IMG/VR virus record: IMGVR_UViG_3300020172_006270
Span: 62,001 to 126,000 of that record
Length of the DNA: 64,000 nt
Reading direction: 5' to 3' (one strand)
Shown here: in pieces, positions 1 through 64,000 of the stretch
Numbering within the stretch: the first letter of the stretch is position 1
How the letters are laid out: the number at the start of each line of letters is the position of its first letter
The notes under the pieces: model-generated
The model's input: only the letters and a program-made list of their open reading frames with translations
What the model was told of the DNA's origin: nothing
Databases searched by the model: none
Made by a program: the position numbers and the translations under genes

Positions 1-559
1 TATCGAATGGTTCGTAAACGTCAAAGGTCTTATTGAGTCTGACGGGCAGATCGGCCAACTTCCACATAGGGCTGTAGGATACAGAATAGTTGATATTTCC
101 ATCTGGTCGTGCGGCACTCTTCATGTCCTCTTTTGCAGGACCGATGCCGTGGAAGCCAACTGAAGTATCGAAGTCAACAGTGATGGTACGCTCACGCATA
201 CCGCCAGGGTGTTTCTTCTTCTCGGTCAACTTGTGAACTTCTGGATGATGATAGAGTTCCAGATATTCAAGAGGATCGGTATCGTCAGGATCGAATCGTT
301 GTGGCTCTTGAGCCTGTGCGTGAAACTCATCCAGTTGACGGCACCATGAATATTGGGAAATCACCAACTTCAATAGTTTGTATTTGTCCACCGCCTCGAA
401 GATTTGTTTCAGGGTGGTCCCTTCAGCAATCTCGCAGCGGGAGCGAAGATGGGTAATGATGCTCAGTTTTTTGGGACGCTTGCGAAGAAACATACGCTTC
501 TTGCCGTTCCACTTGTGAAGCACGAGTCCATTGGGAGTGAACTCAATATGCTCTGACAT
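1..559 (-). CDS. hypothetical protein, runs off the left window edge
   Basis: ATG at 559 (MSEHIEFTPNGLVLHKWNGKK...), open to position 1; abuts the 562..843 ORF. Confidence 0.75.
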   Translation of the reverse strand, partial: MSEHIEFTPNGLVLHKWNGKKRMFLRKRPKKLSIITHLRSRCEIAEGTTLKQIFEAVDKYKLLKLVISQYSWCRQLDEFHAQAQEPQRFDPDDTDPLEYLELYHHPEVHKLTEKKKHPGGMRERTITVDFDTSVGFHGIGPAKEDMKSAARPDGNINYSVSYSPMWKLADLPVRLNKTFDVYEPFD

Positions 560-561
560 GA

Positions 562-843
562 TTAGTCTCTTTCTATGAGTCGGGAACGGGTGCTGACAAC
601 GCCAGCTTTGTATTCTTCGGAAACCAACTCTGCGACGTTGATGTATCCTTCGCTTTCTAAGAAAGCGTTCAAGCCCCTAACGATTGAGTCGGGGCTTGAA
701 TTTTTGGACGTAGCACTAAAGGTGCGTAGGTCCGCTCGGAAATCGTCGTCATGCTTGAACCGATGAATCCAATACTGTGCAGTTCCATCTACTTCCAACA
801 AGTATATTCGGAAGGGTAAACTTTGAATAATGTCGTGCCTCAT
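562..843 (-). CDS. hypothetical protein
   Basis: 93-aa ORF in a tightly packed minus-strand run. Confidence 0.65.
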   Translation of the reverse strand: MRHDIIQSLPFRIYLLEVDGTAQYWIHRFKHDDDFRADLRTFSATSKNSSPDSIVRGLNAFLESEGYINVAELVSEEYKAGVVSTRSRLIERD

Positions 844-871
844 ACAACATTATGTACTGTTTGCCCACGGC

Positions 872-2095
872 TTACTCGTTTGTCATCATGCCCATCTTGG
901 GGAGGAATACTTCCAAAGGCAAGGTTTCCTGATCGCCCGAAGTTGATCTCATTTGCTTGAGAGTCACAGTCCTTGCGGTCTTTTCTTTTTCTCCCAAGAT
1001 GACCATATACGGTACTTTTTTCTCATACCCGATGGCAATCTTTTGTTGTAGCGTCCGATTCGAGTGATCGCATTCACACCGAATCCCTTGAGCGAGCAAG
1101 GCTTCTTTGACTTCGTTGGCGTAATCAGCAACCTTGTCGCTGATTGGTGCAATAGTAACACCGACCGGAGCCAACCACATTGGTAAATTCCCATCAGTGT
1201 GTTCTAACAGCACACCGATGAAACGCTCGAAGCTGCCATATATCGCTCGGTGAATAACAATCGGAGTTTGTTCTTTGTCTTCCTTGTCGGTGTAAGTGCA
1301 ACCGAATCGCTGCGGCAATTGGAAGTCTAACTGGATAGTAGCAGTTTGCCATTCACGACCCAGGGAGTCAGTTACAATGAAGTCGATTTTCGGTCCATAA
1401 AAAGCACCGTCTTTATGAGCCACGTCAAACTTCAAATTATTTTCACACAAGGCGTCTTCAAGGCTTGCTTCAGCATTATCCCAAGTCAATATATCGCCCA
1501 TGAAGTTATCGGGACGAGTGCTGAGTACGGATCGGAACTTCATTCCGAACCAGCCGTATACTCTGCCGATCATAATGAGAATTCGCTTGATCTCGCTTTG
1601 CAGGTTGTCCGGCGAAACGAAAATATGGGCATCATCTTGGCAGAACGCACGACAACGAGTAAGTCCACCCAAGGCACCGGAAACCTCGTTTCGATGCAAT
1701 GGGCCATACTCGGCGAACCGCACGGGCAAATCTCGATAGCTCCACTGCTTTGAGCGGAATATCTCCATATGCCCAGGGCAGTTCATTGGCTTCAAACAAC
1801 AATCTTCATGTTCTTCGTCTTGCTTCTCGCCAGTTGGCTTATCGCTGACGAAGAACATATTTTTCGCATAGTGGTCCAGATGCCCGCTGGTTGCATAAAG
1901 TTCGGACTTCCAGACGAGTGGGGTCCGAACTTCTTGGCAACCATTGGCTTCATTGAGTTGGCGAATGCGATTCAGCAATGATTGATAAAGGACAACTCCC
2001 TTCGGAAGCCAAATCGGACAGCCCGGAGATAGAGGGCTGAACATGAAGAGGTCTAGTTTCTGGCCGATTGCTCGGTGGTCCCGGTTGTTGTCCAT
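872..2095 (-). CDS. thrS: threonyl-tRNA synthetase, catalytic core plus anticodon-binding domain only
   Basis: DHRAIGQKLDLF, KPMNCPGH, HRNEVSGALGGLTR, QDDAH, GAFYGPKID, TIQLDF, IHRAIYGSFERF motifs; starts at the catalytic core. Confidence 0.97.
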   Translation of the reverse strand: MDNNRDHRAIGQKLDLFMFSPLSPGCPIWLPKGVVLYQSLLNRIRQLNEANGCQEVRTPLVWKSELYATSGHLDHYAKNMFFVSDKPTGEKQDEEHEDCCLKPMNCPGHMEIFRSKQWSYRDLPVRFAEYGPLHRNEVSGALGGLTRCRAFCQDDAHIFVSPDNLQSEIKRILIMIGRVYGWFGMKFRSVLSTRPDNFMGDILTWDNAEASLEDALCENNLKFDVAHKDGAFYGPKIDFIVTDSLGREWQTATIQLDFQLPQRFGCTYTDKEDKEQTPIVIHRAIYGSFERFIGVLLEHTDGNLPMWLAPVGVTIAPISDKVADYANEVKEALLAQGIRCECDHSNRTLQQKIAIGYEKKVPYMVILGEKEKTARTVTLKQMRSTSGDQETLPLEVFLPKMGMMTNE

Positions 2096-2771
2096 TTATT
2101 CCCTCGATTAAGCCACGCAGTTCTTTGTTTTCGGAGCGTAACTCTTTCAGTTCTCTAAGAATTTGCAGAAGCAGAGAACCGTAGTCGATATACCCTTCTT
2201 CTGATTTCTTTTTCTTTTGATATTCTTCATTCTGGCGATCTCGTTCTTCAACATATCGAGGTTTATTCTCGGTCAGTCGAGCTTCAATTTCGCCCCAAAT
2301 CTTCAGTAGCTCTTTGCGACTCGAAGATTTCTTTTGGGTTGTCGCTAGTTCACGTTCGAGTCGTCGCTTTTCGTCCGTGAGCCATTGCCGTTCTTCAACG
2401 AAAGTGTCGAAGCTGGGGATGTCAATTTCCATCTTTTGAGCTTCCGCATATTTTTGTCTCTTTCGAGGGTTGTTTGTTGTCTTGGGTGGTCGGGCGAGTC
2501 CCCGATATGTTGGTTCGTCAGCAATTACTGTGACGAGCCGATATTCATCAATTGTTACTGATTCGAGAATGAACAACACTCCGGCGTTGAAGCTGTAAAC
2601 CGATCCATCTAAACGAGGGAGCGGATAGGGCAAAGGTTCGTTTTTCTTGATGACCCTGGACGCTTTTACGGCTTGAACGATCTCCTGTACGTTGACTTCT
2701 CCTGTTTTTGACGCACGTTCTTTCCATCGCAGTAAAGCGTGGTCCGTGACGTGGACGGTTTCGGCACGCAT
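1950..2771 (-). CDS. hypothetical protein (N-terminal TDHALLRWKER motif, coiled-coil C-terminus)
   Basis: RBS GGGAG before ATG 2771; 3' end overlaps thrS by 146 nt. Confidence 0.7.
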   Translation of the reverse strand: MRAETVHVTDHALLRWKERASKTGEVNVQEIVQAVKASRVIKKNEPLPYPLPRLDGSVYSFNAGVLFILESVTIDEYRLVTVIADEPTYRGLARPPKTTNNPRKRQKYAEAQKMEIDIPSFDTFVEERQWLTDEKRRLERELATTQKKSSSRKELLKIWGEIEARLTENKPRYVEERDRQNEEYQKKKKSEEGYIDYGSLLLQILRELKELRSENKELRGLIEGINGQQPGPPSNRPETRPLHVQPSISGLSDLASEGSCPLSIIAESHSPTQ

Positions 2772-2796
2772 GTTATCTCCCTTGTAAGGTGAAAAA

Positions 2797-3063
2797 GGAG
2801 ATGCAACCGTCCGTAGCCTGGATTTTGTTCTATGTCGTCATTTATCTCGGAGTTACCTCCGGTCCTTGTGGACTGCACCGACCCGACCGTACAAACGCCC
2901 TGCTCACCGGCTCCGGTCTGTATGGCTTGCACCCTCGGTAGTTCAGACGCTAATCGCCCTTGCGGGTTTTCGCTCCTACCTTAAAAGCAGTGGTGTCCAG
3001 AACTTCCTCTATGATCTCCCCTTGCGAGGAATCACAGCGACGACTCGACCTTGTTGCATCCCC
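2797..3063 (-). ncRNA. rnpB: RNase P RNA, minimal form (about 267 nt)
   Basis: P1 GGGGAUGCAAC/GUUGCAUCUCC; P2 GUCGUC/GACGAC; P3 GCAA hairpin; CR-I GAGGAAGUUCUGGAC and CR-V GAACAAAAUCCAGGCUA forming P4; P5 CACC/GGUG followed by CAAG; P18 CGGAG-GUAA-CUCCG; CR-IV AGAUAAAUGAC. Confidence 0.92.
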
Positions 3064-3099
3064 TTATATCATACCAATGGAGCTTGACTGGTGCGATAG

Positions 3100-3128
3100 A
3101 TCATACCACGCATTGGCGAAACTGTAAA
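3100..3128 (-). promoter_or_regulatory. sigma70-type phage promoter upstream of the RNase P RNA
   Basis: TTTACA-17nt-TATGAT with CGTGG before the -10; a second TGGTATGAT lies at about 3068-3076. Confidence 0.7.
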
Positions 3129-3129
3129 A

Positions 3130-4005
3130 TCAGAAGTAGGCCCCCAGGCCGTCTGATCGGTGAAAGAAGAATTTTTCATCCATCGGGCGATCATCGACAA
3201 TCGGGCGAATCCAATTTTCGTTCATCAGTCCGTTGAAAAACGGAGTGTCATATCTCCCACCTTTAATGCCGAATATCATTTGTAACATGCCACCAAGAAT
3301 CATATGTGATTTGCGCATGTTCTTTAACTCGTGAGCAATTGGCATCGAATAAGCACCACATCCTAATAATGCTATATCGAAATCAATGCTTTTTATTTTT
3401 TCAATCAACAAATCAGCGGTTTCAAACATATTGCCATTAGGCAGAACGCAAGAAAATCTTTTGGAGTTAAATGTGATTGGCGATTTAACAATGTGCAATT
3501 GTTCAAATTTGGGATAATCAAAAGAGAACAGTCGCTTGCCATATTGCATTTTTATGGAATATTCAAACGGACTTACAGCCAATATCTTTTTGTTAGCCAA
3601 TAATGGAAGCCATTCTGACAATCTATACATTGCCTCGATCACAGAAAAATCATGCAGTCTCTTTAGTTGCAACCAACTTACAATTGGCTTCGTATCGCTG
3701 CCACCAGTTCTGAACCAGTTCAGGAATTCACCTGCCGCAAACAACATACTTGAATCTCGCACGTTGTTTTCATATAGGTCCATGAATTTTTCTAAGTTGC
3801 TTTGTTTGTTTTCCAGGTCGTAGTATCCAGAAAACTCCTTTAATTTGTCGATTGCTTTTTCGGGACTGATCTGGAAACGCCGAGAGGCGGCGAGATTATG
3901 CTCGCCGCCTCCAACACGAATAAAAGAAAAATAGTCGCTGGCTATCTGCCTCTGCATTTCCTCGACCGTTCGATCTATTGGAACTAATTTGTTAATCGGC
4001 TCCAT
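3130..4005 (-). CDS. glycosyltransferase-like protein (GT-D-fold-like)
   Basis: FDIALLGCGAYSMP..ILGGMLQMIFGIKGGRY motif; AT-rich; start uncertain. Confidence 0.6.
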   Translation of the reverse strand: MEPINKLVPIDRTVEEMQRQIASDYFSFIRVGGGEHNLAASRRFQISPEKAIDKLKEFSGYYDLENKQSNLEKFMDLYENNVRDSSMLFAAGEFLNWFRTGGSDTKPIVSWLQLKRLHDFSVIEAMYRLSEWLPLLANKKILAVSPFEYSIKMQYGKRLFSFDYPKFEQLHIVKSPITFNSKRFSCVLPNGNMFETADLLIEKIKSIDFDIALLGCGAYSMPIAHELKNMRKSHMILGGMLQMIFGIKGGRYDTPFFNGLMNENWIRPIVDDRPMDEKFFFHRSDGLGAYF

Positions 4006-4228
4006 CAACATTTTGAAATTCCTGGTTCTGAAAGCGTCTACACCCTTCTTCAAATTCTGAGCGGGTAGGCAATACTGGTGCAGTATTTAATTGCACGCCA
4101 ACAATATTTGCAATCCTTTCAAACAAATCTGGATAATACCAGCAACGGTCATGGCCTTGTTTACTATCCCATTCGAGAATAACTTCTCGAATATCTTTGA
4201 TTTGCTCCTCGCTAGATTTGTTTGACAT
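3992..4228 (-). CDS. hypothetical protein
   Basis: 78-aa ORF coupled to its neighbours. Confidence 0.65.
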   Translation of the reverse strand: MSNKSSEEQIKDIREVILEWDSKQGHDRCWYYPDLFERIANIVGVQLNTAPVLPTRSEFEEGCRRFQNQEFQNVDGAD

Positions 4229-4544
4229 ATTGTCTTATAAACCTCACTTCTGCCGGGAATAGTTCTTCAGGAATTTGGCGAGCATCACTTCCTAGAATCA
4301 ACCAAGCGACTTGGTTTGCGGTTTTTGAGCTTGCAGCAATTTGACCACTTTGAGAAATAGACAAATGCCACGCTTTGATGGTTTCGTATATCTCATAGGT
4401 CAACATGATGTCCAATTCAACTTCATCAAAAGATGCTTGCCACAAACACTCTTTAGGGGCGAAAGGCGATTTGATAGGATCGTGCGGTCGCTCTATTGCA
4501 ATGCGTTTCATTTCGTTGATTAAATCATCATCAAGTTTTTTCAT
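4212..4544 (-). CDS. hypothetical protein
   Basis: 110-aa ORF in the operon. Confidence 0.65.
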   Translation of the reverse strand: MKKLDDDLINEMKRIAIERPHDPIKSPFAPKECLWQASFDEVELDIMLTYEIYETIKAWHLSISQSGQIAASSKTANQVAWLILGSDARQIPEELFPAEVRFIRQYVKQI

Positions 4545-4553
4545 GTTGGGCTT

Positions 4554-5642
4554 CTAAAGATAATAGGGTCGGAATTCCTCAACAGCAATCCAAATCAGAC
4601 CGTTTTTTGCACGGCTGGCCGCTGTATAAGACCACCGCACGTTGTCCCACTTATCGCATCGCTGCTCATATACGATCACGTTGCCCCACTCGTCGCCCTG
4701 GGCTTTATGACAAGTAATCGCATACGCATAATCAAACGGGTTGGCAACCTGCGAGAAGTCAAACTGGTTGGAGTCCTTGCCGAATTGATCTGGGTCGTAA
4801 TGCACCTTCTCGAAGAAGTTGCCGTCCGAGATAAAGTCGAAGCGGTCGTTCTTGTGAATCTTCTGAACGACTCCCTGCATTCCGTTGAATAGACCCTGCT
4901 TCTTGTTGTTCCTCAAGCAGATAACCTTCTCGCCTTTTGCGATGAAGGTATATTGGATTTTCTTTTCAATACGCACTCGCTCGTTGAGTTGCACACGAGT
5001 CTTATTGAAGGCACAGATGATTTGATCGACCGAGGCAAGGTGTCGATCCTCGATCATCTTTTCTCGGACAATCTGAACTTGCTTCGCACCCTTAAATGAA
5101 TTCGCAGATTGGCCCTTGCGTAGATGCTCGGCAAAATATGCAATCTCGCCAGCATTACGGTGAACCGTCTCCAGCTTATACATTGGATTCTGCATAAGGT
5201 TGAATTTGGTTCCAATAGGCTCAAGCTGGCCGTGATCGCCGACATAGATAATCGGCAAGCCGAACGACATGAGATCGTCGTGTATTTCCTTGCTCACCAT
5301 CGACGCTTCATCAATGATGAAGCCATCCACACCTTTCGTCATCAGATCGGACTTATCTGTGAGGAACCATACAGTCTCTCCCTTTTCGTCTTTGTAGGGT
5401 TGATATATGGTGCTGTGGATCGTATTGGCATTCATTCCTTTTTTACGCAATACGTTAGTGGCTTTTCCGGTGAAAGCCGCTGCGCAAAAAGATCGCCCTT
5501 TGCGATGAAGGGCGTCGAGCATCACTCGAATAATTGTTGATTTTCCGGTCCCCGCATATCCACCAAGAGTTTGCATCTGGTGGTTGTCCATGTTGCCCAC
5601 CAGGAGCTTCAGAACATCTTTTTGTTCAGTTGTCAGGGACAT
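4554..5642 (-). CDS. SF1B helicase, Dda/RecD-like
   Basis: GYAGTGKST Walker A, IIDEASMV, VGDHGQLEP, YAYAITCHKAQG, YTAASRA. Confidence 0.92.
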   Translation of the reverse strand: MSLTTEQKDVLKLLVGNMDNHQMQTLGGYAGTGKSTIIRVMLDALHRKGRSFCAAAFTGKATNVLRKKGMNANTIHSTIYQPYKDEKGETVWFLTDKSDLMTKGVDGFIIDEASMVSKEIHDDLMSFGLPIIYVGDHGQLEPIGTKFNLMQNPMYKLETVHRNAGEIAYFAEHLRKGQSANSFKGAKQVQIVREKMIEDRHLASVDQIICAFNKTRVQLNERVRIEKKIQYTFIAKGEKVICLRNNKKQGLFNGMQGVVQKIHKNDRFDFISDGNFFEKVHYDPDQFGKDSNQFDFSQVANPFDYAYAITCHKAQGDEWGNVIVYEQRCDKWDNVRWSYTAASRAKNGLIWIAVEEFRPYYL

Positions 5643-6168
5643 ATCGACCTTTTCCGTAAGCCCTAATGAGGGGTTCCCACTCACTTAATTCATCACAAGT
5701 CAATTCCCACGTCTCCGGGCTGGTATTTTCACACAAGCGGAGACAGACCTCCAATTCTTCTTTGGAGATTACGTCGATGATGTGATTCATGGCGTCGGCT
5801 TTATTGGCCTCAATCTCTAGCTTGAGACTCTGCAAATAAGCCCATTTATAGGAAGACTTGATTCTAGCATAAAGGTCTGCGGGAGCATATCCCGGAATTC
5901 CAATTCCAGTGGCATGAAGCTGCTCTGCCTTCTGGTGGCAATCAAGAGACGAACCTAACCACGAGGGCTTCGTGCAGCGATCCGTACAAAGAGAAATGCC
6001 ATTGGCAGCACAATAGCCGCCGAATGGCATGTAATGGCGATCAGTGATGTGGTGAGCGTCTAATTGGTCAACGCTCTCAGGCTTATGCCCGCACATAGCA
6101 CAGGCATATCCGTCCCGTTTGAATACGGCGTTACGAAAATCGTCCCTTAGTGATTTTTTGCTGCTCAT
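5626..6168 (-). CDS. HNH endonuclease
   Basis: VFKRDGYACAMCG, DAHHI, NGISLC...CH. Confidence 0.85.
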   Translation of the reverse strand: MSSKKSLRDDFRNAVFKRDGYACAMCGHKPESVDQLDAHHITDRHYMPFGGYCAANGISLCTDRCTKPSWLGSSLDCHQKAEQLHATGIGIPGYAPADLYARIKSSYKWAYLQSLKLEIEANKADAMNHIIDVISKEELEVCLRLCENTSPETWELTCDELSEWEPLIRAYGKGRYVPDN

Positions 6169-6328
6169 TTTTGTAGCCTCGGAAGGTGAGTTTGTACCAC
6201 CACCATCGGACCCACGCTCGTAACTTTCGCCGCTTTTGTGACCGCTCGATATTGGCGAGCAGATTCATTGTGGAAGTATTCTTTTGCAGAATTTCCTGGT
6301 ATCGTTCTTCGTTTGGACTGTTGCTCAT
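6131..6328 (-). CDS. hypothetical small protein
   Basis: RBS GAGGA before MSNSPNEE. Confidence 0.55.
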   Translation of the reverse strand: MSNSPNEERYQEILQKNTSTMNLLANIERSQKRRKLRAWVRWWWYKLTFRGYKNEQQKITKGRFS

Positions 6329-6335
6329 ATTTTCC

Positions 6336-7112
6336 TCACAGGTCAATATCGAAGTCGAAATCAAACCCATCGAAAAATTCACCGCTGGCACCCATTGCGC
6401 CGCCGATGAATTGCAGTCCATAAATCAACACTGCTAGTGGGGCAAACAATATTGTCGCCACTGCAAACACGACTGGCCTGCGATGGCTCTTTGACTTCCC
6501 CTTCGCCACACGGCGATAACCAATTCCAGAAGAAAAAGCCAACGCCATTCCACCACACAATAGCCAAACGATCACGACCCAACCGACCGATGAAATGCCT
6601 TCGAGTATACCAGCCGGGTTCTTGGCTGTTCTAACTCTTGTCAAGTCGTCCTCACTTCCGAATAGTCCATCTGGACCGGCAGATTGAATGGTTGCAATTT
6701 CATTGAACCACTTTTGGTGATAGCTCACCTTGATCTGTTGACCCCAGGGGTCGGTTTCAGTCAAGCCTTCAGTCTTCTCAAATCCGAAGCCATCTTTGGT
6801 TGCTTTTTCCTGGACCATAGTGGCCCACTTAGCAACCATTTCGTCTCCGTCTTTAAGCTGTTGAGCCTGCTGTTCGTGCTGGGCCTTGATTTGCTCCTGC
6901 TGCTCCTGGCGTTGTTTGGCTTCTAATTCCTTTTGTGCTGCGATTTCTTCGGGCGTCGGGCCTCCAAACCCTAATCGCTGAAGCATTGTCTTCTTTGGCG
7001 GTTCTGCCGCTGCCACCTGTGTCGATCCCGCCACGGCAGCGTTTTCTTTTGGCTTGCCATTGCATCCAATCAACAATAGACAAGTTAAAAACACAACCTT
7101 CGTCTTCATCAT
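6336..7112 (-). CDS. lipoprotein/membrane protein with a GspG-like C-terminal motif
   Basis: lipobox LLIGC; DPWG...SAGPDGLFGSEDD; two C-terminal hydrophobic helices. Confidence 0.7.
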   Translation of the reverse strand: MMKTKVVFLTCLLLIGCNGKPKENAAVAGSTQVAAAEPPKKTMLQRLGFGGPTPEEIAAQKELEAKQRQEQQEQIKAQHEQQAQQLKDGDEMVAKWATMVQEKATKDGFGFEKTEGLTETDPWGQQIKVSYHQKWFNEIATIQSAGPDGLFGSEDDLTRVRTAKNPAGILEGISSVGWVVIVWLLCGGMALAFSSGIGYRRVAKGKSKSHRRPVVFAVATILFAPLAVLIYGLQFIGGAMGASGEFFDGFDFDFDIDL

Positions 7113-8401
7113 ACTTCCTCTGCTAGAGTTCGGAGCGAGTCTAGGGTGTCAGGAGTCTTGAGGATTTGCCCCAGGCTCACATAGCCGCCAGTCTTGTCGC
7201 TCAGATCAAAATTGGCGTCAATGAAGTCGATCACTTCTTGTGGATCAATCGAGCGATTGAACACAATATTCGGACCATGCTCTTGAAGATACACAGCACT
7301 CAAGTTGCCAAACTTTTTCAATCCCTTGCTGGTGTTCTCGCCACACTGATGCGAACCACACTCGTATTCTCTCTGCGACACCTGTGGCACGTCCGACCCA
7401 TCTTTGATCGGGCAATGGAAGTGAACGATACAATCGTATTCAGCGTGATCGTGGAATACGATTCGCTGGCTCTGGCCACCAACGCTAGGTTTTGCTCCAT
7501 AGGCAATCACACTGTCCGGGCCATCGGTTTCAATGCGAACCAAGCCTGTATTCGGCAGATCGTTGAAGTTCGACTTCCGAATGCTTGTAAGGAAAGTATG
7601 GTCATTTACCTTACAAGCAAAATGCCCTACAGTGGCTCCCCGGAAGGGCTTATAGGCCCCAGCACTGATACAGTGGTCAACCACCGTGCGAAGTGCTTCA
7701 GGCACCAATTCGGAATCCCACGGCACGGCCTCACCAGCCACCACAGTTGACCGAGTAAAGGTCAAATGGGAGCGGAGCAGTGTCATTTCGATCAGGCCCA
7801 TCAAGGCAGCTTCACGATCAGTCGTTTCGTGATACCGAGCCTCTTCCGGCGTGATGACCATGTTCAGTCGAGTCTTCACGTCGTTGGCAAGAACCAAATT
7901 GACGCTGGCCTCTTTCAGAAGGTTCAGTCCAGCGATGTATTGTTCTTCTGGCGTGGCACCCGAAGTCGTTTTGAAGGCAACTGCGAAAATATCCTTGCGG
8001 TGTTTTCGGATATTGCCAACGATCTTCTTTGAAGGCACGAAGTCCAAATGAAGTTTTGGATTCTCACGAGACTTCAATCGTTTGCCGTATTTATCGGCCT
8101 CGCCGTCCAACTCGAAGTCCACCAGAGCGGCAGTCAAGAATACGATCTTGGATGCTGGATCAGCCACGATCTCGTCAATCAGCTTGGCAATATCGGCATT
8201 GGTTTCCAGTTCGCTCCCGCCTGCCATCTTGGTCAGGTAAAGTTCGGAATTCAAATTGTGTGCTTTCACTGAACAAATACGATGAATCGTATTTGCCACC
8301 TTGCCATAGGCCGGAGCGCACAAAGCCAAATGTGGGCCAATGTGTGCGACCGTTCCACCGCCGATGATATGAATCTTTTTGTTTGCAGCCATGATATTCA
8401 C
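7109..8401 (-). CDS. CoaB(DFP)-like ligase domain fused to a class II aldolase/adducin-like domain
   Basis: IIGGGT..I, TAALVDF, AFKTT, NLVLANDV resemble CoaB; KPSV, VHFHC, QEHG resemble class II aldolase. Confidence 0.65.
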   Translation of the reverse strand: MNIMAANKKIHIIGGGTVAHIGPHLALCAPAYGKVANTIHRICSVKAHNLNSELYLTKMAGGSELETNADIAKLIDEIVADPASKIVFLTAALVDFELDGEADKYGKRLKSRENPKLHLDFVPSKKIVGNIRKHRKDIFAVAFKTTSGATPEEQYIAGLNLLKEASVNLVLANDVKTRLNMVITPEEARYHETTDREAALMGLIEMTLLRSHLTFTRSTVVAGEAVPWDSELVPEALRTVVDHCISAGAYKPFRGATVGHFACKVNDHTFLTSIRKSNFNDLPNTGLVRIETDGPDSVIAYGAKPSVGGQSQRIVFHDHAEYDCIVHFHCPIKDGSDVPQVSQREYECGSHQCGENTSKGLKKFGNLSAVYLQEHGPNIVFNRSIDPQEVIDFIDANFDLSDKTGGYVSLGQILKTPDTLDSLRTLAEEV

Positions 8402-8444
8402 CCTTCTTGCGACCTAGAGAGTTGGCAAGCCGTTCGGTTCAATG

Positions 8445-9590
8445 CTAATTCCCGTATTTTGGCCGAACACCGAAAATGTGCGGTATGAATCGACTCATGT
8501 TCCCCGTCACAAGGGTCTTGTCTTCTCGAATGCCGATTCCACATGCCCAGCCATTGACCATCCAACTCCCAATGCAGGCGTGGTTGCCGTCGAACTTGGG
8601 TAATTCCCAAAGATGCTGATATACACACGGGCCATCATAAGGACCATCAGTTTTGAGCAGCAATTCTCCATGCTCAAATATTTGCACATTAGCACCCTCA
8701 CGACTCAGAATAGGCTTCTGAACGTAAGGCTTATTGCGAAGCGGTTGGAATGATGCTTCCAACAGGTTCGGATGATCTGGAAACAACTCCCACAGCACAG
8801 GCAAGATTGCCTTATTGCTCAAGAGTGCCTTCCAAGGAGCCTCAAGCCATTTGCTTGTTTTGAGGAACAGCTTTTTGCCGAACTCATCAGTCTGCATCCA
8901 TTCCCACGGATACAGCTTGAAGCAGGTTTGAATGGGATTTTCATTCAGGTCGGTAAATGTACGGCGACCTTCGTTCCACCCAATGTTCTCAATGTCAATA
9001 TATTCCGTCTCCCAGCCAGCTTGGATGGCGGTATCACGGAGATAATTGACGTTCATGTAGTCTTCGAGATTGCCAGCAAGTGCTGTGAAGTACAACACTC
9101 CTGGCGTTACGGCTCTCAGTTCTTTCCACACTTCGATCAGTCGTTCGTGGATTGAGTTGAACTGGTTGCGATTCGGGAATTTGTCTTTGGCCCAATACCA
9201 TTGGGTTACAGCGGCTTCGATTAGGCCGGTTGGCGTATCAGCGTTATATTCCAACATTTTGGGTTGGGTTTTTCCGTCGTAGGAAAAATCAAACCGACCA
9301 TAAATGGTGTGTTCATCGTGTTCCCAACTGTCACGAATGAACTGATGGAATTCAGGCGGGATCAAGAAGGCATCGAAGAGATTATTGTCGATGACGTGTT
9401 GGACGGCCTCAAGACAACGATCATTCAGTTCGTAAGACGCCGCTTCGAGGGTGTTTATCTCGGCAGCATCAAATTCGTAGTATGCCGATTCATCCCAATA
9501 AATATCACCATCGAATGTATGAAACAACATGCCTTGACCTTCGACGGTCTTCTTCCAGTCGGGCCGAAGATCAGTTATATGGCGTTTCAT
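8445..9590 (-). CDS. glutathionylspermidine-synthase-family ATP-grasp ligase (YgiC/YjfC-like)
   Basis: YWDESAYY, YGRFDF, LEYNADTPT, FNSIHERLI, FKLYPWEWM, KPILSREGANV, GIGIRED. Confidence 0.93.
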   Translation of the reverse strand: MKRHITDLRPDWKKTVEGQGMLFHTFDGDIYWDESAYYEFDAAEINTLEAASYELNDRCLEAVQHVIDNNLFDAFLIPPEFHQFIRDSWEHDEHTIYGRFDFSYDGKTQPKMLEYNADTPTGLIEAAVTQWYWAKDKFPNRNQFNSIHERLIEVWKELRAVTPGVLYFTALAGNLEDYMNVNYLRDTAIQAGWETEYIDIENIGWNEGRRTFTDLNENPIQTCFKLYPWEWMQTDEFGKKLFLKTSKWLEAPWKALLSNKAILPVLWELFPDHPNLLEASFQPLRNKPYVQKPILSREGANVQIFEHGELLLKTDGPYDGPCVYQHLWELPKFDGNHACIGSWMVNGWACGIGIREDKTLVTGNMSRFIPHIFGVRPKYGN

Positions 9591-9811
9591 AATGCAACTC
9601 CTATTTCAGCATCTTCTGTGTTGAACATAATGTCCATTTCGTACATCAGATGTTCGCCATTGTCCCCATCGCCACCGGACTTCCAACAGAAGTAATCTCC
9701 CCCAAATTTGAAGTCGATTTCTGCTAATTTCTTAAACAGAGCGACACTTTTGGGATGATGGGGAATTCCTTGTTCCCATCGCTTTGTAATATCCGTTTCA
9801 ACTGCTGGCAT
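9587..9811 (-). CDS. hypothetical protein
   Basis: MPAVETD...WKSGGDGDNGEHLMY; sits between the lipoprotein and GSP genes. Confidence 0.65.
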   Translation of the reverse strand: MPAVETDITKRWEQGIPHHPKSVALFKKLAEIDFKFGGDYFCWKSGGDGDNGEHLMYEMDIMFNTEDAEIGVAL

Positions 9812-9812
9812 G

Positions 9813-10184
9813 TTATGCTCCCGAACCGCCAAAGGCATGACCAGAAGCGCCAAAGCCGCCACGAGCGCTGACTGATGGTGATGCTTTGAAACTTCCACCA
9901 CCGCTCCGAACGCCACTACTTGAAACTATGCCGCCACCATGCGAAGTTGTGCCGGGGTGAAACCCACCGCTATAGCCACCACCGCCGACATAACCGCCGC
10001 TGTGATGAAAATACCACCAAGGATGAATACCGCCACCAACCGGGGCCGCTTGCGGCTGACCTTCTTGGGCCGGGTCTTGCTGCGGCACATGATGCGAACA
10101 ACCATTGAGGATCAAAGAAGACGAGATCAGAACAAGTCCGACCTTCTTTGTCATCTTGTTATCCATGAATCGACTTATTGACAT
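9813..10184 (-). CDS. Gly/Ser-rich lipoprotein (YgiB/YjfM-like)
   Basis: lipobox LNGC; C-terminal SARGGFGASG motif typical of GSP-synthase partner proteins. Confidence 0.8.
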   Translation of the reverse strand: MSISRFMDNKMTKKVGLVLISSSLILNGCSHHVPQQDPAQEGQPQAAPVGGGIHPWWYFHHSGGYVGGGGYSGGFHPGTTSHGGGIVSSSGVRSGGGSFKASPSVSARGGFGASGHAFGGSGA

Positions 10185-10275
10185 GGCTCATATCCAAAAG
10201 AAAAAGTCCGACCAGACAAGCTGCAAATCGCTGCTCGCCTCTAGCCGGACCTGGGATCGGCAGCGTGTGTTTACG

Positions 10276-10494
10276 TTAGTGTACACACGAGGCGATGATG
10301 TGAGCCAGCGCCAAGAAGAATGATGCGACGACGATGGATGTTGCGAGTGGATTCCCCTTCATTTCGGCCTGGAAATCGACCTTGGGCAGAAGCCAGTCGA
10401 ACATCTTGAAGCCGCCGAGCAGCAGCACGATGCCCATGAAACCGAAAATCAACGAACCAAACACACCGATCCAAAAGTTCTCTGGCAGATTCAT
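10276..10494 (-). CDS. DUF350 (YjfL-like) small membrane protein
   Basis: two TM helices, FDWLLPKVDFQAEMKGN; context with ygiB/ygiC-like genes. Confidence 0.8.
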   Translation of the reverse strand: MNLPENFWIGVFGSLIFGFMGIVLLLGGFKMFDWLLPKVDFQAEMKGNPLATSIVVASFFLALAHIIASCVH

Positions 10495-10547
10495 CTCAAC
10501 TCCCCTGAATGTGGACTGTGGACTGAAGGTTTAGAAGCAACGAGAAG

Positions 10548-10576
10548 ATTATACCTCGATTTTGTCGGGTTGTAAA
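10548..10576 (-). promoter_or_regulatory. sigma70-type phage promoter
   Basis: TTTACA-17nt-TATAAT. Confidence 0.75.
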
Positions 10577-11184
10577 CTCGTTTTGATAAAGTCGCCCTGT
10601 CGAGGATCGTAGTAGGCAAAAAGTCTCAAATCCTTGATGGCATTCGGGTTCCATATGCACCCACTGGCACAGTCCCAGCCGTAATACCACATGGACTCAA
10701 GCCTTTTGTCCCATTGATACGGGGTAATTTCGATCCCGCCGAAAGTTTCAGCGACCTTTCCGTAGTTCATGCTGTCGAAATATCGAGTTCGACTTAGCAT
10801 TGGAGGAAGATGGAAATCGAATGTCGGAAGTCCTTCTGCCTCTCTTAGCTGCTTACGCCATTCTGGTATATCGTTGTGTGCGTCCTCGAACTTCTCGAAG
10901 TCGGGGATATTGTCGATTTTCAATATCCTGGTTTCATCCACGATCACTTCGTAGATGTATTGGTGGATTCCACCGAAATTCTCGCTGATGCACCAGTCGA
11001 TCCAGGAGTCGGCAATACCATACCAAATGCCTTTTGGTTTATGGTCGGTTACTTGTGGACGATCATAAATGTCTGCTAAAGACAACTCGGTTCTTGTCGT
11101 GTGCAAACGACGGGGCTTGCGTCGTCGAATGTATCGAGACACGAACCTTTTTGCTGCTTCATGTATGTCATCTTCACGATTCAT
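10549..11184 (-). CDS. hypothetical protein
   Basis: 211 aa; KPKGIWY and WYYGWDCASGCIW motifs. Confidence 0.75.
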   Translation of the reverse strand: MNREDDIHEAAKRFVSRYIRRRKPRRLHTTRTELSLADIYDRPQVTDHKPKGIWYGIADSWIDWCISENFGGIHQYIYEVIVDETRILKIDNIPDFEKFEDAHNDIPEWRKQLREAEGLPTFDFHLPPMLSRTRYFDSMNYGKVAETFGGIEITPYQWDKRLESMWYYGWDCASGCIWNPNAIKDLRLFAYYDPRQGDFIKTSLQPDKIEV

Positions 11185-11528
11185 CGACTTGTCCTGAAGT
11201 CTGGGGCCTCTTCAAATTCCAGAATCTCAAATCCACAATGGTAGTTGTCAACCTTATGTGGATATGTCATTTCTTTGATGACCCATCCTTTTTCTTTTAT
11301 CCACTCAATGTCACGGTCGGTCAGTTCGACACCACCGCATATCCAGTTTTTCGGAAGATTACGTTTTGCAAACTTCTTCGCAGTCAGTCCATCGTTAAAC
11401 AAAGGGACAATAGGATTCTCATCGGGGTTCGTTCTGTAAACGAATAGCGGCACCCATTTTCCTGGGACGCACTCGTTGCGAACTGCGTTGAGGTCCAATT
11501 CTCCATCCGTGCAAAGAACAGCCCACAT
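11181..11528 (-). CDS. hypothetical protein
   Basis: 115-aa ORF with ATGA overlap. Confidence 0.7.
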   Translation of the reverse strand: MWAVLCTDGELDLNAVRNECVPGKWVPLFVYRTNPDENPIVPLFNDGLTAKKFAKRNLPKNWICGGVELTDRDIEWIKEKGWVIKEMTYPHKVDNYHCGFEILEFEEAPDFRTSR

Positions 11529-11535
11529 AAATGCC

Positions 11536-11949
11536 TCACAAGGTTTTCCAATTCCCGTCCGATTCCCTTTTCAGGTAAATCACTTCCACGCCTAATGGTT
11601 TTTCTTCTTTTTTGTCGAGTTCCAACTCAGGCCAGATTCGCTTCATGATCTTAGCCCAAATGAAATACAACACCAAGGTCAGGATAACGAAGTCAATCAT
11701 GGTTCCAATAAGACGGCCCACTTCTAGGTTCATCCCAGGAAAAGGATGTGCCACCCATGTTCTCCAATCGCCGCCAGTGCCAACCACTAAGTAATTGACA
11801 AATGGCATGATGAGATAATCGGATATGCCAGATACAGCCTTTTGAAATGCTGTGGCAAGTATCAGGCCGATAGCGACTCCCAGCATATTGCGATTGAAGG
11901 CGAAGTTTTTGTATTCTTGGAACTCTTTGTTTGGATCAATAGGTATCAT
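11536..11949 (-). CDS. mscL: MscL-family mechanosensitive channel
   Basis: EYKNFAFNRNMLGVAIGLILATAFQKAVSGISDYLIMP matches the MscL S1/TM1 pattern; second TM helix present. Confidence 0.8.
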   Translation of the reverse strand: MIPIDPNKEFQEYKNFAFNRNMLGVAIGLILATAFQKAVSGISDYLIMPFVNYLVVGTGGDWRTWVAHPFPGMNLEVGRLIGTMIDFVILTLVLYFIWAKIMKRIWPELELDKKEEKPLGVEVIYLKRESDGNWKTL

Positions 11950-12555
11950 TTATTTGGGTGCTGCCTTACGAAATTTAGTTGCCAACTCATTGTATATTGG
12001 TTTGTATTTTTCTTCATAGTATGCCCACTCGTATTGTGGGTTGTGAAGAATATCAAACCAATAATGATTGGCGGCTGCGTAATCGTGGATTGCTCCCGTC
12101 TCGGCGATCTGAGCGCCAAAGTTTAGGATGCGAAGTGAGTGGAATAGGCTTTTCCAACCGATGTAGAAGTCCTTCTCTTTGTCGATCTTCTTTTTGGCTT
12201 TGACGAACGACTTAGAGGATTTCTCGCTGAGGGTGCTTCGCAATAACTTCAAGTTGATCTTGAGACGGAAGTGATTGCGACAGATTCCATCTGGAAGGAA
12301 GTAAGCCTCCAACGTATGAATCTTGTGGTCGTTTAGTTGATGTTGCCAATCTTTGTGATTGTATATGTGAATGTTCGTATCGCCGTGGCGATACTCTTCA
12401 CCAGTTTCAATTTTGCTTTGTTCGAGGATGACTGCCAAATAGTCGTGATCTGACTTTTCGCTGGCTGTCCCGTACACTCGACTCCCATAGGGGAATAGCA
12501 AAACGGCCTGATCTCTCAGGCCATAAGTTGCTTTGAATTGCTCAGTGCCGTTCAT
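11950..12555 (-). CDS. pol-beta-family nucleotidyltransferase
   Basis: YGSRVYGTASEKSDHD motif; helical C-terminus KSLFHSLRIL. Confidence 0.85.
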   Translation of the reverse strand: MNGTEQFKATYGLRDQAVLLFPYGSRVYGTASEKSDHDYLAVILEQSKIETGEEYRHGDTNIHIYNHKDWQHQLNDHKIHTLEAYFLPDGICRNHFRLKINLKLLRSTLSEKSSKSFVKAKKKIDKEKDFYIGWKSLFHSLRILNFGAQIAETGAIHDYAAANHYWFDILHNPQYEWAYYEEKYKPIYNELATKFRKAAPK

Positions 12556-13073
12556 GGGTCACTCGTTTCGTATAGCTTCAGCCAATATTCATCTGACGTG
12601 AACTCTTGTTGTTTGAGTTCATCATCTTCTTTGAAGCAATCGGGTGCCTTTAGAACTTTCTCAGTGAGATCAATACGTTCGGTGTGGCGACCGCCTAAGT
12701 GAGAGGCTTCGTAATAGACGCCCTTCTTGGTCACGTCTTCTACCAAGAGTGGTTCATCTTGGCCGACGTACATTTCATGGTCGTAATTATCGAACAACCA
12801 AAAACTGTCGCCTTCTTGAAGCTCGCTGGCGGGGATCAAAAATCGGCGTTGAGCCGCTTCGATTTTTTCCTTGGCCGATAAGACCTTTTCGCCTTTGTCG
12901 CTATATCCGTGGACTTCATATCCACCATTCGACATTTTGGCGTTCAGGTCCAACAGCTTACGCACGAGGGGTTCGGCTTCTGTTTTGATGCTTTCCCAAT
13001 GATCTGGCAAGTTCTTCTCGCCAACCATCATTTCAAACATCATGCGACCGTAATCGCCAACAGAAACTTCCAT
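12552..13073 (-). CDS. hypothetical protein
   Basis: MEVSVGDY..., starts just after the tRNA-Leu 3' end. Confidence 0.7.
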   Translation of the reverse strand: MEVSVGDYGRMMFEMMVGEKNLPDHWESIKTEAEPLVRKLLDLNAKMSNGGYEVHGYSDKGEKVLSAKEKIEAAQRRFLIPASELQEGDSFWLFDNYDHEMYVGQDEPLLVEDVTKKGVYYEASHLGGRHTERIDLTEKVLKAPDCFKEDDELKQQEFTSDEYWLKLYETSDP

Positions 13074-13075
13074 AG

Positions 13076-13159
13076 TGACCTCGGTGGGACTTGAACCCAC
13101 ACGTCCTTTCGGACACAAGTTCCTAAGACTTGAGCGTATGCCAATTTCGCCACGAGGCC
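13076..13159 (-). tRNA. tRNA-Leu(TAG), long variable arm
   Basis: cloverleaf, CAAGT-CTTAGGA-ACTTG, GGTTCAAGTCC, A73. Confidence 0.95.
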
Positions 13160-13203
13160 GTTATTTTGCGCATGAGTTCGCCAAATTTTCGTGTTCGCCA
13201 TAC

Positions 13204-13232
13204 ATTTTACCACGTTTTCGGCATCTTGTAAA
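13204..13232 (-). promoter_or_regulatory. sigma70-type phage promoter
   Basis: TTTACA-17nt-TAAAAT with CGTGG. Confidence 0.7.
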
Positions 13233-13235
13233 ACG

Positions 13236-13317
13236 TAGCCCTGGCGGGACTCGAACCCGCAATCCTTTCGGCGACAGATTTTAAGTCTGTTGTGTATACC
13301 AATTCCACCACAGGGCC
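13236..13317 (-). tRNA. tRNA-Leu(TAA), long variable arm
   Basis: ACAGA-CTTAAAA-TCTGT, GGTTCGAGTCC. Confidence 0.95.
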
Positions 13318-13319
13318 GC

Positions 13320-13508
13320 TCATTCGTCTTTATCGTCTTTGTGACAGTCGCAATGACAACCTTTGTGTTTGTTCTTGTATTCTATGTACTTCCTGTATCT
13401 GATTTTATTGTACCAGTTGGTGCCGGTCATTGTTCCTAAAATGGCAAGGATTGCTGTCACCAGGATATAACCAATTTCTAAAAAGCCACCACAAATACAA
13501 GCAATCAT
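13320..13508 (-). CDS. small membrane protein with a Cys/His tail
   Basis: RBS GAGGA, MIACICGG..., one TM helix. Confidence 0.6.
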   Translation of the reverse strand: MIACICGGFLEIGYILVTAILAILGTMTGTNWYNKIRYRKYIEYKNKHKGCHCDCHKDDKDE

Positions 13509-13533
13509 TTCACTGTTCTTTCCTCGGAGTATC

Positions 13534-13577
13534 AAAAAAATGAGCATATCACCTAAGCCTTCTTCGGTGATATGCTC
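13534..13577 (-). terminator. intrinsic terminator downstream of the rRNA-like RNA
   Basis: GAGCAUAUCACC...GGUGAUAUGCUC followed by AUUUUUUU. Confidence 0.85.
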
Positions 13578-13604
13578 CCAGGCACCAGCAATGCAATGCC
13601 GGTG

Positions 13605-13794
13605 TCGAGTGTCAGGTTGGCTCGGCCAGTGTGCTATTACGCCAAAAGGGATCGCAAACAAGGAAGGCCCAAGTTTTCTCCCTACTCTTTGAATGGACCG
13701 GATTGCTCCGGCGCTGTGGCTGCTTCTAAGCCAACATCCTGGCTGTCTTTGTTTCCCCGAAAGGCAGGTCGTACCTTACCTCTAAATCACTCGA
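13605..13794 (-). ncRNA. structured RNA containing a 23S rRNA H42-H44 (GTPase-associated centre) mimic
   Basis: AGACAGCCAGGAUGUUGGCUUAGAAGCAGCCA [20-nt insert] CCAUUCAAAGAGU [41-nt insert] GCGUAAUAGCACACUGGCCGAG, closed by UCGAGUG/CACUCGA. Confidence 0.88.
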
Positions 13795-13840
13795 TCTACC
13801 GTAGTCATTGTATTCACAATGCTTCCTACAGCGGTTTGGC

Positions 13841-14275
13841 TCACTTATCCAACTTGGCAGGCACAGTGCCTTCCTTATTGGACTTGTCGGCAGCGATCTT
13901 TGGCTCAGGAACGAGCCATCGGGTCATTGCCGTAGTCTTAGTATAGCCAAATTGCTGAATGGCAGCGTGATACCCGTCTGCATAATTGTTTTCAGCACCG
14001 CAGAGCTTCAGTGCGTCATCCCAGCCGTCTTGATACGCACCGGGGGTTTGTGGGCCACCGATGCGAATCAGGGCGGCTTTATATCCCTGATCGTAGGTGG
14101 GCTTGCCAGCAAGCTCGGAGATTTCATCCTTGAGAATACGATGCTCGGCATCGTAGATGGAGTTCACCAGCGAGAGTCGCTGATTCTCCTTCTGAATATT
14201 CCAGGTGTGCCACGTCATTGCGCCAATGCACAATGCAGAAATCCCGGCAATGGTCCATCCAGTTTTCGTACTCAT
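13841..14275 (-). CDS. hypothetical membrane-anchored protein
   Basis: N-terminal TM helix; YDQGY/YQDGW/YADGY repeats. Confidence 0.7.
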   Translation of the reverse strand: MSTKTGWTIAGISALCIGAMTWHTWNIQKENQRLSLVNSIYDAEHRILKDEISELAGKPTYDQGYKAALIRIGGPQTPGAYQDGWDDALKLCGAENNYADGYHAAIQQFGYTKTTAMTRWLVPEPKIAADKSNKEGTVPAKLDK

Positions 14276-14356
14276 TTGCAATCTTCCTTCGGGTCTTGGT
14301 TTGGAAATCAACACAAAGTCGGAGTATACAGTCATGGAAGATAAAATCAAGCCGAG

Positions 14357-14773
14357 TTAGCTTGTCTTTTTGTCGCCATCACCACGTTGACGGGCGGCGA
14401 CGTAGAAGACGTAAGAAGTCTTGCTCTGACCCATAGCCATCTTGCTGGGAGATTCGGTTTGTCGGTAGGTAACTGCAAGTTTGGTTGTCGGAGTCTCGTA
14501 GGCCAGCAGTTCTTTCATCCTGGCTAGAATTGATGCAATAAACTGAGGACTGCCTGTGAGTCGCATTCCGTCTTCGCCATATGTGGAACCCTTGTGGGTA
14601 TAGTCAATGGCTTGCATCTGAACGGGCGTATCGGGACGTAAGTTCTTCCAGTAAGCCACAATTTCGTCTTTTGTGGCTTTCCATTTGGTCGATTGCTGAG
14701 AAGGGGCCGCTTGAGGCTGTTGTGCCTGCGGCTGCATTTCTTGCGATCCCATGAATTCCTTGAACGTCATCAT
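14357..14773 (-). CDS. hypothetical protein, possible internal head protein
   Basis: MMTFKEFM..E N-terminus; TATATA-N4-ATG upstream. Confidence 0.75.
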   Translation of the reverse strand: MMTFKEFMGSQEMQPQAQQPQAAPSQQSTKWKATKDEIVAYWKNLRPDTPVQMQAIDYTHKGSTYGEDGMRLTGSPQFIASILARMKELLAYETPTTKLAVTYRQTESPSKMAMGQSKTSYVFYVAARQRGDGDKKTS

Positions 14774-14776
14774 ACC

Positions 14777-15001
14777 TTATATACCGACTTTTGATCTGAT
14801 CTTGTCGCTGTGCTTGTGGACTTTTTTGTGATCCACGCCACCTTTGCGGTATGCCTTGTTCTTTTCTTCGGAATTCTGGTCGCTACAAGCCCCAATTACC
14901 TGATAATCACTGGTATCCGTGCAGTTTCCGATATACGGACCACTGCCCATTTCCCGGAGTTTGGCTTCTCTTGTCTGCATCCAGTCTTTGAATTTAATCA
15001 T
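14777..15001 (-). CDS. hypothetical protein, possible internal head protein
   Basis: MIKFKDWM..E N-terminus; TATATA-N4-ATG upstream. Confidence 0.7.
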   Translation of the reverse strand: MIKFKDWMQTREAKLREMGSGPYIGNCTDTSDYQVIGACSDQNSEEKNKAYRKGGVDHKKVHKHSDKIRSKVGI

Positions 15002-15004
15002 GCC

Positions 15005-15724
15005 TTATATATCACTGGACAAATCTAATGCAATTCCCCACTCTCGGTTTTTATTGGCAACGTAATTTCTAGTAGTTTTCGCCTTATCCAATATTTCAGC
15101 GTTGATCCGCTGGGTTTCTTTGATGTTTTTGTTGCGAAAATTCCTTGCTCGTTCTTTTTCGTTGTGGTCAATTGCTCGGCAAAAACGGAGCGGCGTCTCT
15201 GCGTATTTCAATTTGTTGTGCATTGCTGCACGAAATTCAAAGTCTATATCATCCCAGCCCCAGCCTACGTTCATATCTTCGTTGTAGCCATTGACGCTAT
15301 AGAAGTGTTCTCGACGGACGGCGATTTTCCCACAACTGCCAGACATATTGAACATATCAAATACGGGAGCAGTCATGATGCGATCTTTATTCTGCATGAC
15401 TTCTTGGATCAACTGAACAAAGCCGTCGATCAAGAAATTGTCGGCGTCTAAATTGCAAAGAATATCGCCGGTCGCTTGGCGATGAGCAATGTTTTTGGCG
15501 TGAGATGCCTGAAAGTGTTCGGGAAGCTGAGTTCGATAGTATTTGACGGTTCCACGCTCGATCCAGGGCCGGATATTGTCACGGACCCATTCGTGCATTC
15601 CGTCTTTGCTGCCATAATTAAGCAGCACAAACTCGCAATCTGGTGCGACATGAAGGTTTATGGGCAGGGTTCTCATTAGATGATGAACCCTGCCCATGCA
15701 AGTTGTGCAAAATGATATTTTCAA
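15005..15724 (-). CDS. GT-A glycosyltransferase (GT2/GT7-like)
   Basis: NLDAD, VNGYNEDM..GWGWDD. Confidence 0.88.
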   Translation of the reverse strand: MKISFCTTCMGRVHHLMRTLPINLHVAPDCEFVLLNYGSKDGMHEWVRDNIRPWIERGTVKYYRTQLPEHFQASHAKNIAHRQATGDILCNLDADNFLIDGFVQLIQEVMQNKDRIMTAPVFDMFNMSGSCGKIAVRREHFYSVNGYNEDMNVGWGWDDIDFEFRAAMHNKLKYAETPLRFCRAIDHNEKERARNFRNKNIKETQRINAEILDKAKTTRNYVANKNREWGIALDLSSDI

Positions 15725-15725
15725 A

Positions 15726-16376
15726 TTAGCCCTTCAAGAACAAGGCCATGAATCCTCTTGATAGTGGCGAATCATAATATCCAGTACACCGAGGATGTTT
15801 GGCCAAAGCGAAAATCTTTTCTCTATATTCGCTTTGAGTTTGTGGGCTTGTCCAATCAGGAGCGGAGTCAGACCGATATGGCGAAGTATCGTGAAATACT
15901 GCAAGTTTACGCAGCGTTCCTTTGTTGAGCATAATCTCGCATTCGAGGGGTCTGATCTCAGTCAGACTATCGAAGAATCCAATATCGAATACCATATTGG
16001 ATTGTTGTAAGAATTCAAGAGAATCAACGCAATGTACTTCAGCCCATTTAAGCAAGTGTTCTTCTTCAAGAACGGTTTGCAATCGAACGCATTGGGGTGG
16101 CAGAACTTCGAGAGAATGAACCTTGCCGAAGCCATTGAGTTTGCACGCATGAGCCAGAGCAGTTGTACCGAAGCCTTCCCAGGCACCAGTTTCCAAAACC
16201 AAGTCGGGCTTCAATACTCGAATGGTTGAGTGCAGCCAATTGAGGACTTCATATTCTGTTGAGCCGCCATCGGCTACTTCAAATAAGTCTGCACGTTCCG
16301 CTGCGATGTGTGGGTGAACATCGCATTCTCTAAGAATGGGACTCCAAGCTGGTTTCCAAGTATAATCTCGTTCCAC
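15726..16376 (-). CDS. class I SAM-dependent methyltransferase
   Basis: VLETGAWEG, GFFDS, VFHDT; paralogue of the next gene. Confidence 0.85.
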   Translation of the reverse strand: MERDYTWKPAWSPILRECDVHPHIAAERADLFEVADGGSTEYEVLNWLHSTIRVLKPDLVLETGAWEGFGTTALAHACKLNGFGKVHSLEVLPPQCVRLQTVLEEEHLLKWAEVHCVDSLEFLQQSNMVFDIGFFDSLTEIRPLECEIMLNKGTLRKLAVFHDTSPYRSDSAPDWTSPQTQSEYREKIFALAKHPRCTGYYDSPLSRGFMALFLKG

Positions 16377-16377
16377 T

Positions 16378-17019
16378 TCAACCCCTTAAAAACAAAGCAA
16401 TAAATCCTCTGGATAAAGTCCACTCAAAGTAGCCAGTGCAAAGAGGATTTTTTGCCATGTCGAATATTTTGTTTCTGAATGTGTCTTGTTCTTCTTTGGT
16501 AGTATACACTGTGGTTCGAGTTGCGGCTGTGTCGTGAAACACTGCTATTTTTTTGATTATTCCACGACGCATACAAATCATGCCTTCGTCGGCTTTGATT
16601 TCAATCAAAGTATCGAAGAACCCAATATCAAATATTAGATCGGTTTCTTCTAAAAACTTCATTGAATCGCATTCGTGAACCTCAGCCCATTCACTTAACC
16701 CCTCGTCAGCAAGTCGTTGTCGAACTTGTGCGCAAGTCTCCGGGTTATGTTCAAGAGAGTGAACTTTGCCAAATCCATTTAGCTTGCAGGCGTGAGCCAA
16801 AGCAATTGTCCCCATGCCCTCCCAGGCACCAGTTTCCAAAACCACTTCAGGTTTCATGACCCTAACGGTTGCATGGAGCCAATTCAGAACTTCAAATTCG
16901 GTAGAGCTAGGATCAGCAACATCGAACAAATGTGCTTTTTCACAGGCATCATGCAGATGAATATCAGCTTCGATTTGCAATGGAGTCCATGCAGGCTTCC
17001 AAGTGTAGTCTTTTTCCAT
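16378..17019 (-). CDS. class I SAM-dependent methyltransferase
   Basis: VLETGAWEG, GFFDT, VFHDT; tandem duplicate. Confidence 0.85.
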   Translation of the reverse strand: MEKDYTWKPAWTPLQIEADIHLHDACEKAHLFDVADPSSTEFEVLNWLHATVRVMKPEVVLETGAWEGMGTIALAHACKLNGFGKVHSLEHNPETCAQVRQRLADEGLSEWAEVHECDSMKFLEETDLIFDIGFFDTLIEIKADEGMICMRRGIIKKIAVFHDTAATRTTVYTTKEEQDTFRNKIFDMAKNPLCTGYFEWTLSRGFIALFLRG

Positions 17020-17298
17020 TTAACCGCCTAAAGATATTACCGATGCTGTGACTTCTTCGCCCGCTTCTTTTTGCTTTTGGCATTCTTTGAAAACACAAAT
17101 CATGCACAAAGCCGGGACGTGAGGGTTATTGACTTTCATTGTGGTTTGGCGAGGTCCAATCCAACATCCAACTCCACAATTCTCACAGGGAATCCTACCT
17201 GAACCTGCATGTGGAACATATGGCACATCTTCCATTCCAAGTCGATCTTTGGCTTCGATTGGAATAAGTGCCAATACATTCATTCTTTGCTCGTCCAC
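17020..17298 (-). CDS. hypothetical Zn-binding protein
   Basis: CENC...CMIC. Confidence 0.65.
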   Translation of the reverse strand: MDEQRMNVLALIPIEAKDRLGMEDVPYVPHAGSGRIPCENCGVGCWIGPRQTTMKVNNPHVPALCMICVFKECQKQKEAGEEVTASVISLGG

Positions 17299-17316
17299 GA
17301 TTATTTCCTTCTTGGA

Positions 17317-17550
17317 TTATATATCGCCCCGGCGAATGATCCCGGATTTCATCAGCGATGGAACGTCATTGGGATTAAGACCATGTAATTCTTTGTAGTG
17401 CCTTTGCACCAAGTATCTTTCAACACCAATGCTGAAAGGCATCCATTCACCAAGTTCAGCGGACAGTTTGGTGATTTCCGCTTCTTTGTTTTTGTCCCGA
17501 TAGTGCAGGGGAAGGCCACAAGCACAGCGTTTGACTTGATTTCTACTCAT
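17317..17550 (-). CDS. hypothetical protein
   Basis: MSRNQVKRCACGLPLHY. Confidence 0.6.
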   Translation of the reverse strand: MSRNQVKRCACGLPLHYRDKNKEAEITKLSAELGEWMPFSIGVERYLVQRHYKELHGLNPNDVPSLMKSGIIRRGDI

Positions 17551-17914
17551 CGAACTGCCCTTTTGGAATTGGTCCATATTGTCTTGCCATGCACGCTCTG
17601 AGGTATCGTCTTGTAAGACGTTCAAGGCTTGGCAAATACATGGTGATGAAAGCCTGTCGCAGTTCGCTGATTTCTTTTTTGCCGGGGTTGAAGCCTTTGG
17701 GTCGAAGGTATCCTGATATGCTCACGCCTGTTGGCCGGTGTATCAGAAATACCGCTCGCAACTTTTTGTGTTTTTCGTTTTTGTCTGACCGGACGCAGAC
17801 TTCTCCTGGTCGTATTTTGAATTTTCCAAAAGAATAATCCGACACGCATCTTTGAAGCACGCTGTTGTCAATGTGCATTGATTCTCGAACTTGCGTGGCG
17901 TTAGGTTTTCGCAT
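17543..17914 (-). CDS. hypothetical protein
   Basis: overlap-coupled ORF; AVFLIHRPTGVSI weakly recalls the RF-1 domain but has no GGQ. Confidence 0.55.
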   Translation of the reverse strand: MRKPNATQVRESMHIDNSVLQRCVSDYSFGKFKIRPGEVCVRSDKNEKHKKLRAVFLIHRPTGVSISGYLRPKGFNPGKKEISELRQAFITMYLPSLERLTRRYLRACMARQYGPIPKGQFDE

Positions 17915-18086
17915 TGGCTTTTTGTTTCCAACAGACTGCGTGGTAAATGGCAGGCAATCCATCTATCGCTATGATTTCTGGATCGAGGACATATTTGCGG
18001 TTGATCTTGAGTGCATGGCCGCACTTACGACATTGCCGATTCTTATGCTTGCAATTTTTCGTGACTTTGTATTCGGGTCGCATCAT
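17901..18086 (-). CDS. hypothetical Cys-rich small protein
   Basis: CRKCG...YHAVC. Confidence 0.55.
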   Translation of the reverse strand: MMRPEYKVTKNCKHKNRQCRKCGHALKINRKYVLDPEIIAIDGLPAIYHAVCWKQKANAKT

Positions 18087-18361
18087 CGTTCCTCGATGTC
18101 GGTTCCCCAAAAACCAAATCGGAACCAGAAGGTCTTGCCGTCTTCGACTTGGACTTTATAGATGCGACAATTTTTGCTATGCCAGAACGGTCCAATATCG
18201 AAATGGTGTCGATCTATGCTGGAAACAACATGCTTGTTCGTCGCAGCCCAGGTATTTATTTCCTTTCGGTCGCTGGATTCCTGCGCAGGCAGAATTATGA
18301 GTGCCAATAGCAAAAACACAACAACGACGACAGCCAAAATCTTCTTTTCCATGATCTCCAT
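18083..18361 (-). CDS. hypothetical membrane-anchored protein
   Basis: N-terminal hydrophobic helix. Confidence 0.65.
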   Translation of the reverse strand: MEIMEKKILAVVVVVFLLLALIILPAQESSDRKEINTWAATNKHVVSSIDRHHFDIGPFWHSKNCRIYKVQVEDGKTFWFRFGFWGTDIEER

Positions 18362-18371
18362 CCATAAACGA

Positions 18372-18400
18372 CAAAAGCGTGGTGATTATACCACGCTTTT
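18372..18400 (-). terminator. terminator after tuf, overlapping a CGTGGTATAAT -10 element
   Basis: AAAAGCGTGGT-GATTAT-ACCACGCTTTT inverted repeat. Confidence 0.65.
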
Positions 18401-18408
18401 GCGTTTCT

Positions 18409-19581
18409 TTACAGCAGTTCCGTCACGACGCCTGAGCCAATCGTCATACCGCCCTCTCGGATAGCGAAATGACTGCCTTTTTCAATGGCAATCGGCTTAT
18501 CCAGGGTGATAAACAGGCAAGTGTTCTCGCCCGGCATAACCAATTCGATTCCTTCCGGCATTTCAACAAGGCCGGTGACGTTAGTGGTTCGGAAGAAGAA
18601 CTGCGGCTTATAACCGTTGAAGATCGGGGTGTGACGCCCGCCCTCATCCTTGCCCAAGACGTAAATTTCACTCTTGAACTTGGTGTGAGGTTTGATACTT
18701 CGTGGTTGTGCCACAACCTGTCCACGCTCCACCTGATCGGCTTTGATGCCTCTCAGCAGCAACCCGACGTTCTGACCAGCTTCGCCAAATTCCAATTGCT
18801 TGTTGAAGGCTTCGACGCTGGTGACAACCGATTCCAGAATGTCTCCCAGGCCCAAGATTTCAACTTTGGTTCCGACCGTGACGGTTCCTTGCTCGATCTT
18901 GCCCGTGACTACACAGCCACGACCTTCGATGTTGTGAACGCCCTCGATAGGCATCAAGAAAGGACGGTCAATAGAACGGCTGGGGTCAGGGATATAAGAA
19001 TCCAGAGCCGCCATCAGTTCTACGATGCACTTGCTTGCTGCGGGATCGGCAGGGTTATCCAGAGCGGGCTTTGCGGCCCCACGGATAAAGGGAGTCTTCT
19101 CACCATCGAAGCCATACTTCGTCAGCAAGTCTCTCGTTTCCATCTCGACCAGTTCGAGCAATTCCTTATCCTGAACCAGATCACACTTATTGAGGAACAC
19201 GACAATATCCGGCACGCCCACCTGACGAGCGAGCAGAATATGCTCTTTCGTCTGAGGCATAGGACCGTCTGCTGCATTGACGAGCAATACAGCGCCGTCC
19301 ATTTGAGCGGCCCCGGTAATCATGTTCTTCACATAGTCGGCGTGACCAGGGCAGTCGATGTGAGCATAGTGACGGGTATCCGTCTCATACTCAACGTGCG
19401 ACGTGGTGATCGTTACCGTTTTGGTAACGTCACGAACGGTGCCGCCCTTGGCGATGTCGCCGTATGCTTTCTTTTTTGCGAAACCCTTTTCGGCCTGAAC
19501 AGCGAGAATAGCTGCGGTCAGGGTCGTCTTCCCGTGGTCAATGTGACCAATCGTTCCGACATTGATGTGGACTTTCTTCAC
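18409..19581 (-). CDS. tuf: elongation factor Tu
   Basis: [54 protein letters not shown]; GTG start after AGGAG. Confidence 0.98.
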
Positions 19582-19705
19582 TTTACTTTCTCCTGTGATC
19601 TTTACGATAGATCACTGTTGGAGGTTTTGATCTCTATATCCCCACTACAGAATAGTGTTTCTACTCACAACGAGTAAGAGCCAAGGCATCCAGAAATCGA
19701 AACAG

Positions 19706-19789
19706 TGCCGCTCCCCGGACTTGAACCGGGACGCCGGTAAAGGCATCAGATTTTGAGTCTGACGTGTCTGCCAATTCCACCAGAGCGGC
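19706..19789 (-). tRNA. tRNA-Leu(CAA), long variable arm
   Basis: TCAGA-CTCAAAA-TCTGA. Confidence 0.95.
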
Positions 19790-19802
19790 ATAAACAAAAC
19801 AG

Positions 19803-19877
19803 TGACGGGTGTGGGACTCGAACCCACAAAACCATGATTTTAAGTCACGGATGTCTGCCTAGTTGCATCAACCCGCC
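19803..19877 (-). tRNA. tRNA-Leu(TAA), short variable loop
   Basis: CGTGA-CTTAAAA-TCATG, variable region GTTTT. Confidence 0.88.
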
Positions 19878-19883
19878 ATACAG

Positions 19884-19960
19884 TGCCAGCGGTGGGACTC
19901 GAACCCACAAAACCCCGGCTCTCGACCGGAGATGTCTACCATAGGTTGCATCACGCTGGC
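19884..19960 (-). tRNA. tRNA-Leu(GAG), short variable loop, C33
   Basis: TCCGG-TCGAGAG-CCGGG, variable region GTTTT. Confidence 0.82.
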
Positions 19961-19992
19961 ATATAGTGCCGGATCGCTCCAGCACTAATCTC

Positions 19993-20295
19993 TTAATCCT
20001 CACCACGCAACTCTTTGAGTTGTTCGTTGTAGTCCACGTCAGACTTCAATTCGTGATTGTGCTTTGACCGCTTTGGATACTTGTCGCTATGACAGATGCC
20101 GCACTGCGGATTGCCACAATCGAAAGCGTCTTTCTTACGGAATCGACCCTTCTGTTCATCACATTCACAGTCAACAACATATGCGCTGACGCCAATGCGA
20201 TTTCTTGTCCAGGTTTTGTTGCTCTCAACGTGAGAGCGCCGGTGTTTCTTCCACTCACGCAGAGTGATCTTGTAATCCTCGTGCCACCGCTTCAT
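19993..20295 (-). CDS. small basic Cys-containing hypothetical protein
   Basis: RBS GGAGG; CGNPQCGICH. Confidence 0.75.
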   Translation of the reverse strand: MKRWHEDYKITLREWKKHRRSHVESNKTWTRNRIGVSAYVVDCECDEQKGRFRKKDAFDCGNPQCGICHSDKYPKRSKHNHELKSDVDYNEQLKELRGED

Positions 20296-20376
20296 CGTTC
20301 CCTCCATAATGGGTTTGGGTAATAGGCTCGATGAAGCCGATGATTTGCGTGTGGTGAGTGTTCATGTTTATTCTCT

Positions 20377-20829
20377 CTAGTTAAGGAAGCAACAGTCCGG
20401 GTTGGGACACCAATCTCCGAACTCTTCGGATTGGGTGTCAGAAATCAATCGTGTGTAACAGCAACGGCAATGTCCTTTGACCCACCATGCTGGGCCGAAC
20501 CATCGAAAGCCGCCACGAGTTGTTTCGTAGTAGCATCCAATTCGTTCTAGCCAATCCATAATAGTGTGGGCGATCATTCGCCGTTCAGCATCACGCCATG
20601 AGTAAGGAAATTCATGCCACTCATAGCCATGACCACTTTCTCGGTATTGATGATCTCGACCGAGATACTTCCATGATTTTTGCTTGCGAACAAACTGATC
20701 GTCCCATGCCGTGGGAAGGTTTCGTCTCTTCCCACGGACATAGGGATCATTGCGGTCTTGGTTCGCTCTTATTTCTTGTGTTGTTCTCGGATACCGAAGG
20801 CACGTCGAGAACCATCTTTTCTTTGCCAT
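20377..20829 (-). CDS. basic hypothetical protein
   Basis: RBS AGGAG; RYPRTTQE..RGKRRNLPTAWDD; C-terminal Cys cluster. Confidence 0.75.
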   Translation of the reverse strand: MAKKRWFSTCLRYPRTTQEIRANQDRNDPYVRGKRRNLPTAWDDQFVRKQKSWKYLGRDHQYRESGHGYEWHEFPYSWRDAERRMIAHTIMDWLERIGCYYETTRGGFRWFGPAWWVKGHCRCCYTRLISDTQSEEFGDWCPNPDCCFLN

Positions 20830-20858
20830 GTAGCGTTTCTCCTAAGTGCGGAATGCAC

Positions 20859-20894
20859 TTAAAAGACGCTACCCAGCCTTTCGTGAATTTTCAT
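20859..20894 (-). CDS. putative 11-aa leader peptide MKIHERLGSVF
   Basis: AGGA RBS; stop codon lies in a hairpin that sequesters the RBS of the 20829 gene. Confidence 0.5.
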   Translation of the reverse strand: MKIHERLGSVF

Positions 20895-21028
20895 ACGAGT
20901 CCTTTTACTTTGTTCTTTCAAATATGTGGACTGTCGAATCCTTGACAGTTTTACTTACCGATCATAGGCGATCCTATCGCTACCGGGGTCAGCCTCATGT
21001 TCATCCTGAACATCAGCGTCCACTTCCA

Positions 21029-21541
21029 TCAACCCGTCCAAATTTCTTCTTTTCCAGTCGGCGGGTCATTCAATCTCTTCAAAAATTTACCTGTATATTT
21101 ATGGTCTTCGGGGTTCAAACCCTTCCGCAAATACCGCACATCTGGTGTTACTTCTCGTTCCGAATACTGATATTCAATGCCCAGCCGAGTGTGTTTGATG
21201 ATTTTCTTTTCTTTATCCACCCATTCGTATTCACGAGCCTGATCGACAACTACAGTGCCTTTCATGCCTTCGATGTCGATGTCATATTCGTGCATGTTCT
21301 GGATTTCAATTTCGTCTTCTTCAACCAACGCCCAACAAGGATAGCTGTACCGTTTAGGCGGTGGGTTTTCATGGATCGGTCCACCCATCAACATTCGTCG
21401 CAAGAGAGCCGAGTGGCCAACATCAGCCGAACTTGAACCTCGTTTATTGTCTTCGCAGATATTCATCCACTGGCAAACCATCTTGCAAGCGAACTCACAC
21501 TGCTCACGAGTCAACGATGTAACTTTTTCTTCGTCCATCAT
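21029..21541 (-). CDS. hypothetical protein
   Basis: RBS GGAG; lies between tRNA blocks. Confidence 0.75.
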   Translation of the reverse strand: MMDEEKVTSLTREQCEFACKMVCQWMNICEDNKRGSSSADVGHSALLRRMLMGGPIHENPPPKRYSYPCWALVEEDEIEIQNMHEYDIDIEGMKGTVVVDQAREYEWVDKEKKIIKHTRLGIEYQYSEREVTPDVRYLRKGLNPEDHKYTGKFLKRLNDPPTGKEEIWTG

Positions 21542-21555
21542 ATTCTCCAACAAAG

Positions 21556-21632
21556 TACCCAGGACGGGACTCGAACCCGTAAAACCGATATTTTGAGTAT
21601 CGGATGTCTACCGAAGGTTGCATCACCTGGGC
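21556..21632 (-). tRNA. tRNA-Leu(CAA), short variable loop
   Basis: CGATA-CTCAAAA-TATCG, variable region GTTTT. Confidence 0.88.
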
Positions 21633-21669
21633 ATATTCTACCAAATCTCGTCTTGGCTGTACAGCCAAG

Positions 21670-21757
21670 TGGACAGCGACGGAATCGAACCGCTCCGGCA
21701 CCCACCCTACTTTTTTAATGCCAACGGATTTACAGTCCGCCGTAAGGAACGCTATCC
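21670..21757 (-). tRNA. tRNA-Tyr(GTA)-like, no D-arm, enlarged variable arm
   Basis: acceptor GGATAGC/GCTGTCC-A, GCGGA-CTGTAAA-TCCGT, GGTTCGATTCC. Confidence 0.78.
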
Positions 21758-21814
21758 ATGTTTTCCTAAAAACAGGTGTTTTCCCACATAGGAAAACATG
21801 CGTTTTTAGGAAAG

Positions 21815-21888
21815 TCGCTCCGGTGGGACTCGAACCCACAGCATCCCTGGTTCTAAGCCAAGGTGGTCTGCCAATTGCCTACAGAGCG
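21815..21888 (-). tRNA. tRNA-Leu(TAG), short variable loop
   Basis: CTTGG-CTTAGAA-CCAGG, variable region GATGC. Confidence 0.88.
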
Positions 21889-21894
21889 TTCAAG

Positions 21895-21966
21895 TGGACT
21901 GTGAGGCGCTCGAATCCTCGTCTCAGCGTTTTCAGCGCTGCGCTACACCATCTCAGCTAACAGTCC
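21895..21966 (-). tRNA. tRNA-Phe(GAA), atypical T-arm
   Basis: CAGCG-CTGAAAA-CGCTG. Confidence 0.82.
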
Positions 21967-21974
21967 ATATACAG

Positions 21975-22058
21975 TGTCCGAGGGGAGAGTCGAACTCCCA
22001 CGCCTTTTACGGCACAAGGCCCTCAACCTTGCGTGTCTACCAATTTCACCACTCGGAC
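21975..22058 (-). tRNA. tRNA-Leu(GAG), long variable arm
   Basis: CAAGG-TTGAGGG-CCTTG. Confidence 0.95.
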
Positions 22059-22070
22059 AAAACAAATCAG

Positions 22071-22145
22071 TGGGCTGTCTCAGAGTCGAACTGAGTTCTC
22101 ATGTTCTTCAGACATGCGCTGAATGACCGCACTAGCTCACAGCCC
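22071..22145 (-). tRNA. tRNA-Phe(GAA)
   Basis: CATGT-CTGAAGA-ACATG. Confidence 0.88.
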
Positions 22146-22154
22146 AATATTCAA

Positions 22155-22334
22155 TTATTCTTTTGTTGCTTCTTCAAGTTCCCTGATGCAATCTCGCAAT
22201 GATATTGTTCGTCCATGCTGGACGCCCATTGCAGTCAATGGGTTCATATCTTTTGCGACATTAGGATTCTCTTGAAATCGCTTCAATCGTTCTTTCCATT
22301 TTTGAATCAATTCTTGTATATTTGTTTCTTGCAT
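22155..22334 (-). CDS. hypothetical small protein
   Basis: RBS AAGGA, MQETNIQELI. Confidence 0.65.
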   Translation of the reverse strand: MQETNIQELIQKWKERLKRFQENPNVAKDMNPLTAMGVQHGRTISLRDCIRELEEATKE

Positions 22335-22350
22335 ATTTAATCCTTCCAAG

Positions 22351-22434
22351 TCTCCGGGGGGAGAGTCGAACTCCCACGCCTTTTACGGCACAAGATTCTG
22401 AGTCTTGCGTGTCTACCAATTCCACCACCCGGAG
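22351..22434 (-). tRNA. tRNA-Leu(CAG), long variable arm
   Basis: CAAGA-CTCAGAA-TCTTG. Confidence 0.95.
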
Positions 22435-22441
22435 ATAAAAG

Positions 22442-22530
22442 CGGAAGTCAAGGGAATTGAACCCTTACCGGATATTTCACCGGGCCTGTTTTCAAGACAG
22501 GTGCAACAAACCAATATTTGCCTAACTTCC
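22442..22530 (-). tRNA. tRNA-Ser(TGA)
   Basis: CCTGT-CTTGAAA-ACAGG, long arm, G73. Confidence 0.92.
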
Positions 22531-22555
22531 ATATTGTGTCAACAACTTTGACATA

Positions 22556-22627
22556 GAGGATACACCGGCTTCGACACCGGATATGTCCCGTTTCTAGCAG
22601 GATGAGTTACATTTCTCCATGTACTCC
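22556..22627 (-). tRNA. degenerate tRNA-like element, anticodon AGA (Ser)
   Basis: GGAGTACA/TGTATCC bulged acceptor, GAG/CTC D-stem, TCCTG-CTAGAAA-CGGGA, aberrant T-loop. Confidence 0.5.
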
Positions 22628-22646
22628 ATATCGCATTTGACACAAG

Positions 22647-22733
22647 CGGAAGCCAAGGGAATTGAACCCTCACCGGGATTAACCGGGCCTGTTTTCGAGA
22701 CAGGTGCAACAAACCAGTATTTGCCTAGCTTCC
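22647..22733 (-). tRNA. tRNA-Ser(CGA)
   Basis: CCTGT-CTCGAAA-ACAGG. Confidence 0.92.
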
Positions 22734-22746
22734 ATAAAACAACAAG

Positions 22747-22836
22747 CGGAGGACAAGGGAATCGAACCCTCACCGGGTATTTCACCGGATCGGTTTAGCA
22801 AACCGACGTAGCAACACCACCATCTACCTATCCTCC
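22747..22836 (-). tRNA. tRNA-Ser(GCT)
   Basis: TCGGT-TTGCTAA-ACCGA. Confidence 0.92.
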
Positions 22837-22842
22837 ATTCAG

Positions 22843-22931
22843 CGGAAGCCAAGGGAATTGAACCCTCACCGGATATTTCACCGGACCCGCTTTCCAGGCG
22901 AGCGCAACAAACCAGTATTTGCCTAGCTTCC
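22843..22931 (-). tRNA. tRNA-Ser(GGA)
   Basis: CTCGC-CTGGAAA-GCGGG. Confidence 0.92.
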
Positions 22932-22987
22932 GTGTAATGCACTATACTTTGAACATTAACCAGGGCTAATGTTCATTCTATCGTACA

Positions 22988-23287
22988 TTATGCTTCAACC
23001 TTCACCAACTTGCCAAAGATACAGTTCCGGCCAACCCAGCCATTGATATGGCCTTTGTTGTTGCCGATCTGGAATCGGTCGCCTTGTATTGCTTTGATTA
23101 AGTGCAGGTATTGTTTGCCTGCAACTTTGCACAATACAATGTCGCCCGTATCCAAAACGCCAGTCACCGGCTCGACAGTGCATAACTGTCCTGATTCGAT
23201 CTTCCCGACCATTGAGTTGCCTCGTGGTCGAAACGAAACCGTCTCACCTGTTTGGAGTTTCGCTATGTAACCAGTCGCCCATCCCAT
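22988..23287 (-). CDS. S24/S26 peptidase-like protein
   Basis: RPRGNSM, GDIVLC, YLHLIK. Confidence 0.75.
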   Translation of the reverse strand: MGWATGYIAKLQTGETVSFRPRGNSMVGKIESGQLCTVEPVTGVLDTGDIVLCKVAGKQYLHLIKAIQGDRFQIGNNKGHINGWVGRNCIFGKLVKVEA

Positions 23288-23301
23288 AGTAATTCTCCAA
23301 G

Positions 23302-23385
23302 TGCATCCGGCAGGAATCGAACCTGCATGTCCCGAAGGAGGCTGGGTTACAGCCAGCTAGACCCACCACACTGTCTAACGGATGC
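23302..23385 (-). tRNA. tRNA-Tyr(GTA)
   Basis: GCTGG-CTGTAAC-CCAGC, long arm, atypical D-arm. Confidence 0.9.
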
Positions 23386-23395
23386 GTATGCCAAT

Positions 23396-23448
23396 AAAAA
23401 AACCCCCGGCAACTTTTTCCATCTTCTGGAGAAAGCTGCCGGGGGTTT
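23396..23448 (-). terminator. attenuator terminator directly upstream of the tRNA array
   Basis: CCCCCGGCAGC...GUUGCCGGGGG followed by U7. Confidence 0.9.
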
Positions 23449-23471
23449 GTATTTCCCCACAATTGTCCCGT

Positions 23472-23555
23472 TTAAGTCAGGACGCAGCCTTCCCCGTCGC
23501 TAAACAAATATAGCGATGAGTAAGAGAGCGACAGACTGAGGGATAAAGTGTTCAC
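23472..23555 (-). CDS. leader peptide MNTLSLSLSLSYSSLYLFSDGEGCVLT
   Basis: GGAG-N8-GTG; codons 4-19 are all Leu/Ser/Tyr/Phe; overlaps the protector and antiterminator segments. Confidence 0.85.
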   Translation of the reverse strand: MNTLSLSLSLSYSSLYLFSDGEGCVLT

Positions 23556-23611
23556 GATGAAAACTCCAATTGTGCGTGCCAATTAAAGGCACATTTATTG
23601 TGTTGTTTCTT

Positions 23612-23640
23612 ATAGTAGTTGTGTCGAAACAAAATTTCAA
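23612..23640 (-). promoter_or_regulatory. sigma70 promoter of the leader/tRNA/tuf operon
   Basis: TTGAAA-17nt-TACTAT. Confidence 0.8.
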
Positions 23641-23841
23641 GACGGAATCCGAAATTTTTCTCAACTCGCAGGCGGGTGGTCTGATTACGGCACAGACAAC
23701 CCATAGAAGCCGACGCTTGCTTATGCTTTGGTGCAAAACATTAAAACCCGGTCGTTAGGTTGACTCCCACCCTCGTCTGATAATGAGGCAAGCCTCACAC
23801 GCTCAGACTTACAAGAAGCGTTGTCCGATCAGGACGCAGGT

Positions 23842-23870
23842 ATCATACCACGGCTTTTGCCGGTTGTAAA
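23842..23870 (-). promoter_or_regulatory. sigma70-type phage promoter
   Basis: TTTACA-17nt-TATGAT with CGTGG. Confidence 0.7.
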
Positions 23871-24178
23871 GCTGCGTCCTCAATTTTCAAAATTTGCATT
23901 CGATATTCCTCTGCCAAGAATTCGTTGTATTCAGGGCAGAAGTCATCTTCCTGATACGAGGCCCAACCAAATTCTTTGACTGCCAATTCGACAATCGTTC
24001 CGGCTGGACGAATCACCTTTCTGCCTTGCTTGAGGTCTTTTTCTGACCTTATCACAAACAGGGTCACAGTTTTTGGTTCGCCCCAATCAGGGGCGCATCC
24101 ATCTTCTGTGTCTCGTCTGGCAAATCGAGCCGAAACTTTCACGCCGTCGTATAAATCTTGAAGGTTGATCGGGTTCAT
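23843..24178 (-). CDS. hypothetical protein
   Basis: MNPINLQDL... Confidence 0.65.
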   Translation of the reverse strand: MNPINLQDLYDGVKVSARFARRDTEDGCAPDWGEPKTVTLFVIRSEKDLKQGRKVIRPAGTIVELAVKEFGWASYQEDDFCPEYNEFLAEEYRMQILKIEDAALQPAKAVV

Positions 24179-24325
24179 GGGACGATCTCTTTGTCGGTCC
24201 AGAAAACCAAGCCGTTTTTGTTGTAAAGCGTGTCCATTTTGTTTCCTCAACTACCTAGAGAGCCAAAACTGATCTAGGTTCATGGTGATTTGGAAAATTT
24301 CCGATTTCCACCACTACATAAGAGG

Positions 24326-24634
24326 ATGAATACCTTCAAGAAATTTCTCGAAACCAAATTGCATGAAGCCGCACCGCCTGCTGCTCCACCGCCACCGGGC
24401 GGGGGTGGAATCGGTGGTCCTGGCGCTTTGCCTCCCGCTGGCGGCGCTCCACCAATGGGAATGCCACCGATGGGCGGCGGTATGGGCGCACCCCCAATGG
24501 GCGGCGGTATGCCTGGCGCTCCAACAGGTGGAACGGCACCCCAGAAACTCAAAGCATACAACGTCTGGGACGTTTTGGAAAGAGTTCTCAGCGGCGACGG
24601 GCAGGAACAAGAAAAGCCCGATAAGCAAAGCTGA
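24326..24634 (+). CDS. Pro/Gly/Met-rich protein, possible internal head protein
   Basis: MNTFKKFLE..LHE N-terminus; PPMGG repeats. Confidence 0.75.
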   Translation: MNTFKKFLETKLHEAAPPAAPPPPGGGGIGGPGALPPAGGAPPMGMPPMGGGMGAPPMGGGMPGAPTGGTAPQKLKAYNVWDVLERVLSGDGQEQEKPDKQS

Positions 24635-24763
24635 TCTCTCCTCTCTTTCTCGTCAATTTACTTTTATGTGTATCAAGTTTGCTTTATAGACGACTCTTTA
24701 ACGAGTCGTCTATTTTTTTATCTTGTCTTGATTGAATGCACTGGTTTATGCACAATACGCCCC

Positions 24764-25045
24764 ATGAAAACCAGTATCGTACACTGTGTTCGTGATGAGT
24801 ACGACGTTTATATCGGGCGACCTTCAATCTGGGGCAATCCTTTCAGTCACAAGCCAAGTTGCTTGGCCGAGATAAAAGTTGCAACCCGCTATGAAGCCAT
24901 CGACAAATATCGGGAATGGATAAAGACCCAACCGGATTTGATGGCTGCTCTTGAAGACCTGCGTGGCAAACGTCTGGGCTGCTGGTGTCGGCCTAAACTC
25001 TGTCATGGTGATGTCCTACTCGAACTGCTTGGAGAATCGGCATGA
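24764..25045 (+). CDS. DUF4326-like protein
   Basis: YDVYIGRPSIWGNPF, LRGKRLGCWCRP..CHGDVL. Confidence 0.88.
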   Translation: MKTSIVHCVRDEYDVYIGRPSIWGNPFSHKPSCLAEIKVATRYEAIDKYREWIKTQPDLMAALEDLRGKRLGCWCRPKLCHGDVLLELLGESA

Positions 25046-26100
25046 GCGATGAAGTCTTGATCTTTAGTGACATTCACATTCACCCGCACAAGCGGAGCAA
25101 TGACCGATTAGAGCATTGCCTGAAGGCACTCGATTGGGTATTCGATGTTGCTGAACAACGGGGTATCACTCAAATCTTATTCGGCGGCGACCTATATCAC
25201 GACCGCCAAAAGATCGAGGTTTATACCTACCAGAGAACATTTGAAACTCTGGAGAAGCGTCTTCGTGGCGGCAAATTCAAACTATATTTGCTGCTGGGAA
25301 ATCACGACCTGTGGTATAACGATAAAACCTCGGTCAGTAGCGTGATCCCATTGTCGGCCTTGCCCGGCGTGCAGATTATATCGCAGCCTGAACGACTCAA
25401 TATCGCTGGATCGAATTGGGACTTTATCCCATTCACTCACAATCCGATAACCACTCTGGAAGAACTCAAGAAAAAGTCGGGCAACCCAGAATACGCTCTG
25501 GGACATATTGCCATCGACGGTGCCATTCTTCATGGCACTCAATATTCTGATGTTGCGATTGAACACGACGGCGACATGGTGAGTGTTGGCGTTAGCTTAT
25601 TCGATCACTATAAGCACACCTTCCTTGGTCACTATCACGCCGAACAGAGGGTCAATGAGAAGGTTGAATATGTTGGATCGCCATTGGAACTATCCTTTGG
25701 CGAAGCCTTCCAGAAAAAGCACATTATCGCTTTCAATGGCAAGACTGGCAAAAGGACGTATATCCCGAACGATTTCAGTCCGGTCCATTTGGTCATTGGC
25801 ATCAAGGATAAAGACAAATACGATCTGACCAATAATTTCGTTCGTATTAAAGTGGATGACATCGGAGCAACCGATTTGGTTGCCATGCGTAAAGAGATGC
25901 TGGAATCCAACAATATGGGCAGCTTGGAAATCAAGCAGCAAAAAAAGATATTGGACCAGCATGTAATCCAAGACGCCAAAGCTATCTTATACACGGGCGA
26001 TGAAATGCTCGCCAAGTATGTTGATGAGATTGGTCCCAAGAATCTTGACCGAGATGAACTTCTCCGTATCGGTCGCAAAATATGTCAAAAAGTGGAATGA
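25042..26100 (+). CDS. gp47/SbcD-like recombination nuclease subunit
   Basis: FSDIH, GGDLY, LGNHD, GHYH, YVGSP. Confidence 0.92.
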   Translation: MSDEVLIFSDIHIHPHKRSNDRLEHCLKALDWVFDVAEQRGITQILFGGDLYHDRQKIEVYTYQRTFETLEKRLRGGKFKLYLLLGNHDLWYNDKTSVSSVIPLSALPGVQIISQPERLNIAGSNWDFIPFTHNPITTLEELKKKSGNPEYALGHIAIDGAILHGTQYSDVAIEHDGDMVSVGVSLFDHYKHTFLGHYHAEQRVNEKVEYVGSPLELSFGEAFQKKHIIAFNGKTGKRTYIPNDFSPVHLVIGIKDKDKYDLTNNFVRIKVDDIGATDLVAMRKEMLESNNMGSLEIKQQKKILDQHVIQDAKAILYTGDEMLAKYVDEIGPKNLDRDELLRIGRKICQKVE

Positions 26101-26101
26101 T

Positions 26102-26848
26102 ATGAAAAACTATGTGGTAACTGGTTTTGATGAAGAATATTGGCACTTGTGGGGTGCATCCTGGTTGGTTTCTCTTCGAGAACTCGCCAAGTTCGATCCA
26201 GAACACATAGTCATTGTTGGCTTTAATCTCTCTGACAACACAAAAGCCAAAATTCAAGAAACCGGGGCAATGCTTTTCCCCGGTGTTTCTTCTGGCGATA
26301 TACGATCCGATACGCTGCGGGCCATCACTGACTTCGCAAAAAAAGAAGCGGCCATATTTGCGTATTGGGATGCTGATGTTTATTTTCAAGAAGACATCGG
26401 TGAGGTATTCAAGATCGCCAAAGACGATTTAGTTGTATCGTCTAATCGTAGCCCTGGTTTTTTAGCTGGACCATCGTACCAGTGGATGTGCGTCCAAGAT
26501 GTTTTGAACATTATGTCGTTCATGAACGACAAGGGGAATGTTCACGAATGTCTGACAACTCACTTCAGCAAGTTCATCACAAAGATCGACAGCACTTGGA
26601 ACTTCACGGATATTCCTCATCTTAAAGATGTCGGTGGCAAGTTGGCTTATAAAGGAAAAATCCAGAAGGTTGTTCACCCAACTGGACAGATCAAACGAAC
26701 GCTCAACAATAGAAACATTTTCTTCTGGGAGCGACACAAAGAGCTATATCAGTCAGTGGACCGCAAAAAGACAGTCGTTCGTAAATTGATGCCAAAGAGT
26801 GGGCTTAATCGTATTGCAGCAATAGACTCGGATTTGCTAACTGATTGA
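26102..26848 (+). CDS. glycosyltransferase-like hypothetical protein
   Basis: YWDADVYFQ (DxD), STWNF. Confidence 0.55.
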   Translation: MKNYVVTGFDEEYWHLWGASWLVSLRELAKFDPEHIVIVGFNLSDNTKAKIQETGAMLFPGVSSGDIRSDTLRAITDFAKKEAAIFAYWDADVYFQEDIGEVFKIAKDDLVVSSNRSPGFLAGPSYQWMCVQDVLNIMSFMNDKGNVHECLTTHFSKFITKIDSTWNFTDIPHLKDVGGKLAYKGKIQKVVHPTGQIKRTLNNRNIFFWERHKELYQSVDRKKTVVRKLMPKSGLNRIAAIDSDLLTD

Positions 26849-26860
26849 ATAAAACCAAAT

Positions 26861-27211
26861 TTAAGGCGTAACAAATTTACAGATTTCAGCGTCATGGATT
26901 TCAGATGTGATAATTAGTTGTTGGGTTTGATCCACGATAAATTCAAAATTCATACCAATTCCAATCCAATTTTCTTTTCCAATTAGACTTCCAGTCTTTG
27001 TCGAACCCACTGGGCTGATTAAAGTGGGTATAGAAAAGCGCAGACTTTGATTTGGCAATCTTCCTCCAACAATCATGGCCTTTTGATTTTCAATCAATTC
27101 TAATTCGTAGCTAGAATTTTTGGTTTTTAATATGATTTTGGTTCTTGGGGGCAACTTTCCAAAATCGAATCCTTTATCTTCGCAAACATTTTTTTTCATT
27201 AAGTTAAACAT
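26861..27211 (-). CDS. hypothetical protein (AT-rich, opposite orientation)
   Basis: RBS GGGAG; KTKNSSYEL...IGIGMNFEF. Confidence 0.7.
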   Translation of the reverse strand: MFNLMKKNVCEDKGFDFGKLPPRTKIILKTKNSSYELELIENQKAMIVGGRLPNQSLRFSIPTLISPVGSTKTGSLIGKENWIGIGMNFEFIVDQTQQLIITSEIHDAEICKFVTP

Positions 27212-27374
27212 AGACTCCCTTATTGCATAACAATCACAATTTATTTACCATAAATCACTCAATTTCATTTCTAAAGTTGAGAACAATTCATGGAAGCAAT
27301 CAAACGACCAGAATTCTTAAATTGTCAAAGAGTGGGCTTAACAGCAATATAAATAACAATAAATAACAATCGTA

Positions 27375-27403
27375 TTGCAGCACATTGCGAGAAGTTCTAT
27401 ACT
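27375..27403 (+). promoter_or_regulatory. sigma70 promoter, probably giving a leaderless gp46 mRNA
   Basis: TTGCAG-17nt-TATACT, 6 nt before ATG 27410. Confidence 0.6.
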
Positions 27404-27409
27404 GTCCGC

Positions 27410-29458
27410 ATGAGAAACCTAACCTTCAAACACATTGCAGCTTGGAATTTCTTGCCCTTCGGTCCCGAAGGCATTCAGTTCCCGTTAAATAAATATGGGA
27501 ACATCATTTTGATTCGTGGAGAGAATCGAGATGCCAGGGCAATTGAGAATCAATTGCCTGATGGACAATCTGAAGAATGCAAGACGAGCAGTAATGGTTC
27601 TGGCAAAAGCTCGCTTCAAGAAATCATTGTTTACGGTCTGTTTGGCAAGACCGTAAAACAAAAATTAGGTGTCAACGATGTCGTTCATAATATTGAACGC
27701 AAAGACTGCAAGATCGAACTTATCTTTGGTGATTATCGCATCATCAGAACACGTTCTGAAGGTGGCGTTAAAACAAAAAACAGCCTGAGACTGTGGGAAA
27801 GTGCCGATGGCATTTGGGACAAAACCACAGAGATCACTCAAGGCACAATGCCGACCACTCAGAAGCAGATCGAAAGCATCATTGGCTTGTCCTATGATGC
27901 CTTTGTGAATATGTGCATATTCACGGACGATCAACGCTTGTGCTTCTTGGAGTGCGATAATCCCCACAAGAAAGAGATCGTAGAAAATCTGCTTTCATTG
28001 GGTGAATATCGAGAGTGGCATGAGAACGCCAAAGAGTTGCGTAAGGCCATCAAGCAGAATATCGACTCGAAGGCCAAAGAATATAACTTGCTATTGTCCA
28101 ACAAGGATGATGCGAATCGTCGTCTTTTGTTGACTGAGAAAAAGCATACTGATTGGCAACTCGCAAAGACGACGGAGATTGCTACACTTGAGAAGTCGAT
28201 CCTGACAAAGAAGCAAGCTCTTGCATCTACAGACAACGGAGCGGCACTTCTGGCCTATCAAGAGGCTCAGGCCAAGATTACCTCAATCAATGATGCCTTG
28301 CCTCCTTTGGAGGTTTCTAAGGCTGACTTTGAGAAGAAGCTCCAATTGGTAAAGGAAAAGGAAGCCGAGATTAAAGTCGAGGCCCAAGAACTCACCAAGC
28401 AATTCGGAGAGTTCTCCACGACTGCCAAAACCAAGTTGGCCGACCGCAAAAAGAAAGAAGCTGAGATTGCTGACTTGGAAAGCAATACGCCCGGCACCCG
28501 TTGCAATAAGTGCCGAAGTGTTGTTGAAGAGGAAAATATCGTTGAATATGTTAATGGTCTGAAATTAGAGATCAACGACATCAATCTTGATATTCAAACT
28601 GCTATGACTGGCGGTAAAGATGTCGCTGCCAAAACCGAAGAACTGAAGCGGCGACAAGACAAAGCTGCGACGATGGTAAAGGCCGTCGAAGCGAAAATTG
28701 CTTCTATCGACAATGAGCTTAGATCATTGCGAAACGATTTGGTCATCGCATCTAAAGTGCGTGAGCCAAAGGCTGACAGTTCTGAAGCTCTCCTGGAACA
28801 AGAGATTGCTCAGATCAAGAATTCAGTCGAAAGTAAGAAGACTGAATTAGCGGGTCGTTCGCCATATCAGGATATTATCGACAACGATAAAGTCGAACTT
28901 GATAGGGTTACGCTTAATGTGGCCGATAAAGAACTTGAGGTAAAAACCCTCGAAACAGAATTGCCATATCTTGATTATTGGATTGCCGGGTTCGGAGAGC
29001 AGGGCATTCGCAAATGGGTTGTGGAAGGCATTATTCCAGAACTCAATACTCGCATCAATTATTGGCTTCAGTTCCTTATCGACAATAAGATCACTCTGAA
29101 ATTCGATAATGAGTTGAACGAAAAAATTGAGCGTAATCCTGTGGATGGTGATCCGTATGTATATCACGCCATGTCCACGGGCCAACGGCGTCGGCTTAAT
29201 CTCGCCGTGAGCCAATCGTTCGCACACGTCATGACCATTAGCTCCGGGTCCATTCCGTCTATTGTGTTTCTTGATGAAGTAAGCACCAACGTCGATCCTC
29301 TGGGCGTCCAGGGCATTTACAATATGATCTGTGAATTGGCCGAGGATAAACAAGTATTTGTAACCACTCACGACCCAGACCTCCTTCGTATGCTCGAAGG
29401 AGCAGACGTTATTAAGCTGGTTCACGAGAATGGGTATACAAAATTGGTTCAAGAATGA
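27410..29458 (+). CDS. gp46/SbcC/Rad50-like ATPase
   Basis: NGSGKSS, Zn-hook CNKC, MSTGQ signature, FLDE, TTH. Confidence 0.95.
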   Translation: MRNLTFKHIAAWNFLPFGPEGIQFPLNKYGNIILIRGENRDARAIENQLPDGQSEECKTSSNGSGKSSLQEIIVYGLFGKTVKQKLGVNDVVHNIERKDCKIELIFGDYRIIRTRSEGGVKTKNSLRLWESADGIWDKTTEITQGTMPTTQKQIESIIGLSYDAFVNMCIFTDDQRLCFLECDNPHKKEIVENLLSLGEYREWHENAKELRKAIKQNIDSKAKEYNLLLSNKDDANRRLLLTEKKHTDWQLAKTTEIATLEKSILTKKQALASTDNGAALLAYQEAQAKITSINDALPPLEVSKADFEKKLQLVKEKEAEIKVEAQELTKQFGEFSTTAKTKLADRKKKEAEIADLESNTPGTRCNKCRSVVEEENIVEYVNGLKLEINDINLDIQTAMTGGKDVAAKTEELKRRQDKAATMVKAVEAKIASIDNELRSLRNDLVIASKVREPKADSSEALLEQEIAQIKNSVESKKTELAGRSPYQDIIDNDKVELDRVTLNVADKELEVKTLETELPYLDYWIAGFGEQGIRKWVVEGIIPELNTRINYWLQFLIDNKITLKFDNELNEKIERNPVDGDPYVYHAMSTGQRRRLNLAVSQSFAHVMTISSGSIPSIVFLDEVSTNVDPLGVQGIYNMICELAEDKQVFVTTHDPDLLRMLEGADVIKLVHENGYTKLVQE

Positions 29459-29499
29459 AGTTCATGCCATACTTGAAGCCAGTCAATTCGGTAGCTCTT

Positions 29500-29538
29500 G
29501 CAAGACATAAGTTACATTTAGAATAACTTATGTCTTGC
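29500..29538. repeat. perfect 15-bp inverted repeat
   Basis: GCAAGACATAAGTTA-N9-TAACTTATGTCTTGC. Confidence 0.8.
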
Positions 29539-29667
29539 CTTAAAAGACCCTAAAAGCTATTATTGTGACCCCCGACAATAATAGTCAAAAATTTCGTCTC
29601 ATAACGACTAGCTACCTTCCCAGCAAACAAGACCAACCAAGAATTTGGAAGAAGGAAAGAGGAAAAA

Positions 29668-31926
29668 ATGTCTATAAAGGCTTTACAGGAATACACTTAC
29701 GTCAGCAGATATGCTCGATTTAACGAAAAAGAAAAACGAAGAGAGACATGGAACGAAGCGGTCGAGCGAGTGATGCAGATGCACATTCGCAAGTTCCCGC
29801 ATATGGCTGAAGTGATTAAATCAGCATTTGAAAAAGTTGAGCATAAATTAGTTTTAGGCTCACAAAGAGCGCTCCAATTTGGCGGCAAGCCAATTGAACA
29901 AAAAAATGCCCGCATGTACAACTGCTGCGTGTCATTCTGTGACAGAGTTCGGTTCTTCCAGGAAACATTCTGGCTTCTATTGTGCGGTTGCGGCACAGGT
30001 TTTTCTGTGCAACATCATCATATTGCGAAACTGCCTGATTTCCACGAAAGCCGTACAAATGGACAGGCTCACAAAAAGCGAAAGCATATCATTCCCGACT
30101 CAATCGAGGGCTGGTCTGATGCTTTGGGCATTTTGTTGGCAACATACATGCCTCACGAAGAATTTTCAGAATGGTATGGTTGCGATGTAACATTTGACTT
30201 TTCAGAAATTCGACCAGCCGGTGCTGTATTGGCATCTGGCGTTGGTAAGGCCCCAGGGCCAGAGCCACTGCGACGTTCACTAGAGATTATTCGTAAGCTC
30301 CTGGATGATCGCTGCCAACACTTCAATCGTCTGCGGTCTATTGACGCATACGATATTGTCATGCACGCCAGCGATGCTGTGTTGAGTGGTGGCGTGCGTC
30401 GTTCAGCTACCATCTGCTTGTTCTCGGCAGACGACATGGAAATGCGTAAAGCCAAGACTGGTAATTGGTTTACGGACAATCCTCAACGTGCAAGGTCCAA
30501 CAACTCTATGTTGCTCATTCGTGGTGAAACCACCAAAGAGCAATTTGAAGAGGCAATGAAGGACGTAAAAGAATTCGGCGAGCCTGGATTCGTATTCGCT
30601 GACCATCGTGATTTTCTTGTCAACCCATGTGTTGAAATCGGCATGTGGCCGGTTCACTGGAAGACTGGTGTTTCTGGTTGGCAAATGTGCAATCTTTGCG
30701 AAATCAATGGTCGCAAGATTAAGACTAAAGAAGATTTTGCCATTGCCGCCAAAGCTGCTGCTATTATTGGAACGCTTCAGGCTTCATATACAAACTTTGA
30801 ATATCTTGGTCAAACATCCAAGGAGATTGTCGAACGAGAAGCGTTGTTGGGCGTCAGCATTACGGGCATGATGGATAATCCTGATATTATCTTCGATGAG
30901 AAGACTCAGCAGGAAATGGCAAAGCTCATTCTGGATACGAACGAGTGGATGGCCAAGCAGATCGGCATCAATCCAGCCGCTCGTGCAACATGCGTAAAGC
31001 CAGCCGGTACGACTAGCTGCATTCTTGGTAGCGCCAGTGGCATTCACCCGCATCACGCCAAGCGATATTTCCGTCGTATTCAGGGCAACTATATGGAAGC
31101 CCCGCTGCAATACTTCAAGGAACGCAATGGCATTGCTGTTGAAAAGTCTGTATGGAGTGCCAACAAGACCGACGAGGTTATTACGTTCTGCGTCGAAGTT
31201 CCCGATGGAGCGAAGACCAAGAATCAGTTGTCTGCATTGAAGCTCCTGGAACACGTTAAGAGTACACAGGCAAATTGGGTCATGGCTGGAACACGTCCTG
31301 AGCTTTGCACCCAGCCTTGGCTTACTCACAACGTCTCCAATACGATCAACGTGCGTCTCGACGAATGGGAAGGCATCACAGATTACATCTACGACAATAG
31401 GAATTTCTTTGCAGGCATTGCATTGCTTCCTCAGTCGGGCGACCTGGATTATCCCCAGGCTCCAATGTGTACGGTACACACCGCCCGTGAAATTGTTCAG
31501 ATGTATGGCGAAGGCAGCTTGTTCGCCAGCGGACTTATTGTCGATGGCCTGCGTGCCTTTGATGATAATCTATGGGCAGCGTGCGTAACCGTTCTTGGTC
31601 ATGGCGAGCCTTTGGTTGAACCCAAAATGCCCGAATCGCCACGCTTGCCTGAAAACTATGAAGAGTGGAGCCAATGGGAAGCTCTGCATTGTGTTTGGGA
31701 GGCGAAGAAGGATTTTGTCCGTCGTGCCGTTCAATTCGCCAACCGATATTTTGAAGGCGATGCTCGACATATGACGCATTGTCTCAAGGAAGTTCACAAT
31801 TGGAAGCTCTGGCAAGATTTGAACAGAGAATATAAAGATGTGGATTATTCGACGATGATCGAGGAAACCGACGAAACTAAGCCGATGGACACGATTGCGT
31901 GTGCCGGTGGAGCTTGTGCAATCTGA
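29668..31926 (+). CDS. nrdJ: ribonucleotide reductase large subunit, class II (NrdJ-like)
   Basis: YNCC, GVRRSA, NPCVEI, CNLCE, TCVKPAGT, C-terminal ACAGGAC. Confidence 0.88.
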   Translation: MSIKALQEYTYVSRYARFNEKEKRRETWNEAVERVMQMHIRKFPHMAEVIKSAFEKVEHKLVLGSQRALQFGGKPIEQKNARMYNCCVSFCDRVRFFQETFWLLLCGCGTGFSVQHHHIAKLPDFHESRTNGQAHKKRKHIIPDSIEGWSDALGILLATYMPHEEFSEWYGCDVTFDFSEIRPAGAVLASGVGKAPGPEPLRRSLEIIRKLLDDRCQHFNRLRSIDAYDIVMHASDAVLSGGVRRSATICLFSADDMEMRKAKTGNWFTDNPQRARSNNSMLLIRGETTKEQFEEAMKDVKEFGEPGFVFADHRDFLVNPCVEIGMWPVHWKTGVSGWQMCNLCEINGRKIKTKEDFAIAAKAAAIIGTLQASYTNFEYLGQTSKEIVEREALLGVSITGMMDNPDIIFDEKTQQEMAKLILDTNEWMAKQIGINPAARATCVKPAGTTSCILGSASGIHPHHAKRYFRRIQGNYMEAPLQYFKERNGIAVEKSVWSANKTDEVITFCVEVPDGAKTKNQLSALKLLEHVKSTQANWVMAGTRPELCTQPWLTHNVSNTINVRLDEWEGITDYIYDNRNFFAGIALLPQSGDLDYPQAPMCTVHTAREIVQMYGEGSLFASGLIVDGLRAFDDNLWAACVTVLGHGEPLVEPKMPESPRLPENYEEWSQWEALHCVWEAKKDFVRRAVQFANRYFEGDARHMTHCLKEVHNWKLWQDLNREYKDVDYSTMIEETDETKPMDTIACAGGACAI

Positions 31927-32052
31927 TTTGTTGCCGCATGGTTGTATAGTCCATGCGGCGTAGAGATCGCTTGCTTATTTTCTCGGATTGCATTATGCTT
32001 TACTCCCATATGTAAGCAACTGGAAAAAGGCCAACTATATGTGGGAGCGAGC

Positions 32053-33702
32053 ATGTGCAAGTATTTAATTGTCGTCGGTGGTGTGATCTCAGGAACGGGG
32101 AAGGGCGTCTCAGCAGCGAGTGTTGGCCTTTTGTTGAAGTTTCGTGGCCATAATATCACCCTTGTAAAATTTGACCCGTATCTGAACACCAATGCCGGAA
32201 TTCTGGCTCCCCGTGAACACGGGGAGTGTTTTCTCTGCGATGATGGCACGGAAACTGACCTCGATCTCGGCCACTATGAGCGTATTGCTGGCATCAATGT
32301 CAACAAGATGAATATTTGCACGTCCGGGACGTTGCACAAGGAGTTGATCGAGGAGCAGGAATCAGGCAAATACCTCGGCCAAACCATTCAGCTTATTCCC
32401 CATTTGACGGATAAAATCCAACAACGTCTGGTGGATTTGGGCAAAGATAAAGATGTCGTTATTGTTGAGATTGGTGGCACTGTTGGCGATAGCGAGAGTT
32501 TCGCCTTCTTTGAAGCCATGCGACAATTCAAACAGAAGTTCAAAGACGACGTATTGATCGCTATGGTCGCTCCCATTCTGTGGGTGAATACGATCAAGGA
32601 ATTCAAGACAAAGCCCCTCCAAAACAGCGTGAAAGAGCTTCAGCGGCATGGCTTGCAGCCCGATGTGATTTTCTGCCGTGTAGATCGAGCCATCCCAGAG
32701 AAGTTGTTGGCCAAAGTCTCAATGCTCACCAACGTAAAGCGTGAGTGCATTTTCGACGCTCCAGACGTTCAGAGCATTTATCAAGTTCCGCTGGAGTTCT
32801 ATGATCGGCACGTTGACGATCTTTTCGTTGACCTTTTCCGATTGAATCGGAGCGCTTGCCGCATTCACAAATATCGTGAAGTTGTAGAAAAATACGTTGC
32901 TAACCATATGCCAGCTATCGAGATCGGTGTATTTGGCAAGTACGACAATTGCGACGAAGCGTATATGTCCCTGAAGGAATCTTTGATTCACGCCGGTATT
33001 GCCAATGATGTTCGTGTAAACATCAAATGGATCAGGGCTGATGAATTGGAGAAATATAAAGACCTTCGAGGTATTCATAAGCATTTTGAGGGCTTGGATG
33101 GCATCGTTGTCCCCGGTGGCTTCGACAATCGAGGTACTGAGGGCAAGATTAAAGCTATTCAATACGTTCGTGAGAAGAAGATTCCGTTCTTGGGTATTTG
33201 CCTGGGCCTCCAGTGTGCAGTTATTGAATTCGCCCGAAATGAGTGCGATTTAGACGGAGCCAATAGCCTTGAATTTAACAAGGAAACTCCGTATCCGGTC
33301 ATTCACTTCGTTGAAGGGCAAGAAAAGCTGAACAAAAAATCAGCCAATATGCGATTGGGGTCGTATGAGTGTGAATTGACCAAGGATAGTATTGCCGCCG
33401 AAGTTTATGGCAAGCCTCTTATTAGCGAACGCCATCGCCACCGATATGAAGTCAATCCAGAGTTTGCCGATCAATATGCCAAGCGTGGATTGAAGATTAG
33501 CGGTCGAAATCCTGATTCTGGACTCATTGAAATGATGGAATTGGATCGCAATATCCATCCTTATTTCATTGGCACCCAAGCTCACCCGGAATTCAAAAGC
33601 AGGCTAATGAACGCCGCTCCGTTGTTCCGTGGGCTGATTGCGGCAGCAGTTCAGCACCGAGGATTGAAACTTCAGCCAGAGATTCCCGTAGAGTCTCAGT
33701 GA
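32053..33702 (+). CDS. pyrG: CTP synthase
   Basis: GGVISGTGKG, KFDPYLN, DLDLGHYER, GICLGLQ, ERHRHRYE, QAHPEF. Confidence 0.97.
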   Translation: MCKYLIVVGGVISGTGKGVSAASVGLLLKFRGHNITLVKFDPYLNTNAGILAPREHGECFLCDDGTETDLDLGHYERIAGINVNKMNICTSGTLHKELIEEQESGKYLGQTIQLIPHLTDKIQQRLVDLGKDKDVVIVEIGGTVGDSESFAFFEAMRQFKQKFKDDVLIAMVAPILWVNTIKEFKTKPLQNSVKELQRHGLQPDVIFCRVDRAIPEKLLAKVSMLTNVKRECIFDAPDVQSIYQVPLEFYDRHVDDLFVDLFRLNRSACRIHKYREVVEKYVANHMPAIEIGVFGKYDNCDEAYMSLKESLIHAGIANDVRVNIKWIRADELEKYKDLRGIHKHFEGLDGIVVPGGFDNRGTEGKIKAIQYVREKKIPFLGICLGLQCAVIEFARNECDLDGANSLEFNKETPYPVIHFVEGQEKLNKKSANMRLGSYECELTKDSIAAEVYGKPLISERHRHRYEVNPEFADQYAKRGLKISGRNPDSGLIEMMELDRNIHPYFIGTQAHPEFKSRLMNAAPLFRGLIAAAVQHRGLKLQPEIPVESQ

Positions 33703-33740
33703 TTTGGAGAAATTATGTGAATCCGTTCTCTAAATAGAGC

Positions 33741-34268
33741 ATGAGGTTCAAACAGTTTCTACTTAACGAGTCACAAGCCTATCTCGGTCAGAAGGTCGGC
33801 GATATATTGACCGCTGCGCAAGAATTGCGTGACGATGCTAACAATATGGGAACCAGGGACTTAACCCGATTCTCAGAGCGTATTGTCAATCAAATTCGCC
33901 GAATATTGCACAGTAATTGGCCCAGGGAAGAAAAGAAGCATTTATTGACGCTTCAAAAGGTCGGCGTTGCCTTAATGAAATCCATTGAGGAAAAAGACGA
34001 TCTACCTGGGACCGTTGCTGGTTGTGCTGCATCTCTTGAAAAGCTAGTCGGCGATCTTGGCGTGCCAATTCACAAATTGGCTACTACGGATTCGGCTCCA
34101 GAAGAAGACAATAAAGGCACAGATAAGCCACAAGACCAGTCCACTCCACCACCACAATCGACTACAATTGATAAAGCTGGCCCTGTCGCACCGCCAGCAG
34201 GTGGCACCGGCCAAGATTTGGCGGCACCGCCATTGGGTGGTAGCTCTGGTCCTATGGATGGCTTTTAA
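33741..34268 (+). CDS. hypothetical protein, possible internal head protein
   Basis: MRFKQFLLNE; TAAATA-N4-ATG upstream. Confidence 0.75.
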   Translation: MRFKQFLLNESQAYLGQKVGDILTAAQELRDDANNMGTRDLTRFSERIVNQIRRILHSNWPREEKKHLLTLQKVGVALMKSIEEKDDLPGTVAGCAASLEKLVGDLGVPIHKLATTDSAPEEDNKGTDKPQDQSTPPPQSTTIDKAGPVAPPAGGTGQDLAAPPLGGSSGPMDGF

Positions 34269-34720
34269 TGTACGATATAGAAAAAGAAAAACGTAAACTT
34301 GAACATATCAGGGATCGTTACTTTCGCCCTGTGATTGCATATCCTGCTGGTCATTTATGTCATCATGGGGATTGCAGTGTTCACAGAGCAATTGACGTTT
34401 ACGGCACAGCGGCTTGCACTTGTGGTTTCCTTCATGATTTAAGGATTGTGACTGAAAGCCTTAAATCAAAGTTGCATCCCGCCTTTTATGAAGAATTGTG
34501 TTTGGAAGATGGTCCTCCAAGAACTCCAACTCCAGAAGACAAAGAAGAAATGGAAAAGCTATTGGATAAGTTGGGGTTCAAACCTGCGGTCGGGCCATCA
34601 CCACAAGAATGGGAAGCTACTTGCATTCAAGATTGGGCGCTAGTCGAAGATGTCTTTGGAGAAGACTTCCGCAAACGAAAAGAAATTGAATGGCTGGCGC
34701 TAGATGACGAGGGGTACTAA
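34268..34720 (+). CDS. hypothetical protein
   Basis: CHHGDC..CTCG..HDL. Confidence 0.7.
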   Translation: MYDIEKEKRKLEHIRDRYFRPVIAYPAGHLCHHGDCSVHRAIDVYGTAACTCGFLHDLRIVTESLKSKLHPAFYEELCLEDGPPRTPTPEDKEEMEKLLDKLGFKPAVGPSPQEWEATCIQDWALVEDVFGEDFRKRKEIEWLALDDEGY

Positions 34721-35907
34721 TGTGTGGAATTGCTGGGTATATTGGCGAATCAAAAAAGCCCGTTCTTACCTACCAACTTATAACGAAGCTATTTGAGAAA
34801 AGTGAATGCCGAGGCATTGATGCTGCTGGTTATTGGGGAACAGAAAGTGGCGTCAACGGCAATGTCCTTTATCACAAAGAACCGGGCAAATCGAGTGCCT
34901 TCGTCAAGAAGGATGTTTGGAAGTTAGTGTCCAAGCATAATCCAAATCTCTTATTGGTTCATGCCCGTGGTGCATCCAAGGGTGTTGGCGAGCCAAGTAA
35001 CAATCACAATAATCATCCATTTACCAGCTTGGACAAATCAATAGGTTTGATTCACAATGGTCGTGTTGATGATTGTGAATATCATTCTCTGAAACAGAAA
35101 TACGGACTGCAAACTCAATGCGATTCAGAAATCCTACTCAGGATATTTGAATCTGGCGAGAGCTATTCATCTAAAGAATTAAAAGACTTCTTTGGTGATG
35201 CTGACCATCCTCAAAGGTTGGCTGGCATTCGTGATGTTTTCGGCCTCATCAATGAAGGACACATGGCCGTTGCTGTGGGTGAGCGAGGGCTGAATGGTAG
35301 TCGTATGCTATGGCTCTTTCGCAATCGTCACCGTCCCTTGTGGATTGTTGATATGCGAGAACCATTAGGTCAGGTCTTCTTTGTCTCCGAGCCGACCATA
35401 TGGGAAGAAGCCATTCATGAATGCTCAGGCATAAAAAGCCTAGCTCGCACACAGAAACTCATTGAGTTACCAACTGAAGAGATTTGGCAGTTCAAAGTTA
35501 CGCCTGAAGAAGCGTGTCCTAAGAATGTGCAGCGATTTGAAGTTTGCAAAGAAGGCTCAACGCCCTGGCAGTTTGATGGCAAGAAACACGATCCAGTTCA
35601 TCGCAATGGTTCGTTTGAAGTCATCACTGGCCTCGATGATAATGATCGTGTCCTTCATCCAGGCCAAAAGCCACAACCGGCTAAAGAGCGACCACTTCCT
35701 AAGATCGTTGAATGGGAAGAGTTCCCTTTATCCGAAGTGGAGAAGAAGTGCGATGAGATGATTGATGTGATTAACAATATACGCACATATACAGAACAAC
35801 TGGTTCAGGAACAATCAATACAGCGGCACGATTTCGATCAATTATTGCAAGACCTTGAACAGCAACGTCAAGACCTGGAGCAATTGAGTTCCATTATAGC
35901 TCGGTGA
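34720..35907 (+). CDS. class II (Ntn) glutamine amidotransferase domain protein
   Basis: MCGIAG, RGIDAAG, HAR, NNHPF, HNG, CDSE. Confidence 0.9.
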   Translation: MCGIAGYIGESKKPVLTYQLITKLFEKSECRGIDAAGYWGTESGVNGNVLYHKEPGKSSAFVKKDVWKLVSKHNPNLLLVHARGASKGVGEPSNNHNNHPFTSLDKSIGLIHNGRVDDCEYHSLKQKYGLQTQCDSEILLRIFESGESYSSKELKDFFGDADHPQRLAGIRDVFGLINEGHMAVAVGERGLNGSRMLWLFRNRHRPLWIVDMREPLGQVFFVSEPTIWEEAIHECSGIKSLARTQKLIELPTEEIWQFKVTPEEACPKNVQRFEVCKEGSTPWQFDGKKHDPVHRNGSFEVITGLDDNDRVLHPGQKPQPAKERPLPKIVEWEEFPLSEVEKKCDEMIDVINNIRTYTEQLVQEQSIQRHDFDQLLQDLEQQRQDLEQLSSIIAR

Positions 35908-35935
35908 TCCCTATATAATAAGTAGGAGATACACC

Positions 35936-36505
35936 ATGCAAAATGATTTCGAGGATATGGATGATTTCGTCACCGATGACATCCTCAGCAAGAAGAAGGC
36001 CAAAAAAGTAGATGGCAAAAAGAAAGGCAATCGCACAGAGCTTGATCTCACGAAAGTTCTAAACACCAGATTTGGTGAGGGCTTTAGTCGTTCTGTTGGC
36101 TCCGGCAACCGCTGGGGTCAGGTCAATCATCTGCCCAAACACGCCAGGGAAGTCTTCTCTGGTGATCTAATCGTTCCCCAGGGCTTCCGCTTCGTCATAG
36201 AGAGCAAAGGCGGCTACGATGCCATCGACATGAGTTCTGTCTTCGTGCGTGGCAACAGCGAGCTAGATGGCTTTTTGGATCAAGTCACCAAAGACAGCAA
36301 ACGATGCGGACGCAAGCCGATGTTGTGTTGGAAGAAGACTCGCAAGCCGTGGTTGGCTTTTGTGCATACCAAAGATTTGGTCGGTCGCACATTCAAATAC
36401 AAACTTCAATACGGAAAATGGTCAGTTGTTGCCCTAGAGCATCTACTCAAACTTGAGGATGACTTCTTTATTGAACCTGGAATATCACCAGAAGTAAAAG
36501 AATAA
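35936..36505 (+). CDS. PD-(D/E)XK nuclease, Holliday-junction-resolvase-like
   Basis: KGNRTE, SG, GDL, IESK. Confidence 0.75.
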   Translation: MQNDFEDMDDFVTDDILSKKKAKKVDGKKKGNRTELDLTKVLNTRFGEGFSRSVGSGNRWGQVNHLPKHAREVFSGDLIVPQGFRFVIESKGGYDAIDMSSVFVRGNSELDGFLDQVTKDSKRCGRKPMLCWKKTRKPWLAFVHTKDLVGRTFKYKLQYGKWSVVALEHLLKLEDDFFIEPGISPEVKE

Positions 36506-36507
36506 AC

Positions 36508-36538
36508 AAAAAGCACCGAAGACCTCGGTGCTTTTTTC
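36508..36538. terminator. bidirectional terminator
   Basis: AAAAGCACCGA-AGACC-TCGGTGCTTTTTT between convergent genes. Confidence 0.75.
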
Positions 36539-36588
36539 TTTTTGATATACTCTTGAGATGTTCCCACCTTTTAGTGGAACATCTTTAC

Positions 36589-37092
36589 TCAAGAGACTGG
36601 TCGATCCGAATCTGCTTTCGGAAGATCATCCGGGGTCCAGTTGTTAAGAAGATTGTCCGGGACGGTCCATCCTTCATCCCAGGCAAATACATCTTCTTTC
36701 AACGGCCTGAGAGAATTGAGTGTTCTTCCCTCCATATAAGCCTTTGCAGCACAGACCGTTCGTTGATATACCGAAACGGTTTCATGTCCTGGCTTTTGCA
36801 AAAACTTCCATAGTAGAAATGCAGGATCGTTTTGGCCTTCAAAAAAGCCATTACGCAAAGCCTTACAAAACTCCGACACACGACTGTCGTTGTACTTGAT
36901 AAGACACTTGACGACAACGGCAGGCACCGCAGCACTACTTCGAGGAAGATTGTCAATAGCCCAGGAAATATGCTTCTCGTGCCGCAACTGAAAGTTCTCT
37001 TTCTGCTTATCCGTAGCAACAAGCCGTCCCGGACGACCGGCTTTCATCATTTGGCTCGCCACTTGTTCGACTAGCGCTGGTTTCGACGGCAT
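36589..37092 (-). CDS. hypothetical protein, paralogue of the C-terminal half of 44560..45783
   Basis: shared WxxxNLP, DPA..L, EDxFxWxEGW motifs. Confidence 0.75.
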   Translation of the reverse strand: MPSKPALVEQVASQMMKAGRPGRLVATDKQKENFQLRHEKHISWAIDNLPRSSAAVPAVVVKCLIKYNDSRVSEFCKALRNGFFEGQNDPAFLLWKFLQKPGHETVSVYQRTVCAAKAYMEGRTLNSLRPLKEDVFAWDEGWTVPDNLLNNWTPDDLPKADSDRPVS

Positions 37093-37158
37093 AGTAAACC
37101 TCCCTTCTGGCTGGTTTGTTGGGGAGCGACCCTCATGCGATCATGAGGGTCGCTCTTT

Positions 37159-37647
37159 TTATTGACCATCATGGAACTCCTTGGGAATAAACTCACGTTC
37201 CCATTGAAGCAATTGCGATTTTAAGTTTGGGTCTTTGACGTGATCCCACGACAGATTCAAATAGTCAGTGAAATTATTGAACTTGTTAGGTTCACCTTTC
37301 CATTTGTCGCTGATTCCATCATCCCCAATAGTTCCATTGAATCGAACAGCAACCTCATTGAGAATTGTCGCATCAATCCACCATGCGAATTGTGAACCGC
37401 CGCCGTGTCTCATTTCAAAGTGACGGCCAGTCTCAAGCCAACAAACCCTGGTTGCCCATTCTTGGCCTTCTGACTGATAGCTCAGAAGCCAAGTGTGTGG
37501 CCCCCAACCAGGGCTTTCCGGTGTAGACAAATGATATTCAATCTGAAGGTTTCCCTTGAAGAGAGAAGCATTCAGTTCATCCAACATGGCCGTGATTTGC
37601 TCAGGCTTCATTGGCTTTCGAGTTTTTGTCCAACCGTGGTTAGCCAT
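37159..37647 (-). CDS. hypothetical protein
   Basis: 162-aa ORF followed by an inverted repeat at about 37124-37155. Confidence 0.7.
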   Translation of the reverse strand: MANHGWTKTRKPMKPEQITAMLDELNASLFKGNLQIEYHLSTPESPGWGPHTWLLSYQSEGQEWATRVCWLETGRHFEMRHGGGSQFAWWIDATILNEVAVRFNGTIGDDGISDKWKGEPNKFNNFTDYLNLSWDHVKDPNLKSQLLQWEREFIPKEFHDGQ

Positions 37648-38074
37648 TTCTCAATATCCCATCTTCATCGGGACCGAATACAGTTTTGGAACCAAACATT
37701 TCGGCCACGGCATTTACAGTAGTTTTGTTGATGTTTTCCAGCTTTTTTCCGACCTGTCTTGTCTCCAGGGCATCTACTGCCCAAGGAGAATCAGGAAGTG
37801 GTTGCATTCCTTTGTTAATATCTGCCAATAACATATCGGAAGTCATTGGCGATAAAAACAATGCCGTTTTGCCCTGTGCGGTAATGATGTTGTGCATGTC
37901 ACGCTGCATCATCATTACATCGAACGGCAGGCGTGTAAGAGCCTCACGGAATGGAATCTCGACGATTACTCCGTCGATGCAAAACACCGTCACCTGAGCG
38001 TCATCTGGAGCCTCAGCTAAGATTGATTCGATCTCTTTCGGCGTCAAAGGTCGCTCAGTTGTTGACGGCATCAC
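37640..38074 (-). CDS. hypothetical protein
   Basis: coupled ORF. Confidence 0.7.
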   Translation of the reverse strand: MMPSTTERPLTPKEIESILAEAPDDAQVTVFCIDGVIVEIPFREALTRLPFDVMMMQRDMHNIITAQGKTALFLSPMTSDMLLADINKGMQPLPDSPWAVDALETRQVGKKLENINKTTVNAVAEMFGSKTVFGPDEDGILRNG

Positions 38075-38622
38075 ACTTCCTCGAAATACAGGTTGATTTT
38101 GGAAAGATGCAACCGATAAAAAGCACGAGGGTCAAGCCAATCTCGTTCACGTCCATCGTCGGGCTTCAACCCAACAACATCGTAAACTTCCGGTTCTGGT
38201 TCTGCTCGTTCATCGGCCCGTCCTGATCGACTGATGCGAACATTGCTGCCAGCCATTTGAGCGAACATTTGCTCCAAGGCTTGGAACATCTTTTCATCTT
38301 GTCGCTCATGTTCGGCTCTTTCGTGAATGGCTCGGCCACGGTGTTCGATGAACAATGAACCTTCGCCTAAGACAACGACTTCGCCTTTGTCTGGTGTGGA
38401 TGGCTTAAAGCCACGAGCGAGATCGCCCATGTGTGGAGAACGAACAGGAATCAGGACTTCGGCGACGAGTCGGCCCTGCTTGCCCTCCAGAACGTCTAAG
38501 GCTGGGTCCAGGAGAACATCCTTGTCCTTGTCGTCATTAAGACGAACCGATCCGTAGCGGTCGCTACGTCGCTCTACAGCGTCCCAGGTGAAGTAACCAG
38601 TTGCCAGCAGTGTACGGTTCAT
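38071..38622 (-). CDS. hypothetical protein
   Basis: ERRSDRYG, SPHMGDLARG, WLDPRAFYRLH. Confidence 0.7.
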   Translation of the reverse strand: MNRTLLATGYFTWDAVERRSDRYGSVRLNDDKDKDVLLDPALDVLEGKQGRLVAEVLIPVRSPHMGDLARGFKPSTPDKGEVVVLGEGSLFIEHRGRAIHERAEHERQDEKMFQALEQMFAQMAGSNVRISRSGRADERAEPEPEVYDVVGLKPDDGRERDWLDPRAFYRLHLSKINLYFEEV

Positions 38623-39798
38623 CTAAATACTCCAAAGAAGTTCTTTTCCGGCCTGCGTGGAAAGCAATTCCGGGTTCGGGATAATACCAACTCTCGTCAG
38701 GTCCAAACGATCTGCATCCCAGCAAACCCCAATAGTAGGGTCGTCAGTGATCTGTCCATCGTTGTGAAACTTGCAGGCTTCCATCAACACAGCGAGTTGG
38801 CTTTCAGTAATATCCAACTTTCCCTGTTTGAAAAGTTCTTCGGCGTATACCGCTGAACGATGACCATGTTCCGGGTCTTCATCTTCGTTTTGTCGTTTTG
38901 TATCGTGGATCAAAGCAAACAACTGTGCCACCAGTTTGTCGGCACCAGGAGTTTTCTTCGCTAGGATCAAAGCGTTCTTTTCAACCTTCTCCCAATGCCA
39001 CGGTCCATGAACCGACATATGCCCATTACGTCGGCCTAGACCCAAGGAAAAAGTGTTCTCGAATTCTTCCTTGGCAGCTTCAAGCCAACGTGGTCGCTTC
39101 ATGGTCTTGCGTACCGTTTCAATTTTCAGGTGTTTGGGCGAGGCGACAATCTCAAATTCGTTACGGCCCAACAGTGCGGCAACGACGTGTTCCTTTTTGA
39201 TTTTTGCTTTTACGACGCCTTGGCCTTTTTGATCGAAGCGTTTAGCAAACCACTTGGCTCGCCAATAGCTTAATGTCCAAGAATATCCAAGGCGATTTTT
39301 AGTTTGATGCCCACGATAGATTGTGAATTCGTCCGGCAGCTTTGCCAAGAACTCTTTCTCGTGTTCATCCATCATGGCTTCACGGCCAGGACGATCCTTG
39401 TTGATAAACCAGCCCAGGATCGAGCCGTACTGCCATAGGTTTTCACTATCTGACCAAATGCTTCCTAGCAGTTCCCAATATTCTTGGTCTGATAGTTCGC
39501 CTTCAATCTCCGAGAACTTTTCCAGTCGATAAGGACGCTCGTGAATCCAAATATAACTGGACCAGTTCTTTTGTGTTTTTGCCCGTTCAATATATTCGAG
39601 TTTGGCTTTATATTGAGCGTTGTACATGGCGTTCATACCTTCGTGGTAGAACAAGCCAATGATTAGTGGGTGCTTGAGACATTGCCCAAAGGAAGTGTTT
39701 TCAATCCAAGGCACGAGATCAGGGTGGAGGTCTTCCTTCCGAGTCATCATGTCTACGAAGTCGGGCGGCAAAGTCCCAATTTGTTTTTCATCGTCCAC
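38623..39798 (-). CDS. ADP-ribosyltransferase-like domain fused to an HD-domain phosphohydrolase
   Basis: IYRG..SWT..NEFE; HGPWH..IHD..HG..CWDADRLDL. Confidence 0.72.
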   Translation of the reverse strand: MDDEKQIGTLPPDFVDMMTRKEDLHPDLVPWIENTSFGQCLKHPLIIGLFYHEGMNAMYNAQYKAKLEYIERAKTQKNWSSYIWIHERPYRLEKFSEIEGELSDQEYWELLGSIWSDSENLWQYGSILGWFINKDRPGREAMMDEHEKEFLAKLPDEFTIYRGHQTKNRLGYSWTLSYWRAKWFAKRFDQKGQGVVKAKIKKEHVVAALLGRNEFEIVASPKHLKIETVRKTMKRPRWLEAAKEEFENTFSLGLGRRNGHMSVHGPWHWEKVEKNALILAKKTPGADKLVAQLFALIHDTKRQNEDEDPEHGHRSAVYAEELFKQGKLDITESQLAVLMEACKFHNDGQITDDPTIGVCWDADRLDLTRVGIIPNPELLSTQAGKELLWSI

Positions 39799-39840
39799 AG
39801 ATCACCTTTGCCTATGCAAATACAAAAATCTCCGTGGTAG

Positions 39841-39869
39841 ATTGTACCACGGAGATTTCTAGTTGTACA
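39841..39869 (-). promoter_or_regulatory. sigma70-type phage promoter inside an inverted repeat
   Basis: TGTACA-17nt-TACAAT with CGTGG. Confidence 0.65.
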
Positions 39870-39876
39870 GCAAAAA

Positions 39877-41295
39877 TTAAACCGTCTTGAATTCATCAGG
39901 CGGTGCAATCAGCGAGAACTTTTGCCCATCGTCAGTCAGGGCGTCGATCTGGATCATATTCGATCCAAGATCGACTACCTTTACTATTTTGCCTTGAGTT
40001 CCAGGACCAACAGGACATTCTTCTGCTTGAACAATCTCAATCCTTTGCCCTGCTTTCAATCCTGGTTCTGGCGGCGGCAATTGCGTCGGTGTATTGGCTA
40101 ACATTTCTGGTGGCGGCGCTGGTTGAGGATTCGCCCGACCTGGATGGATCGTATAAGTAACGCTGGCGTCCTTAATATCCCCCAGAAAGTATTTGGCTCG
40201 AATCAATACCGGCTTACGGAAGATCATCCGTCGTTCACGGCGACCAATGCCACAAGGTTGCATTGCAAAATGCCCACGTCGCCAGTGAGATCGAGGCGAC
40301 TTATGCAGCTTTTCAATATCGACGCCTTGTGCCACTTCGATTTGTTCTTCAACCTCATCATAGAATTCAACCTTCTGGTCAAATTGAATGAGTTGCATAG
40401 CAGCAGCCAGTTTTTGCTGTGCTTCTACTGCCCTATTGGTTGGAACACCGCCACGTCGAACCGCTCTTGCTTCTTGTTGCCAAATCTTGTAGTTTTTAGC
40501 ATCCAAGGGTCCGGCCACTTTTACAGTGTATAGCGACATCATCATGGCGAAGTTAATGCCAAGTCGCTGCACGTTCTCAGCAGCATCGAATTCACCTTCG
40601 GTACTGCCTTGAATGGCTGGATTGCCGGGCATCAAAAATCGTCCAGCCTCAACTTCTTGTACGTCGTCTTGGCGGCGATCACGGTTCCGAACTAGGCTTT
40701 CTTCAATCGTTGCATATTCAGCCCGGTCAGGCGTAATATGCGTGATGATATTTCCTTTGTTATAAAAGGCACTTACGGTAATGAATCTGTTCTTGTCATC
40801 GTGATTGACTAGAACATATCGAGGCGATTCATCAATGCCGTATTTTTGTTGAAGCTGCTGCCGATATTCCTCCGGTATTTCCAGAGTGATGACCGGGAAC
40901 GGCTGTTTGTAATCCTTAAAGGCATACCGTGCTTCAGCGTGTTGCAACGCTTCGCACTGAAGCGGCGTAGGACGAAAAATCTTCGGCCCGCCCGCCAATG
41001 CTTTGGCGAGCGTGTTGTACCAAAGAGTTCCCACTACATCGAACTCAAGGACGTTCATGATCTCCCGCAACACCTTCCACATATCTGCGGGGTAGCGGTT
41101 GAATTCTTTTTCACCCACAGTAATTGGAGACTCAGGCCCAGGAGCAGGAAATTGCTTGGGCTTGAGTACCAATTTGCGTGGCTTGGCGCTGATGGCTCGT
41201 TGGGCTGGAATGTCTTGGTAGAGCATCCAGTCTTTACGACCCAACCATGTGAGCGCCGTCATATGCTCACGATGGTCGAATACTGTGAAGTCCAT
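39877..41295 (-). CDS. hypothetical protein (SPRSHWRRGH motif, C-terminal DUF4314-like domain)
   Basis: motifs recognised by eye. Confidence 0.75.
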   Translation of the reverse strand: MDFTVFDHREHMTALTWLGRKDWMLYQDIPAQRAISAKPRKLVLKPKQFPAPGPESPITVGEKEFNRYPADMWKVLREIMNVLEFDVVGTLWYNTLAKALAGGPKIFRPTPLQCEALQHAEARYAFKDYKQPFPVITLEIPEEYRQQLQQKYGIDESPRYVLVNHDDKNRFITVSAFYNKGNIITHITPDRAEYATIEESLVRNRDRRQDDVQEVEAGRFLMPGNPAIQGSTEGEFDAAENVQRLGINFAMMMSLYTVKVAGPLDAKNYKIWQQEARAVRRGGVPTNRAVEAQQKLAAAMQLIQFDQKVEFYDEVEEQIEVAQGVDIEKLHKSPRSHWRRGHFAMQPCGIGRRERRMIFRKPVLIRAKYFLGDIKDASVTYTIHPGRANPQPAPPPEMLANTPTQLPPPEPGLKAGQRIEIVQAEECPVGPGTQGKIVKVVDLGSNMIQIDALTDDGQKFSLIAPPDEFKTV

Positions 41296-41304
41296 TGTTG
41301 CCCT

Positions 41305-42747
41305 CTATTCAAAGTCACCCAGGTTATAGAAGTTACATGCCCGGTCGATGTAACTTTTCACACCACCCTCAGTGATAAACCAATACCAGTTATCCGGCTT
41401 ATCGGGCTTGATGGCATTGCCATATCCGTCAGTGATAACGAATACAGCTTCGGGATACTTCGTAATCATCGGCACTTCTTTGCCATCAAGGGTTTTCTTG
41501 GTGCCGCCGCCTTTGCGGAGTTCGTTCTGAATTTCGGATTCGAGAATATCGAATGCCGTTCCACCACCACCGTATACCTTTCGGCTTTCGAGGGTGGTTT
41601 CTTCGACCTTCGTATCGAAGCAGAAAAGACGGACGTTGAACCGTTCCGTAGGCAGGCTAAGTGCCGCCTCGAAGAAGCGATCCTTCAATCCCCAACACGA
41701 TCCTGACGTGTCGAGATAGAACCATACGTCTATCTTCGTCTTTTCCTTTTCGTTATCTTCGACTTCCATTTCAGTTGGCAGGAACATATTCCTCGGCAGC
41801 ATAGCCATGCGCCGCTGAAGTCTGGCCCACTGTTCAACGTCTTTGTCTTTGTCAATCAGGTACTTCCTGCTCCATTTCTTGATGACGGTTTCCCACTTGG
41901 CCTTTTTCTTTACCTTTCCGACGTTGGAAAATACCCACTGACCGCCCGTGCCGACGCCTGCGGGTTGGTTTTTCTTGGACTTCGGTTCCGACTTCTGAAA
42001 GTGCTTGTTGACGGTAGCCTTGAGAGATTCCTTCTCTTCTTCCGACATGCCTTCGTTCAGTTGGTCGATAACCTTGTCCCAATTGTCGGAACCTTCGCCC
42101 ATCATTTCGTGGTCATCAACAAGACCTGGGCCACCACCTTCTCCGTCGCCCATGCCGCCGTCGCCATAGACCTTATCGAAGAGGTTGTAGTAATACTCGT
42201 ACATTTCGTTTTCAGGCGGCAACGGTTTCTTGTCTTTGAATACCGTATCCACCCAACAATAATCTTGCCACCCTTCGATATTGTTCCGGTCAAATCCGAA
42301 GTTGTTGGCGAGGGTGTGATTCACTACAACGTCGAGAGCGACATTGGTGGCCCGACGATTCGAGCCGCAATCTCTTGTGCGAAGTCCGTGGTTCAAGACA
42401 ATGTGCAATGCTTCGTGACAGATCACGAATAGTTTGTCTTTGAACTGGAGTCGCTTCCAGAAATGGGGATTGAAATGGAACCAAATGAAGTTTCCATTTT
42501 CATCGAACTGCACAGCAGCAGTTTCGATTTCATCGTTGAAAATCGGCTTTCCCATCTGCCACACTTTGTAGAAGACAGCGTGGTGAGGTTCGAGCGCCCG
42601 GCTGATCTCAAACCATTCTTCGTTTGAGATTTTTACTTTGTACTTATTGGACGAAGCAACATCCAACGTGCCGTCTGCGGCTACGCTAGGAACATTGTCC
42701 AATTCGCCTTCGGCGTCGTCGTTTGCTTCGATATGGATCATGCTCAT
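41305..42747 (-). CDS. HEXXH metallopeptidase-like plus VWA domain protein (DUF2201-type)
   Basis: CHEALH, NVALD, LDTSGS, GGGGT, ITDG. Confidence 0.88.
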   Translation of the reverse strand: MSMIHIEANDDAEGELDNVPSVAADGTLDVASSNKYKVKISNEEWFEISRALEPHHAVFYKVWQMGKPIFNDEIETAAVQFDENGNFIWFHFNPHFWKRLQFKDKLFVICHEALHIVLNHGLRTRDCGSNRRATNVALDVVVNHTLANNFGFDRNNIEGWQDYCWVDTVFKDKKPLPPENEMYEYYYNLFDKVYGDGGMGDGEGGGPGLVDDHEMMGEGSDNWDKVIDQLNEGMSEEEKESLKATVNKHFQKSEPKSKKNQPAGVGTGGQWVFSNVGKVKKKAKWETVIKKWSRKYLIDKDKDVEQWARLQRRMAMLPRNMFLPTEMEVEDNEKEKTKIDVWFYLDTSGSCWGLKDRFFEAALSLPTERFNVRLFCFDTKVEETTLESRKVYGGGGTAFDILESEIQNELRKGGGTKKTLDGKEVPMITKYPEAVFVITDGYGNAIKPDKPDNWYWFITEGGVKSYIDRACNFYNLGDFE

Positions 42748-42793
42748 GTGTGTATCCTAAAAAAACAGGAGGCTGGGTTGTCCCAGCCTCCCG

Positions 42794-42822
42794 ATTATAC
42801 CACGATTTGTGCCGCTTGTATA
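42794..42822 (-). promoter_or_regulatory. sigma70-type phage promoter
   Basis: TATACA-17nt-TATAAT with CGTGG. Confidence 0.7.
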
Positions 42823-42826
42823 TCGT

Positions 42827-44428
42827 TTATGGCGTATACAACCGGGAAGACAACCCGCCGATTTTGATCTTCTCCAGCAACGTCTTGAAGTGAACGCCAT
42901 GCTTGCTGAGAATCGTAGTCCAGTCCGATCCGGTATTCCGGTGGATTTCTGCGATGCAGTGGTTCACAACTCCCATCAGCTTTTCAAAAGGCTTGGCAGT
43001 GATGCTAGAGGCAAACTGGTTGCCGCTAAACACTACGTTGAGAAGTTCCAACGTCGCCAATGCCTCATCTGCCGTTTGCTTCTCCGGTACATTGGATGCA
43101 ATCTTGTCGTAAATCTGGATGCGTTGTTGCGACGTATCCTGCGGAGCGGTCTTCAATTCGGCCAAGGTAGCACTCCAACTTTTCGACCCTACCTTGGCCT
43201 TGTTAAAATGCGATTCAGCCGGAGGCACTGAAGCATCAGATTCAGATGCGAATGCCGTTGCCAAATCCTGATTCTCCGTCAACGCCCGGCGAATCTTCTT
43301 GTTGAGACGAACATTGGTGTTGGCGTTGAGAATTTCCTTACACACCGCTTTGAACACCGGCACCTTGTCGGTATTGGCGATGATGTAATTGCACGTCTTG
43401 TCGTCGTCGTTCATCAACGCTGCCATCTTTTCCTTCGGCAGCAGCGGAATGAAGTATGCCGTCAATGTTTCCGACTTCGGGATAAACTTCATCGCCGCCG
43501 TGTAGTTGTTTTCGTTGTTGAGGAAAGTCCGTGCCTCGGCAACGTCCTTTGATTTCATCAACGCTTCCAACTTCTCGGTAATCGGTCCAGTATTCAACGC
43601 CGTAGTCAACTTGCTGACGTTGATATTGGCAGGCAGAACGTCTCTCATATCGCCACGCTCACGATATACATCGAGAGCATATTGAAGCCGACGAGGACTG
43701 ACCCGGTTCTTGTCTTCTTCGCCCAAGTCATCCCACCACTGGATTGCAGCGTCACCCACTCGCTGACCATATTCCCCACGGAACCAGTCGGCATTCGGAC
43801 GATACGGAACCTCTACGGTGACGTGGTATCGGTCGGCCTGGGCAGGGTCGAGACGTTCAACGTCGTAGGTTTCGTTTTCGTCTTCGTCCGGGTTGATTGC
43901 CGCCCATACGATACGAAGGTTTGGAAACTTCATGCCGTTGATGGATTTGAACTGAATCAGTTCCATCACAGCGTTACGAACCTTCTTCGGCGAACGATTG
44001 TATTCGTCAAAGAACAGTGCCTCTACTTCGCCAGCAGCGAAGGTTTGAGGACGAACCAGATCGAGGTAGGTCAATCCTTGCTCACGGTTCATGGCATGAT
44101 CGACCACACGTTTAGCCGAGTCCTGGCCGAGCTTCCAGTTGTTCTGGACCCACTCGTAGGCAAGAGCGAAATCAAGAGTGGCGAGTTCCTTGATGATCTC
44201 GAATTGTTCGGGAACCTTGTTATCGGTTTTTTCTCGTGGCACACCGATGAAGTCAACCCACGGGTCCATCGTGGAAGCAGAAAAGTAGCGCCAGTTCAGA
44301 CCGTGACGGTCAAATGTGTCTTTGACCATAGCTGTTTTGCCGACGCCGTGTTTTCCGATGAAAAGCACGTTCTTGTTGTGCTTCACCCAGAAGTCTAACT
44401 TCGTCGTCAATACGCTGTTGTTCGCCAT
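42827..44428 (-). CDS. MoxR-like AAA+ ATPase
   Basis: GKHGVGKT, FFDEYNR, AAINP, LDPAQADR, SPR. Confidence 0.9.
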   Translation of the reverse strand: MANNSVLTTKLDFWVKHNKNVLFIGKHGVGKTAMVKDTFDRHGLNWRYFSASTMDPWVDFIGVPREKTDNKVPEQFEIIKELATLDFALAYEWVQNNWKLGQDSAKRVVDHAMNREQGLTYLDLVRPQTFAAGEVEALFFDEYNRSPKKVRNAVMELIQFKSINGMKFPNLRIVWAAINPDEDENETYDVERLDPAQADRYHVTVEVPYRPNADWFRGEYGQRVGDAAIQWWDDLGEEDKNRVSPRRLQYALDVYRERGDMRDVLPANINVSKLTTALNTGPITEKLEALMKSKDVAEARTFLNNENNYTAAMKFIPKSETLTAYFIPLLPKEKMAALMNDDDKTCNYIIANTDKVPVFKAVCKEILNANTNVRLNKKIRRALTENQDLATAFASESDASVPPAESHFNKAKVGSKSWSATLAELKTAPQDTSQQRIQIYDKIASNVPEKQTADEALATLELLNVVFSGNQFASSITAKPFEKLMGVVNHCIAEIHRNTGSDWTTILSKHGVHFKTLLEKIKIGGLSSRLYTP

Positions 44429-44484
44429 TTTTCTTGCTCCCTTTATATTCCTGGGGATATTCGAGTGCCACGATTGATGGGAAT

Positions 44485-44513
44485 ATTCTACCACGGAAAT
44501 TCAGGAGTGTAAA
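44485..44513 (-). promoter_or_regulatory. sigma70-type phage promoter
   Basis: TTTACA-17nt-TAGAAT with CGTGG. Confidence 0.75.
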
Positions 44514-44559
44514 CCCGAAACAAAACTGGCCCGGATATTTCCGGGCCAGCCTTTGGAAT

Positions 44560-45783
44560 TTACTCGTGGTTGTTCGCCCACCACGACCCATGCGGGAGTT
44601 CCCATCCCTCTTGCCACTGGAAAATATCCTCATCCCGTTCATACAGTCGAGAAAGAGGCTTATTGGTCATTGTGGCTTCGACACTTGCCAACGTCTTCTT
44701 GTATGCGACCAGAGCGACGTTGATGCGATTGATTTTGGCTTTGGTCAGAGCCAAATACAACGCTCGTGCCGGATCGCCATCTTCCGTGAACTTCACTTCT
44801 CGAAGACGCTCGGCGAACGGTTCGATCTTCTCCGGGCCATACCAGAGGTATGCCTTTGCGACTGCCGCCTGAACTTCTGCTCGTGCGCCGGGCAGATTGG
44901 TGCTGATCCAGGCAACCAAATCCTGCCACTTGTGGGCGAATTCGGCGATCTCCGTCTCTGTATATCGAACCTTGTTCTGAAGACCTTTCATGATGGCCTT
45001 GCAGAAGCCAGTGGTTCGATTCCCTAGCTTCGTGTCGATCACGAGTCGCAACTTCTCTGCGGAGTTGCGCTTTGCCCCGGAATCGACCGTGAACTTGGCC
45101 TCTTCCAAGCAATTGAACGTGACGTAGAACGGCCACTCTTTGCCCGATTCCATCAGAGCGGTCAGGCGGTGTCGCCCGTTGTACACCACTCCATTGAAGT
45201 CGATGCCGATGGCCTCGTCTGAGGGAATCCAGCGATCCCCATCAATGTCACGCTTGTAGGCATCCTTCAGCCAGACCTTCAGCTTCCGGTTGCCTTCCGT
45301 TTCGGTCCAGATGCTTTCAAGCAAAGCCTTGGCCATATCCGTCGTGAGCATCACGAATTCAGAATACTGGCTCTCTTTGCGAACATAGCGGAACCACGGC
45401 AATTTTTCGCCGTCTTCCAATTGCTTCATGAGGTAGAAGTCACGGTTCTCGGCAGCTTCCCGAAAGATCATCTCTTTGTGTCGAGCGCTGGCAATGATGG
45501 GGTCGGGTGTGGCCACGACCGGCTTTTCGAGTGCTGGTGATGCAACGCTGGGCTTGTCACCCGGAGTCTTCGTCAGAGGGGGCGCAGGTGGTGCCTGAAC
45601 TACCTGTACAGAGGGTTTTTCGGGATGAAGGAACCTAGTTCGGGCCAGGATCAGATCAGCTACCGAAGTGCGGCCCACGTTTCCGGTTAGCTTGTTGGAC
45701 TCAGCCATTTCTCTCTCCTGATGTTCAAGTTTCTGACGTGCGATACGCTCGTTCCGTCTGCGAAGACCTCGCTTTGATGCCAT
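44560..45783 (-). CDS. ParB/Srx-like domain protein
   Basis: NRKL..YKRDI..W..NGRHRLTA..VDSGAKR; promoter TTTACA-17-TACTAT at 45824-45852. Confidence 0.7.
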   Translation of the reverse strand: MASKRGLRRRNERIARQKLEHQEREMAESNKLTGNVGRTSVADLILARTRFLHPEKPSVQVVQAPPAPPLTKTPGDKPSVASPALEKPVVATPDPIIASARHKEMIFREAAENRDFYLMKQLEDGEKLPWFRYVRKESQYSEFVMLTTDMAKALLESIWTETEGNRKLKVWLKDAYKRDIDGDRWIPSDEAIGIDFNGVVYNGRHRLTALMESGKEWPFYVTFNCLEEAKFTVDSGAKRNSAEKLRLVIDTKLGNRTTGFCKAIMKGLQNKVRYTETEIAEFAHKWQDLVAWISTNLPGARAEVQAAVAKAYLWYGPEKIEPFAERLREVKFTEDGDPARALYLALTKAKINRINVALVAYKKTLASVEATMTNKPLSRLYERDEDIFQWQEGWELPHGSWWANNHE

Positions 45784-46023
45784 TGCACCCTCCTTTCGTG
45801 AAGAAGGTCGATTGCTCCCACAGATAGTACGTCAAAAATGTTGGGTTGTAAATGCCGAAGAGAAAAATTCTTTGATGGGAGACTCTTCTCTCCCATCAAG
45901 TTTTCCAGCCTAAGTTCCTTTGGCAGCAAAGAGTTACGGAAAATTGGCGTCGAGTGATTTTACACGAAAAAAGGCTCGCCAATTGGCGAGCCTTCTGATT
46001 GAACTTCGGGAGGATTCTTCGAT

Positions 46024-46539
46024 TTAACTGTTTTCTGTGTCGTCTTTGGGCTTTCTGGCTACTCGTTTCACGCTTTTGCCCTTATGCCCTTCTGGATGGA
46101 CTCTTTCGATGTGGGTGAACTGGACGGTGACTTTGTGTTCGAGATTATCTGGCGAATCAATCCCGTAGGCATTCTGTGAATTGCTCATATTGCAGGTGTG
46201 TTCAAAAACATAAAGTCCTTCCATGACCAATATGCACCTGTGTTTATTGTCTTCGTCTAAGAAGAATAGCGTAACGACTTCATCTTCAGGCACTTCTAAA
46301 AGCCAGTCAATCCAATTGTATTGACCGTTCTCAATGGTATTGAAGATCAGTTCCTTACGGCCCAGGTCAAGCAATAGTCCATGTACGCTGTCGCCCAAAT
46401 ACGGGTCGGACTTAAAGACCAATTGAAACTTGTTTGGCATAACTTTCGATGCCATTTGTTCTGCTGAGGGGGCCTGTGCAGTTTGTATTGCTTTTCCTGC
46501 TGGCGAATCCGGCTCATCGGGCAGATTAAAAATTGCCAT
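46024..46539 (-). CDS. hypothetical protein
   Basis: coupled to the upstream structural gene. Confidence 0.7.
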   Translation of the reverse strand: MAIFNLPDEPDSPAGKAIQTAQAPSAEQMASKVMPNKFQLVFKSDPYLGDSVHGLLLDLGRKELIFNTIENGQYNWIDWLLEVPEDEVVTLFFLDEDNKHRCILVMEGLYVFEHTCNMSNSQNAYGIDSPDNLEHKVTVQFTHIERVHPEGHKGKSVKRVARKPKDDTENS

Positions 46540-47282
46540 TAGCTGTATACCTGGAAAGAGTTTTTGTCGGATACGAACACGTTTTCACCAAAGGCAAGTT
46601 CAAACCAAATATTGTAAATGCCTTCATCATATTCTTCCGTATCGAGGAAGAAATATGCGTAACCTTTTTCACGATAGTCCACGAGAGTCCGATCTTCTAT
46701 CAGGCGCAAGTCTTGCTCTGCCGGGACACACTCCCCACATGCAAGCTCTATAGATACCCGTAAATCTGAGACTATGGCGAGATTTTCGTAGTAGGGAAGA
46801 ATCTCGGACCCTCGTGGAACATTCGGGACGACCTGGATCAGCAGATAACGCTTTGATCCTTTTCGTATTTTGTTAGGACGGAAGTTGAAATTAAAGTCGT
46901 ATATTGGCGGGATTGGCGTTGTGAACCACAAATCAGAATAAATCTGAAAGTTGTTCGCAACCTGGGCAGTTTCACATTCGCCGTCCTCGAAGACAACAGA
47001 CCAAACATCTCTATAAGAGCCGATTGTATACAGTGGGTCTGAAACCGCTAACTGTATAAGATATTGACCTGTTGCTTCTTGCACGACATCATCGCCAAGA
47101 ACAGTTTGAACTAATCGCAATCCTTGCGGGTTGTCAGCCGACTTGAAGGTATCGTCGTAAGTGTAAATGTCCACTTTCTCGATAGACTGCACATCTCTCC
47201 GGTTGTTGCTGTTGTAAGTAAACAACCGGAGATTTACTGAATCGCCGCAGGAAGGATTTTGGTATCGTTCTTTTGTTGCCAT
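46539..47282 (-). CDS. hypothetical, probable virion structural protein
   Basis: beta-rich Ig-like pattern; tail-gene context. Confidence 0.7.
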   Translation of the reverse strand: MATKERYQNPSCGDSVNLRLFTYNSNNRRDVQSIEKVDIYTYDDTFKSADNPQGLRLVQTVLGDDVVQEATGQYLIQLAVSDPLYTIGSYRDVWSVVFEDGECETAQVANNFQIYSDLWFTTPIPPIYDFNFNFRPNKIRKGSKRYLLIQVVPNVPRGSEILPYYENLAIVSDLRVSIELACGECVPAEQDLRLIEDRTLVDYREKGYAYFFLDTEEYDEGIYNIWFELAFGENVFVSDKNSFQVYS

Positions 47283-47285
47283 TTT

Positions 47286-47525
47286 TTATCGCCTTGACTT
47301 TGATTGAGACTGCGCTTTTCTGCGTGAGGCTTCCATTGCCTCGTTTTCTTTTTCTTTTTGCTCGATAAAACGCTCGATCATCCATTTCCGCAGATTGATC
47401 GGCAGACTCATTGATCCTGACATAGCTAAGTGTAAGTGATATTGGAAGAAGAATATTTCTTCCGCTAGTCCCTTCCAGAGTTCTATGCTTGGGTCTTGGT
47501 TTTCTTCCGTCGAGGGAAGAAAAAA
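47286..47525 (-). CDS. -1 frame extension of the hub/chaperone gene (gp51-like)
   Basis: open -1 frame after T TTT TTC: ...EEIFFFQYHL..SLPINLRKWMIERFIEQKEKENE. Confidence 0.65.
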   Translation of the reverse strand, partial: FFLPSTEENQDPSIELWKGLAEEIFFFQYHLHLAMSGSMSLPINLRKWMIERFIEQKEKENEAMEASRRKAQSQSKSRR

Positions 47526-48667
47526 TTTGCCTCCAGTGGGAGATCAACCTCAAAGTCCTGAAGACAGCTAGGGCAAGTAATTTCTACGTTTGTATCAACA
47601 CCGAATGGCGGCTCGTTGATGCAATTGCGGATATACGACACGTCGCTGATTGGCAGATTTTTCAAGAGGATTTGCAGTTCTCCCTTGTTGGTCAAGCCGT
47701 CGATATTATCGAGCAGCATAGACGTTCTGTAAATCAGAGTATCGTCAGCCGAAGCGTCACCGAAAGCCTTGATGCGACGATCACGGTATTCCGTGATCTC
47801 TTGCTCATCTCGGCCAGTTGAAAGCCGATATGAGAAAGGCAACTTGGTTGTCGGCAATACATCCTGCAATACTGGACCATAATCGGCAGGGCATGGTTCA
47901 ACATATAGCGTGTTGAGGTCAATGGTTGTTCCGAACTTCTTTTCACATTCAGGACACTTTACCTCAACGTCGTAATTCGGGGAATACGAAATACCACGCA
48001 GGTAAATAAGCATGTAAGTTCGGTCGATGGTGAGAAGCTGCTCTGGACGGAACTGCTCCTTCAGACATCGTTGGAAAATCATGTTGATGGCCTGACCCTT
48101 ACGAACGAATCGAGGGGTAGCAAGAATTTGTTCTTCTTCGCCCGTCATTGGACGAATAGAAACAACACCATTAGCAGGACCATCGGTGTCGTCATAGAAA
48201 CGACCCTTGGAAGGCAATTCAATCTCTTCATAAATTGTGGTTGAACCTTTCAGTCCTTCCAACAATTCCTTCAAGTGACCAGAGCTTGATGAAACAGCAT
48301 CTCGCTTCTTTGCAGGTGCGGCAGGAGTCGAACCAGGGCCTTCGCCACCACCAGACATCTGACCGAAGCCACGTCTTGGTTCGTTTCCAGATGTTTCACG
48401 CTGAACTTTTTGCTGCGGGCCACCCTGAGCGGCCTTTAGTGCTTGCATGAATTCAGGCGGGGCGTTTTCCATGCCCTTGATGTTGAAGTTGCCAGATAGC
48501 TTAGGACCGTCATCTGAGTGACCTTCCTCGCCAGCGGCCTGTTGTCGCATCTTCTCTGCCATATTCAAAGCGGCCATGCCGCCTTCATTCTCTTCGCCAG
48601 CACCAACTTGATCGTCATCGTCTTGCGGTGCTTGTGGCCGTCTTGGACGGAAAGTATCATCAGCCAT
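47483..48667 (-). CDS. baseplate hub/tail assembly chaperone (T4 gp26-like)
   Basis: EIELPSKG, RPMTGEEEQIL, LRGISY, CPEC, CPSC, NFFFP. Confidence 0.78.
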   Translation of the reverse strand: MADDTFRPRRPQAPQDDDDQVGAGEENEGGMAALNMAEKMRQQAAGEEGHSDDGPKLSGNFNIKGMENAPPEFMQALKAAQGGPQQKVQRETSGNEPRRGFGQMSGGGEGPGSTPAAPAKKRDAVSSSSGHLKELLEGLKGSTTIYEEIELPSKGRFYDDTDGPANGVVSIRPMTGEEEQILATPRFVRKGQAINMIFQRCLKEQFRPEQLLTIDRTYMLIYLRGISYSPNYDVEVKCPECEKKFGTTIDLNTLYVEPCPADYGPVLQDVLPTTKLPFSYRLSTGRDEQEITEYRDRRIKAFGDASADDTLIYRTSMLLDNIDGLTNKGELQILLKNLPISDVSYIRNCINEPPFGVDTNVEITCPSCLQDFEVDLPLEANFFFPRRKKTKTQA

Positions 48668-48727
48668 ATTTGTCTCCTTAGATTACTAGCTTATTGCAAG
48701 TCATCATCTTGGGGTTAACATAGTGTC

Positions 48728-49087
48728 ATGGAAATAAATCTGCAAAATATCGAGGAGCTAATTTTCTTCGACAAAAAGGCACACGCCTTGTTCCCCGAAT
48801 TTCGCCACCTTTTCGACCAGTGGCAGTTGGGCCAACGTATTCCAGGAATGAAAACCCTTGGTCAACGCAGTGTATTGGAATTCCTCAACTCGCTTGACGA
48901 AATTCGTATTCGCAAATTAGAAGAGTATTTCTCCGATACAATTCTAGTGGATAAAATAGATCATCGGCTGGCAGCTTGTTATAACTGGCAAATCGGTGAA
49001 GCTGACGAACTCTGCGAGTTCACTGGCTACAGGGATTTTTGTATCCACAGAGATAAGGATAGAATCTACGCTACATTTTGGCGGTGA
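48728..49087 (+). CDS. hypothetical protein
   Basis: 119-aa ORF. Confidence 0.7.
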   Translation: MEINLQNIEELIFFDKKAHALFPEFRHLFDQWQLGQRIPGMKTLGQRSVLEFLNSLDEIRIRKLEEYFSDTILVDKIDHRLAACYNWQIGEADELCEFTGYRDFCIHRDKDRIYATFWR

Positions 49088-49119
49088 TTTTTCCTCCAAA
49101 ACCTAAATAAAGGAAAGCT

Positions 49120-49458
49120 ATGAGCATTGAAACTTTGATTTTGTTTGCCTTGAGTACCATTGGAATGGCCCACATCATTGTAGATGGGTCCATAATGGAA
49201 TGGTTTCGCACACTCGTTAAGTCCCTTACCGCTAAGATTGGCGTGCCTAGTCTGGGTGGCGTAGTGGACTGTTACCTATGTTGCGGTACTTGGTGTGGAT
49301 TTTTAATGGGTGCAATATGGATTTCATATAGCCCACTTCAAATCTTTGCCTGTGGCTGCGCAGGTGGGTTTTTGGCAAACTTAGCTGCCGTTGTCCTCAA
49401 TTGGCTTGAGGCGGCAACTATTGTCAACTTACCAAATGATGAGAAACATGAGTCTTAA
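49120..49458 (+). CDS. membrane protein with CxxC (DUF1360-like)
   Basis: CYLCCGTWCG, several TM helices. Confidence 0.65.
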   Translation: MSIETLILFALSTIGMAHIIVDGSIMEWFRTLVKSLTAKIGVPSLGGVVDCYLCCGTWCGFLMGAIWISYSPLQIFACGCAGGFLANLAAVVLNWLEAATIVNLPNDEKHES

Positions 49459-49768
49459 AACATATCAGTTCTTTTGTGACAATTGCGGCTACAAAAGATT
49501 CACCAAGGGCGACGACATTCAGGATTTAGTCCAAGTTAAACAAGCGGCTGTGCCTCGTGGATCGCCCTTTGTTGACCCCTTTACAAAAAAAGTAGTCATT
49601 CCTCCATCCATGAATCGGGCAAAATCATTCAAATGTCCTGGTTGTGGATATGTGATTAAAGCGACAAAATTGACCTTAGTGGAGACAACACCAGATGAGC
49701 AGACCAATCGGATTGATGGACGTGAAGCAGGCCCTACGGGACAAGCGCTTCCGGGAGAGCTTGTCTAG
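49448..49768 (+). CDS. Zn-ribbon hypothetical protein
   Basis: CDNC...CPGC. Confidence 0.7.
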   Translation: MSLKTYQFFCDNCGYKRFTKGDDIQDLVQVKQAAVPRGSPFVDPFTKKVVIPPSMNRAKSFKCPGCGYVIKATKLTLVETTPDEQTNRIDGREAGPTGQALPGELV

Positions 49769-50075
49769 TGACTTTATAGACGACATACAGAAATATTTGC
49801 AAAATCCTGGCTGTGCTTGTAATGTGCCGATTTACAAAAAGATAATGATTCATGCAAAGGAGCAACTTCAAGCATATTACCCAAGCAGATCAGTGGCAAA
49901 CTTAGATGAAGAAGCTAAAAAGTTAGCCGACAACAACTTTAGCGTCATCAACTGTCATGTTGATGAATTAGAGGCACGCCTCAGAAAGTTGCCACCTGGA
50001 CGTAAACAGCTTGCTGTGGCACGGTTTGAAGACACAGTTACGGTAGTCGTAAATGAATTAGATGTTGTTTATTGA
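49695..50075 (+). CDS. hypothetical protein
   Basis: RBS GGAG; NPGCAC. Confidence 0.7.
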   Translation: MSRPIGLMDVKQALRDKRFRESLSSDFIDDIQKYLQNPGCACNVPIYKKIMIHAKEQLQAYYPSRSVANLDEEAKKLADNNFSVINCHVDELEARLRKLPPGRKQLAVARFEDTVTVVVNELDVVY

Positions 50076-50100
50076 GGATATATAATTTGGGAGGTAGATT

Positions 50101-50580
50101 ATGATGAACGATCAAGAAGAATACAAAGACTTGTATGAGATGGCACCAGTGGGTCTATGGCGAACCCACATTGACAATGGACATTTTATTCATGCCAATG
50201 AAGCCGCCATAAGCATACTTGGTTTTTCTGATTTTGATGATCTTTCAACGCACTCTGCCACTGATTTTTATGACGAAAAAGAACGAGAGGAATTGATTAA
50301 AGAGCTTCGTAGACATGGGGCAATATCTGATTTTCAAGTGGCCATGAAACGCAAAGATGGCAAAGAAATCACTGTCAGTCTGACTGCCAAGCTCAATGAA
50401 GAAAAAGGTTATATTGAAGGAACGATTCGTGATGTGACCGGCATCATAAGCATAAAAGCATCAGCCATAATTCCTCATTTGGAAAAGATGTCCGAACTCA
50501 AGAGACATATTCTTGAGAAGATCAAGGGCGATTGTTGTGACTCTGATTCTTTGACCCATAGAATCGCAAAGACTGCTTGA
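50101..50580 (+). CDS. stand-alone PAS-domain protein
   Basis: YKDLYEMAPVGLW..ANEA..LGF..RKDG..GTIRDVT. Confidence 0.88.
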   Translation: MMNDQEEYKDLYEMAPVGLWRTHIDNGHFIHANEAAISILGFSDFDDLSTHSATDFYDEKEREELIKELRRHGAISDFQVAMKRKDGKEITVSLTAKLNEEKGYIEGTIRDVTGIISIKASAIIPHLEKMSELKRHILEKIKGDCCDSDSLTHRIAKTA

Positions 50581-51508
50581 TCTTTTTGCAGCCTTCAATC
50601 ATTTTCTGAGGGTATTCTTTGTATTTGGATATTTCTAGCGGCCAACCATCATCCTTGAGCCGCCTACTTCCCAAAAGTATGGCGTTTTCATAAAACGTAT
50701 TTGCTCTGTCATAATCTTTGATTGCATAATACGCATCTCCCAATAAACACCAAAATTCTGCCATTGTTGGCTTTTTAGCCAAGCATGGAAGCAATGACTG
50801 TATTGCGTGTTGGTAATCTTTTTTAATGTAGCAGTTTACCATCGAGCAATAATAGTGCGTCATATACACAGACATTGCATCGGATTTTTCTTGATGCAAA
50901 TACAGTCCAGCCCAATTCAAAAACGTATCCCAATTCTTGCCATTCAGGTGAGAGCAAGCGGTGTAATAGATTGGCTCAGTTGCCAACGGACAACGATCTC
51001 GCCACTTCTCGACAAGTTCTAAATATAGGCTTGAGTTGTTGTTTGGCCCCACGGCGATATATGCTGGAAGGTCTTTGGCGTCTTCATTTGTCAATGTTTC
51101 AAACACTGGATTCTTAAATCTCAGACCTGTGTTTTTGTGCCAAAGCCTGATCTGTTTGGTTATCACATCTCCCTGAATAATGCTCATTTTGTAGGCTATT
51201 TGTGGTCCTAGTAGAGCCTGTTGGATGACTTCATGCCCGGTCAGAATTGTCTCCCAAGGTTCAATGTGCAAATTCCATTTGGAGTCTGAGGACTTCAACA
51301 AATGGTTTCTTGCCTGGGATAGATCATCGTTTAGAGAAAGCCGAACAATAGTCGCTCCGTATTGGCGACATTTGCTTACAGTTTCGTCTTTACACCCAAG
51401 ATCACCGACCAAGATATTGGCGTTTAATGGCAACAAGGACTCAAGGGTGTGTTCAATCGTCTCTTCGTTGTTCTTGATTATCAGGTAGATCGTTAGGGGT
51501 ACTGACAT
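50522..51508 (-). CDS. GT2-like glycosyltransferase with a TPR region
   Basis: LIIKNNEETI, DLSQARN, AEFWCLLGDAY; DxD motif degenerate. Confidence 0.75.
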   Translation of the reverse strand: MSVPLTIYLIIKNNEETIEHTLESLLPLNANILVGDLGCKDETVSKCRQYGATIVRLSLNDDLSQARNHLLKSSDSKWNLHIEPWETILTGHEVIQQALLGPQIAYKMSIIQGDVITKQIRLWHKNTGLRFKNPVFETLTNEDAKDLPAYIAVGPNNNSSLYLELVEKWRDRCPLATEPIYYTACSHLNGKNWDTFLNWAGLYLHQEKSDAMSVYMTHYYCSMVNCYIKKDYQHAIQSLLPCLAKKPTMAEFWCLLGDAYYAIKDYDRANTFYENAILLGSRRLKDDGWPLEISKYKEYPQKMIEGCKKIKQSLRFYGSKNQSHNNRP

Positions 51509-51659
51509 CTTTTTTCTCGAACTTCTTCTCTATTAAGTGACTGATGGCAGATGCCTCATGCTCCATACCAATGGTTTGGTAGTGTTGTCGAAGCTCACGA
51601 TAGAACTTCGGCACATCGGGCTTGTCCAATATGGCAAGTAGTATCTGATAGATTTCCAT
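51453..51659 (-). CDS. hypothetical protein
   Basis: MEIYQILL... Confidence 0.6.
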   Translation of the reverse strand: MEIYQILLAILDKPDVPKFYRELRQHYQTIGMEHEASAISHLIEKKFEKKDVSTPNDLPDNQEQRRDD

Positions 51660-51680
51660 AAATGAAATAGAGCGACACAA

Positions 51681-52529
51681 GTGAAAAAGGATTTGGCCCC
51701 GATTAGAAATGTCCCCCAATGGCAACAACCTTGGGAGGGTAATTGCACTAAGAAGCCTTGGCAGTATCGTGTAACGGCAGTAGTGCCGGTTCTTGATACC
51801 TATGACCAGCTAGAAATATGCGTTCGCTTATTGCAAATGCAGACAGAGCGACCATATGTATTGATTATCGACACAGGAAGCTCTCCAGAGCAATACGCTC
51901 AAATTGAGACTCTTCGTGACGAAGATGTGGAAGTACATGCCATCCGACTAAATGGTGTGTTGCACCCTTCTGACTTCCCAGCTATGGCAATGGATATGGC
52001 CTTTAGCTTGTGCCGCACCGAACTTTTATTTGCCACTCACGCCGATGTGTTTTTACGTCGGCGTGATTTCGTAGAACATCTCACAACCTTATGCCCAAGC
52101 AAATCACCTGTTGTTGGATACGAAATCAGTCCCCGCTGTCATGCAGATTGGCACGGCATGGTTTCTCACACGGCCAGCATGTATCACATGCCAACTATGG
52201 ACCGAATTGGATTTGGCTGGAGCATGAGAAGATTATGTAACTATTACAACATTCAAGATTACAGGCCCAATGTCTCTCGCCCTCAATGGCCGGACACAGA
52301 GATATTGGGCAATTACATTTTGAGATCGTTCAAGATCAAACCTCATTTGATCGGCAGTGAACAAAACTTTGAAAGAAAGAAAGACGAGAACATTGACCAT
52401 CTTCGTAGTTTCACTTCGGGCAAGTTATACAGCCCGGATTACTACGAAAGGGTTAACAAATGGTACGAGGATGCCAAGATTGAAGCTCTTGAAAGACTGA
52501 GAAGTTGGGAGCAAGCGAGCGAGAAATGA
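51681..52529 (+). CDS. GT2 glycosyltransferase
   Basis: AVVPV, IIDTGS, THADVF. Confidence 0.8.
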   Translation: MKKDLAPIRNVPQWQQPWEGNCTKKPWQYRVTAVVPVLDTYDQLEICVRLLQMQTERPYVLIIDTGSSPEQYAQIETLRDEDVEVHAIRLNGVLHPSDFPAMAMDMAFSLCRTELLFATHADVFLRRRDFVEHLTTLCPSKSPVVGYEISPRCHADWHGMVSHTASMYHMPTMDRIGFGWSMRRLCNYYNIQDYRPNVSRPQWPDTEILGNYILRSFKIKPHLIGSEQNFERKKDENIDHLRSFTSGKLYSPDYYERVNKWYEDAKIEALERLRSWEQASEK

Positions 52530-52598
52530 CTATAGGCGCAGTATATAGATACCCCAATTTCTTTATCACGGACCCCTTGCGGGGCCTCAAGGAGCTTG

Positions 52599-53147
52599 AT
52601 GGCAACAACAGAATATCTAAACAATAAGACGTTCGAGAGTCTGATTGTGAAATTCCAGCAAGCCAAGAAAGAACGTACCAAATACCAGATGTTTATGGAT
52701 GACATCGCTGCAACTGAACAAAGGACGTTGAAGCGGGGTAAGTACCAGAAGCCTGCCGCATGGGTCACTATTGAAAAGACCTATCATGTCGTAGCTTTTG
52801 AGTTCTCACAGGTACAAGACGAATTGGCATTAGCTTTTTACACTCTGTCGCAGAATATTGTACGCTACGCAAAGTTCAATCTCATTGACCAGGATGACGC
52901 AGTACAAGAAGGCGTCATGATTTGCTTTGAGAAGATTGATCGTTTTGACCCAAAAAAGGGCAAGGCGTTCAACTACATGACTACCTGCATACTAAACCAC
53001 TTTCGACAACTATATCGTACCGCCAGAAACTACAATGAACTAAAGCGTAAGTATCTCGATTTCTTGCAGATTCAGATGGACCAACAACTACCAGCATCGA
53101 AGGCAAAAAGCATATACAAAAAGCACAATATTGCTAATGACTCTTGA
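52599..53147 (+). CDS. late-transcription sigma factor (T4 gp55-like)
   Basis: YLNNK, DAVQEG, RFDPKKG, AFNYMT. Confidence 0.82.
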   Translation: MATTEYLNNKTFESLIVKFQQAKKERTKYQMFMDDIAATEQRTLKRGKYQKPAAWVTIEKTYHVVAFEFSQVQDELALAFYTLSQNIVRYAKFNLIDQDDAVQEGVMICFEKIDRFDPKKGKAFNYMTTCILNHFRQLYRTARNYNELKRKYLDFLQIQMDQQLPASKAKSIYKKHNIANDS

Positions 53148-53229
53148 TTCGTGGTTGTAAAGACCTAGAATTCTTTAGGCAGACCAGGGTAGATAGTTGC
53201 CCTGGTCTTTTTTCTTGGTTGTGAGGAAT

Positions 53230-53508
53230 ATGGCAAATTATATCAGTAATTCATTCGATCAGCTTGAGAATCAGGAGTTGATTCAAAAATTGATTGATAG
53301 TGGGTATGGCAATCTTGTTGATGCTTTTCTACTAAATGACGGCAAAGTGTACACAAAAAAAGGCAGACTCAACAAAAGTGGAGCCTGCCGTGTTCTTAAA
53401 TGTAAACCTAAAGAACTTGAAGATGCAATAAAAGCATGTCAAGAACTTTTGAAAAGAGAAATGAGCGAAGAAGACGAAGAAGAGGAAGAAGAAAACAGCG
53501 AAGATTAA
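53230..53508 (+). CDS. hypothetical protein
   Basis: RBS GAGG; YTKKGRLNKSG; acidic tail. Confidence 0.7.
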   Translation: MANYISNSFDQLENQELIQKLIDSGYGNLVDAFLLNDGKVYTKKGRLNKSGACRVLKCKPKELEDAIKACQELLKREMSEEDEEEEEENSED

Positions 53509-54140
53509 GCAATAATCAAATTCCTGTTTCTCTCTCTTTGCAATCTTAGGAAGTCTTGGTAGCTCAACGAGGCACCAGTGCCGCCGCCGCCGCCACCGCC
53601 ACCGCCACCGCCACCATTTTCGATGTAAGCTCGGTCATATCTGAGGGTCAAGTCGCAAGTGATTAGCTCGCTGGTGGACATATCTAAGTCGCCAAATTCT
53701 ACAGCCTGTGGCCAAACAGTCTCGAAAATCCAAGTTTCAATCTTTGAACCACATCCATCGTAAAGTTCTAGTGTGGCTTGTGGTTTTTTGAATCCATCAC
53801 AAGATGGGCCGTATTGACTATTGGATCGAGGATCGTAAAGTTCTGACAGCCATTCAAATACGGGATTGAGAGAATTCTTCTTTAGATCATAAAGTGTCAG
53901 TGTTATCGGCTTCCATTCAGGTTTGCCAGGATAAAATACTGTTTCGGTTAAGTGTTGAACTTCAATTTCTCTGAAGGACACCGAAGGACGTGCAGCTTTA
54001 GATGGAGGTAAAGAACTTACTCCGTCTGCGCTCACGTCTTGAATTTTGAATAACCAGCGGTTTTTTCTCTTAAAGCAAGCATTTGGGTCTTCTAGCCCAA
54101 AGTCAAAGCCCATACTTCTACCGCTACCACTTCTTGCCAT
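53505..54140 (-). CDS. tail tube protein (gp19-like), copy 3
   Basis: ARP..E, PGKPEW, WPQAVEFGDLD, LTLRYD. Confidence 0.88.
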   Translation of the reverse strand: MARSGSGRSMGFDFGLEDPNACFKRKNRWLFKIQDVSADGVSSLPPSKAARPSVSFREIEVQHLTETVFYPGKPEWKPITLTLYDLKKNSLNPVFEWLSELYDPRSNSQYGPSCDGFKKPQATLELYDGCGSKIETWIFETVWPQAVEFGDLDMSTSELITCDLTLRYDRAYIENGGGGGGGGGGGGTGASLSYQDFLRLQRERNRNLIIA

Positions 54141-54148
54141 GATTTACC

Positions 54149-54931
54149 TCAAAAGTTTGTTCCAGGTACTCTTAATTGAACATTCAAGGCAGAAGAATTC
54201 AGCGGAATTCCACCAACACCAGCATATAAAAAGTTCAAGTTTCCACCAACCAATCCTGGATTGTTTGATCCTTGACCACTGCCAATTCCTGCTCCCAACG
54301 GGAGCGTTTCTGGTGGTATCAAAGGGAAATTGCTGAAGCTATTATTGCCACCAACGGAAATGCCTAAGCAACCACCACAAGCAGGATTGATTGGCGCACC
54401 ACAATTTTGCAATACTTCAACGGCACTGTATCGCAAGGTCAGTTCAATATTCACTTCTTCTGATGACGAATAATCTAATTCGCCGAAGTTGATTGCTTGC
54501 GGCCACATATTGTAGAGATTCCACGTTTCCATAGTCGTTCCGCAACCATCAAAGAGCTTCAATACGCCTACTCCGGCATATGATCTTCTTGTTGACGCTT
54601 GGTGTAATCCGACTGTATCCGTGAAATTGTAAACTGAAGCGAGCCAGTCCCAGAGGGGTTTCATGGCTACCGCATTGGTGTCGTAGTAGGTAACAGAAAT
54701 AGTTTCCCACTTACCTTTACCTGGAATCCAATCGGTTCCATGTAGGTAATTGATTTCTGTTTCTTCGACATTGAGGTTGGGTCGAGCGGCCAGTTTTACA
54801 TAATGAGATGGTACATCCCCACGGACAAGACCTTGTACTTCAAACGCCCATCGAAATTTGCGCTTGAATACAAGGTCTGAGTCCGCAAGATGCCCAAGGC
54901 CCATATCCTGACCATTACCTGATCTTGGCAT
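54149..54931 (-). CDS. tail tube protein (gp19-like), copy 2
   Basis: same motifs as the other copies. Confidence 0.88.
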   Translation of the reverse strand: MPRSGNGQDMGLGHLADSDLVFKRKFRWAFEVQGLVRGDVPSHYVKLAARPNLNVEETEINYLHGTDWIPGKGKWETISVTYYDTNAVAMKPLWDWLASVYNFTDTVGLHQASTRRSYAGVGVLKLFDGCGTTMETWNLYNMWPQAINFGELDYSSSEEVNIELTLRYSAVEVLQNCGAPINPACGGCLGISVGGNNSFSNFPLIPPETLPLGAGIGSGQGSNNPGLVGGNLNFLYAGVGGIPLNSSALNVQLRVPGTNF

Positions 54932-54955
54932 GGGTATATCCTATCTGTAGGGTGA

Positions 54956-55546
54956 TTAGCAACCTGCACAGCAAGGATTGATTTGACCACCGCAAAGCGG
55001 GATGTACTGTACTTCGCTATAACGAAGCGTCAATTCAACCGTTACTTCTTCCGAAGAAGAATAGTCCAGTTCACCAAAGTTAATGGCCTGTGGCCACATA
55101 TGACTTAGGTTCCACTGTTCCATTGCAACACCGCAACCATCAAACAGCAACAGTGTGCCGTCTGCGGAATATCCGCTCGAACCTGGACCGGCTCCTCTCT
55201 TCGAGGACTGGTGCAGACCGATTGGATCGGTGAAGTTGTAAACTGTTGCGAGCCAACTGAACAAACCTGTGATACCATTACCGCCGTTACCAATGTCATA
55301 GTAGGTAACAGTAATAGTTTCCCAAGAACCCTTTCCTGGAATCCACATCTTGCCGTGCAAGAAGTTGATTTCTGTTTCTTCTACCGTTAAGTTAGGCCGT
55401 GAAGCCAACTTTACGAAGTGAGCAGGAATCAACTGGCCGCAGTACGGCTGGACTTCAAATGTCCATCTATATTTTCTTTTGAAGACTAGATCGGGACCGG
55501 CCAATTGGCCCAATCCCATATCACGTCCCCCACCTGATCTTGCCAT
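54956..55546 (-). CDS. tail tube protein (gp19-like), copy 1
   Basis: same motifs; directly after the sheath gene. Confidence 0.9.
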   Translation of the reverse strand: MARSGGGRDMGLGQLAGPDLVFKRKYRWTFEVQPYCGQLIPAHFVKLASRPNLTVEETEINFLHGKMWIPGKGSWETITVTYYDIGNGGNGITGLFSWLATVYNFTDPIGLHQSSKRGAGPGSSGYSADGTLLLFDGCGVAMEQWNLSHMWPQAINFGELDYSSSEEVTVELTLRYSEVQYIPLCGGQINPCCAGC

Positions 55547-55587
55547 AATTATCTCCTTGTGGTCTACTCTCTATCTGAGCCAGTTTG

Positions 55588-57954
55588 TTAGAAGGCATCT
55601 GCGTTCTCTGTGAAGCTACCTGTTCTGTGAATCGAGAACTCGATGAAGATGAATTCAGCGGCTCTCGTTGGCTGAACGCCAATCTGCGCACGGAACTCAT
55701 TACGGTCGATTACATCAGGAGTGTTCAATTCAGCATCGGCCTTGATGATGAAGTCGGTAACGCCCCGACCCACCTGAACCTCACGCAAAATCTGCGAAGC
55801 AATGCTTACAAACTTGCGCTGGAACGTCTCGTCGTTTGGATCGAATAGAAGCTGACGGCTCGCAGAGCGGATTCGCTTCTCTAGGTAGAACATCAATCGA
55901 CGCACGTTTACACGGTCCAAAGCTGTTGGGCGGCGTTGCAGAGTCTTTTGACCCCAAACCAAGAAGCCGTCAACATCATTGAAGTGAACGATTGGGTTGA
56001 TGCAGTTACGATTTCCATACATCAAGTCACGCTCGGCAAGCGTCGGACGGTTGTAAACGTCGGTGATCGCCGGAACGATACCACGAGTCATACCAGCCGG
56101 AGCAAACCAAGGAGCAGACAAGAAATCGCTTCGAGCGATAACTGCCATGATTGAGCCGCTAGGTGGAACCCAAACGTCAACCCGGTTGAAATTGTCACGA
56201 ATCTTAACCCAAGGCCAGTACAATGCACCGAAGTCCGAGTCAAAACGTGTGAGGTTCAATGGGTGAGTACCGTTCTGCCACGCTACGATTTCACCAACCG
56301 TTAGACCGAATGGAGGATCAATGATCGCCAAGCAGTCCATACGGGTGTTCTGGCAGAAGTCCAACAGGGCTGTTACTACGCTGGTGCTGGAGTGACCAGG
56401 AACAGCGATGAGGTCGATGTCGATCTGCTCTGGCTCGGACATCGTGTAGATGCCGGTGTAGCCGATCTGACTTCCGATAATCAAAGCGTCCTGTGCGTCT
56501 GGGTCAGCCGGAATACCGTCTGATCCACCAGACAAGCTGTAAGTACCGTCCAAAGGACCAGCACCTTCAGCAGTGTTGTCACTGATTCGGATGAAATCCG
56601 AAACCAGAGCCATGTAGGTTTCAACATAGAACCGACTTGTCTGGTTCTTTGTCAAGTTGCCCCATGCTTCTACCGATACGCCGTTATTGAAGACTTCGAT
56701 AACGAAGTGGTCTTCACGAACGTCGTTTGTAATTCTGATCTGTGTCTGATTGCCTTCGATACCAGGGCTGTCAGCATTGACGGTGAATGCGATGCTGCCG
56801 GTGTTGTTAGAGGCACCAGTTACAATACCGTAAGATGCAGTGCTACCACCAGTTATACCCTCTGGGCTATCGCCAGCGTGCGTCACTGTGTCTAATCCGA
56901 ACACAAGTTCTGCTGTGCTATCTGGCTTAATGCGAAGACGAGCATCATTTCCAGTGTGGTTAGTGTTAAACTGTACGTTGTTTCCAACAGCCACAGCCGT
57001 CCACCCACCTGGAAGCGTTCCACCGTTTTCAACCTTTTCAGCATTGATTGCGATGATAACATCAGCGATGACATTAGATGTGCCTTCGAGAGCCGACAAG
57101 TCAATTGTTTGAACAATACCGTCGATCAACACATTATCTGTGCCGTCTACGACGATCTGTAGATTCAAGCCTGTTAAGCCTGTGAAGTCAAAAACACCAG
57201 GAGTCTGATATGCCACGTTCGGATACATGCCCATTGAGCCAGTAACCGATGCTTGAGTCATACCCGTGCCAAGGCCAGTTGGGTTTCCACCGATAACTGT
57301 ATTGCCATAAATGGAACTCTGTACAGAAACCAATTCCAGCGAAGCGTCAGGACCATATGCCCAAGTGGTTTTAACACCAATTGAACCGATTCCTGTCTTG
57401 TAGAATTGAATGCCGTCGTTTTCAAAGTCAAGCTGTGCGTTCAAGTCATCAACGACTTCTTGAACTAGGTAAGTTCCTTCCAAGACAACCAGTGTCTTAG
57501 CGGACAGATTACCATTCAGTCTCCAGCGGAAGAACGAGTCTGCGTCGAACGTGTAATATCCGTTACTTCCTGGTCCTGTGTAAGCTGATTCAATCTTTAC
57601 CAATGTGCCAGCAGCAGGTACATCAACCGTAGCGGATAATGCCTGTTCATCACTGACCGGATCGGTATCCGCAACTCGAACGACGAATAGCTCATTAGCA
57701 ACAAGCAAATACTGCTCGGCTGCATAAATGAGGAACGGATCGCCAACGTCCGGGTGTGGATTGCCAAATGTAACGTGCAATTGACGGTTCGTCGCAATAA
57801 GAGTCGGCAGATTGACTGGACCCTTGGAAGCGAAGCCGACCAAGCCCGCACGGTGGAAGGACTGGTCAGGAGCAATGTAGCTCAAGTCTTTCTCAGTGAT
57901 TCTAACACTTGGGCTAATGGTGTTAGAAGGCGGGAACCCCTGTAGAATCGCCAT
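55588..57954 (-). CDS. contractile tail sheath protein (gp18-like)
   Basis: SPSVRITEKD, WFAPAG..RG, INPI, WGQKTL, DRVNVRRL, EFI. Confidence 0.96.
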   Translation of the reverse strand: MAILQGFPPSNTISPSVRITEKDLSYIAPDQSFHRAGLVGFASKGPVNLPTLIATNRQLHVTFGNPHPDVGDPFLIYAAEQYLLVANELFVVRVADTDPVSDEQALSATVDVPAAGTLVKIESAYTGPGSNGYYTFDADSFFRWRLNGNLSAKTLVVLEGTYLVQEVVDDLNAQLDFENDGIQFYKTGIGSIGVKTTWAYGPDASLELVSVQSSIYGNTVIGGNPTGLGTGMTQASVTGSMGMYPNVAYQTPGVFDFTGLTGLNLQIVVDGTDNVLIDGIVQTIDLSALEGTSNVIADVIIAINAEKVENGGTLPGGWTAVAVGNNVQFNTNHTGNDARLRIKPDSTAELVFGLDTVTHAGDSPEGITGGSTASYGIVTGASNNTGSIAFTVNADSPGIEGNQTQIRITNDVREDHFVIEVFNNGVSVEAWGNLTKNQTSRFYVETYMALVSDFIRISDNTAEGAGPLDGTYSLSGGSDGIPADPDAQDALIIGSQIGYTGIYTMSEPEQIDIDLIAVPGHSSTSVVTALLDFCQNTRMDCLAIIDPPFGLTVGEIVAWQNGTHPLNLTRFDSDFGALYWPWVKIRDNFNRVDVWVPPSGSIMAVIARSDFLSAPWFAPAGMTRGIVPAITDVYNRPTLAERDLMYGNRNCINPIVHFNDVDGFLVWGQKTLQRRPTALDRVNVRRLMFYLEKRIRSASRQLLFDPNDETFQRKFVSIASQILREVQVGRGVTDFIIKADAELNTPDVIDRNEFRAQIGVQPTRAAEFIFIEFSIHRTGSFTENADAF

Positions 57955-57958
57955 AGTC

Positions 57959-58180
57959 TTATTCTCCCTTTCTTAACTTGTTTGGTATGTGCCTTGTGGA
58001 AATCAATCCATCCTTTTCTGCTCTATCTATGTATTCAGTTGCTCTTTCATCTTCGAGAAGATAAATATTTTTTCCGCAACCTATTCCTGGCACATTCAGT
58101 ACCGTGAAAGAGCGTGGGGCCGTCCTCGACCTTATGACTAATTGAACCGGAAATTTCTGTTTGTTTTTGATTTCTAGCAT
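57959..58180 (-). CDS. hypothetical protein
   Basis: coupled ORF. Confidence 0.65.
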   Translation of the reverse strand: MLEIKNKQKFPVQLVIRSRTAPRSFTVLNVPGIGCGKNIYLLEDERATEYIDRAEKDGLISTRHIPNKLRKGE

Positions 58181-59175
58181 TCTAATTCCTTGACAGATTC
58201 TTCTATTCTCGCCATAACCTCAGTTATTTCTTCCTCGGTCATACCGTCAACAAAGTCAATCTTCATTTTTAGGACTGCCTTCTTGCGTTCAATCGGTTGA
58301 GGTATATAGGTCTGAGCCGTCATATTAAATTCGTATTTAATTACTCGAATTGCTTGATCGCCCGGTTCAACTTCCAGGTTATTAGCAATAGAGTCCAGCT
58401 TGACCATGACCTCCCAAGGGACACCTGTTACTCGTATGTATGCCGCATGGCTGAATTTTGTTAGAATTTGTTCCACTATCTGATTCATATCTTCACGGTA
58501 CATGGTCCATGCCGTGATTGAATAACCAATATTTACTGGAACGCCTCTTGCCAAACCGAATACTGTGTCTTTGTTATATTTTTCGCTAATCGCTAAACCT
58601 GGACGGTCATTGCTGCCGTTGCGAAATAGATTGATTGCTTTGTGGTATGTATAGCGATCAAGATCATAATCAATTTGAGTTTGTGTTAATGCCAGCAACG
58701 GCAACTTGAGTCGATCAACAACCAACGTCTCGTCTTTGTGAACATTATCTTGAACAATCGCAGCAACCGCTTTCTCTGGCGGTCCCAACATCACCGGAAT
58801 GGGCCAAGCCTTGCCATCCTCGTCAATGACAACAATGTTGTTAAACATATCCAACATGGCTTCATCTGTACCACGAATTGATTTAGAATAACGATAGAGG
58901 ACATTCCGCTCAGGATTCTCCAGGTCGTTAATAATGAAACCACGCTGCATCGGGTCGCAGTCAACTCTGGCCCCGAAGCCGGTCTTTTTCATTGTTTCGT
59001 CTTTGAGGAAATTCAAACTGTCGTCATTGATTCCTCTTCGATTGTCTGCGTCTCGTTCTGGGTCTTTACCACAGTACGGAGGAGAAGGATCGAGATTTAC
59101 GTCCGCAGGAATTCCTGGAACAGCGCAATTGTCCAGATTTCTTTGCTGATGATTTGGGTTATTGGTGCTGCTCAT
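58174..59175 (-). CDS. tail sheath stabiliser/completion protein (gp15-like)
   Basis: IPV..GPPEK, LPL, YDLDR, PVNIGY, DMNQIVEQIL. Confidence 0.75.
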   Translation of the reverse strand: MSSTNNPNHQQRNLDNCAVPGIPADVNLDPSPPYCGKDPERDADNRRGINDDSLNFLKDETMKKTGFGARVDCDPMQRGFIINDLENPERNVLYRYSKSIRGTDEAMLDMFNNIVVIDEDGKAWPIPVMLGPPEKAVAAIVQDNVHKDETLVVDRLKLPLLALTQTQIDYDLDRYTYHKAINLFRNGSNDRPGLAISEKYNKDTVFGLARGVPVNIGYSITAWTMYREDMNQIVEQILTKFSHAAYIRVTGVPWEVMVKLDSIANNLEVEPGDQAIRVIKYEFNMTAQTYIPQPIERKKAVLKMKIDFVDGMTEEEITEVMARIEESVKELEC

Positions 59176-59214
59176 TGTTTCTCCTACAATTAGGTATTCA
59201 GGTGAAAGTCAAAT

Positions 59215-60063
59215 ATGAATAAGCTCGAAATCAAATATCGGTCTTGGTACAAGGGCATTCCTCCTCGACCAATCAAACTTCAAATTCCTGGCTGGGCTGG
59301 CGAGCCTAACGATCATACTACTGGCGACAAACCGCAGCCGTGGCATTGTCCACCATTTGTTGATGGTGCCACTTATGGGTTGGAACTCTGCTACCCATTT
59401 GAAACAGAGTGTCGAGTTAGTATGGTTAATGACCAAGTTGTATTTGACGGTGATTTCACTGAAGAACAAAAAGAATGCACTGATGTTTCTTTGCCGCCTT
59501 TCATGTGCTTTGCACCCGGACACTTTGGTATGACTTCGGCTCTCGATATTAAAGTGCCAACAGGATACGTTCTCAGAACAGAATGTCACCCAAGGTACTA
59601 CACTGATACCACATACACAGTTCCTTGTTGCTTGCCGGGCCATATTCAGACCGAATGGTGGCCCAAAATCTTCTTTGTGGTATTCAAAAATCCAATGCCA
59701 GGGCAAACTCTAATCTTTAGGAAGGGCGAGCCATATGGACAGGCTCTCGTGCTTCCCAAGAAAGTCAGCTATGACATTAAAGAAATGACTATTGCTGAAG
59801 CAACCCAGCGTGTAACAACTGATGACAAGCTAGGTAAATATTGCAAGAGATTTGTCAAAAATGATTGGTATGACCATTTGGGCCATAATTTCGATGACAA
59901 ATACAAGGTGCTAAGTGCTGTTTTCAATAAAAATGGCGCAAAAGGCGTTCAAGAGTTTATTGATGCCGTGGCAAACAAAATTGAAAACAAAAAGAAATTC
60001 CGTGGCAAATTGGTCATGAAGAGGAAAGATGAAGGCATTCAAGATAAAGAAGAGAAGTCATAG
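59215..60063 (+). CDS. hypothetical protein (DUF6065/dUTPase-fold-like)
   Basis: HCPPFVDG..YG, GHIQTEWW, KGEPYGQ. Confidence 0.7.
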   Translation: MNKLEIKYRSWYKGIPPRPIKLQIPGWAGEPNDHTTGDKPQPWHCPPFVDGATYGLELCYPFETECRVSMVNDQVVFDGDFTEEQKECTDVSLPPFMCFAPGHFGMTSALDIKVPTGYVLRTECHPRYYTDTTYTVPCCLPGHIQTEWWPKIFFVVFKNPMPGQTLIFRKGEPYGQALVLPKKVSYDIKEMTIAEATQRVTTDDKLGKYCKRFVKNDWYDHLGHNFDDKYKVLSAVFNKNGAKGVQEFIDAVANKIENKKKFRGKLVMKRKDEGIQDKEEKS

Positions 60064-60358
60064 GCAACCAGTGTTTATCATTGGCCCGCCTATAACTTCT
60101 TTCTCGAAACCTAAATTACCACAAATGTTCTTTGGTCGTGTTCACCAACCAGCTTTGTTCAAACCTCAGCCTACTTTTGAGGTTATTGAGGTTGACCCGG
60201 TTGACCCGGTTGACCCGGTGGTTGAGCCTGCGTCTGTCCTGGACCTGGAGAAGCCTGAGCTTGCGGCGATGCTGGACTTTGTTGCGGGGAACCTCCAGGC
60301 TGGATTCCAGCGGCTTTCTGGAATTGTTGAAACGCCTGCTGAATTTTCGGGTCTTTAA
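60029..60358 (+). CDS. hypothetical protein (3' half antisense to the next gene)
   Basis: RBS GAGG; overlaps the upstream gene end. Confidence 0.45.
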   Translation: MKAFKIKKRSHRQPVFIIGPPITSFSKPKLPQMFFGRVHQPALFKPQPTFEVIEVDPVDPVDPVVEPASVLDLEKPELAAMLDFVAGNLQAGFQRLSGIVETPAEFSGL

Positions 60359-60602
60359 TGCCGGAGATTGTCTGGAACGCCTGAGCAACTTTAGGGTCAG
60401 ACATTGGATTTGGTGGTACAGGCGGGGAAGTTTGCCCACCCTGTATTGGTGCAGCCGGTGCATTGGGCTGACCTGGGGCCGGTTGGCCAGGAGCAGCACC
60501 AGGAGCCGGAGCGCCAGGAGCCGCACCTGGGGCTGGTGGCTGACCAGGAACCGGAGCGGCTTCCTTCAACATTTTCTGATAGAACTGATAAAACGATTGC
60601 AT
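60183..60602 (-). CDS. Pro/Gln/Ala-rich protein, possible internal head protein
   Basis: RBS GAGGA; MQSFYQFYQKMLKE; PGQ repeats. Confidence 0.72.
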   Translation of the reverse strand: MQSFYQFYQKMLKEAAPVPGQPPAPGAAPGAPAPGAAPGQPAPGQPNAPAAPIQGGQTSPPVPPNPMSDPKVAQAFQTISGIKDPKIQQAFQQFQKAAGIQPGGSPQQSPASPQAQASPGPGQTQAQPPGQPGQPGQPQ

Positions 60603-60616
60603 TGTGGTGTCCTCGA

Positions 60617-61159
60617 TTAAACGATTTTGATTTTCAAATCTGGTTGTTTTTGTGTAACTTTGCCTTCGCCTGTTACCACGTCTTCCTGGAATCGTTGGCA
60701 AATCAGTTCAATACGGAGTGCGCCCCATAGTTTGAACTCGCCCAGGTTTCTTTGAACAATGACCCAATTTTCTCTAAGGTGTGGGGTAAACAGCCTTGAT
60801 CCAATTTTGGGTGGATGCCCGACGCTCTGTAGTACAGATCGGTAGTTAAGCTCGAATTTCATTTCGTCGGGGGCATCAATGCCAAACTGATTGACTAGGT
60901 TTTGTGAAGGAATTGGCTCGTAGTTGCACCATAATTGAACAGGGTTGTTTGAAAACAATTTACCACGAGCTTCCAAATACACCGGATCAATCATGTTAGG
61001 GGTGATAACCACTTCATAGTAGTAAAGCGGCGATCCACCCCGTAAGATCGCTTCTTGATCCCACAGATTGAAAAGATCGTGCGTTCGATCATTTGGATCA
61101 AACATTTGCACGCTTCCACGCAATTGATACGGTGTCCCGTCTAAGTTCTTCAGTCCCAT
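60617..61159 (-). CDS. neck/head-closure protein (gp14-like)
   Basis: DPVYLE, QFGI..DE, PKIG; TATATA-N4-ATG upstream. Confidence 0.7.
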   Translation of the reverse strand: MGLKNLDGTPYQLRGSVQMFDPNDRTHDLFNLWDQEAILRGGSPLYYYEVVITPNMIDPVYLEARGKLFSNNPVQLWCNYEPIPSQNLVNQFGIDAPDEMKFELNYRSVLQSVGHPPKIGSRLFTPHLRENWVIVQRNLGEFKLWGALRIELICQRFQEDVVTGEGKVTQKQPDLKIKIV

Positions 61160-61240
61160 ACCTTATATAGAACCATCAAAAGAAAAAGCTCGCCCCTTTC
61201 GGGACGAGCCATTCAATAGTCAAAATGTCAAAGCTGAAAA

Positions 61241-61672
61241 TCAATTAAGTGTAAAGCGTGGGGATATTGCGATCTCGCCACCGCCTGCTGGCAAAGTGTA
61301 CGGAGCCGTGGAAAATCTTTCCACCCACAATAATCTAGGTGTAGCTTCAATTGTAGTAACGTAGTAACCGTAAATGGTCACACCTGTTGTAAATGAAAAA
61401 GTATGTTCGCTGTATACTGCGGAGTTTACACCGAGCGAAGAAGTCGTTGTCCAACCGCTTCCTAGCATTGTATAAGGAGCGTAACCAGTTGGTGCCGTTG
61501 CCTCAGTAATATTTGCTGCCAAATCGGTTGTTTTACCGGGCGTCAAATTATTTGTGAAAAGGCGAAGCAGGCGTTGACCACCCGAAGGGGCAGCACCGCC
61601 ATCTTGTCCAATCATGTTTACAATGTATTGAAGCATGAGAACATCGGACATATTTGGAACCACTAGCGACAT
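61241..61672 (-). CDS. probable virion structural protein
   Basis: LRLFTNN..P, IYGYYV, LLWVERF. Confidence 0.7.
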   Translation of the reverse strand: MSLVVPNMSDVLMLQYIVNMIGQDGGAAPSGGQRLLRLFTNNLTPGKTTDLAANITEATAPTGYAPYTMLGSGWTTTSSLGVNSAVYSEHTFSFTTGVTIYGYYVTTIEATPRLLWVERFSTAPYTLPAGGGEIAISPRFTLN

Positions 61673-61718
61673 AATTCATTCTTCCTTTTTTCTAATCACC
61701 AATCGACGTATATAGTGC

Positions 61719-62345
61719 ATGACACTACGCAATAAAGATGGCACTGTATATAAGCTCGCTGGACCAAATCCGGTTATGAAGACCCAAGAAATATGGGAAG
61801 GCTTCAAAGTCCATAATATGCAGTGGGATGGCGAAACCGCCAAAGACACTAATCAAGTTACCCCTTTAGCATCCGATTTTGATGTTCGGGATACCTTTTT
61901 GTCTGCATTAGACAAAGCTAAGGCCGATATTAAGGTGTCTGAGGCTAAGACAGAATCCACTCCTCAACCTCAAATTGAAAGAAAGCCTGTCGTTCAGCCC
62001 GATCTACAAAGAGAAGAACTCAGAGCATCTACAGACAGCGGAATTGAAAAGACGTTTATTCACTGTCTACCTGCCGTTCTAAGAACCAGAAAAGATTCTC
62101 TTTATGGTGATTCGTACACCACTGTCCAATATGGAAGGCCAACTTCTTTTGAAGGAGTGATTCTTAATCAGCAAGATTTGTTCATTGAAGTTTGGACTGA
62201 CACCGATGCAATCAACGCTGGGTCGATCCTCTTTCCGAAGCAAGGTTACAAACGATGGTGGCGAGTCCAGGGAAAAGAGCAAAAAGGAGGGGGCTGGGTC
62301 TTATCGGCAACGCCTTCAGATCACCAGCCCTCTTTCGATCTATGA
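61719..62345 (+). CDS. hypothetical protein
   Basis: TATATA-N4-ATG; N-terminus NKDGTVYKL resembles that of the 61159 gene. Confidence 0.7.
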   Translation: MTLRNKDGTVYKLAGPNPVMKTQEIWEGFKVHNMQWDGETAKDTNQVTPLASDFDVRDTFLSALDKAKADIKVSEAKTESTPQPQIERKPVVQPDLQREELRASTDSGIEKTFIHCLPAVLRTRKDSLYGDSYTTVQYGRPTSFEGVILNQQDLFIEVWTDTDAINAGSILFPKQGYKRWWRVQGKEQKGGGWVLSATPSDHQPSFDL

Positions 62346-62609
62346 CTTTCCTGGCGGTACGATCCGTGCAACCAGTCCTGCCTTTTGAAGTTGTTCTCTA
62401 TGGTCGTTGACAGCTTTCAAATAAGCCATCTCGTAAATGTCACCGACCATTTTCAAAAATGCAGTAAGGTCGTTCTCTGTAAGGAGGGTGACTCCCATTC
62501 TTTCAATTATCTGCTCATTCTGTGCGTATCTTTCTTGCAATACTTCAAACATTGTCTTCTTTAAGTAATGCCCACGGGGGTTACTCATGTAATCCATCCA
62601 ACTTGCCAT
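62340..62609 (-). CDS. hypothetical protein
   Basis: 89-aa coupled ORF. Confidence 0.7.
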   Translation of the reverse strand: MASWMDYMSNPRGHYLKKTMFEVLQERYAQNEQIIERMGVTLLTENDLTAFLKMVGDIYEMAYLKAVNDHREQLQKAGLVARIVPPGKS

Positions 62610-64000
62610 TAGGCTTCTCCCCTTATTGATTTTTCAAGATTAGCAACAGCCGAAGCATATTCGTGCGGTTGGTATTTGTCCTTGTTTGTATGGAAGTGAT
62701 TGAGTAACTTCTTCTTCTGTTCTATCAAAGCTGGCGAGTGAGTTCCCAAATAATGTGGGTGGTGAGCAACACCAAGCCAATTCTTTTTAGCAAATAACTC
62801 ACTGACGCTTTCTGTAGGCGCAGGCACTTGCTGTCCGGCTGGTGCCGTAGCCGGGGCTGGTGCTGGTGCTGCTGTAGCTGTAGCCGCTGCCGGTGTAGGA
62901 GCAGGAGCTACCGGATTTGCTTCTGGCGCAGCGGTTTGTCCCAGCTTTCGTTTGGCAATAGTATCCCTCAAACGAGTGCCTTGAGCTTTTGTATCTACAT
63001 CTGCCGTTGGCTTTGTCGGAGGCGTAATTTCTCTAGCCGCTTGTGATGCCGCTGGTGCTGGCAAATTAAAGCGTCGATTGATTTCAGCCTGAACTCGATC
63101 CATTACATTGGTGTTGTCCTTACCGACAATTTTTTTGGATACAAGTTCTTGTATAAAGTTGCCATATTTTGCGCCCCGCTTTGCCAGCAAGTTGAATTTC
63201 ATTTCATCTTTTTCTTCAAAATCAGCTTCTTCCATATTGTCGAATGCCAATTGCAAGTAATGCAAAGCACTCTTTAACTCTTTGTCTGATTCTTGACCGT
63301 TATCAACGGGACGAATTTTTCCAGGATCGCCTGATCCAACTTCGATTGCTTGTTTTACCAAGGGGTGATTTTGGAACGCAGACATCAATTGTTCGGATGT
63401 TCTAAGTCCATCTTCATCAATCCAACCCTTAACTAACCTCTCTGCGGTTTCTTTGGCCTCTTCTTGCGACATTCCGGTGTTTCTATACAGAGTGCCAAGT
63501 GTGTTGCCTAAGAATAACTTGAAGTCAATTTGCGAGTTGATGCCATCACGAATCATTTTAATGATGTGAACACCAGTTTCATGATTGCTTAGTTCTTTTG
63601 CTGTATGAGTAAGTTCATCGGCCTTTGCTGCATCTTGTTGCATTTTCAGTATGGCGTCACGCATAACGGAAATGTTGTATGGAGTTTGCAACCCACTTGT
63701 GTCCCACGCCCGTTCGCCTTTGCCACGCTTTTTTTTGCCAATACCGCCGCCAGATTTAACTCGACTCATTAGATCGTCTTCAATGTTGGCATCTCCACCA
63801 TCACTAAAGCTGACTGTGTGAGCATCCTCTCCACCACCTAGCATTCTCATGCGACGACTGCCACCACCTTTGCCTTGGTCTTTTTGCATGAGGTTTGATA
63901 ATTTACCTTTCGCAAACTTCCTGCGACCCTCTGGCGTGAGTAGCTCAGGGTCGTCCATAGATTGAATCATTTTTGAATAGATGTATGAGTGCAATCCTTC
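62609..64000 (-). CDS. large hypothetical protein, start beyond the right window edge
   Basis: open frame to the edge; Ala/Pro-rich linker. Confidence 0.75.
   Translation of the reverse strand, partial: EGLHSYIYSKMIQSMDDPELLTPEGRRKFAKGKLSNLMQKDQGKGGGSRRMRMLGGGEDAHTVSFSDGGDANIEDDLMSRVKSGGGIGKKKRGKGERAWDTSGLQTPYNISVMRDAILKMQQDAAKADELTHTAKELSNHETGVHIIKMIRDGINSQIDFKLFLGNTLGTLYRNTGMSQEEAKETAERLVKGWIDEDGLRTSEQLMSAFQNHPLVKQAIEVGSGDPGKIRPVDNGQESDKELKSALHYLQLAFDNMEEADFEEKDEMKFNLLAKRGAKYGNFIQELVSKKIVGKDNTNVMDRVQAEINRRFNLPAPAASQAAREITPPTKPTADVDTKAQGTRLRDTIAKRKLGQTAAPEANPVAPAPTPAAATATAAPAPAPATAPAGQQVPAPTESVSELFAKKNWLGVAHHPHYLGTHSPALIEQKKKLLNHFHTNKDKYQPHEYASAVANLEKSIRGEA

What the first reader, a model, noticed from the sequence alone, without database searches (positions are those of the whole stretch)
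19803..21888. A second set of tRNA-Leu genes with short variable loops
Seen: Leu anticodons TAA, GAG, CAA and TAG each occur both as a normal long-arm tRNA and as a 74-77 nt tRNA with a 5-nt variable loop and A73. Three share a TGATGCAAC..GG(T/C)AGACATC D-arm. Established: bacterial tRNA-Leu normally has a long arm, and LeuRS relies largely on A73 and tertiary shape. Inference: these are either armless Leu tRNAs that escape class-II-specific nucleases, or tRNAs charged with another amino acid.
Basis: partly seen in the sequence, partly recalled or inferred. Interest (0 to 1): 0.72.

Follow-up and report, generated by a model that had tools for sequence, protein, structure and literature searches.

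The report
Short-armed leucine tRNAs in a huge phage
A huge phage that probably infects planctomycete bacteria carries four real leucine tRNA genes lacking the usual long extra arm; they belong to a little-noticed family also present in phage T5 and in mobile bacterial tRNA arrays, so they are interesting but not new in kind.

Summary
On the minus strand at 19803-19877, 19884-19960, 21556-21632 and 21815-21888 lie four 74-77 nt tRNAs. Their anticodons are UAA, GAG, CAA and UAG. Each has a 5-nt variable loop and A73, and each has a normal long-armed partner in the same cluster.

They are not oddities of this window. The same two scaffolds occur in dozens of other viral contigs, always with leucine anticodons and A73, and with strong compensatory change in every stem. 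They keep every nucleotide that bacterial LeuRS is known to use: A73, A14, A15-U48, G18G19, C56 and A58. They lack the marks of Ala or Ser identity.

Scaffold A resembles both tRNA-Leu genes of T5-like phages and those of the Nostoc plasmid tRNA array. Scaffold B is 92-94% identical to tRNA-Leu(UAG) in the long tRNA arrays of Planctomycetota. A complete 226 kb phage has only short-armed tRNA-Leu genes.

The best reading is genuine "type I" tRNA-Leu, charged by the host LeuRS. Whether losing the arm helps escape arm-directed toxins such as MenT3 or AbiEii remains untested. These are new members of a known but neglected kind.

The parts
19803..19877 (-). Type I (short variable loop) tRNA-Leu(UAA), scaffold A, 75 nt, A73, no encoded CCA
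   Evidence: ARAGORN; Rfam 44.6 bits. A homologue in L002/L009 has four compensatory acceptor-stem changes. About 70% identical to T5-group tRNA-Leu(UAA).
19884..19960 (-). Type I tRNA-Leu(GAG), scaffold A, 77 nt, A73, anticodon loop UCGAGAG with C33
   Evidence: Rfam 35.5 bits. The same loop and scaffold occur in L013, L029 and L037.
21556..21632 (-). Type I tRNA-Leu(CAA), scaffold A, 77 nt, G1-U72, A73
   Evidence: Rfam 40.1 bits. Identical copies in L003, L004, L006 and L010-L012.
21815..21888 (-). Type I tRNA-Leu(UAG), scaffold B, 74 nt, A73
   Evidence: ARAGORN; Rfam 44.1 bits. It is 94% identical to the copy in the Schlesneria tRNA array and 92-93% identical to planctomycete array tRNA-Leu(UAG).
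13076..13159 (-). Canonical long-armed (type II) tRNA-Leu(UAG), partner of 21815-21888
13236..13317 (-). Canonical type II tRNA-Leu(UAA), partner of 19803-19877
19706..19789 (-). Canonical type II tRNA-Leu(CAA), partner of 21556-21632
21975..22058 (-). Canonical type II tRNA-Leu(GAG), partner of 19884-19960
22351..22434 (-). Type II tRNA-Leu(CAG); there is no short-armed counterpart in the window
   Evidence: It is 75% identical to the type II CAG gene of planctomycete arrays.
18409..19581 (-). Phage-encoded EF-Tu directly downstream of the tRNA cluster (context and host indicator)
   Evidence: Pfam GTP_EFTU 4.4e-56 plus domains 2 and 3. The nearest named homologues are Planctomycetota EF-Tu at 75-77% identity.

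Best explanation
The four genes are functional type I tRNA-Leu isoacceptors: the ordinary bacterial tRNA-Leu body with the long variable arm replaced by a 5-nt loop. They are probably transcribed with the surrounding tRNA cluster and receive CCA from the host enzyme. They are most likely leucylated by the host (planctomycete) LeuRS, which reads A73 and the D/T-loop elbow rather than the anticodon or the arm. They then decode UUR and CUN leucine codons alongside the phage's five long-armed tRNA-Leu. They belong to a horizontally mobile lineage of short-armed tRNA-Leu found in phage tRNA clusters and bacterial long tRNA arrays. Scaffold A is shared with T5-like phages and the Nostoc plasmid array; scaffold B is shared with Planctomycetota arrays. 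Shown here: cloverleaf, conservation, covariation, leucine-only anticodons, retained identity nucleotides, and homology. Inferred: transcription, processing and leucylation in this host. Unresolved: why the arm-less form is kept.
For: 1. Rfam scores are 35-45 bits for all four.
2. I aligned 54 distinct homologues from other viral contigs. In that alignment 95.9% of stem cells are paired, 18 of 21 pairs change on both sides, and there are 340 compensatory cells. No shuffle out of 500 reached these values, and slid controls gave 32-47% pairing.
3. The homologues were selected only by D-arm pattern, yet all 54 carry leucine anticodons (UAA, UAG, CAA, CAG, GAG, AAG) and A73. The same holds for 83 hits (72 distinct sequences) in Planctomycetota. 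The two scaffolds swap anticodons between related phages: A-UAG and B-UAA in L010, against A-UAA and B-UAG here.
4. U8, A14, A15, G18, G19, U48, C56, A58 and A73 are invariant, and U54/U55 are at least 90% conserved. This is the E. coli and Aquifex LeuRS recognition set as listed in PMC6614811.
5. The short and long forms align collinearly apart from the missing arm.
6. A phage record rated 100% complete (G009, 226 kb, 39 tRNAs) has five tRNA-Leu genes, all 74-75 nt, and no long one.
7. T5-group phage 5 (AJ604531) has two tRNA-Leu genes, both 77 nt including CCA. 335 phage records matched the scaffold A query.
8. The Nostoc PCC 7120 array has four tRNA-Leu genes, all short. 23 of its 26 tRNAs are aminoacylated in vivo (PMC8421152), so at least one short tRNA-Leu is charged.
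9. S. coelicolor type I tRNA-Leu(CAA) is leucylated by its LeuRS (PMC6614811).
10. No LeuRS was found in the phage record.
Against: There is no direct evidence of expression, processing or charging for these four genes. Public runs held only 90-95% similar short contigs, and transcription was not shown. E. coli LeuRS failed to charge the S. coelicolor type I tRNA-Leu, so acceptance of arm-less tRNA-Leu is not universal, and planctomycete LeuRS has not been tested. The phage record is only 46% complete, so a phage-encoded synthetase in the missing half cannot be excluded. The GAG gene has C33 instead of the near-universal U33. Scaffold B has only two Watson-Crick pairs in its D stem.
Confidence: 0.72

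Rival explanations
1. Adaptive escape. The arm-less form is kept because it is invisible to host or competitor factors that recognise class II tRNAs by the long variable arm, such as MenT/AbiEii-type nucleotidyltransferase toxins or Schlafen-like nucleases. Leucine decoding would then continue when long-armed tRNA-Leu is inactivated. This concerns why the form is kept and is compatible with the best explanation.
For: MenT3 needs the long variable arm: deleting it abolishes efficient modification, and grafting it onto tRNA-Met confers modification (PMC11541572). [quoted passage not shown] Both planctomycete genomes I checked carry 2-3 AbiEii-family genes, while the phage records carry none. Phage tRNAs that evade tRNA-targeting defences are documented (PMC10264068, PMC11555353, PMC11464382, listed). 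The cluster also holds structurally deviant Tyr- and Phe-type tRNAs.
Against: No toxin that targets tRNA-Leu through its arm is known in planctomycetes. The phage also keeps five long-armed tRNA-Leu genes and long-armed Ser and Tyr tRNAs, which could not escape. [quoted passage not shown] AbiEii genes are widespread, so their presence is weak evidence (3 of 14 control genomes).
Confidence: 0.25
2. Portability or streamlining. The arm was lost because bacterial LeuRS does not need it. A tRNA-Leu without an arm cannot be mistaken for tRNA-Ser or tRNA-Tyr by a new host's SerRS or TyrRS, which suits tRNA sets that move between hosts. No defence system is involved.
For: The short form occurs specifically in horizontally mobile tRNA sets across phyla: T5-like phages, huge phages, and the Planctomycetota and Nostoc arrays. 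The Singulisphaera core genome, by contrast, has a complete long-armed set. Ser and Tyr tRNAs, whose synthetases use the arm, stay long in all these sets. Deleting all base pairs of the arm of S. coelicolor tRNA-Leu(UAA) does not harm charging.
Against: This does not explain why the window keeps both forms for four anticodons. It also leaves unexplained why cellular core genomes almost never lose the arm if the loss is harmless. In S. coelicolor, LeuRS efficiency is about two-fold lower for the short tRNA.
Confidence: 0.3
3. The short tRNAs are charged with an amino acid other than leucine, giving deliberate recoding or mistranslation of Leu codons.
For: The class I shape is shared with all non-Leu, non-Ser, non-Tyr tRNAs. 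A73 is not unique to Leu. Some array tRNAs in Anabaena migrate aberrantly on acid gels, and the authors mention possible misacylation, though only for Phe and Ile.
Against: Synthetases other than LeuRS, SerRS and AlaRS depend on the anticodon (established knowledge; PMC11028032 abstract), and these anticodons are all leucine. No G3-U70 occurs in 54 sequences (pair 3-78). There is no long arm or G73 for SerRS. The full LeuRS tertiary set is invariant. These tRNAs are the only tRNA-Leu in G009 and in T5-group phages, where wholesale miscoding of leucine would be lethal to the phage.
Confidence: 0.04
4. They are not used in translation. They would be decaying duplicates, decoys that soak up tRNA-targeting enzymes, or processing or recombination signals.
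For: There are no expression data. Their Rfam scores (35-45 bits) are lower than those of canonical tRNAs. The cluster does contain degenerate tRNA-like elements (at relaxed threshold). Bacterial long arrays are often poorly transcribed.
Against: Compensatory change in all four stems, invariant tertiary nucleotides and strict retention of leucine anticodons are the signature of selection on decoding. A decoy would not need a conserved Leu anticodon together with A73. These tRNAs are the only tRNA-Leu in some complete phage tRNA sets.
Confidence: 0.05

Closest known systems
tRNA-Leu1 (UAG) and tRNA-Leu2 (UAA) of T5-group phages (GenBank AJ604531, Tequintavirus; also Aeromonas Demerecviridae such as Akh-2)
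   Same: Phage-encoded, 74 nt plus CCA. They have a 5-nt variable loop GUUUU or GUUCU and A73. The D arm has the form UG-AUG-N-AAUUGGCA-N-A-CAU with a 3-bp stem, and the T arm is the same. Identity to window scaffold A is about 70%, with a BLAST hit across the variable region. They function in E. coli as a suppressor after an anticodon change (record note).
   Different: T5 encodes CCA, and these are its only tRNA-Leu genes. The window genes lack CCA, number four, sit beside a full long-armed set, and are in a phage of a different host phylum. Scaffold B is not found in T5.
tRNA-Leu genes of Planctomycetota long tRNA arrays (L-arrays; e.g. Schlesneria sp. T3-172, Singulisphaera acidiphila, many MAGs)
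   Same: Scaffold B is 92-94% identical to the array tRNA-Leu(UAG), differing mainly in the acceptor stem. The arrays also hold short UAA, CAA and GAG genes, the last with the same C33 loop, and a long CAG gene. This is the same short/long split as in the window.
   Different: The array UAA, CAA and GAG genes use a third D-arm variant (UACGC..GCG), not scaffold A. The arrays are chromosomal, with 20-43 genes for nearly all amino acids in a conserved order. The window cluster holds only Leu, Ser, Tyr and Phe tRNAs in a different order.
Nostoc/Anabaena sp. PCC 7120 pCC7120delta tRNA operon (L-array; PMC8421152)
   Same: All four of its tRNA-Leu genes are short (75-78 nt). The UAA gene has the scaffold A D arm UGAUGCAAUUGGCAGACAU. 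23 of its 26 tRNAs are aminoacylated in vivo under translational stress.
   Different: It is plasmid-borne in a cyanobacterium. Overall identity to the window genes is only about 54%. The published papers I read do not comment on the missing arm.
Streptomyces coelicolor type I tRNA-Leu(CAA) (Fan et al., NAR 2019, PMC6614811)
   Same: It is a bacterial tRNA-Leu with a 5-nt variable loop that coexists with long-armed isoacceptors and is leucylated by the single LeuRS. The five-nucleotide length of the loop is critical.
   Different: It is a single, essential chromosomal gene. Its variable loop is ACAGC, with C48 rather than U48. In that system A73 is not a determinant. E. coli LeuRS cannot charge it. 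I did not test sequence relatedness to the phage scaffolds.
Animal mitochondrial tRNA-Leu
   Same: Class I shape and A73, charged by a bacterial-type LeuRS.
   Different: It sits in an organellar setting with relaxed structure and a dedicated synthetase, and nothing here indicates common descent.
Phage tRNAs that evade tRNA-targeting defences (T5 tRNA-Lys against PARIS, T5 tRNA-Tyr against Retron-Eco7, mycobacteriophage anticodon-loop variants)
   Same: These are phage-encoded isoacceptors that differ structurally from host tRNAs at the feature a defence enzyme recognises.
   Different: In those cases the changes lie in the anticodon stem-loop and the defence system is known. Here the change is loss of a whole arm and no cognate defence has been identified.

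Membership tests
tRNA (Rfam RF00005) | Cloverleaf scoring above the 29-bit gathering threshold | tested here: met
   Scores are 44.6, 35.5, 40.1 and 44.1 bits.
tRNA (Rfam RF00005) | Stems maintained by compensatory substitutions among homologues | tested here: met
   95.9% of stem cells are paired, 340 cells change on both sides, and no shuffle out of 500 reached this.
Bacterial tRNA-Leu (LeuRS substrate) | Leucine anticodon (NAA or NAG) | tested here: met
   The window genes carry UAA, GAG, CAA and UAG. All 54 viral and 83 planctomycete homologues also carry Leu anticodons.
Bacterial tRNA-Leu (LeuRS substrate) | Discriminator A73 | tested here: met
   Invariant in the alignment and in all 83 planctomycete copies.
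Bacterial tRNA-Leu (LeuRS substrate) | Tertiary recognition set: A14(-U8), A15-U48, G18G19-U55C56, U54-A58 (as listed in PMC6614811) | tested here: met
   U8, A14, A15, G18, G19, U48, C56 and A58 are invariant, and U54/U55 are at least 90% conserved across 54 sequences.
Bacterial tRNA-Leu (LeuRS substrate) | Long variable arm (class II shape) | tested here: not met
   The variable loop is 5 nt. The arm defines the class but has not been shown to be required by bacterial LeuRS.
Bacterial tRNA-Leu (LeuRS substrate) | Actual leucylation | not testable with these tools
   Only indirect evidence exists: the T5 suppressor note, charging of Anabaena array tRNAs and S. coelicolor kinetics.
Type I (short-loop) tRNA-Leu of phages and L-arrays | tRNA-Leu body with a 4-6 nt variable loop and sequence homology to T5-group or array genes | tested here: met
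   Scaffold A gives BLAST hits to 335 phage records spanning the variable region. Scaffold B is 94% identical to the Schlesneria array copy. The short and long forms align collinearly.
tRNA array unit (Tran et al. 2016 definition) | At least 20 tRNA genes at a density of at least 2 per kb | tested here: not met
   The window has about 18 tRNA or tRNA-like genes over 10.3 kb (13075-23385), interrupted by ORFs.
tRNA-Ala identity | G3-U70 pair | tested here: not met
   Pair 3-70 is CG, UA, GC or AU in all 54 sequences, never GU.
tRNA-Ser identity | Long variable arm and G73 | tested here: not met
   Short loop and A73.
Suppressor or recoding tRNA | Anticodon complementary to a stop codon, or mismatch between body and anticodon | tested here: not met
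   None of the aligned sequences has a stop anticodon, and a Leu-type body goes with a Leu anticodon throughout. Two scaffold B copies scored as UCA are register ambiguities of CAA with a 31-39 mismatch.

The most novel reading that the evidence does not exclude
Loss of the variable arm from tRNA-Leu is a recurrent, selected hallmark of mobile tRNA sets: phage tRNA clusters and horizontally transferred L-arrays in Planctomycetota, Cyanobacteria and enterobacterial phages. On this reading it makes leucine decoding immune to defence or competition effectors that grip class II tRNAs by that arm (MenT/AbiEii-type nucleotidyltransferases, Schlafen-like nucleases). The window's paired long and short sets would then be a supply set plus a toxin-proof set.
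Probability: 0.2. Interest if true: 0.8.

Novelty: new member of a known kind. Interest (0 to 1): 0.45.

Why it matters
Textbooks treat the long variable arm as a fixed feature of bacterial tRNA-Leu. This window, together with the relatives traced from it, shows that an arm-less tRNA-Leu lineage is common in mobile tRNA sets. It covers all six leucine anticodons and runs from phage T5 to roughly half-megabase phages and to the tRNA arrays of Planctomycetota and Nostoc. I found no paper in the searchable library that makes this connection.

Three uses follow. It gives natural substrates for asking what the arm is for. It provides a clean test of whether arm-directed toxins such as MenT3 or AbiEii drive phage tRNA evolution. 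It is also a practical warning for annotation, because ARAGORN at default settings missed two of the four genes. As a by-product, the tRNA and EF-Tu similarities assign this uncultured huge phage to a planctomycete host.

Tried and rejected
1. RNA evidence. The look-up of sequencing runs and read laying returned only short contigs 90-95% similar, from relatives, in libraries whose RNA nature is only guessed. This is inconclusive and says nothing about expression.
2. A phage-encoded LeuRS. There is none in the 223 kb record. G001, G005, G006, G007 and G009 have none above the cut-off, only partial class I synthetase matches in G001 and G005. The record is 46% complete, so absence is not proven.
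3. My initial idea that scaffold B is phage-specific. I rejected it after the genome scan showed it is abundant in Planctomycetota chromosomes.
4. My next idea that scaffold B is the ordinary core tRNA-Leu of planctomycetes. I rejected this too. The copies sit in long tRNA arrays, and Singulisphaera has a complete long-armed core set.
5. The idea that the phage encodes only class II tRNAs plus Phe. All tRNAs in G000-G004 are Leu, Ser, Tyr or Phe, but the contigs are 11-51% complete. Complete relatives-by-tRNA such as G005-G009 have 26-64 tRNAs of all kinds. This cannot be assessed.
6. Plasmid BLAST with scaffold B found no match.
7. Ala and Ser identity and stop-codon suppression are rejected (see the membership test).
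8. ARAGORN folds of the two 77-nt genes as 'Asp(atc)' and 'Val(gac)' at relaxed threshold are mis-folds.
9. Terminator-like calls at 19850-19832 and 19931-19913 are simply the anticodon stem followed by the U-rich variable loop.
10. Not done: a phylogenetic test of single versus repeated origin of the short form (sequences too short), and comparison with the S. coelicolor gene (sequence not in hand).
Full report
**What is there**

The window is bases 62001-126000 of a 223 kb IMG/VR virus record that CheckV rates 46% complete. That implies a genome of roughly half a megabase. The window encodes a tail sheath, a ribonucleotide reductase and an SbcC-like nuclease, so it is phage DNA.

All tRNA genes of the record lie on the minus strand between window positions 13075 and 23385. 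ARAGORN at default settings reports 14 genes:
- seven Leu
- four Ser
- two Phe
- one Tyr

Two of the Leu calls are short: UAA at 19802-19877 and UAG at 21814-21888. Rfam's tRNA model also finds 19884-19960 (35.5 bits) and 21556-21632 (40.1 bits). All four exceed the 29-bit threshold.

Read directly, the four genes are 75, 77, 77 and 74 nt long. Each has:
- a 7-bp acceptor stem
- U8
- a Leu-type D loop (AA..GG[C/U]AGA)
- a 5-bp anticodon stem extended by a C26-G44 pair
- a 7-nt anticodon loop
- a 5-nt variable loop
- a standard T arm
- A73

None encodes CCA. The anticodons are UAA, GAG, CAA and UAG. Each anticodon also occurs in a normal 83-85 nt long-armed gene in the cluster; CAG occurs only in long form. 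The UAG gene has a different one (scaffold B).

**Are they real genes?**

I scanned IMG/VR with the two D-arm motifs, leaving the anticodon unconstrained. After discarding coding-region chance hits, this gave 54 distinct tRNA-shaped sequences. Many come from contigs of 200-530 kb.

Every one has a leucine anticodon and A73:

| Scaffold | Anticodons (count) |
|---|---|
| A | CAA 8, CAG 7, GAG 4, UAA 3, UAG 1, AAG 1 |
| B | CAA 11, UAG 6, CAG 5, UAA 5, GAG 3 |

On the alignment the cloverleaf is paired in 95.9% of cells. 18 of 21 pairs show changes on both sides, giving 340 compensatory cells. No shuffle out of 500 reached these values, and slid controls pair at only 32-47%.

In closely related phage fragments (G001-G004) the same genes recur with compensatory acceptor-stem changes. 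The two scaffolds also exchange anticodons: A-UAG and B-UAA in L010, against A-UAA and B-UAG here. Together this is the signature of selection on a decoding tRNA whose charging does not depend on the anticodon.

**Which amino acid?**

U8, A14, A15, G18, G19, U48, C56, A58 and A73 are invariant across the 54 sequences, and U54/U55 are at least 90% conserved. This is the recognition set reported for E. coli and Aquifex LeuRS: A73, A14, A15-U48, G18G19-U55C56 and U54-A58, as summarised in PMC6614811.

When short and long tRNA-Leu from the window, related phages and bacteria are aligned, every domain is collinear. The only difference is a 10-16 nt gap where the arm would be.

G3-U70, the Ala mark, never occurs. 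The Ser marks (long arm, G73) are absent. All other synthetases read the anticodon (established knowledge), and the anticodons here are leucine.

Three independent lines show such tRNAs work:
- **T5-group phages.** In phage 5 of the T5 group (AJ604531) both tRNA-Leu genes are 77 nt including CCA, so both are short-armed. The record notes that converting the UUA reader to CUA gives an effective amber suppressor. 335 phage records, mostly T5-like phages of Salmonella and Escherichia plus Aeromonas Demerecviridae, match scaffold A across the variable region.
- **A complete phage.** The 226 kb phage G009, rated 100% complete, has 39 tRNAs. Its five tRNA-Leu genes are all 74-75 nt, and it has none with an arm.
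- **S. coelicolor.** Its short-armed tRNA-Leu(CAA) is leucylated by its single LeuRS (PMC6614811).

I conclude that leucine is by far the most likely cargo. One caveat applies. E. coli LeuRS did not charge the S. coelicolor tRNA, so acceptance depends on details. No LeuRS gene is present in the phage record.

**Where the scaffolds come from, and the host**

Almost all were from Planctomycetota, including Singulisphaera acidiphila, Schlesneria sp. T3-172, Bremerella, Gimesia, Kuenenia and many MAGs. The 83 copies I parsed (72 distinct) carry UAG (48), CAG (26), CAA (5), GAG (2) or UAA (2), and all have A73.

These are not solitary core genes. They sit in long tRNA arrays of 20-43 genes in 4-8 kb with a conserved order. 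Such L-arrays have been described as horizontally spread and supernumerary (PMC8421152 and PMC4758250).

Across 77 such loci:
- 182 of 218 tRNA-Leu genes are short.
- The long ones are mostly CAG. This matches the window, where CAG is the only anticodon without a short copy.
- The array GAG genes have the same unusual C33 loop (UCGAGAG) as the window's short GAG gene.

Singulisphaera also has a full dispersed set of long-armed tRNA-Leu genes. The cells, like the phage, therefore carry two sets.

The window's scaffold B gene is 94% identical to the Schlesneria array copy and 92-93% identical to others, but only 64% identical to its own long-armed partner. The phage EF-Tu gene next to the cluster (18409-19581) has its closest named homologues in Planctomycetota, at 75-77% identity. 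Both results point to a planctomycete host.

Scaffold A is different. It resembles T5-group and Aeromonas phage tRNA-Leu at about 70% identity. It also shares its D arm with the tRNA-Leu(UAA) of the Nostoc PCC 7120 plasmid array, where all four tRNA-Leu genes are short. In that array 23 of 26 tRNAs are aminoacylated in vivo under translational stress, so at least one short tRNA-Leu is charged there.

**How it most likely works, and what remains open**

Shown:
- The four genes are conserved, structurally constrained tRNAs.
- They are restricted to leucine anticodons and keep the LeuRS identity set.
- They are members of a mobile lineage.

Inferred:
- They are co-transcribed with the cluster and completed with CCA by the host enzyme.
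- They are leucylated by the host LeuRS and used at UUR and CUN codons.

Open: why the arm-less form is maintained. I see two non-exclusive candidate reasons.

1. **Escape from arm-directed effectors.** MenT3 needs the long arm (PMC11541572). The abortive-infection toxin AbiEii appears to prefer class II tRNAs (bioRxiv 10.64898/2026.01.19.700257). AbiEii-family genes are present in both planctomycete genomes I checked. Against this, the phage also keeps long-armed Leu, Ser and Tyr tRNAs, and no Leu-directed effector is known in this phylum.
2. **Portability.** LeuRS does not need the arm, whereas SerRS and TyrRS use it. An arm-less tRNA-Leu would therefore keep its identity in any host. This fits its restriction to mobile sets while Ser and Tyr tRNAs stay long.

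I could not discriminate between these two.

**Comparison with the literature, and novelty**

Short-armed tRNA-Leu is known from:
- animal mitochondria
- S. coelicolor (2019)
- the T5-group sequence records, at the sequence level
- a cyanobacterial survey that noted 5-nt loops among tRNA-Leu genes without comment (PMC6933170)

Library searches for type I or arm-less tRNA-Leu returned only the S. coelicolor paper. The array surveys I read do not mention the feature.

The window's genes are thus new members of a known kind. The broader pattern they led to, arm-less tRNA-Leu as a hallmark of mobile tRNA sets across phyla, seems not to have been stated. It is worth a systematic survey and a toxin-sensitivity test.

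**Limits**

- There are no expression or charging data for these genes; the run search was inconclusive.
- The phage record is incomplete.
- The origin of the short form, single or repeated, was not tested.
- The T5 suppressor note does not say which amino acid is inserted.

Noticed in passing
window 18409-19581 (-): A complete three-domain EF-Tu gene lies about 120 nt downstream of the last tRNA of the cluster. Its closest named homologues are Planctomycetota EF-Tu at 75-77% identity, with closer unnamed metagenomic relatives at 81-91%. A phage-borne EF-Tu beside a cluster of deviant tRNAs may be functionally linked to them.
   Followed up: partly
window 21670-21758 (-): A tRNA-like gene has a GUA (Tyr) anticodon, A73, a very short D arm (UUCCUUAC) and an A-rich long variable region. 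It lies between the short UAG and CAA genes. It is conserved in L010 and L011, with compensatory changes in the acceptor and anticodon stems. Rfam gives only a sub-threshold tRNA-Sec match (31 bits). A canonical tRNA-Tyr lies at 23301-23385.
   Followed up: partly
window 22071-22145 (-): A second tRNA-Phe(GAA) has an enlarged 13-nt D loop (Rfam 44.6 bits). It lies next to a normal 72-nt tRNA-Phe at 21895-21966 and is conserved in L011.
   Followed up: no
window 19884-19960 (-) and homologues: Short-armed tRNA-Leu(GAG) carries C33 instead of U33 (loop UCGAGAG). This holds in all four phage scaffold A copies and in most planctomycete array copies. It is a conserved departure from a near-universal tRNA nucleotide.
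   Followed up: partly
L011 2102-2190 (related phage G003): An 89-nt class-II-shaped tRNA carries a GAA (Phe) anticodon. It lies between the deviant tRNA-Phe and tRNA-Leu(GAG) and is absent from the window. It could be a Leu-type body reading Phe codons.
   Followed up: no
window 22556-22627 (-): A weak tRNA-like element lies between two tRNA-Ser genes. ARAGORN finds it only at relaxed threshold, with anticodon AGA; the L011 homologue reads AAA. It is probably a decaying tRNA.
   Followed up: no
L097-L176 (Planctomycetota genomes): Long tRNA arrays of 20-43 genes share a conserved order (Phe Glu Pro Ile Lys ... Val Leu Leu Asp Leu Tyr Glu Leu Met Leu Val Thr Ala ...). They occur across the Planctomycetales, Pirellulales, Gemmatales, Isosphaerales and Brocadiales. 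Schlesneria has about 45 tRNA genes within 4.5 kb (G011 826-831 kb).
   Followed up: partly
window 15005-17019 (-): Two adjacent paralogous SAM-methyltransferase ORFs (Methyltransf_24; 15726-16376 and 16378-17019) and a family 2 glycosyltransferase (15005-15724) lie between the two groups of tRNA genes.
   Followed up: no
window 21776-21810 (-) and 21640-21665 (-): A long perfect hairpin lies upstream of the Tyr-like gene. A conserved hairpin (CUUGGCUGUACAGCCAAG) followed by a TAGAAT box lies just upstream of the short tRNA-Leu(CAA). Both are conserved in L010 and L011 and may be processing or promoter signals.
   Followed up: no

What the first reader, a model, noticed from the sequence alone, without database searches (positions are those of the whole stretch)
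20255..20894. Two genes inside the array have uORFs and hairpins hiding their translation starts
Seen: the uORF MKIHERLGSVF (20894-20859) stops within the hairpin GUAGCGU-CUUUUAAGUGC/GCACUUAGGAG-AAACGCUAC, which buries the AGGAG of the 20829 gene. A second uORF (20365-20255) crosses GCUUCAUCG/CGAUGAAGC, which buries the AUG of the 20295 gene. Inference: a second, translational layer of ribosome-sensing control over two small basic Cys-containing proteins that may act on ribosomes or tRNA.
Basis: partly seen in the sequence, partly recalled or inferred. Interest (0 to 1): 0.6.

Follow-up and report, generated by a model that had tools for sequence, protein, structure and literature searches.

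The report
Leader ORFs unmask hidden phage start sites
Two small uncharacterised genes in the tRNA and EF-Tu island of a huge freshwater phage have their ribosome-binding sites folded into hairpins that a ribosome translating a short upstream reading frame must open; the layout is conserved across many related phages, so it is a real though classical kind of translational switch.

Summary

**Gene A (20829-20377, minus strand).** An 11-codon uORF with its own Shine-Dalgarno (SD) sequence precedes it. The uORF stop codon lies directly after the anti-SD strand of a -24.5 kcal/mol hairpin, and the other strand of that hairpin is gene A's AGGAG. This is the most stable 5' region among 178 candidate gene starts in the 223-kb phage record. 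The same layout recurs in 16 of the 18 diverse homologous loci examined. All three stop codons are used. Three stand-alone relatives have unrelated stem sequences.

**Gene B (20295-19993).** Hairpin 2 is unremarkable on its own. However, an AUG-started ORF in the same relative frame crosses the start site in 38 of 42 distinct leaders, against about 7 expected. The start region pairs with upstream leader sequence more strongly than shuffled controls in 29 of 42. Where gene A precedes gene B, the uORF2 AUG lies within -8 to +11 nt of gene A's stop.

**Best reading.** This is a translational relay: uORF1, then A, then uORF2, then B, with ribosomes unmasking hidden start sites.

**Still open.** Whether the relay senses ribosome stalling is untested. 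Both proteins remain of unknown function. It is a new member of a known regulatory kind.

The parts
20900..20904 (-). Shine-Dalgarno-like AAGGA of uORF1, 5 nt before its AUG
   Evidence: Read from the sequence. An SD-like purine run lies 5-9 nt before the uORF AUG in most of the homologous leaders listed. It is weak or absent in L219 and L218.
20859..20894 (-). uORF1: 11 codons plus UAA, MKIHERLGSVF
   Evidence: Short uORFs of 8-14 codons ending in the same place are found in 16 of 18 gene A or module loci. UAA, UAG and UGA are all used.
20830..20872 (-). Hairpin 1. 5' arm 20872-20855 (contains anti-SD CUUUU 20865-20861 and the uORF1 stop), loop AUUCC 20854-20850, 3' arm 20849-20830 (contains gene A SD AGGAG 20843-20839)
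   Evidence: -24.5 kcal/mol, z = -6.9. Rank 1 of 178 gene starts in the record. A covariance model finds it in 13 loci. 92% of cells are paired and 3 pairs show double changes. L012, L024 and L219 have the same layout with unrelated stems.
20377..20829 (-). Gene A: 150 aa, pI 9.1, 8 Cys. Conserved basic N-terminal module (aa 1-67), small beta-alpha-beta-beta domain (aa 68-115), Cys-rich tail
   Evidence: It hits phrog_12793 of unknown function. The N-terminal module has 1967 representative clusters at E <= 0.001.
20255..20365 (-). uORF2 (bridge ORF): 36 codons. Its AUG is 11 nt after gene A's stop; it reads across gene B's SD and AUG, and gene B is in its +1 frame
   Evidence: An equivalent ORF is present in 38 of 42 distinct leaders against 7.4 expected, and 5 of 42 in each other frame. 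Its AUG is within -8 to +11 nt of gene A's stop in 9 loci.
20289..20337 (-). Hairpin 2: GCUUCAUCG (20337-20329) pairs with CGAUGAAGC (20297-20289), which includes the gene B AUG. The SD GGAGG at 20305-20301 lies in the enclosed loop
   Evidence: Weak alone. It is the RNAalifold consensus of the window's subclade, with 2 compensated pairs. Family-wide, pairing of the start region with upstream leader sequence exceeds shuffles (mean z = -2.6, Wilcoxon p = 8e-11).
19993..20295 (-). Gene B: 100 aa, pI 9.0, 5 Cys. Helix, then a Cys/His cluster (motif ending CHSDK[YF]PKR), then helix
   Evidence: At least 171 homologous clusters, all annotated as hypothetical, on contigs up to 673 kb.

Best explanation
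The two genes form one translational relay in which ribosomes themselves unmask hidden start sites.

1. Gene A's SD is locked in hairpin 1.
2. uORF1 has its own exposed SD, and its AUG lies about 20 nt before the hairpin base, so it can be initiated freely.
3. A ribosome on the last uORF1 codons and its stop covers the anti-SD strand. The SD, about 20 nt further on, then lies single-stranded just beyond the ribosome's front edge.
4. Gene A can be initiated either by a fresh 30S subunit or by the terminating ribosome, 24-28 nt downstream.
5. A ribosome finishing gene A restarts at the uORF2 AUG, which sits at gene A's stop codon and has only a weak SD in this phage.
6. uORF2 runs through the strand that pairs with gene B's start region, and so opens gene B.

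Output of both proteins should therefore follow ribosome flux and dwell time on the leader, and should be near zero on untranslated RNA.

Shown: the sequences, the folds, the conservation and the spacing. Inferred: that translation of A and B depends on the uORFs.
For: - Hairpin 1 is exceptional by shuffles and within the genome.
- The layout uORF, anti-SD, stop, inner stem, loop, SD recurs in 16 of 18 loci. The stop ends at -26 to -31 from the gene A AUG (-25 for L012, read) despite indels. All three stop codons are used. Most of these uORFs carry their own SD.
- L012, L024 and L219 keep the layout with unrelated stem sequences.
- L027 has changes on both arms of the outer stem that keep pairing.
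- uORF2 is present in 38 of 42 leaders against 7.4 expected, binomial p = 1e-24. 29 of 38 have an SD-like 4-mer.
- The gene B start region pairs with upstream leader sequence beyond shuffles in 29 of 42 leaders.
- The uORF2 AUG lies within -8 to +11 nt of gene A's stop in 9 loci, with ATGA overlaps in L030 and L035. Where gene A is absent, uORF2 has a strong SD of its own, for example AGGAG or AAGGUGAU.
- A contig from a freshwater RNA library covers 20744-20894 with one mismatch.
Against: - There is no expression or reporter data. The RNA-library contig may be DNA carry-over.
- The covariation count for hairpin 1 among close relatives is modest: 3 pairs with double changes, and the inner stem is invariant.
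- SD pairing probability for gene B is only slightly above shuffles, 0.72 against 0.64.
- Hairpin 2 in this window is not significant alone.
- uORF2 ends 41 nt inside gene B, so its ribosomes also run over gene B's start and could repress as well as activate.
- One module homolog (L025) has no leader, and one (L218) has the uORF but no clear hairpin.
Confidence: 0.65

Rival explanations
1. Stall-sensing attenuator. The leader is not just a coupler but a sensor. Expression of A, and through the relay of B, rises only when ribosomes linger on the last uORF1 codons or its stop. Causes could be slow termination or recycling, shortage or damage of particular tRNAs, or a drug or ligand acting with the nascent peptide. 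This would resemble cat/cmlA/erm leaders or TnaC.
For: - The stop codon is always placed so that a paused terminating ribosome holds the anti-SD.
- The C-terminal peptide G-S-V-F is kept in 11 of 16 leaders through synonymous changes, and S-V-F in 12 when L215 (DSVF) is counted. Ser is encoded by AGC, AGU or UCU, and is Thr in one.
- The genes sit among Leu, Ser, Phe and Tyr tRNA genes, EF-Tu, aaRS and RNA ligase.
Against: - The V-F codons are the anti-SD itself, so RNA pairing explains much of the peptide conservation.
- Distant members end in MNIF, ANFR, EQFFP or GSPY.
- There is no enrichment of Leu, Ser, Phe or Tyr codons in the uORFs (my count from the peptides).
- There is no alternative anti-sequestering helix as in erm leaders.
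- No stall was measured.
Confidence: 0.2
2. Autogenous operator. Hairpin 1 is a binding site for a protein, perhaps protein A itself with its basic and probably RNA-binding N-terminus. Binding would clamp the stem and shut off translation, like MS2 coat protein on the replicase operator or ribosomal-protein feedback. This could coexist with the relay.
For: - The inner stem GUGC/GCAC is invariant in 11 distinct leaders.
- The loop stays AAUUYC-like (AUUCC, AAUUCC, AAUUUC, AAUUAC) even in L024, whose stem sequence is unrelated.
- Protein A's most conserved 67 residues are basic and are modelled as disordered on their own.
Against:
- The loops differ in L027 (AAUAAC), L012 and L219.
- Sequence invariance among relatives may simply reflect shared descent.
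Confidence: 0.15
3. RNA stability or processing element. The hairpins protect or mark the mRNA pieces that are released when neighbouring tRNAs are cut out of the array transcript. The uORFs would be incidental.
For: The genes lie between tRNA clusters and are probably co-transcribed with them. A stable 5' stem can protect mRNA (established knowledge).
Against: - The 3' arm is always the SD and the 5' arm always ends a uORF with its own SD. A mere stability stem need not keep either.
- The same leader occurs at loci without adjacent tRNAs.
- There is no U tract, so it is not an intrinsic terminator.
Confidence: 0.07
4. Programmed +1 frameshift that fuses uORF2 to gene B.
For: Gene B is always in the +1 frame of uORF2, and a GGAGG lies just upstream of the junction.
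Against: - There is no conserved slippery or hungry codon. The codons between the SD and the AUG vary freely.
- The spacing does not match the prfB arrangement.
- The N-terminus MKRWHE with an SD at 5 nt is a normal start.
- The gene B frame is closed just upstream in several loci.
Confidence: 0.03

Closest known systems
cat-86 / cmlA type translation attenuation (short leader ORF plus a single RBS-sequestering hairpin)
   Same: A leader of about 8-14 codons has its own SD. A single hairpin has the regulated gene's SD in its 3' arm and the leader's 3' end in its 5' arm. A ribosome on the leader's last codons opens it.
   Different: No inducer or arrest motif is known here. The leader stop is fixed immediately after the anti-SD. 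The element belongs to a phage gene family of unknown function rather than a resistance gene. This comparison rests on my own knowledge of those systems.
Translational coupling through RBS unmasking (MS2 coat to replicase; rpmI to rplT in the IF3-L35-L20 operon)
   Same: The downstream start region is base-paired to a sequence inside the upstream reading frame. It therefore opens only when that frame is translated.
   Different: Here the upstream frames are dedicated mini-ORFs rather than real genes. Two such steps are chained.
mok/hok overlapping leader ORF of type I toxin-antitoxin loci (reviewed in PMC4147584)
   Same: An upstream ORF overlaps the main start in another frame, and its translation is thought to be needed to translate the main ORF.
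   Different: No antisense RNA was found or sought. Gene B is a soluble, basic, probably zinc-binding 100-aa protein, not a small membrane toxin.
Translation-gene islands of huge phages (Al-Shayeb et al. 2020, PMC7162821)
   Same: The window is part of a 223-kb fragment of a huge freshwater phage with tRNAs and EF-Tu. Relatives carry aaRS genes and an RNA ligase next to gene A.
   Different: In the passages I searched, that paper catalogues the genes and says nothing of leader ORFs or hidden start sites.

Membership tests
Leader-peptide translation attenuation (cat/cmlA/erm kind) | Short leader ORF with its own ribosome-binding site upstream of the regulated gene | tested here: met
   uORF1 has 11 codons, with AAGGA 5 nt upstream. 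It is conserved in 16 of 18 loci.
Leader-peptide translation attenuation (cat/cmlA/erm kind) | SD of the regulated gene is sequestered in a stem whose other strand lies in the leader ORF | tested here: met
   AGGAG pairs with CUUUU, which lies within codons 10-11 and the stop of uORF1.
Leader-peptide translation attenuation (cat/cmlA/erm kind) | Regulated ribosome stalling in the leader (inducer or arrest peptide) | not testable with these tools
   Sequence evidence only. The G-S-V-F ending is common but overlaps the anti-SD and is absent in distant members.
erm-type four-segment attenuator | Alternative anti-sequestering helix (segments 2:3) | tested here: not met
   The minimum-free-energy and centroid folds show a single hairpin and no competing helix.
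Translational coupling by termination-reinitiation | Upstream stop within a few nucleotides of the downstream start | tested here: met
   For gene A stop to uORF2 AUG the distance is -8 to +11 nt in 9 loci. For uORF1 to gene A the gap is 24-28 nt, so strict reinitiation is less certain there.
Translational coupling by RBS unmasking | Downstream start region pairs with a sequence inside the upstream ORF | tested here: met
   Hairpin 1. For gene B leaders, 29 of 42 beat shuffles at p <= 0.05, with mean z = -2.6.
Translational coupling by RBS unmasking | Downstream translation depends on upstream translation | not testable with these tools
   Needs reporter or cell-free assays.
mok/hok-type overlapping leader | Leader ORF overlaps the main start; main product is a small membrane toxin; an antisense RNA controls the leader | tested here: not met
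   The overlap is met. Gene B is a basic 100-aa helix, Cys/His cluster, helix protein. Antisense RNA was not examined.
Nascent-peptide arrest leaders (SecM, MifM, TnaC) | Conserved arrest motif in the peptide, independent of RNA constraints | tested here: inconclusive
   G-S-V-F (11 of 16 leaders; S-V-F in 12) is kept with synonymous codons, but it coincides with the anti-SD. L061 and L062 change HYGG of uORF2 to FDSGG while keeping the pairing.
Known RNA families (Rfam 15) | Match to a curated cis-regulatory model | tested here: not met
   Only tRNA hits in 19600-23500 at E <= 1. Nothing over either leader.
Intrinsic terminator / transcription attenuator | GC-rich stem followed by a U tract | tested here: not met
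   Hairpin 1 is followed by AUGGCAAAG. The terminator scan lists nothing there.
prfB-like +1 programmed frameshift | Conserved shift-prone codon plus a slow codon at fixed spacing after an SD-like element | tested here: not met
   The codons between GGAGG and AUG vary freely among 42 leaders.

The most novel reading that the evidence does not exclude
The leader is a dedicated gauge of the state of the translation machinery in huge phages. A ribosome that lingers at the end of uORF1 would switch on protein A and, through the relay, protein B. Causes of lingering could be limiting release or recycling factors, damaged tRNAs, or host defence or phage takeover perturbing elongation. A and B would be phage factors that bind ribosomes or tRNA. 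The conserved AAUUYC loop would give feedback by binding protein A. This would be a phage-encoded sensor and effector circuit for translation stress, attached to a module family with about 2000 known clusters.
Probability: 0.15. Interest if true: 0.75.

Novelty: new member of a known kind. Interest (0 to 1): 0.5.

Why it matters
Huge phages carry tRNAs, EF-Tu, aaRS genes and other translation parts, but how they time or tune these islands is unknown.

This work identifies a deeply conserved leader that is easy to test. It ties two abundant, uncharacterised phage proteins to ribosome traffic.
- The N-terminal module of protein A has about 2000 representative clusters.
- Protein B has at least 171 clusters.

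The practical gains are three:
- Corrected gene starts. For example, ATG 20295 rather than 20307 for gene B, and the start 30 nt upstream of the called one in L027.
- A compact natural ribosome-dependent switch.
- A handle for asking what these proteins do.

The principle itself is textbook, so the gain is a well-documented new instance and a concrete hypothesis, not a new mechanism.

Tried and rejected
- **Mis-registered model.** Model R1 was built with a structure string shifted by one column and should be ignored. R2 is the valid model.
- **Consensus folding of gene B leaders.** MAFFT plus RNAalifold on 18 heterogeneous leaders gave no consensus structure, because the 5' arms do not align. 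I replaced it with per-sequence duplex energies against shuffles.
- **SD pairing probability.** For gene B this separates only weakly from shuffles, 0.72 against 0.64, because GGAGG finds pyrimidine partners easily.
- **14-mer scan.** A scan of viral contigs for the 5' arm returned 119 or more mostly chance matches and no new true leaders.
- **Other copies.** The covariance model finds no second copy of leader 1 in the 223-kb record.
- **Protein function.**
  - Pfam gives nothing for A or B.
  - PHROGs gives only an unknown-function family for A.
  - The ESM Atlas gives only hypothetical phage clusters.
  - Foldseek against PDB gives nothing for B and E > 1 for A.
  - VIA wide search for B has a best Z of 3.3.
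  - Pfam on ten longer module-containing proteins gives no fused known domain.
- **Reads.** Only assembled contigs were available, so transcript ends, strand and level could not be read.
- **Literature.** Three full-text searches found no description of these leaders or proteins.
- **Rejected readings.** Chance, terminator and frameshift readings were considered and rejected for the reasons given under rivals.
- **Not run.** No complex prediction was run, because I do not claim that A and B bind each other.

Full report
**Context**

The window is bases 62001-126000 of a 223-kb IMG/VR virus record that CheckV rates 46% complete. It encodes a tail sheath, ribonucleotide reductase and an SbcC-like nuclease. 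It is therefore a fragment of a huge phage. Sequencing runs that hold it are freshwater metagenomes.

On the minus strand, a tRNA array runs from 23385 down to 13075. It is interrupted by protein genes, including an EF-Tu homolog at 19581-18409. The finding concerns two genes between tRNA clusters:
- Gene A, 20829-20377, 150 aa.
- Gene B, 20295-19993, 100 aa.

Huge phages are already known to carry tRNAs, aaRS genes and elongation factors (PMC7162821).

**Checking the observation**

- uORF1 (20894-20859) encodes MKIHERLGSVF and has AAGGA 5 nt upstream.
- Hairpin 1 spans 20872-20830.
- Its 5' arm contains CUUUU, which pairs with gene A's AGGAG, and then the uORF1 stop UAA. Its 3' arm ends one base before the gene A AUG.
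- It folds at -24.5 kcal/mol, z = -6.9, and none of 200 shuffles folds as well.
- Among 178 candidate gene starts with an SD in the whole record, it is the single most stable 5' region: -28.7 against -10.1 with sd 4.5.
- No U tract follows and no Rfam family matches.

uORF2 (20365-20255) and the pairing GCUUCAUCG / CGAUGAAGC over the gene B AUG are also present. This hairpin is ordinary by itself: z = -2.7, duplex p = 0.055, rank 33 of 178.

**Gene A leader in relatives**

Homologs of gene A were collected from viral contigs, metagenomes and assemblies. In 13 loci with 52-95% protein identity, the leader is found by a covariance model.

Each of these leaders has the same features:
- A uORF of 8-13 codons, in most with an SD-like run of its own.
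- A pyrimidine anti-SD (CUUUU, UUUCU or CUUCU) as its last sense codons.
- A stop codon immediately after the anti-SD, which may be UAA, UAG or UGA.
- An inner stem GUGC/GCAC.
- A 5-6 nt loop.
- The gene A SD in the 3' arm.

The stop survives a one-base deletion that changes UAA-GUGC to UAG-UGC. In L027 the outer stem changes on both arms and still pairs.

The pair count on the model alignment is 92% paired. Three pairs show double changes, and the covariation score is reached by 13 of 500 shuffles. That is modest, because most sequences are close.

The stronger evidence comes from three stand-alone versions of the N-terminal module of protein A. These are L024 (75 aa), L012 (72 aa) and L219 (57 aa), with about 40-50% identity or less. 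All three have a uORF of 9-14 codons whose stop follows an anti-SD in the 5' arm of a hairpin that holds the SD. Their stem sequences are entirely different: UCCGUUAGGU/ACCUAAUGGA, UUCUUUCC/GGAGAGAA and UCUCCU/AGGAGA.

One homolog (L025) has a plain SD. One (L218) has the uORF but no clear stem.

**Gene B leader in relatives**

A metagenome scan plus viral contigs gave 42 distinct leaders from homologs with at least 48% identity.
- In 38 of them an AUG-started ORF begins 64-130 nt upstream and reads across the gene B SD and AUG. It is always in the frame that puts gene B at +1.
- Dinucleotide shuffles predict 7.4 of 42, and each of the other two frames shows 5 of 42.
- 29 of the 38 have an SD-like 4-mer before the uORF AUG.
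- The peptides are not alignable except where they overlap the SD and gene B's conserved N-terminus.
- The frequent HYGG is CAY-UAY-GGA-GG. In L061 and L062 it becomes FDSGG, while the partner strand changes in step (CCGUAGUG to CCGCUAU). So pairing, not peptide, is what is kept.
- The region -24 to +6 pairs with upstream leader sequence more strongly than 200 shuffles at p <= 0.05 in 29 of 42 leaders. Mean z = -2.6 and Wilcoxon p = 8e-11.

The pairing register differs by subclade. In the window's subclade it is GCUUCAUC(G) with (C)GAUGAAGC, which is the RNAalifold consensus there with two compensated pairs.

More distant gene B homologs lack the uORF and are joined to the preceding gene by an ATGA overlap.

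**The two elements are linked**

In all nine loci where a separate uORF2 lies between gene A and gene B, the uORF2 AUG lies within -8 to +11 nt of gene A's stop. Two of these are ATGA overlaps, and the SD is then weak.

Where gene A is absent, uORF2 has a strong SD of its own. In L214, gene B follows gene A by 9 nt with no separate uORF2.

This is the arrangement expected if the ribosome that finishes gene A restarts on uORF2, and uORF2 serves only to carry it through the strand that hides gene B's start.

**Mechanism proposed**

- Shown: sequence, fold, spacing and conservation.
- Inferred from established ribosome geometry (my own knowledge): a ribosome with the uORF1 stop in its A site covers about 12-15 nt downstream of the P site. 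That is the whole 5' arm and the loop. The anti-SD sits in the P and E sites, and AGGAG begins about 22 nt from the P-site codon, just outside the ribosome and without a partner.

Gene A can then be initiated, and the relay continues to gene B. On untranslated RNA both starts stay closed.

I put 0.65 on this ribosome-dependent unmasking. Whether it is merely constitutive coupling or a regulated stall sensor cannot be decided here.
- The G-S-V-F ending of uORF1 is kept in 11 of 16 leaders through synonymous codons (S-V-F in 12, counting L215). This hints at peptide constraint.
- However, it coincides with the anti-SD and is lost in distant members.

The invariant inner stem and the AAUUYC-like loop persist in L024 despite its unrelated stem. 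This leaves room for a bound factor, possibly protein A itself.

**The proteins**

Protein A:
- pI 9.1, 8 Cys.
- It has a strongly conserved basic N-terminal module: R-Y-P-R-T-x-Q-E-x-R-A-N ... R-G-K-R-R-N-L-P-T-A-W-D-D ... W-K ... Q-Y-R. AlphaFold models this as disordered.
- After it come a small beta-alpha-beta-beta domain (pLDDT about 80) and an optional Cys-rich tail.
- A profile of the module finds 1967 representative clusters at E <= 0.001. Many are stand-alone proteins of 55-80 aa, and some carry the module at the C-terminus. The ten longer members scanned have no Pfam domain.

Protein B:
- pI 9.0, 5 Cys.
- It is modelled as a helix, a Cys/His cluster ending CHSDK[YF]PKR, and a second helix, with pLDDT 75.

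Neither model matches a solved structure.

Neighbouring genes at relatives' loci include class I and class II aaRS genes, an RNA ligase, an AlkB-like oxygenase, EF-Tu and a methyltransferase. A role in translation or tRNA biology is therefore a reasonable guess, but it is untested.

**Expression**

Only assembled contigs were available.
- A freshwater metatranscriptome library holds a 189-nt contig matching 20744-20894 with one mismatch. It departs from the window exactly upstream of the uORF1 AUG.
- Other RNA-labelled runs hold relatives of genes A and B at about 90% identity.

This is compatible with transcription but does not prove it.

**Verdict**

The sensing part and the protein functions remain hypotheses.

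The principle is classical, comparable to cat/cmlA leaders, MS2 and rpmI-rplT coupling, and mok/hok. I found no prior description of these leaders or proteins in the searchable literature. I class it as a new member of a known kind, of moderate interest.

Noticed in passing
window 13075-23385 (whole record G000): All 14 tRNA genes that ARAGORN finds in the 223-kb record lie in this window. They decode only Leu (7), Ser (4), Phe (2) and Tyr (1). That is the three long-variable-arm tRNA types of bacteria plus Phe. The other half of the genome is not available.
   Followed up: partly
window 19884-19960 (-): An extra tRNA-like gene that ARAGORN does not call. It scores 35.5 bits on the Rfam tRNA model, above the gathering score of 29. 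Its anticodon loop reads UCGAGAG, with C rather than U before the anticodon.
   Followed up: no
window 19802-19877 (-), 21814-21888 (-), 22070-22145 (-): Two tRNAs of 75-76 nt have Leu anticodons (UAA, UAG) but no long variable arm, which is unusual for bacterial-type tRNA-Leu. There is also a second tRNA-Phe with its anticodon at position 37.
   Followed up: no
window 21670-21758 (-): A weak tRNA-Sec-like match of 31.4 bits, below the gathering score of 47, just upstream of the 174-aa gene.
   Followed up: no
window 20629-20829 (-), and proteins P0161-P0305: The 67-aa N-terminal module of protein A is a large uncharacterised family with 1967 representative clusters. It is often a stand-alone basic protein of 55-80 aa, and is sometimes C-terminal, as in phrog_12793.
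   Followed up: partly
L016, L053, L055, L057-L060, L063-L065, L067, L069 (about -110 to -10 from gene B): A second type of gene B leader occurs in other phages. It is a long hairpin whose stem sequence differs between loci while staying paired (for example CCCAUCGCAG/CUGCGGUGGG against CCCUGCGGGG/CCUCGCAGGG). It coincides with a 56-76-aa Cys-rich uORF (RSPSQCRPCMVAAVG-like).
   Followed up: partly
window 32053 (+) and G000:C1:198457 (+): Two further gene starts in the record combine a paired SD (probability above 0.9), a stable 5' region and a short uORF ending 15-40 nt upstream.
   Followed up: no
window 20930-20949 (-): A small hairpin, ACUGUC-AAGGAUUC-GACAGU, lies between the upstream 174-aa gene and uORF1. 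It is deleted in L002 and L003.
   Followed up: no
L027 2471-2839: The gene caller's start for the gene A homolog P0152 is 30 nt too far downstream. The conserved start, right after the hairpin, gives MSKKKWYMPLMRSPRT.
   Followed up: yes
window 18409-19581 (-): A phage-encoded EF-Tu homolog of 390 aa with a GTG start lies directly downstream of the tRNAs that follow gene B. EF-Tu is also downstream of gene A and gene B in several relatives.
   Followed up: partly

What the first reader, a model, noticed from the sequence alone, without database searches (positions are those of the whole stretch)
21670..21757. D-armless tRNA-Tyr whose variable loop can pair with the D-replacement strand
Seen: acceptor, anticodon (GTA) and T arms are intact, but only 10 nt (GUUCCUUACG) replace the D-arm. 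The variable arm is large, and its loop GUAGGG is complementary to CCUUAC. Inference: a pseudoknot-like helix rebuilds the D-stem in a non-cloverleaf topology.
Basis: partly seen in the sequence, partly recalled or inferred. Interest (0 to 1): 0.7.

Follow-up and report, generated by a model that had tools for sequence, protein, structure and literature searches.

The report
Pseudoknotted, D-hairpin-less tyrosine tRNA
A phage gene encodes a tyrosine tRNA whose D-stem is made by pairing the strand after the acceptor stem with the loop of the variable arm; the same rewired tRNA recurs in hundreds of phage and bacterial tRNA arrays, where standard tRNA finders miss it.

Summary
Window 21670-21757 (- strand) encodes an 88-nt tRNA-like RNA with anticodon GUA and no D hairpin. 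ARAGORN and Rfam do not call it.

I collected about 100 distinct homologues from viral contigs, metagenomes and bacterial chromosomes (Planctomycetota, Verrucomicrobiota).

- **D' helix:** the 6-bp helix between the "D-replacement" strand and the variable-arm loop is paired in 98.8% of cells, with over 20 different sequences and compensatory changes.
- **Variable stem:** the 3-4-bp stem that crosses it also covaries, so the fold is a true pseudoknot.
- **Architecture:** 8-bp acceptor, 4-bp T stem, and a 6-bp anticodon stem stacked on the 6-bp D' helix.
- **Elbow contact:** a YGGN loop after the D' 3' strand covaries with the T loop (GG with UUC, AG with xGC), like G18/G19 with psi55/C56.
- **Context:** members sit in dense one-strand tRNA arrays. 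In 32 large arrays every amino acid is represented except Tyr, so this RNA fills the Tyr slot. A73 is invariant, and only GUA anticodons were found.

It is most likely a working tRNA-Tyr with a rewired core. It may be an escape from nucleases that cut the tRNA-Tyr variable arm. I found no published description. Charging and expression remain untested.

The parts
21670..21757 (-). Whole gene: 88-nt pseudoknotted tRNA-Tyr(GUA). RNA position p corresponds to window coordinate 21758-p. No CCA is encoded.
   Evidence: sequence; covariance model R1 scores it 92.8 bits, E 1.3e-21. Not called by ARAGORN or at Rfam gathering scores.
21750..21757 (-). Acceptor stem 5' strand GGAUAGCG (8 nt), pairs with 21671-21678.
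   Evidence: helix 1 is 98.7% paired and all 8 pairs show double-sided changes. The eighth pair is GC 69, UG 17, AU 9, UA 1.
21748..21749 (-). Two-nucleotide linker UU, in the place of U8/N9.
   Evidence: UU in 84 of 99 members.
21742..21747 (-). D' helix 5' strand CCUUAC. It runs without a break into the anticodon stem.
   Evidence: pairs with 21705-21710, 98.8% of cells paired across the family, 4 of 6 pairs with compensatory changes.
21723..21741 (-). Anticodon arm: 6-bp stem GGCGGA/UCCGUU and loop CUGUAAA. Anticodon GUA at 21731-21733.
   Evidence: helix 3 is 100% paired and 3 pairs covary. L013 has GGUGGA/UCCAUU.
21719..21722 (-). Variable-stem 5' strand GGCA.
   Evidence: pairs with 21697-21700. 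The middle pair is CG 54, UA 15, GC 13, AU 3.
21711..21718 (-). L2: A/U-rich connector UUAAAAAA, running from the variable stem back to the foot of the D' helix.
   Evidence: mostly 6-8 nt (range 3-10) and A/U-rich in nearly all members.
21705..21710 (-). D' helix 3' strand GUAGGG, lying inside the variable-arm loop.
21701..21704 (-). L3: UGGG. The GG is the proposed equivalent of D-loop G18 and G19, contacting the T loop.
   Evidence: xGG goes with T loop UUC... in 77 sequences, and non-GG (mostly xAG) with xGC... in 17. There are two exceptions in all.
21697..21700 (-). Variable-stem 3' strand UGCC. It crosses the D' helix, which makes the fold a pseudoknot.
21679..21693 (-). T arm: 4-bp stem GCGG/CCGU and loop UUCGAUU.
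   Evidence: helix 5 is 89% paired. The outermost pair is often U-U in other members.
21670..21678 (-). Acceptor 3' strand CGCUGUCC plus discriminator A (21670).
   Evidence: discriminator A in 99 of 99. G1-C72 in 95 of 96.
23301..23385 (-). Canonical cloverleaf tRNA-Tyr(GTA) in the same array. Context only, not part of the gene.

Best explanation
This is a real, conserved gene for a tyrosine tRNA (anticodon GUA, discriminator A73, G1-C72) that folds into a non-cloverleaf, pseudoknotted secondary structure, probably still L-shaped.

**Shown by covariation:**
- An 8-bp acceptor stem and a 4-bp T stem, giving 12 stacked pairs like the canonical 7+5.
- A 6-bp anticodon stem continued, without a break on its 5' strand, by a 6-bp D' helix.
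- The second strand of the D' helix lies inside the variable-arm loop.
- A 3-4-bp variable stem crosses the D' helix.

**Inferred from the anatomy:**
- The strand after the acceptor stem takes the place of the canonical D-stem 3' strand, because it runs down into the anticodon stem.
- The strand in the variable loop, with its following YGGN, takes the place of the canonical D-stem 5' strand plus the D loop.
- Its GG touches the T loop to form the elbow. The co-variation of GG with UUC, and of AG with xGC, supports this.
- In effect the block 'D 5' strand + GG loop' has been moved into the variable loop of a tRNA-Sec/allo-tRNA-like frame (8/4 acceptor branch, 6-bp D stem with a 4-nt loop, 6-bp anticodon stem).

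**Inferred function:**
- The RNA is transcribed with the one-strand tRNA array, trimmed, given CCA, charged by the host TyrRS, and used to read UAY codons.
- In most arrays it is the only Tyr tRNA. In this phage it sits beside a canonical copy.

**Speculative selective reason:** tying up the variable arm protects this tRNA-Tyr from defence nucleases that cut the tRNA-Tyr variable arm (PtuAB of Septu and retron-Eco7). The phage or the array could then keep translating when host tRNA-Tyr is destroyed.
For: **Structure**
- D' helix 98.8% paired, with more than 20 different sequences and double-sided changes in 4 of 6 pairs. This holds on an unfitted alignment and on one fitted only to the other helices.
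- RNAalifold finds the helix unaided.
- The variable stem covaries. An alignment-free test gives 93 of 96, against a shuffled mean of 44.6.
- The eighth acceptor pair covaries.
- L3 GG/AG tracks T loop UC/GC: 77+17 sequences against 1+1.

**Identity**
- A73 in 99 of 99 and G1-C72 in 95 of 96.
- With the anticodon left free in the search pattern, all 67 viral hits carry GTA, as do the 111 of 120 metagenome hits that have a paired D' helix.

**Function**
- 79 of 99 members have at least 3 tRNA genes within 3 kb, all on the same strand.
- In 32 loci with at least 15 tRNAs, each amino acid is present in 19-31 loci, but ARAGORN-called Tyr in only 3.
- CCA is encoded in 59 of 75 distinct viral members.
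- In Pirellulales genomes it lies in accessory arrays, while the canonical Tyr sits in the Thr-Tyr-Gly-Thr cluster.
- Its spread is sporadic: 6 of 151 genomes sampled from that phylum.
- RNA-library contigs from marine and estuary metatranscriptomes cover a bacterial copy together with the next tRNA, while a spacer further along the array has zero depth. This is weak evidence.

**Rationale**
- PtuAB cleaves the tRNA-Tyr variable arm, and T5 tRNA-Tyr escapes through a distinctive variable loop (PMC13096335).
- tRNA arrays are discussed as anti-defence or stress back-up sets (PMC12803027; PMC8421152).
Against: - There is no direct evidence of a mature, CCA-ended, aminoacylated species. RNA contigs gave no cover of the window copy. 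The cover of a bacterial copy could be DNA carry-over.
- The complex prediction with TyrRS was not folded.
- No three-dimensional model was made, so whether the GG can reach the T loop with only 1-2 nt before the variable-stem 3' strand is untested.
- The variable stem is short, 3-4 bp. The outermost T-stem pair is U-U in the commonest group.
- The single-sequence minimum-energy fold is a different rod.
- My search patterns fixed CC at the start of the D' strand, the anticodon-stem ends and, in the first scans, the anticodon. Invariance at those positions is by design.
- The sequences are related, so shuffle and Fisher figures are not probabilities.
- This phage also has a canonical tRNA-Tyr, so the copy here could be redundant.
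- The nuclease-evasion idea has no direct support in these data.
Confidence: 0.75

Rival explanations
1. It is a tRNA-like RNA that folds as described but is not used in translation. It could be a decoy or sponge for tRNA-Tyr-targeting nucleases or toxins, or a regulatory RNA. It may be charged or uncharged.
For: - This phage, and 9 other loci, also carry a canonical tRNA-Tyr.
- Some irregular array tRNAs are charged but not used in translation (Mukai et al., PMC5389517).
- A sponge role has been proposed for array tRNAs (PMC8421152).
Against: - In most large arrays it is the only Tyr-anticodon gene, while all other amino acids are covered.
- The features that translation needs are conserved: a 12-pair acceptor branch, a 7-nt anticodon loop CUGUAAA, A73, a T loop, and often an encoded CCA.
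Confidence: 0.15
2. It is charged with another amino acid (Ser or Leu, the other long-variable-arm classes). This would recode UAY codons, as allo-tRNAs do with Ser.
For: - It has the 8/4 frame and long D helix of allo-tRNAs, which carry Ser identity with non-Ser anticodons.
- Rfam's best match is the tRNA-Sec model.
Against: - A73 is invariant. From established knowledge, bacterial tRNA-Ser normally has G73.
- The variable arm is not a free hairpin of the kind SerRS grips.
- Only one anticodon, GUA, is ever seen, unlike the many anticodons of allo-tRNAs.
- It fills the one empty slot of otherwise complete arrays.
Confidence: 0.05
3. Only one of the two crossing helices forms. Either there is a plain extended anticodon hairpin with a bulge and no variable stem, or a variable hairpin with an unpaired D connector, as in mitochondrial D-armless tRNAs.
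For: - The variable stem is only 3-4 bp and was fitted in alignment A3.
- Each nested alternative has about the same computed energy in the window copy, -25.6 and -25.5 kcal/mol.
Against: - Both helices covary independently. The D' helix does so on alignments not fitted to it.
- The variable stem does so in an alignment-free test with class-specific complements.
Confidence: 0.04
4. It is a decayed tRNA-Tyr pseudogene, and the CCUUAC/GUAGGG match is chance.
For: - ARAGORN and Rfam reject it.
- A canonical Tyr gene lies 1.5 kb away.
Against: About 100 distinct homologues in phages, metagenomes and two bacterial phyla keep every helix through compensatory changes.
Confidence: 0.01

Closest known systems
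Canonical bacterial class II tRNA-Tyr (long variable arm)
   Same: - Anticodon loop CUGUAAA, A73 and G1-C72.
- The anticodon arm is nearly identical to cloverleaf tRNA-Tyr genes found in viral contigs (L004, L006) and in Pirellulales.
- A variable stem starts right after the anticodon stem, and most members have a T loop UUCRAYU.
   Different: - No D hairpin.
- 8/4 instead of 7/5.
- A 6-bp anticodon stem.
- The variable-arm loop supplies one strand of the D helix and the GG loop, so the secondary structure is a pseudoknot.
(8/4) allo-tRNAs and tRNA-Sec (Mukai et al. 2017, PMC5389517)
   Same: - A 12-pair acceptor branch split 8/4.
- Longer anticodon stem.
- A long (6-bp) D helix followed by a 4-nt loop containing GG.
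- A long variable region.
- Found in phage and bacterial tRNA clusters. Rfam's tRNA-Sec model is the best, though sub-threshold, match.
   Different: - In allo-tRNA and tRNA-Sec the D helix is an ordinary hairpin placed 5' of the anticodon arm. Here its two strands are separated by the anticodon arm.
- Tyr-type features (A73, only GUA) rather than Ser identity with many anticodons.
D-armless mitochondrial tRNAs (mammalian mt tRNA-Ser(AGY), nematode mt tRNA-Ser)
   Same: Only a short stretch lies between the acceptor stem and the anticodon stem, and standard tRNA finders miss them.
   Different: - The mitochondrial forms are shrunken, with no replacement helix and a loose core. This one is full-sized (83-91 nt).
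- It rebuilds a 6-bp D helix and keeps the GG/T-loop pair.
- It is found in phages and bacteria, not organelles.
Phage T5 tRNA-Tyr, which escapes retron-Eco7/Septu PtuAB (PMC13096335)
   Same: It is a phage-borne tRNA-Tyr whose variable arm differs from the host's. This is a possible functional parallel: resistance to cleavage of the variable arm.
   Different: - As reported, T5 tRNA-Tyr is resistant because of a distinctive variable loop; no pseudoknot is described.
- No cleavage data exist for the present family.
tRNA-like structures of plant virus RNAs (TYMV; BMV, which accepts Tyr)
   Same: They are tRNA mimics that use a pseudoknot.
   Different: - Their pseudoknot builds the acceptor arm at the 3' end of a genomic RNA.
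- They have no decoding role.
- There is no sequence or architectural relation.

Membership tests
Canonical cloverleaf tRNA (Rfam RF00005 / ARAGORN model) | Scores above the family threshold with standard detectors. | tested here: not met
   - No Rfam match at gathering scores.
- The best match is tRNA-Sec at 31.4 bits, below its gathering score of 47.
- ARAGORN at default settings for the window copy and overlaps only 2 of 99 members.
Canonical cloverleaf tRNA (Rfam RF00005 / ARAGORN model) | A D arm that is a local hairpin lying between the acceptor stem and the anticodon stem. | tested here: not met
   Only 8 nt lie between the 8-bp acceptor stem and the anticodon stem. They pair with bases 3' of the anticodon arm.
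Canonical cloverleaf tRNA (Rfam RF00005 / ARAGORN model) | Acceptor stem, anticodon arm with a 7-nt loop, T arm with a 7-nt loop, and a discriminator base. | tested here: met
   All are present and covary, with lengths 8, 6 and 4 bp instead of 7, 5 and 5.
Bacterial tRNA-Tyr identity set | A73, G1-C72 and anticodon G34 U35 A36. | tested here: met
   - A73 in 99 of 99.
- G1-C72 in 95 of 96.
- GUA in every true member, even when the anticodon was left free in the search.
Bacterial tRNA-Tyr identity set | Aminoacylation by TyrRS. | not testable with these tools
There are no charging data.
(8/4) allo-tRNA / tRNA-Sec-like tRNAs | A 12-pair acceptor branch split 8/4 (or 9/3). | tested here: met
   The eighth acceptor pair is always paired and covaries. 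The T stem is 4 bp, and its outermost pair is U-U in many members.
(8/4) allo-tRNA / tRNA-Sec-like tRNAs | A D stem-loop that is a hairpin with a long stem and a tetraloop. | tested here: not met
   The helix length (6 bp) and the 4-5-nt GG loop are there, but the two strands are separated by the anticodon arm.
(8/4) allo-tRNA / tRNA-Sec-like tRNAs | Ser identity with diverse, mostly non-Ser anticodons. | tested here: not met
   There is a single anticodon, GUA, and A73 is invariant.
D-armless mitochondrial-type tRNAs | The D arm is replaced by an unpaired connector, in a shortened molecule. | tested here: not met
   The connector is 98.8% paired with the variable loop, and lengths are 83-91 nt.
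Members of long accessory tRNA arrays (L-arrays / tRNA array units) | Lies in a dense, same-strand cluster of many tRNA genes with a patchy phylogenetic spread. | tested here: met
   - 79 of 99 members have at least 3 tRNAs within 3 kb on the same strand, with up to 37 tRNAs per locus.
- Found in 6 of 151 genomes sampled from one phylum.
- In the window it is one of at least 15 tRNA genes on the - strand between 13.0 and 23.4 kb.

The most novel reading that the evidence does not exclude
This may be a previously undescribed natural class of working tRNA whose core is topologically rewired. The D-stem 5' strand and the G18/G19 loop have been transplanted into the variable loop, giving a pseudoknotted but still L-shaped tRNA-Tyr. 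It is widespread in phage and horizontally spreading bacterial tRNA arrays, and invisible to standard annotation. It may have been selected because it withstands defence nucleases that cut the variable arm of tRNA-Tyr. If so, the cloverleaf is not obligatory outside organelles, and many phage tRNA sets thought to lack Tyr are in fact complete.
Probability: 0.5. Interest if true: 0.92.

Novelty: new variant of a known kind. Interest (0 to 1): 0.86.

Why it matters
**tRNA biology.** The cloverleaf is treated as universal for cytoplasmic and phage tRNAs. The known exceptions are shrunken mitochondrial tRNAs and length variants such as 8/4 or 9/3. A full-sized tRNA that keeps the helices and the elbow contact but changes strand connectivity would show that the L shape can be reached through a different secondary-structure topology.

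**Engineering.** It would offer a natural, orthogonal-looking scaffold for tRNA engineering.

**Annotation.** ARAGORN of 99 members and no Rfam family claims the window copy. Tyr is therefore systematically under-reported in phage and array tRNA sets, which affects inferences on codon usage and on 'missing' tRNAs.

**Phage-host conflict.** Together with the short tRNA-Leu genes in the same arrays, it suggests that accessory arrays carry structurally altered class II tRNAs. That is directly testable against variable-arm nucleases such as PtuAB.

**Tractability.** Cultured planctomycetes (Rhodopirellula, Novipirellula, Rubripirellula, Bythopirellula) carry the gene, so experiments are feasible.

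Tried and rejected
- **Cultured phages.** BLAST of the window array, the candidate and the commonest family member against GenBank phages (INPHARED) found no match. No annotated relative could be read.
- **Phage TyrRS.** A search for a TyrRS/TrpRS-type synthetase (PF00579) in the 223-kb record found none. The record is only about 46% complete.
- **Complex prediction.** TyrRS dimer plus the RNA was accepted but not folded, and must not be used as evidence.
- **Reads on the window.** RNA-library contigs do not cover 21684-21754. Only one DNA contig from a sediment metagenome does. This gives no expression evidence for the window copy.
- **Reads on a bacterial copy.** RNA-library contigs cover it, but contigs cannot exclude DNA carry-over or show ends.
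- **Single-sequence folding.** It gives a rod-like minimum-energy structure that the family does not conserve. I rejected it as the native fold.
- **Relaxed ARAGORN and mitochondrial mode.** They mis-parse the gene, for example with a 2-nt anticodon.
- **L3 as variable-stem partner.** I considered whether L3 GG pairs with the variable-stem 5' strand instead. The GG stays put while that strand changes between GCC, GGC, GAC and GUC, so I rejected it.
- **Literature.** Eight full-text searches (non-canonical tRNA in phages, allo-tRNA, Planctomycetes tRNA-Tyr, D-arm, pseudoknot plus variable arm, tRNA arrays) found no description of this fold. The library holds only open-access papers and bioRxiv, so absence is not proof.

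Full report
**1. What is at the coordinates.**
The window is bases 62001-126000 of a 223-kb IMG/VR virus record assembled from a freshwater metagenome. All its tRNA genes lie on the - strand between 13.0 and 23.4 kb. ARAGORN: seven Leu, two Phe, four Ser and one Tyr-GTA at 23301-23385. It does not call 21670-21757. Rfam gives that stretch only a sub-threshold tRNA-Sec match, 31.4 bits against a gathering score of 47.

- acceptor strands and discriminator A;
- anticodon arm with CUGUAAA;
- T arm with UUCGAUU;
- a short stretch in place of the D arm;
- a long variable region whose GGCA/UGCC stem encloses a loop containing GUAGGG, complementary to CCUUAC in the short stretch.

On its own it proves nothing, because the single-sequence minimum-energy fold is a different rod.

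**2. Relatives.**
- An exact-pattern scan of viral contigs with the anticodon arm gave eleven loci.
- A neighbouring ORF gave three syntenic phage loci.
- These already showed the D' helix changing in step: CCUUAC/GUAAGG, CCCUAC/GUAGGG, CCCCAC/GUGGGG, CCUGAC/GUCAGG and CCUCA/UGAGG.
- A degenerate pattern then found 113 viral contigs, from which I took 72 distinct full-length members.
- The same pattern in one genome per species found true members in chromosomes of Planctomycetota and in Verrucomicrobiota MAGs. The Planctomycetota hits were Rhodopirellula, Novipirellula, Neorhodopirellula, Rubripirellula, Bythopirellula and Phycisphaerae.
- None was found in GenBank phages.

**3. Secondary structure.**
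On the unfitted MAFFT alignment A1 (72 sequences), the helix between the D-replacement strand and the variable loop is paired in 98.8% of cells. Four of its six pairs show changes on both sides.

On alignment A3 the figure is again 98.8%. A3 holds 99 sequences, viral and bacterial. It was made with a covariance model that knows only the acceptor, anticodon, variable and T helices.
- Pair 13-57: CG 45, UA 19, AU 17, GC 8, UG 7.
- Pair 14-56: UA 38, CG 33, GC 10, AU 8, GU 5.
- Pair 16-55: AU 70, GC 12, UA 8, CG 3.
- Sliding the partners by 1-3 columns drops pairing of the whole structure from 96.8% to 39-52%.

RNAalifold on A1 predicts this helix unaided, stacked directly on the anticodon stem.

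The variable stem, which crosses it, also covaries. Its middle pair is CG 54, UA 15, GC 13, AU 3. In an alignment-free test, 93 of 96 distinct sequences carry an exact Watson-Crick complement of their own V5' triplet between the D' 3' strand and the T stem. Shuffled assignments give a mean of 44.6 and a maximum of 58. The complements are class-specific.

Both crossing helices are therefore supported, and the fold is a genuine pseudoknot.

Caveats:
- My patterns fixed the first two C of the D' strand, the ends of the anticodon stem and, at first, the anticodon.
- The sequences are related, so the controls are not probabilities.

**4. Architecture.**
The order of elements in the family is as follows:

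| Element | Length | Note |
|---|---|---|
| Acceptor stem | 8 bp | eighth pair GC 69, UG 17, AU 9, UA 1 |
| Linker | 2 nt | UU in 84 of 99 |
| D' 5' strand | 6 nt | runs into the anticodon stem |
| Anticodon stem | 6 bp | 7-nt loop |
| Variable-stem 5' strand | 3-4 nt | |
| L2 connector | mostly 6-8 nt | A/U-rich; 3-10 in outliers |
| D' 3' strand | 6 nt | |
| L3 | 4-5 nt | usually YGGN |
| Variable-stem 3' strand | 3-4 nt | |
| Connector | 2-3 nt | |
| T stem | 4 bp | outer pair often U-U |
| T loop | 7 nt | |
| Acceptor 3' strand | 8 nt | |
| Discriminator | 1 nt | A in 99 of 99 |

The acceptor branch has 8+4 = 12 pairs, as in the canonical 7+5. The anticodon branch has 6+6 pairs, as in tRNA-Sec and allo-tRNAs. 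Those also have a long D stem with a tetraloop (PMC5389517).

**5. A tertiary signal.**
L3 has GG at its second and third positions whenever the T loop begins UUC (77 distinct sequences). Sequences without GG in L3, mostly xAG, have T loops with G-C at positions 2-3, such as AGCGUUA or UGCGAUU (17 sequences). There is one exception each way.
- The G that would pair with C56 is kept.
- The neighbouring G-to-A change goes with U55-to-G.

This is what one expects if L3 plays the part of D-loop G18 and G19 at the elbow.

From this and from strand polarity I infer two equivalences:
- The strand after the acceptor stem, which runs on into the anticodon stem, is the spatial equivalent of the canonical D-stem 3' strand.
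- The strand in the variable loop plus L3 is the equivalent of the D-stem 5' strand plus the D loop.

The molecule then looks like an 8/4 allo-tRNA-type frame in which that block has been moved into the variable loop. This is inference. No three-dimensional model was made.

**6. Is it a tRNA-Tyr that works?**
Shown:
- A73 is invariant and G1-C72 nearly so.
- With the anticodon left free, all 67 viral hits have GTA, as do the 111 of 120 metagenome hits that have a paired D' helix. The other nine are not tRNA-like.
- 79 of 99 members sit among at least 3 tRNA genes on the same strand, with up to 37 per locus.
- In the 32 member loci with at least 15 tRNAs, every amino acid is found in 19-31 loci, but ARAGORN finds Tyr in only 3.
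- ARAGORN overlaps only 2 of 99 members, and ten loci have a separate cloverleaf Tyr.
- CCA is encoded in 59 of 75 distinct viral members, though not in the window copy.

The RNA thus fills the one empty slot of otherwise complete sets. This is the main argument that it is the arrays' Tyr acceptor.

In four of five Pirellulales genomes the housekeeping cloverleaf Tyr lies in the Thr-Tyr-Gly-Thr cluster. The pseudoknot form lies in accessory arrays of 16-32 tRNAs. Only 6 of 151 genomes sampled from that phylum have it. This fits the horizontally spreading long arrays described in PMC8421152.

Direct evidence for expression is thin:
- There is nothing for the window copy.
- For a Novipirellula-type copy, RNA-library contigs from three of the four marine, estuary and hypersaline-lake metatranscriptomes laid on it span it and the next tRNA. 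A spacer further along the array has zero depth.
- Such contigs cannot exclude DNA carry-over.

**7. Why rewire it?**
Septu and retron-Eco7 PtuAB stop phages by cutting the variable arm of tRNA-Tyr. T5 tRNA-Tyr escapes through a distinctive variable loop (PMC13096335). tRNA arrays are discussed as anti-defence or stress back-up sets.

The same arrays, including this window, also carry short (73-78 nt) tRNA-Leu genes without a long variable arm. A common theme of class II tRNAs with altered variable arms is therefore possible. It is a hypothesis, at roughly 0.3, and is not shown here.

**8. Comparison and novelty.**
The RNA fails the membership tests for a cloverleaf tRNA: it has no D hairpin and scores below all detector thresholds. 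It also fails those for mitochondrial D-armless tRNAs, because the connector is paired and the molecule is full-sized. And it fails those for allo-tRNAs, because the D helix is not a hairpin and it has Tyr-type features with a single anticodon. It does share the 8/4, 6-bp D, 6-bp anticodon frame with allo-tRNAs.

Eight full-text searches found no description of this fold. The library is open-access only, so I rate it 'new variant of a known kind', not proven new.

**9. Verdict.**
- The structure is supported with high confidence, about 0.9.
- Function as a decoding tRNA-Tyr is likely, about 0.7.
- The evasion rationale is speculative.

Noticed in passing
window 19802-19877, 19883-19960, 21555-21632, 21814-21888 (all - strand): Four short (75-78 nt) class-I-shaped tRNAs carry Leu anticodons (UAA, GAG, CAA, UAG) and A73. 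At least three share an unusual D arm (GAUGCAAC...GGNAGACAUC) and a 4-nt variable loop UUUU; I did not read the fourth (21814-21888). They sit beside normal 83-85-nt tRNA-Leu genes with overlapping anticodons (UAG, UAA, CAA, GAG, plus CAG). Two of them are missed by ARAGORN at default settings. Short tRNA-Leu genes occur in 51 of 99 loci that hold the pseudoknot Tyr, including Pirellulales arrays.
   Followed up: partly
window 18409-19581 (-): The phage encodes a full-length EF-Tu homologue with all three Pfam domains, inside the tRNA region. I did not examine whether it is adapted to the odd tRNAs.
   Followed up: partly
window 13075-23385 (-): In the whole 223-kb record the ARAGORN-detectable tRNAs are only Leu, Ser, Tyr (the three long-variable-arm classes) and Phe. 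The record is about 46% complete, so other tRNAs may lie elsewhere.
   Followed up: no
window 21759-21816 (-): A long, near-perfect hairpin (UUUCCUAAAAAC...GUUUUUAGGAAA with an inner stem) sits directly upstream of the pseudoknot tRNA. The related phage locus L013 has a longer, nearly perfect version with changed bases. It may be a processing or regulatory element.
   Followed up: no
window 21651-21668 (-): An 18-nt perfect palindrome (CUUGGCUGUACAGCCAAG) begins 2 nt after the discriminator. L013 has CUCGGCUGUACAGCCGAG, which is compensatory. L014 has a related hairpin. It could be a 3'-processing or protective hairpin.
   Followed up: no
L139, L152, L170, L172, L123 and others (Pirellulales chromosomes): Cultured planctomycetes carry one or two dense accessory arrays of 16-32 tRNA genes each. 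These hold the pseudoknot Tyr and short Leu tRNAs. In Novipirellula sp. SH528 the two arrays are inverted copies about 120 kb apart, and my pattern found no cloverleaf Tyr in that genome.
   Followed up: partly
L139:3002-3086 as seen in runs X25 and X27: Marine metatranscriptome contigs carry a variant of the bacterial copy whose anticodon-stem closing pair is G-C instead of A-U and whose loop is UUGUAAC. My search patterns would not have found such members, so the family is wider than sampled.
   Followed up: no
L043:727-826 (-): A second, weaker match to the family model (42.4 bits) lies directly beside the member at L043:836-924. It may be a divergent tandem copy.
   Followed up: no
window 25042-26100 and 27410-29458 (+): A calcineurin-like phosphoesterase and an SMC/AAA ATPase lie just past the tRNA region. 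They look like an SbcD/SbcC-type nuclease pair; a DUF4326 gene overlaps the start of the phosphoesterase gene.
   Followed up: no
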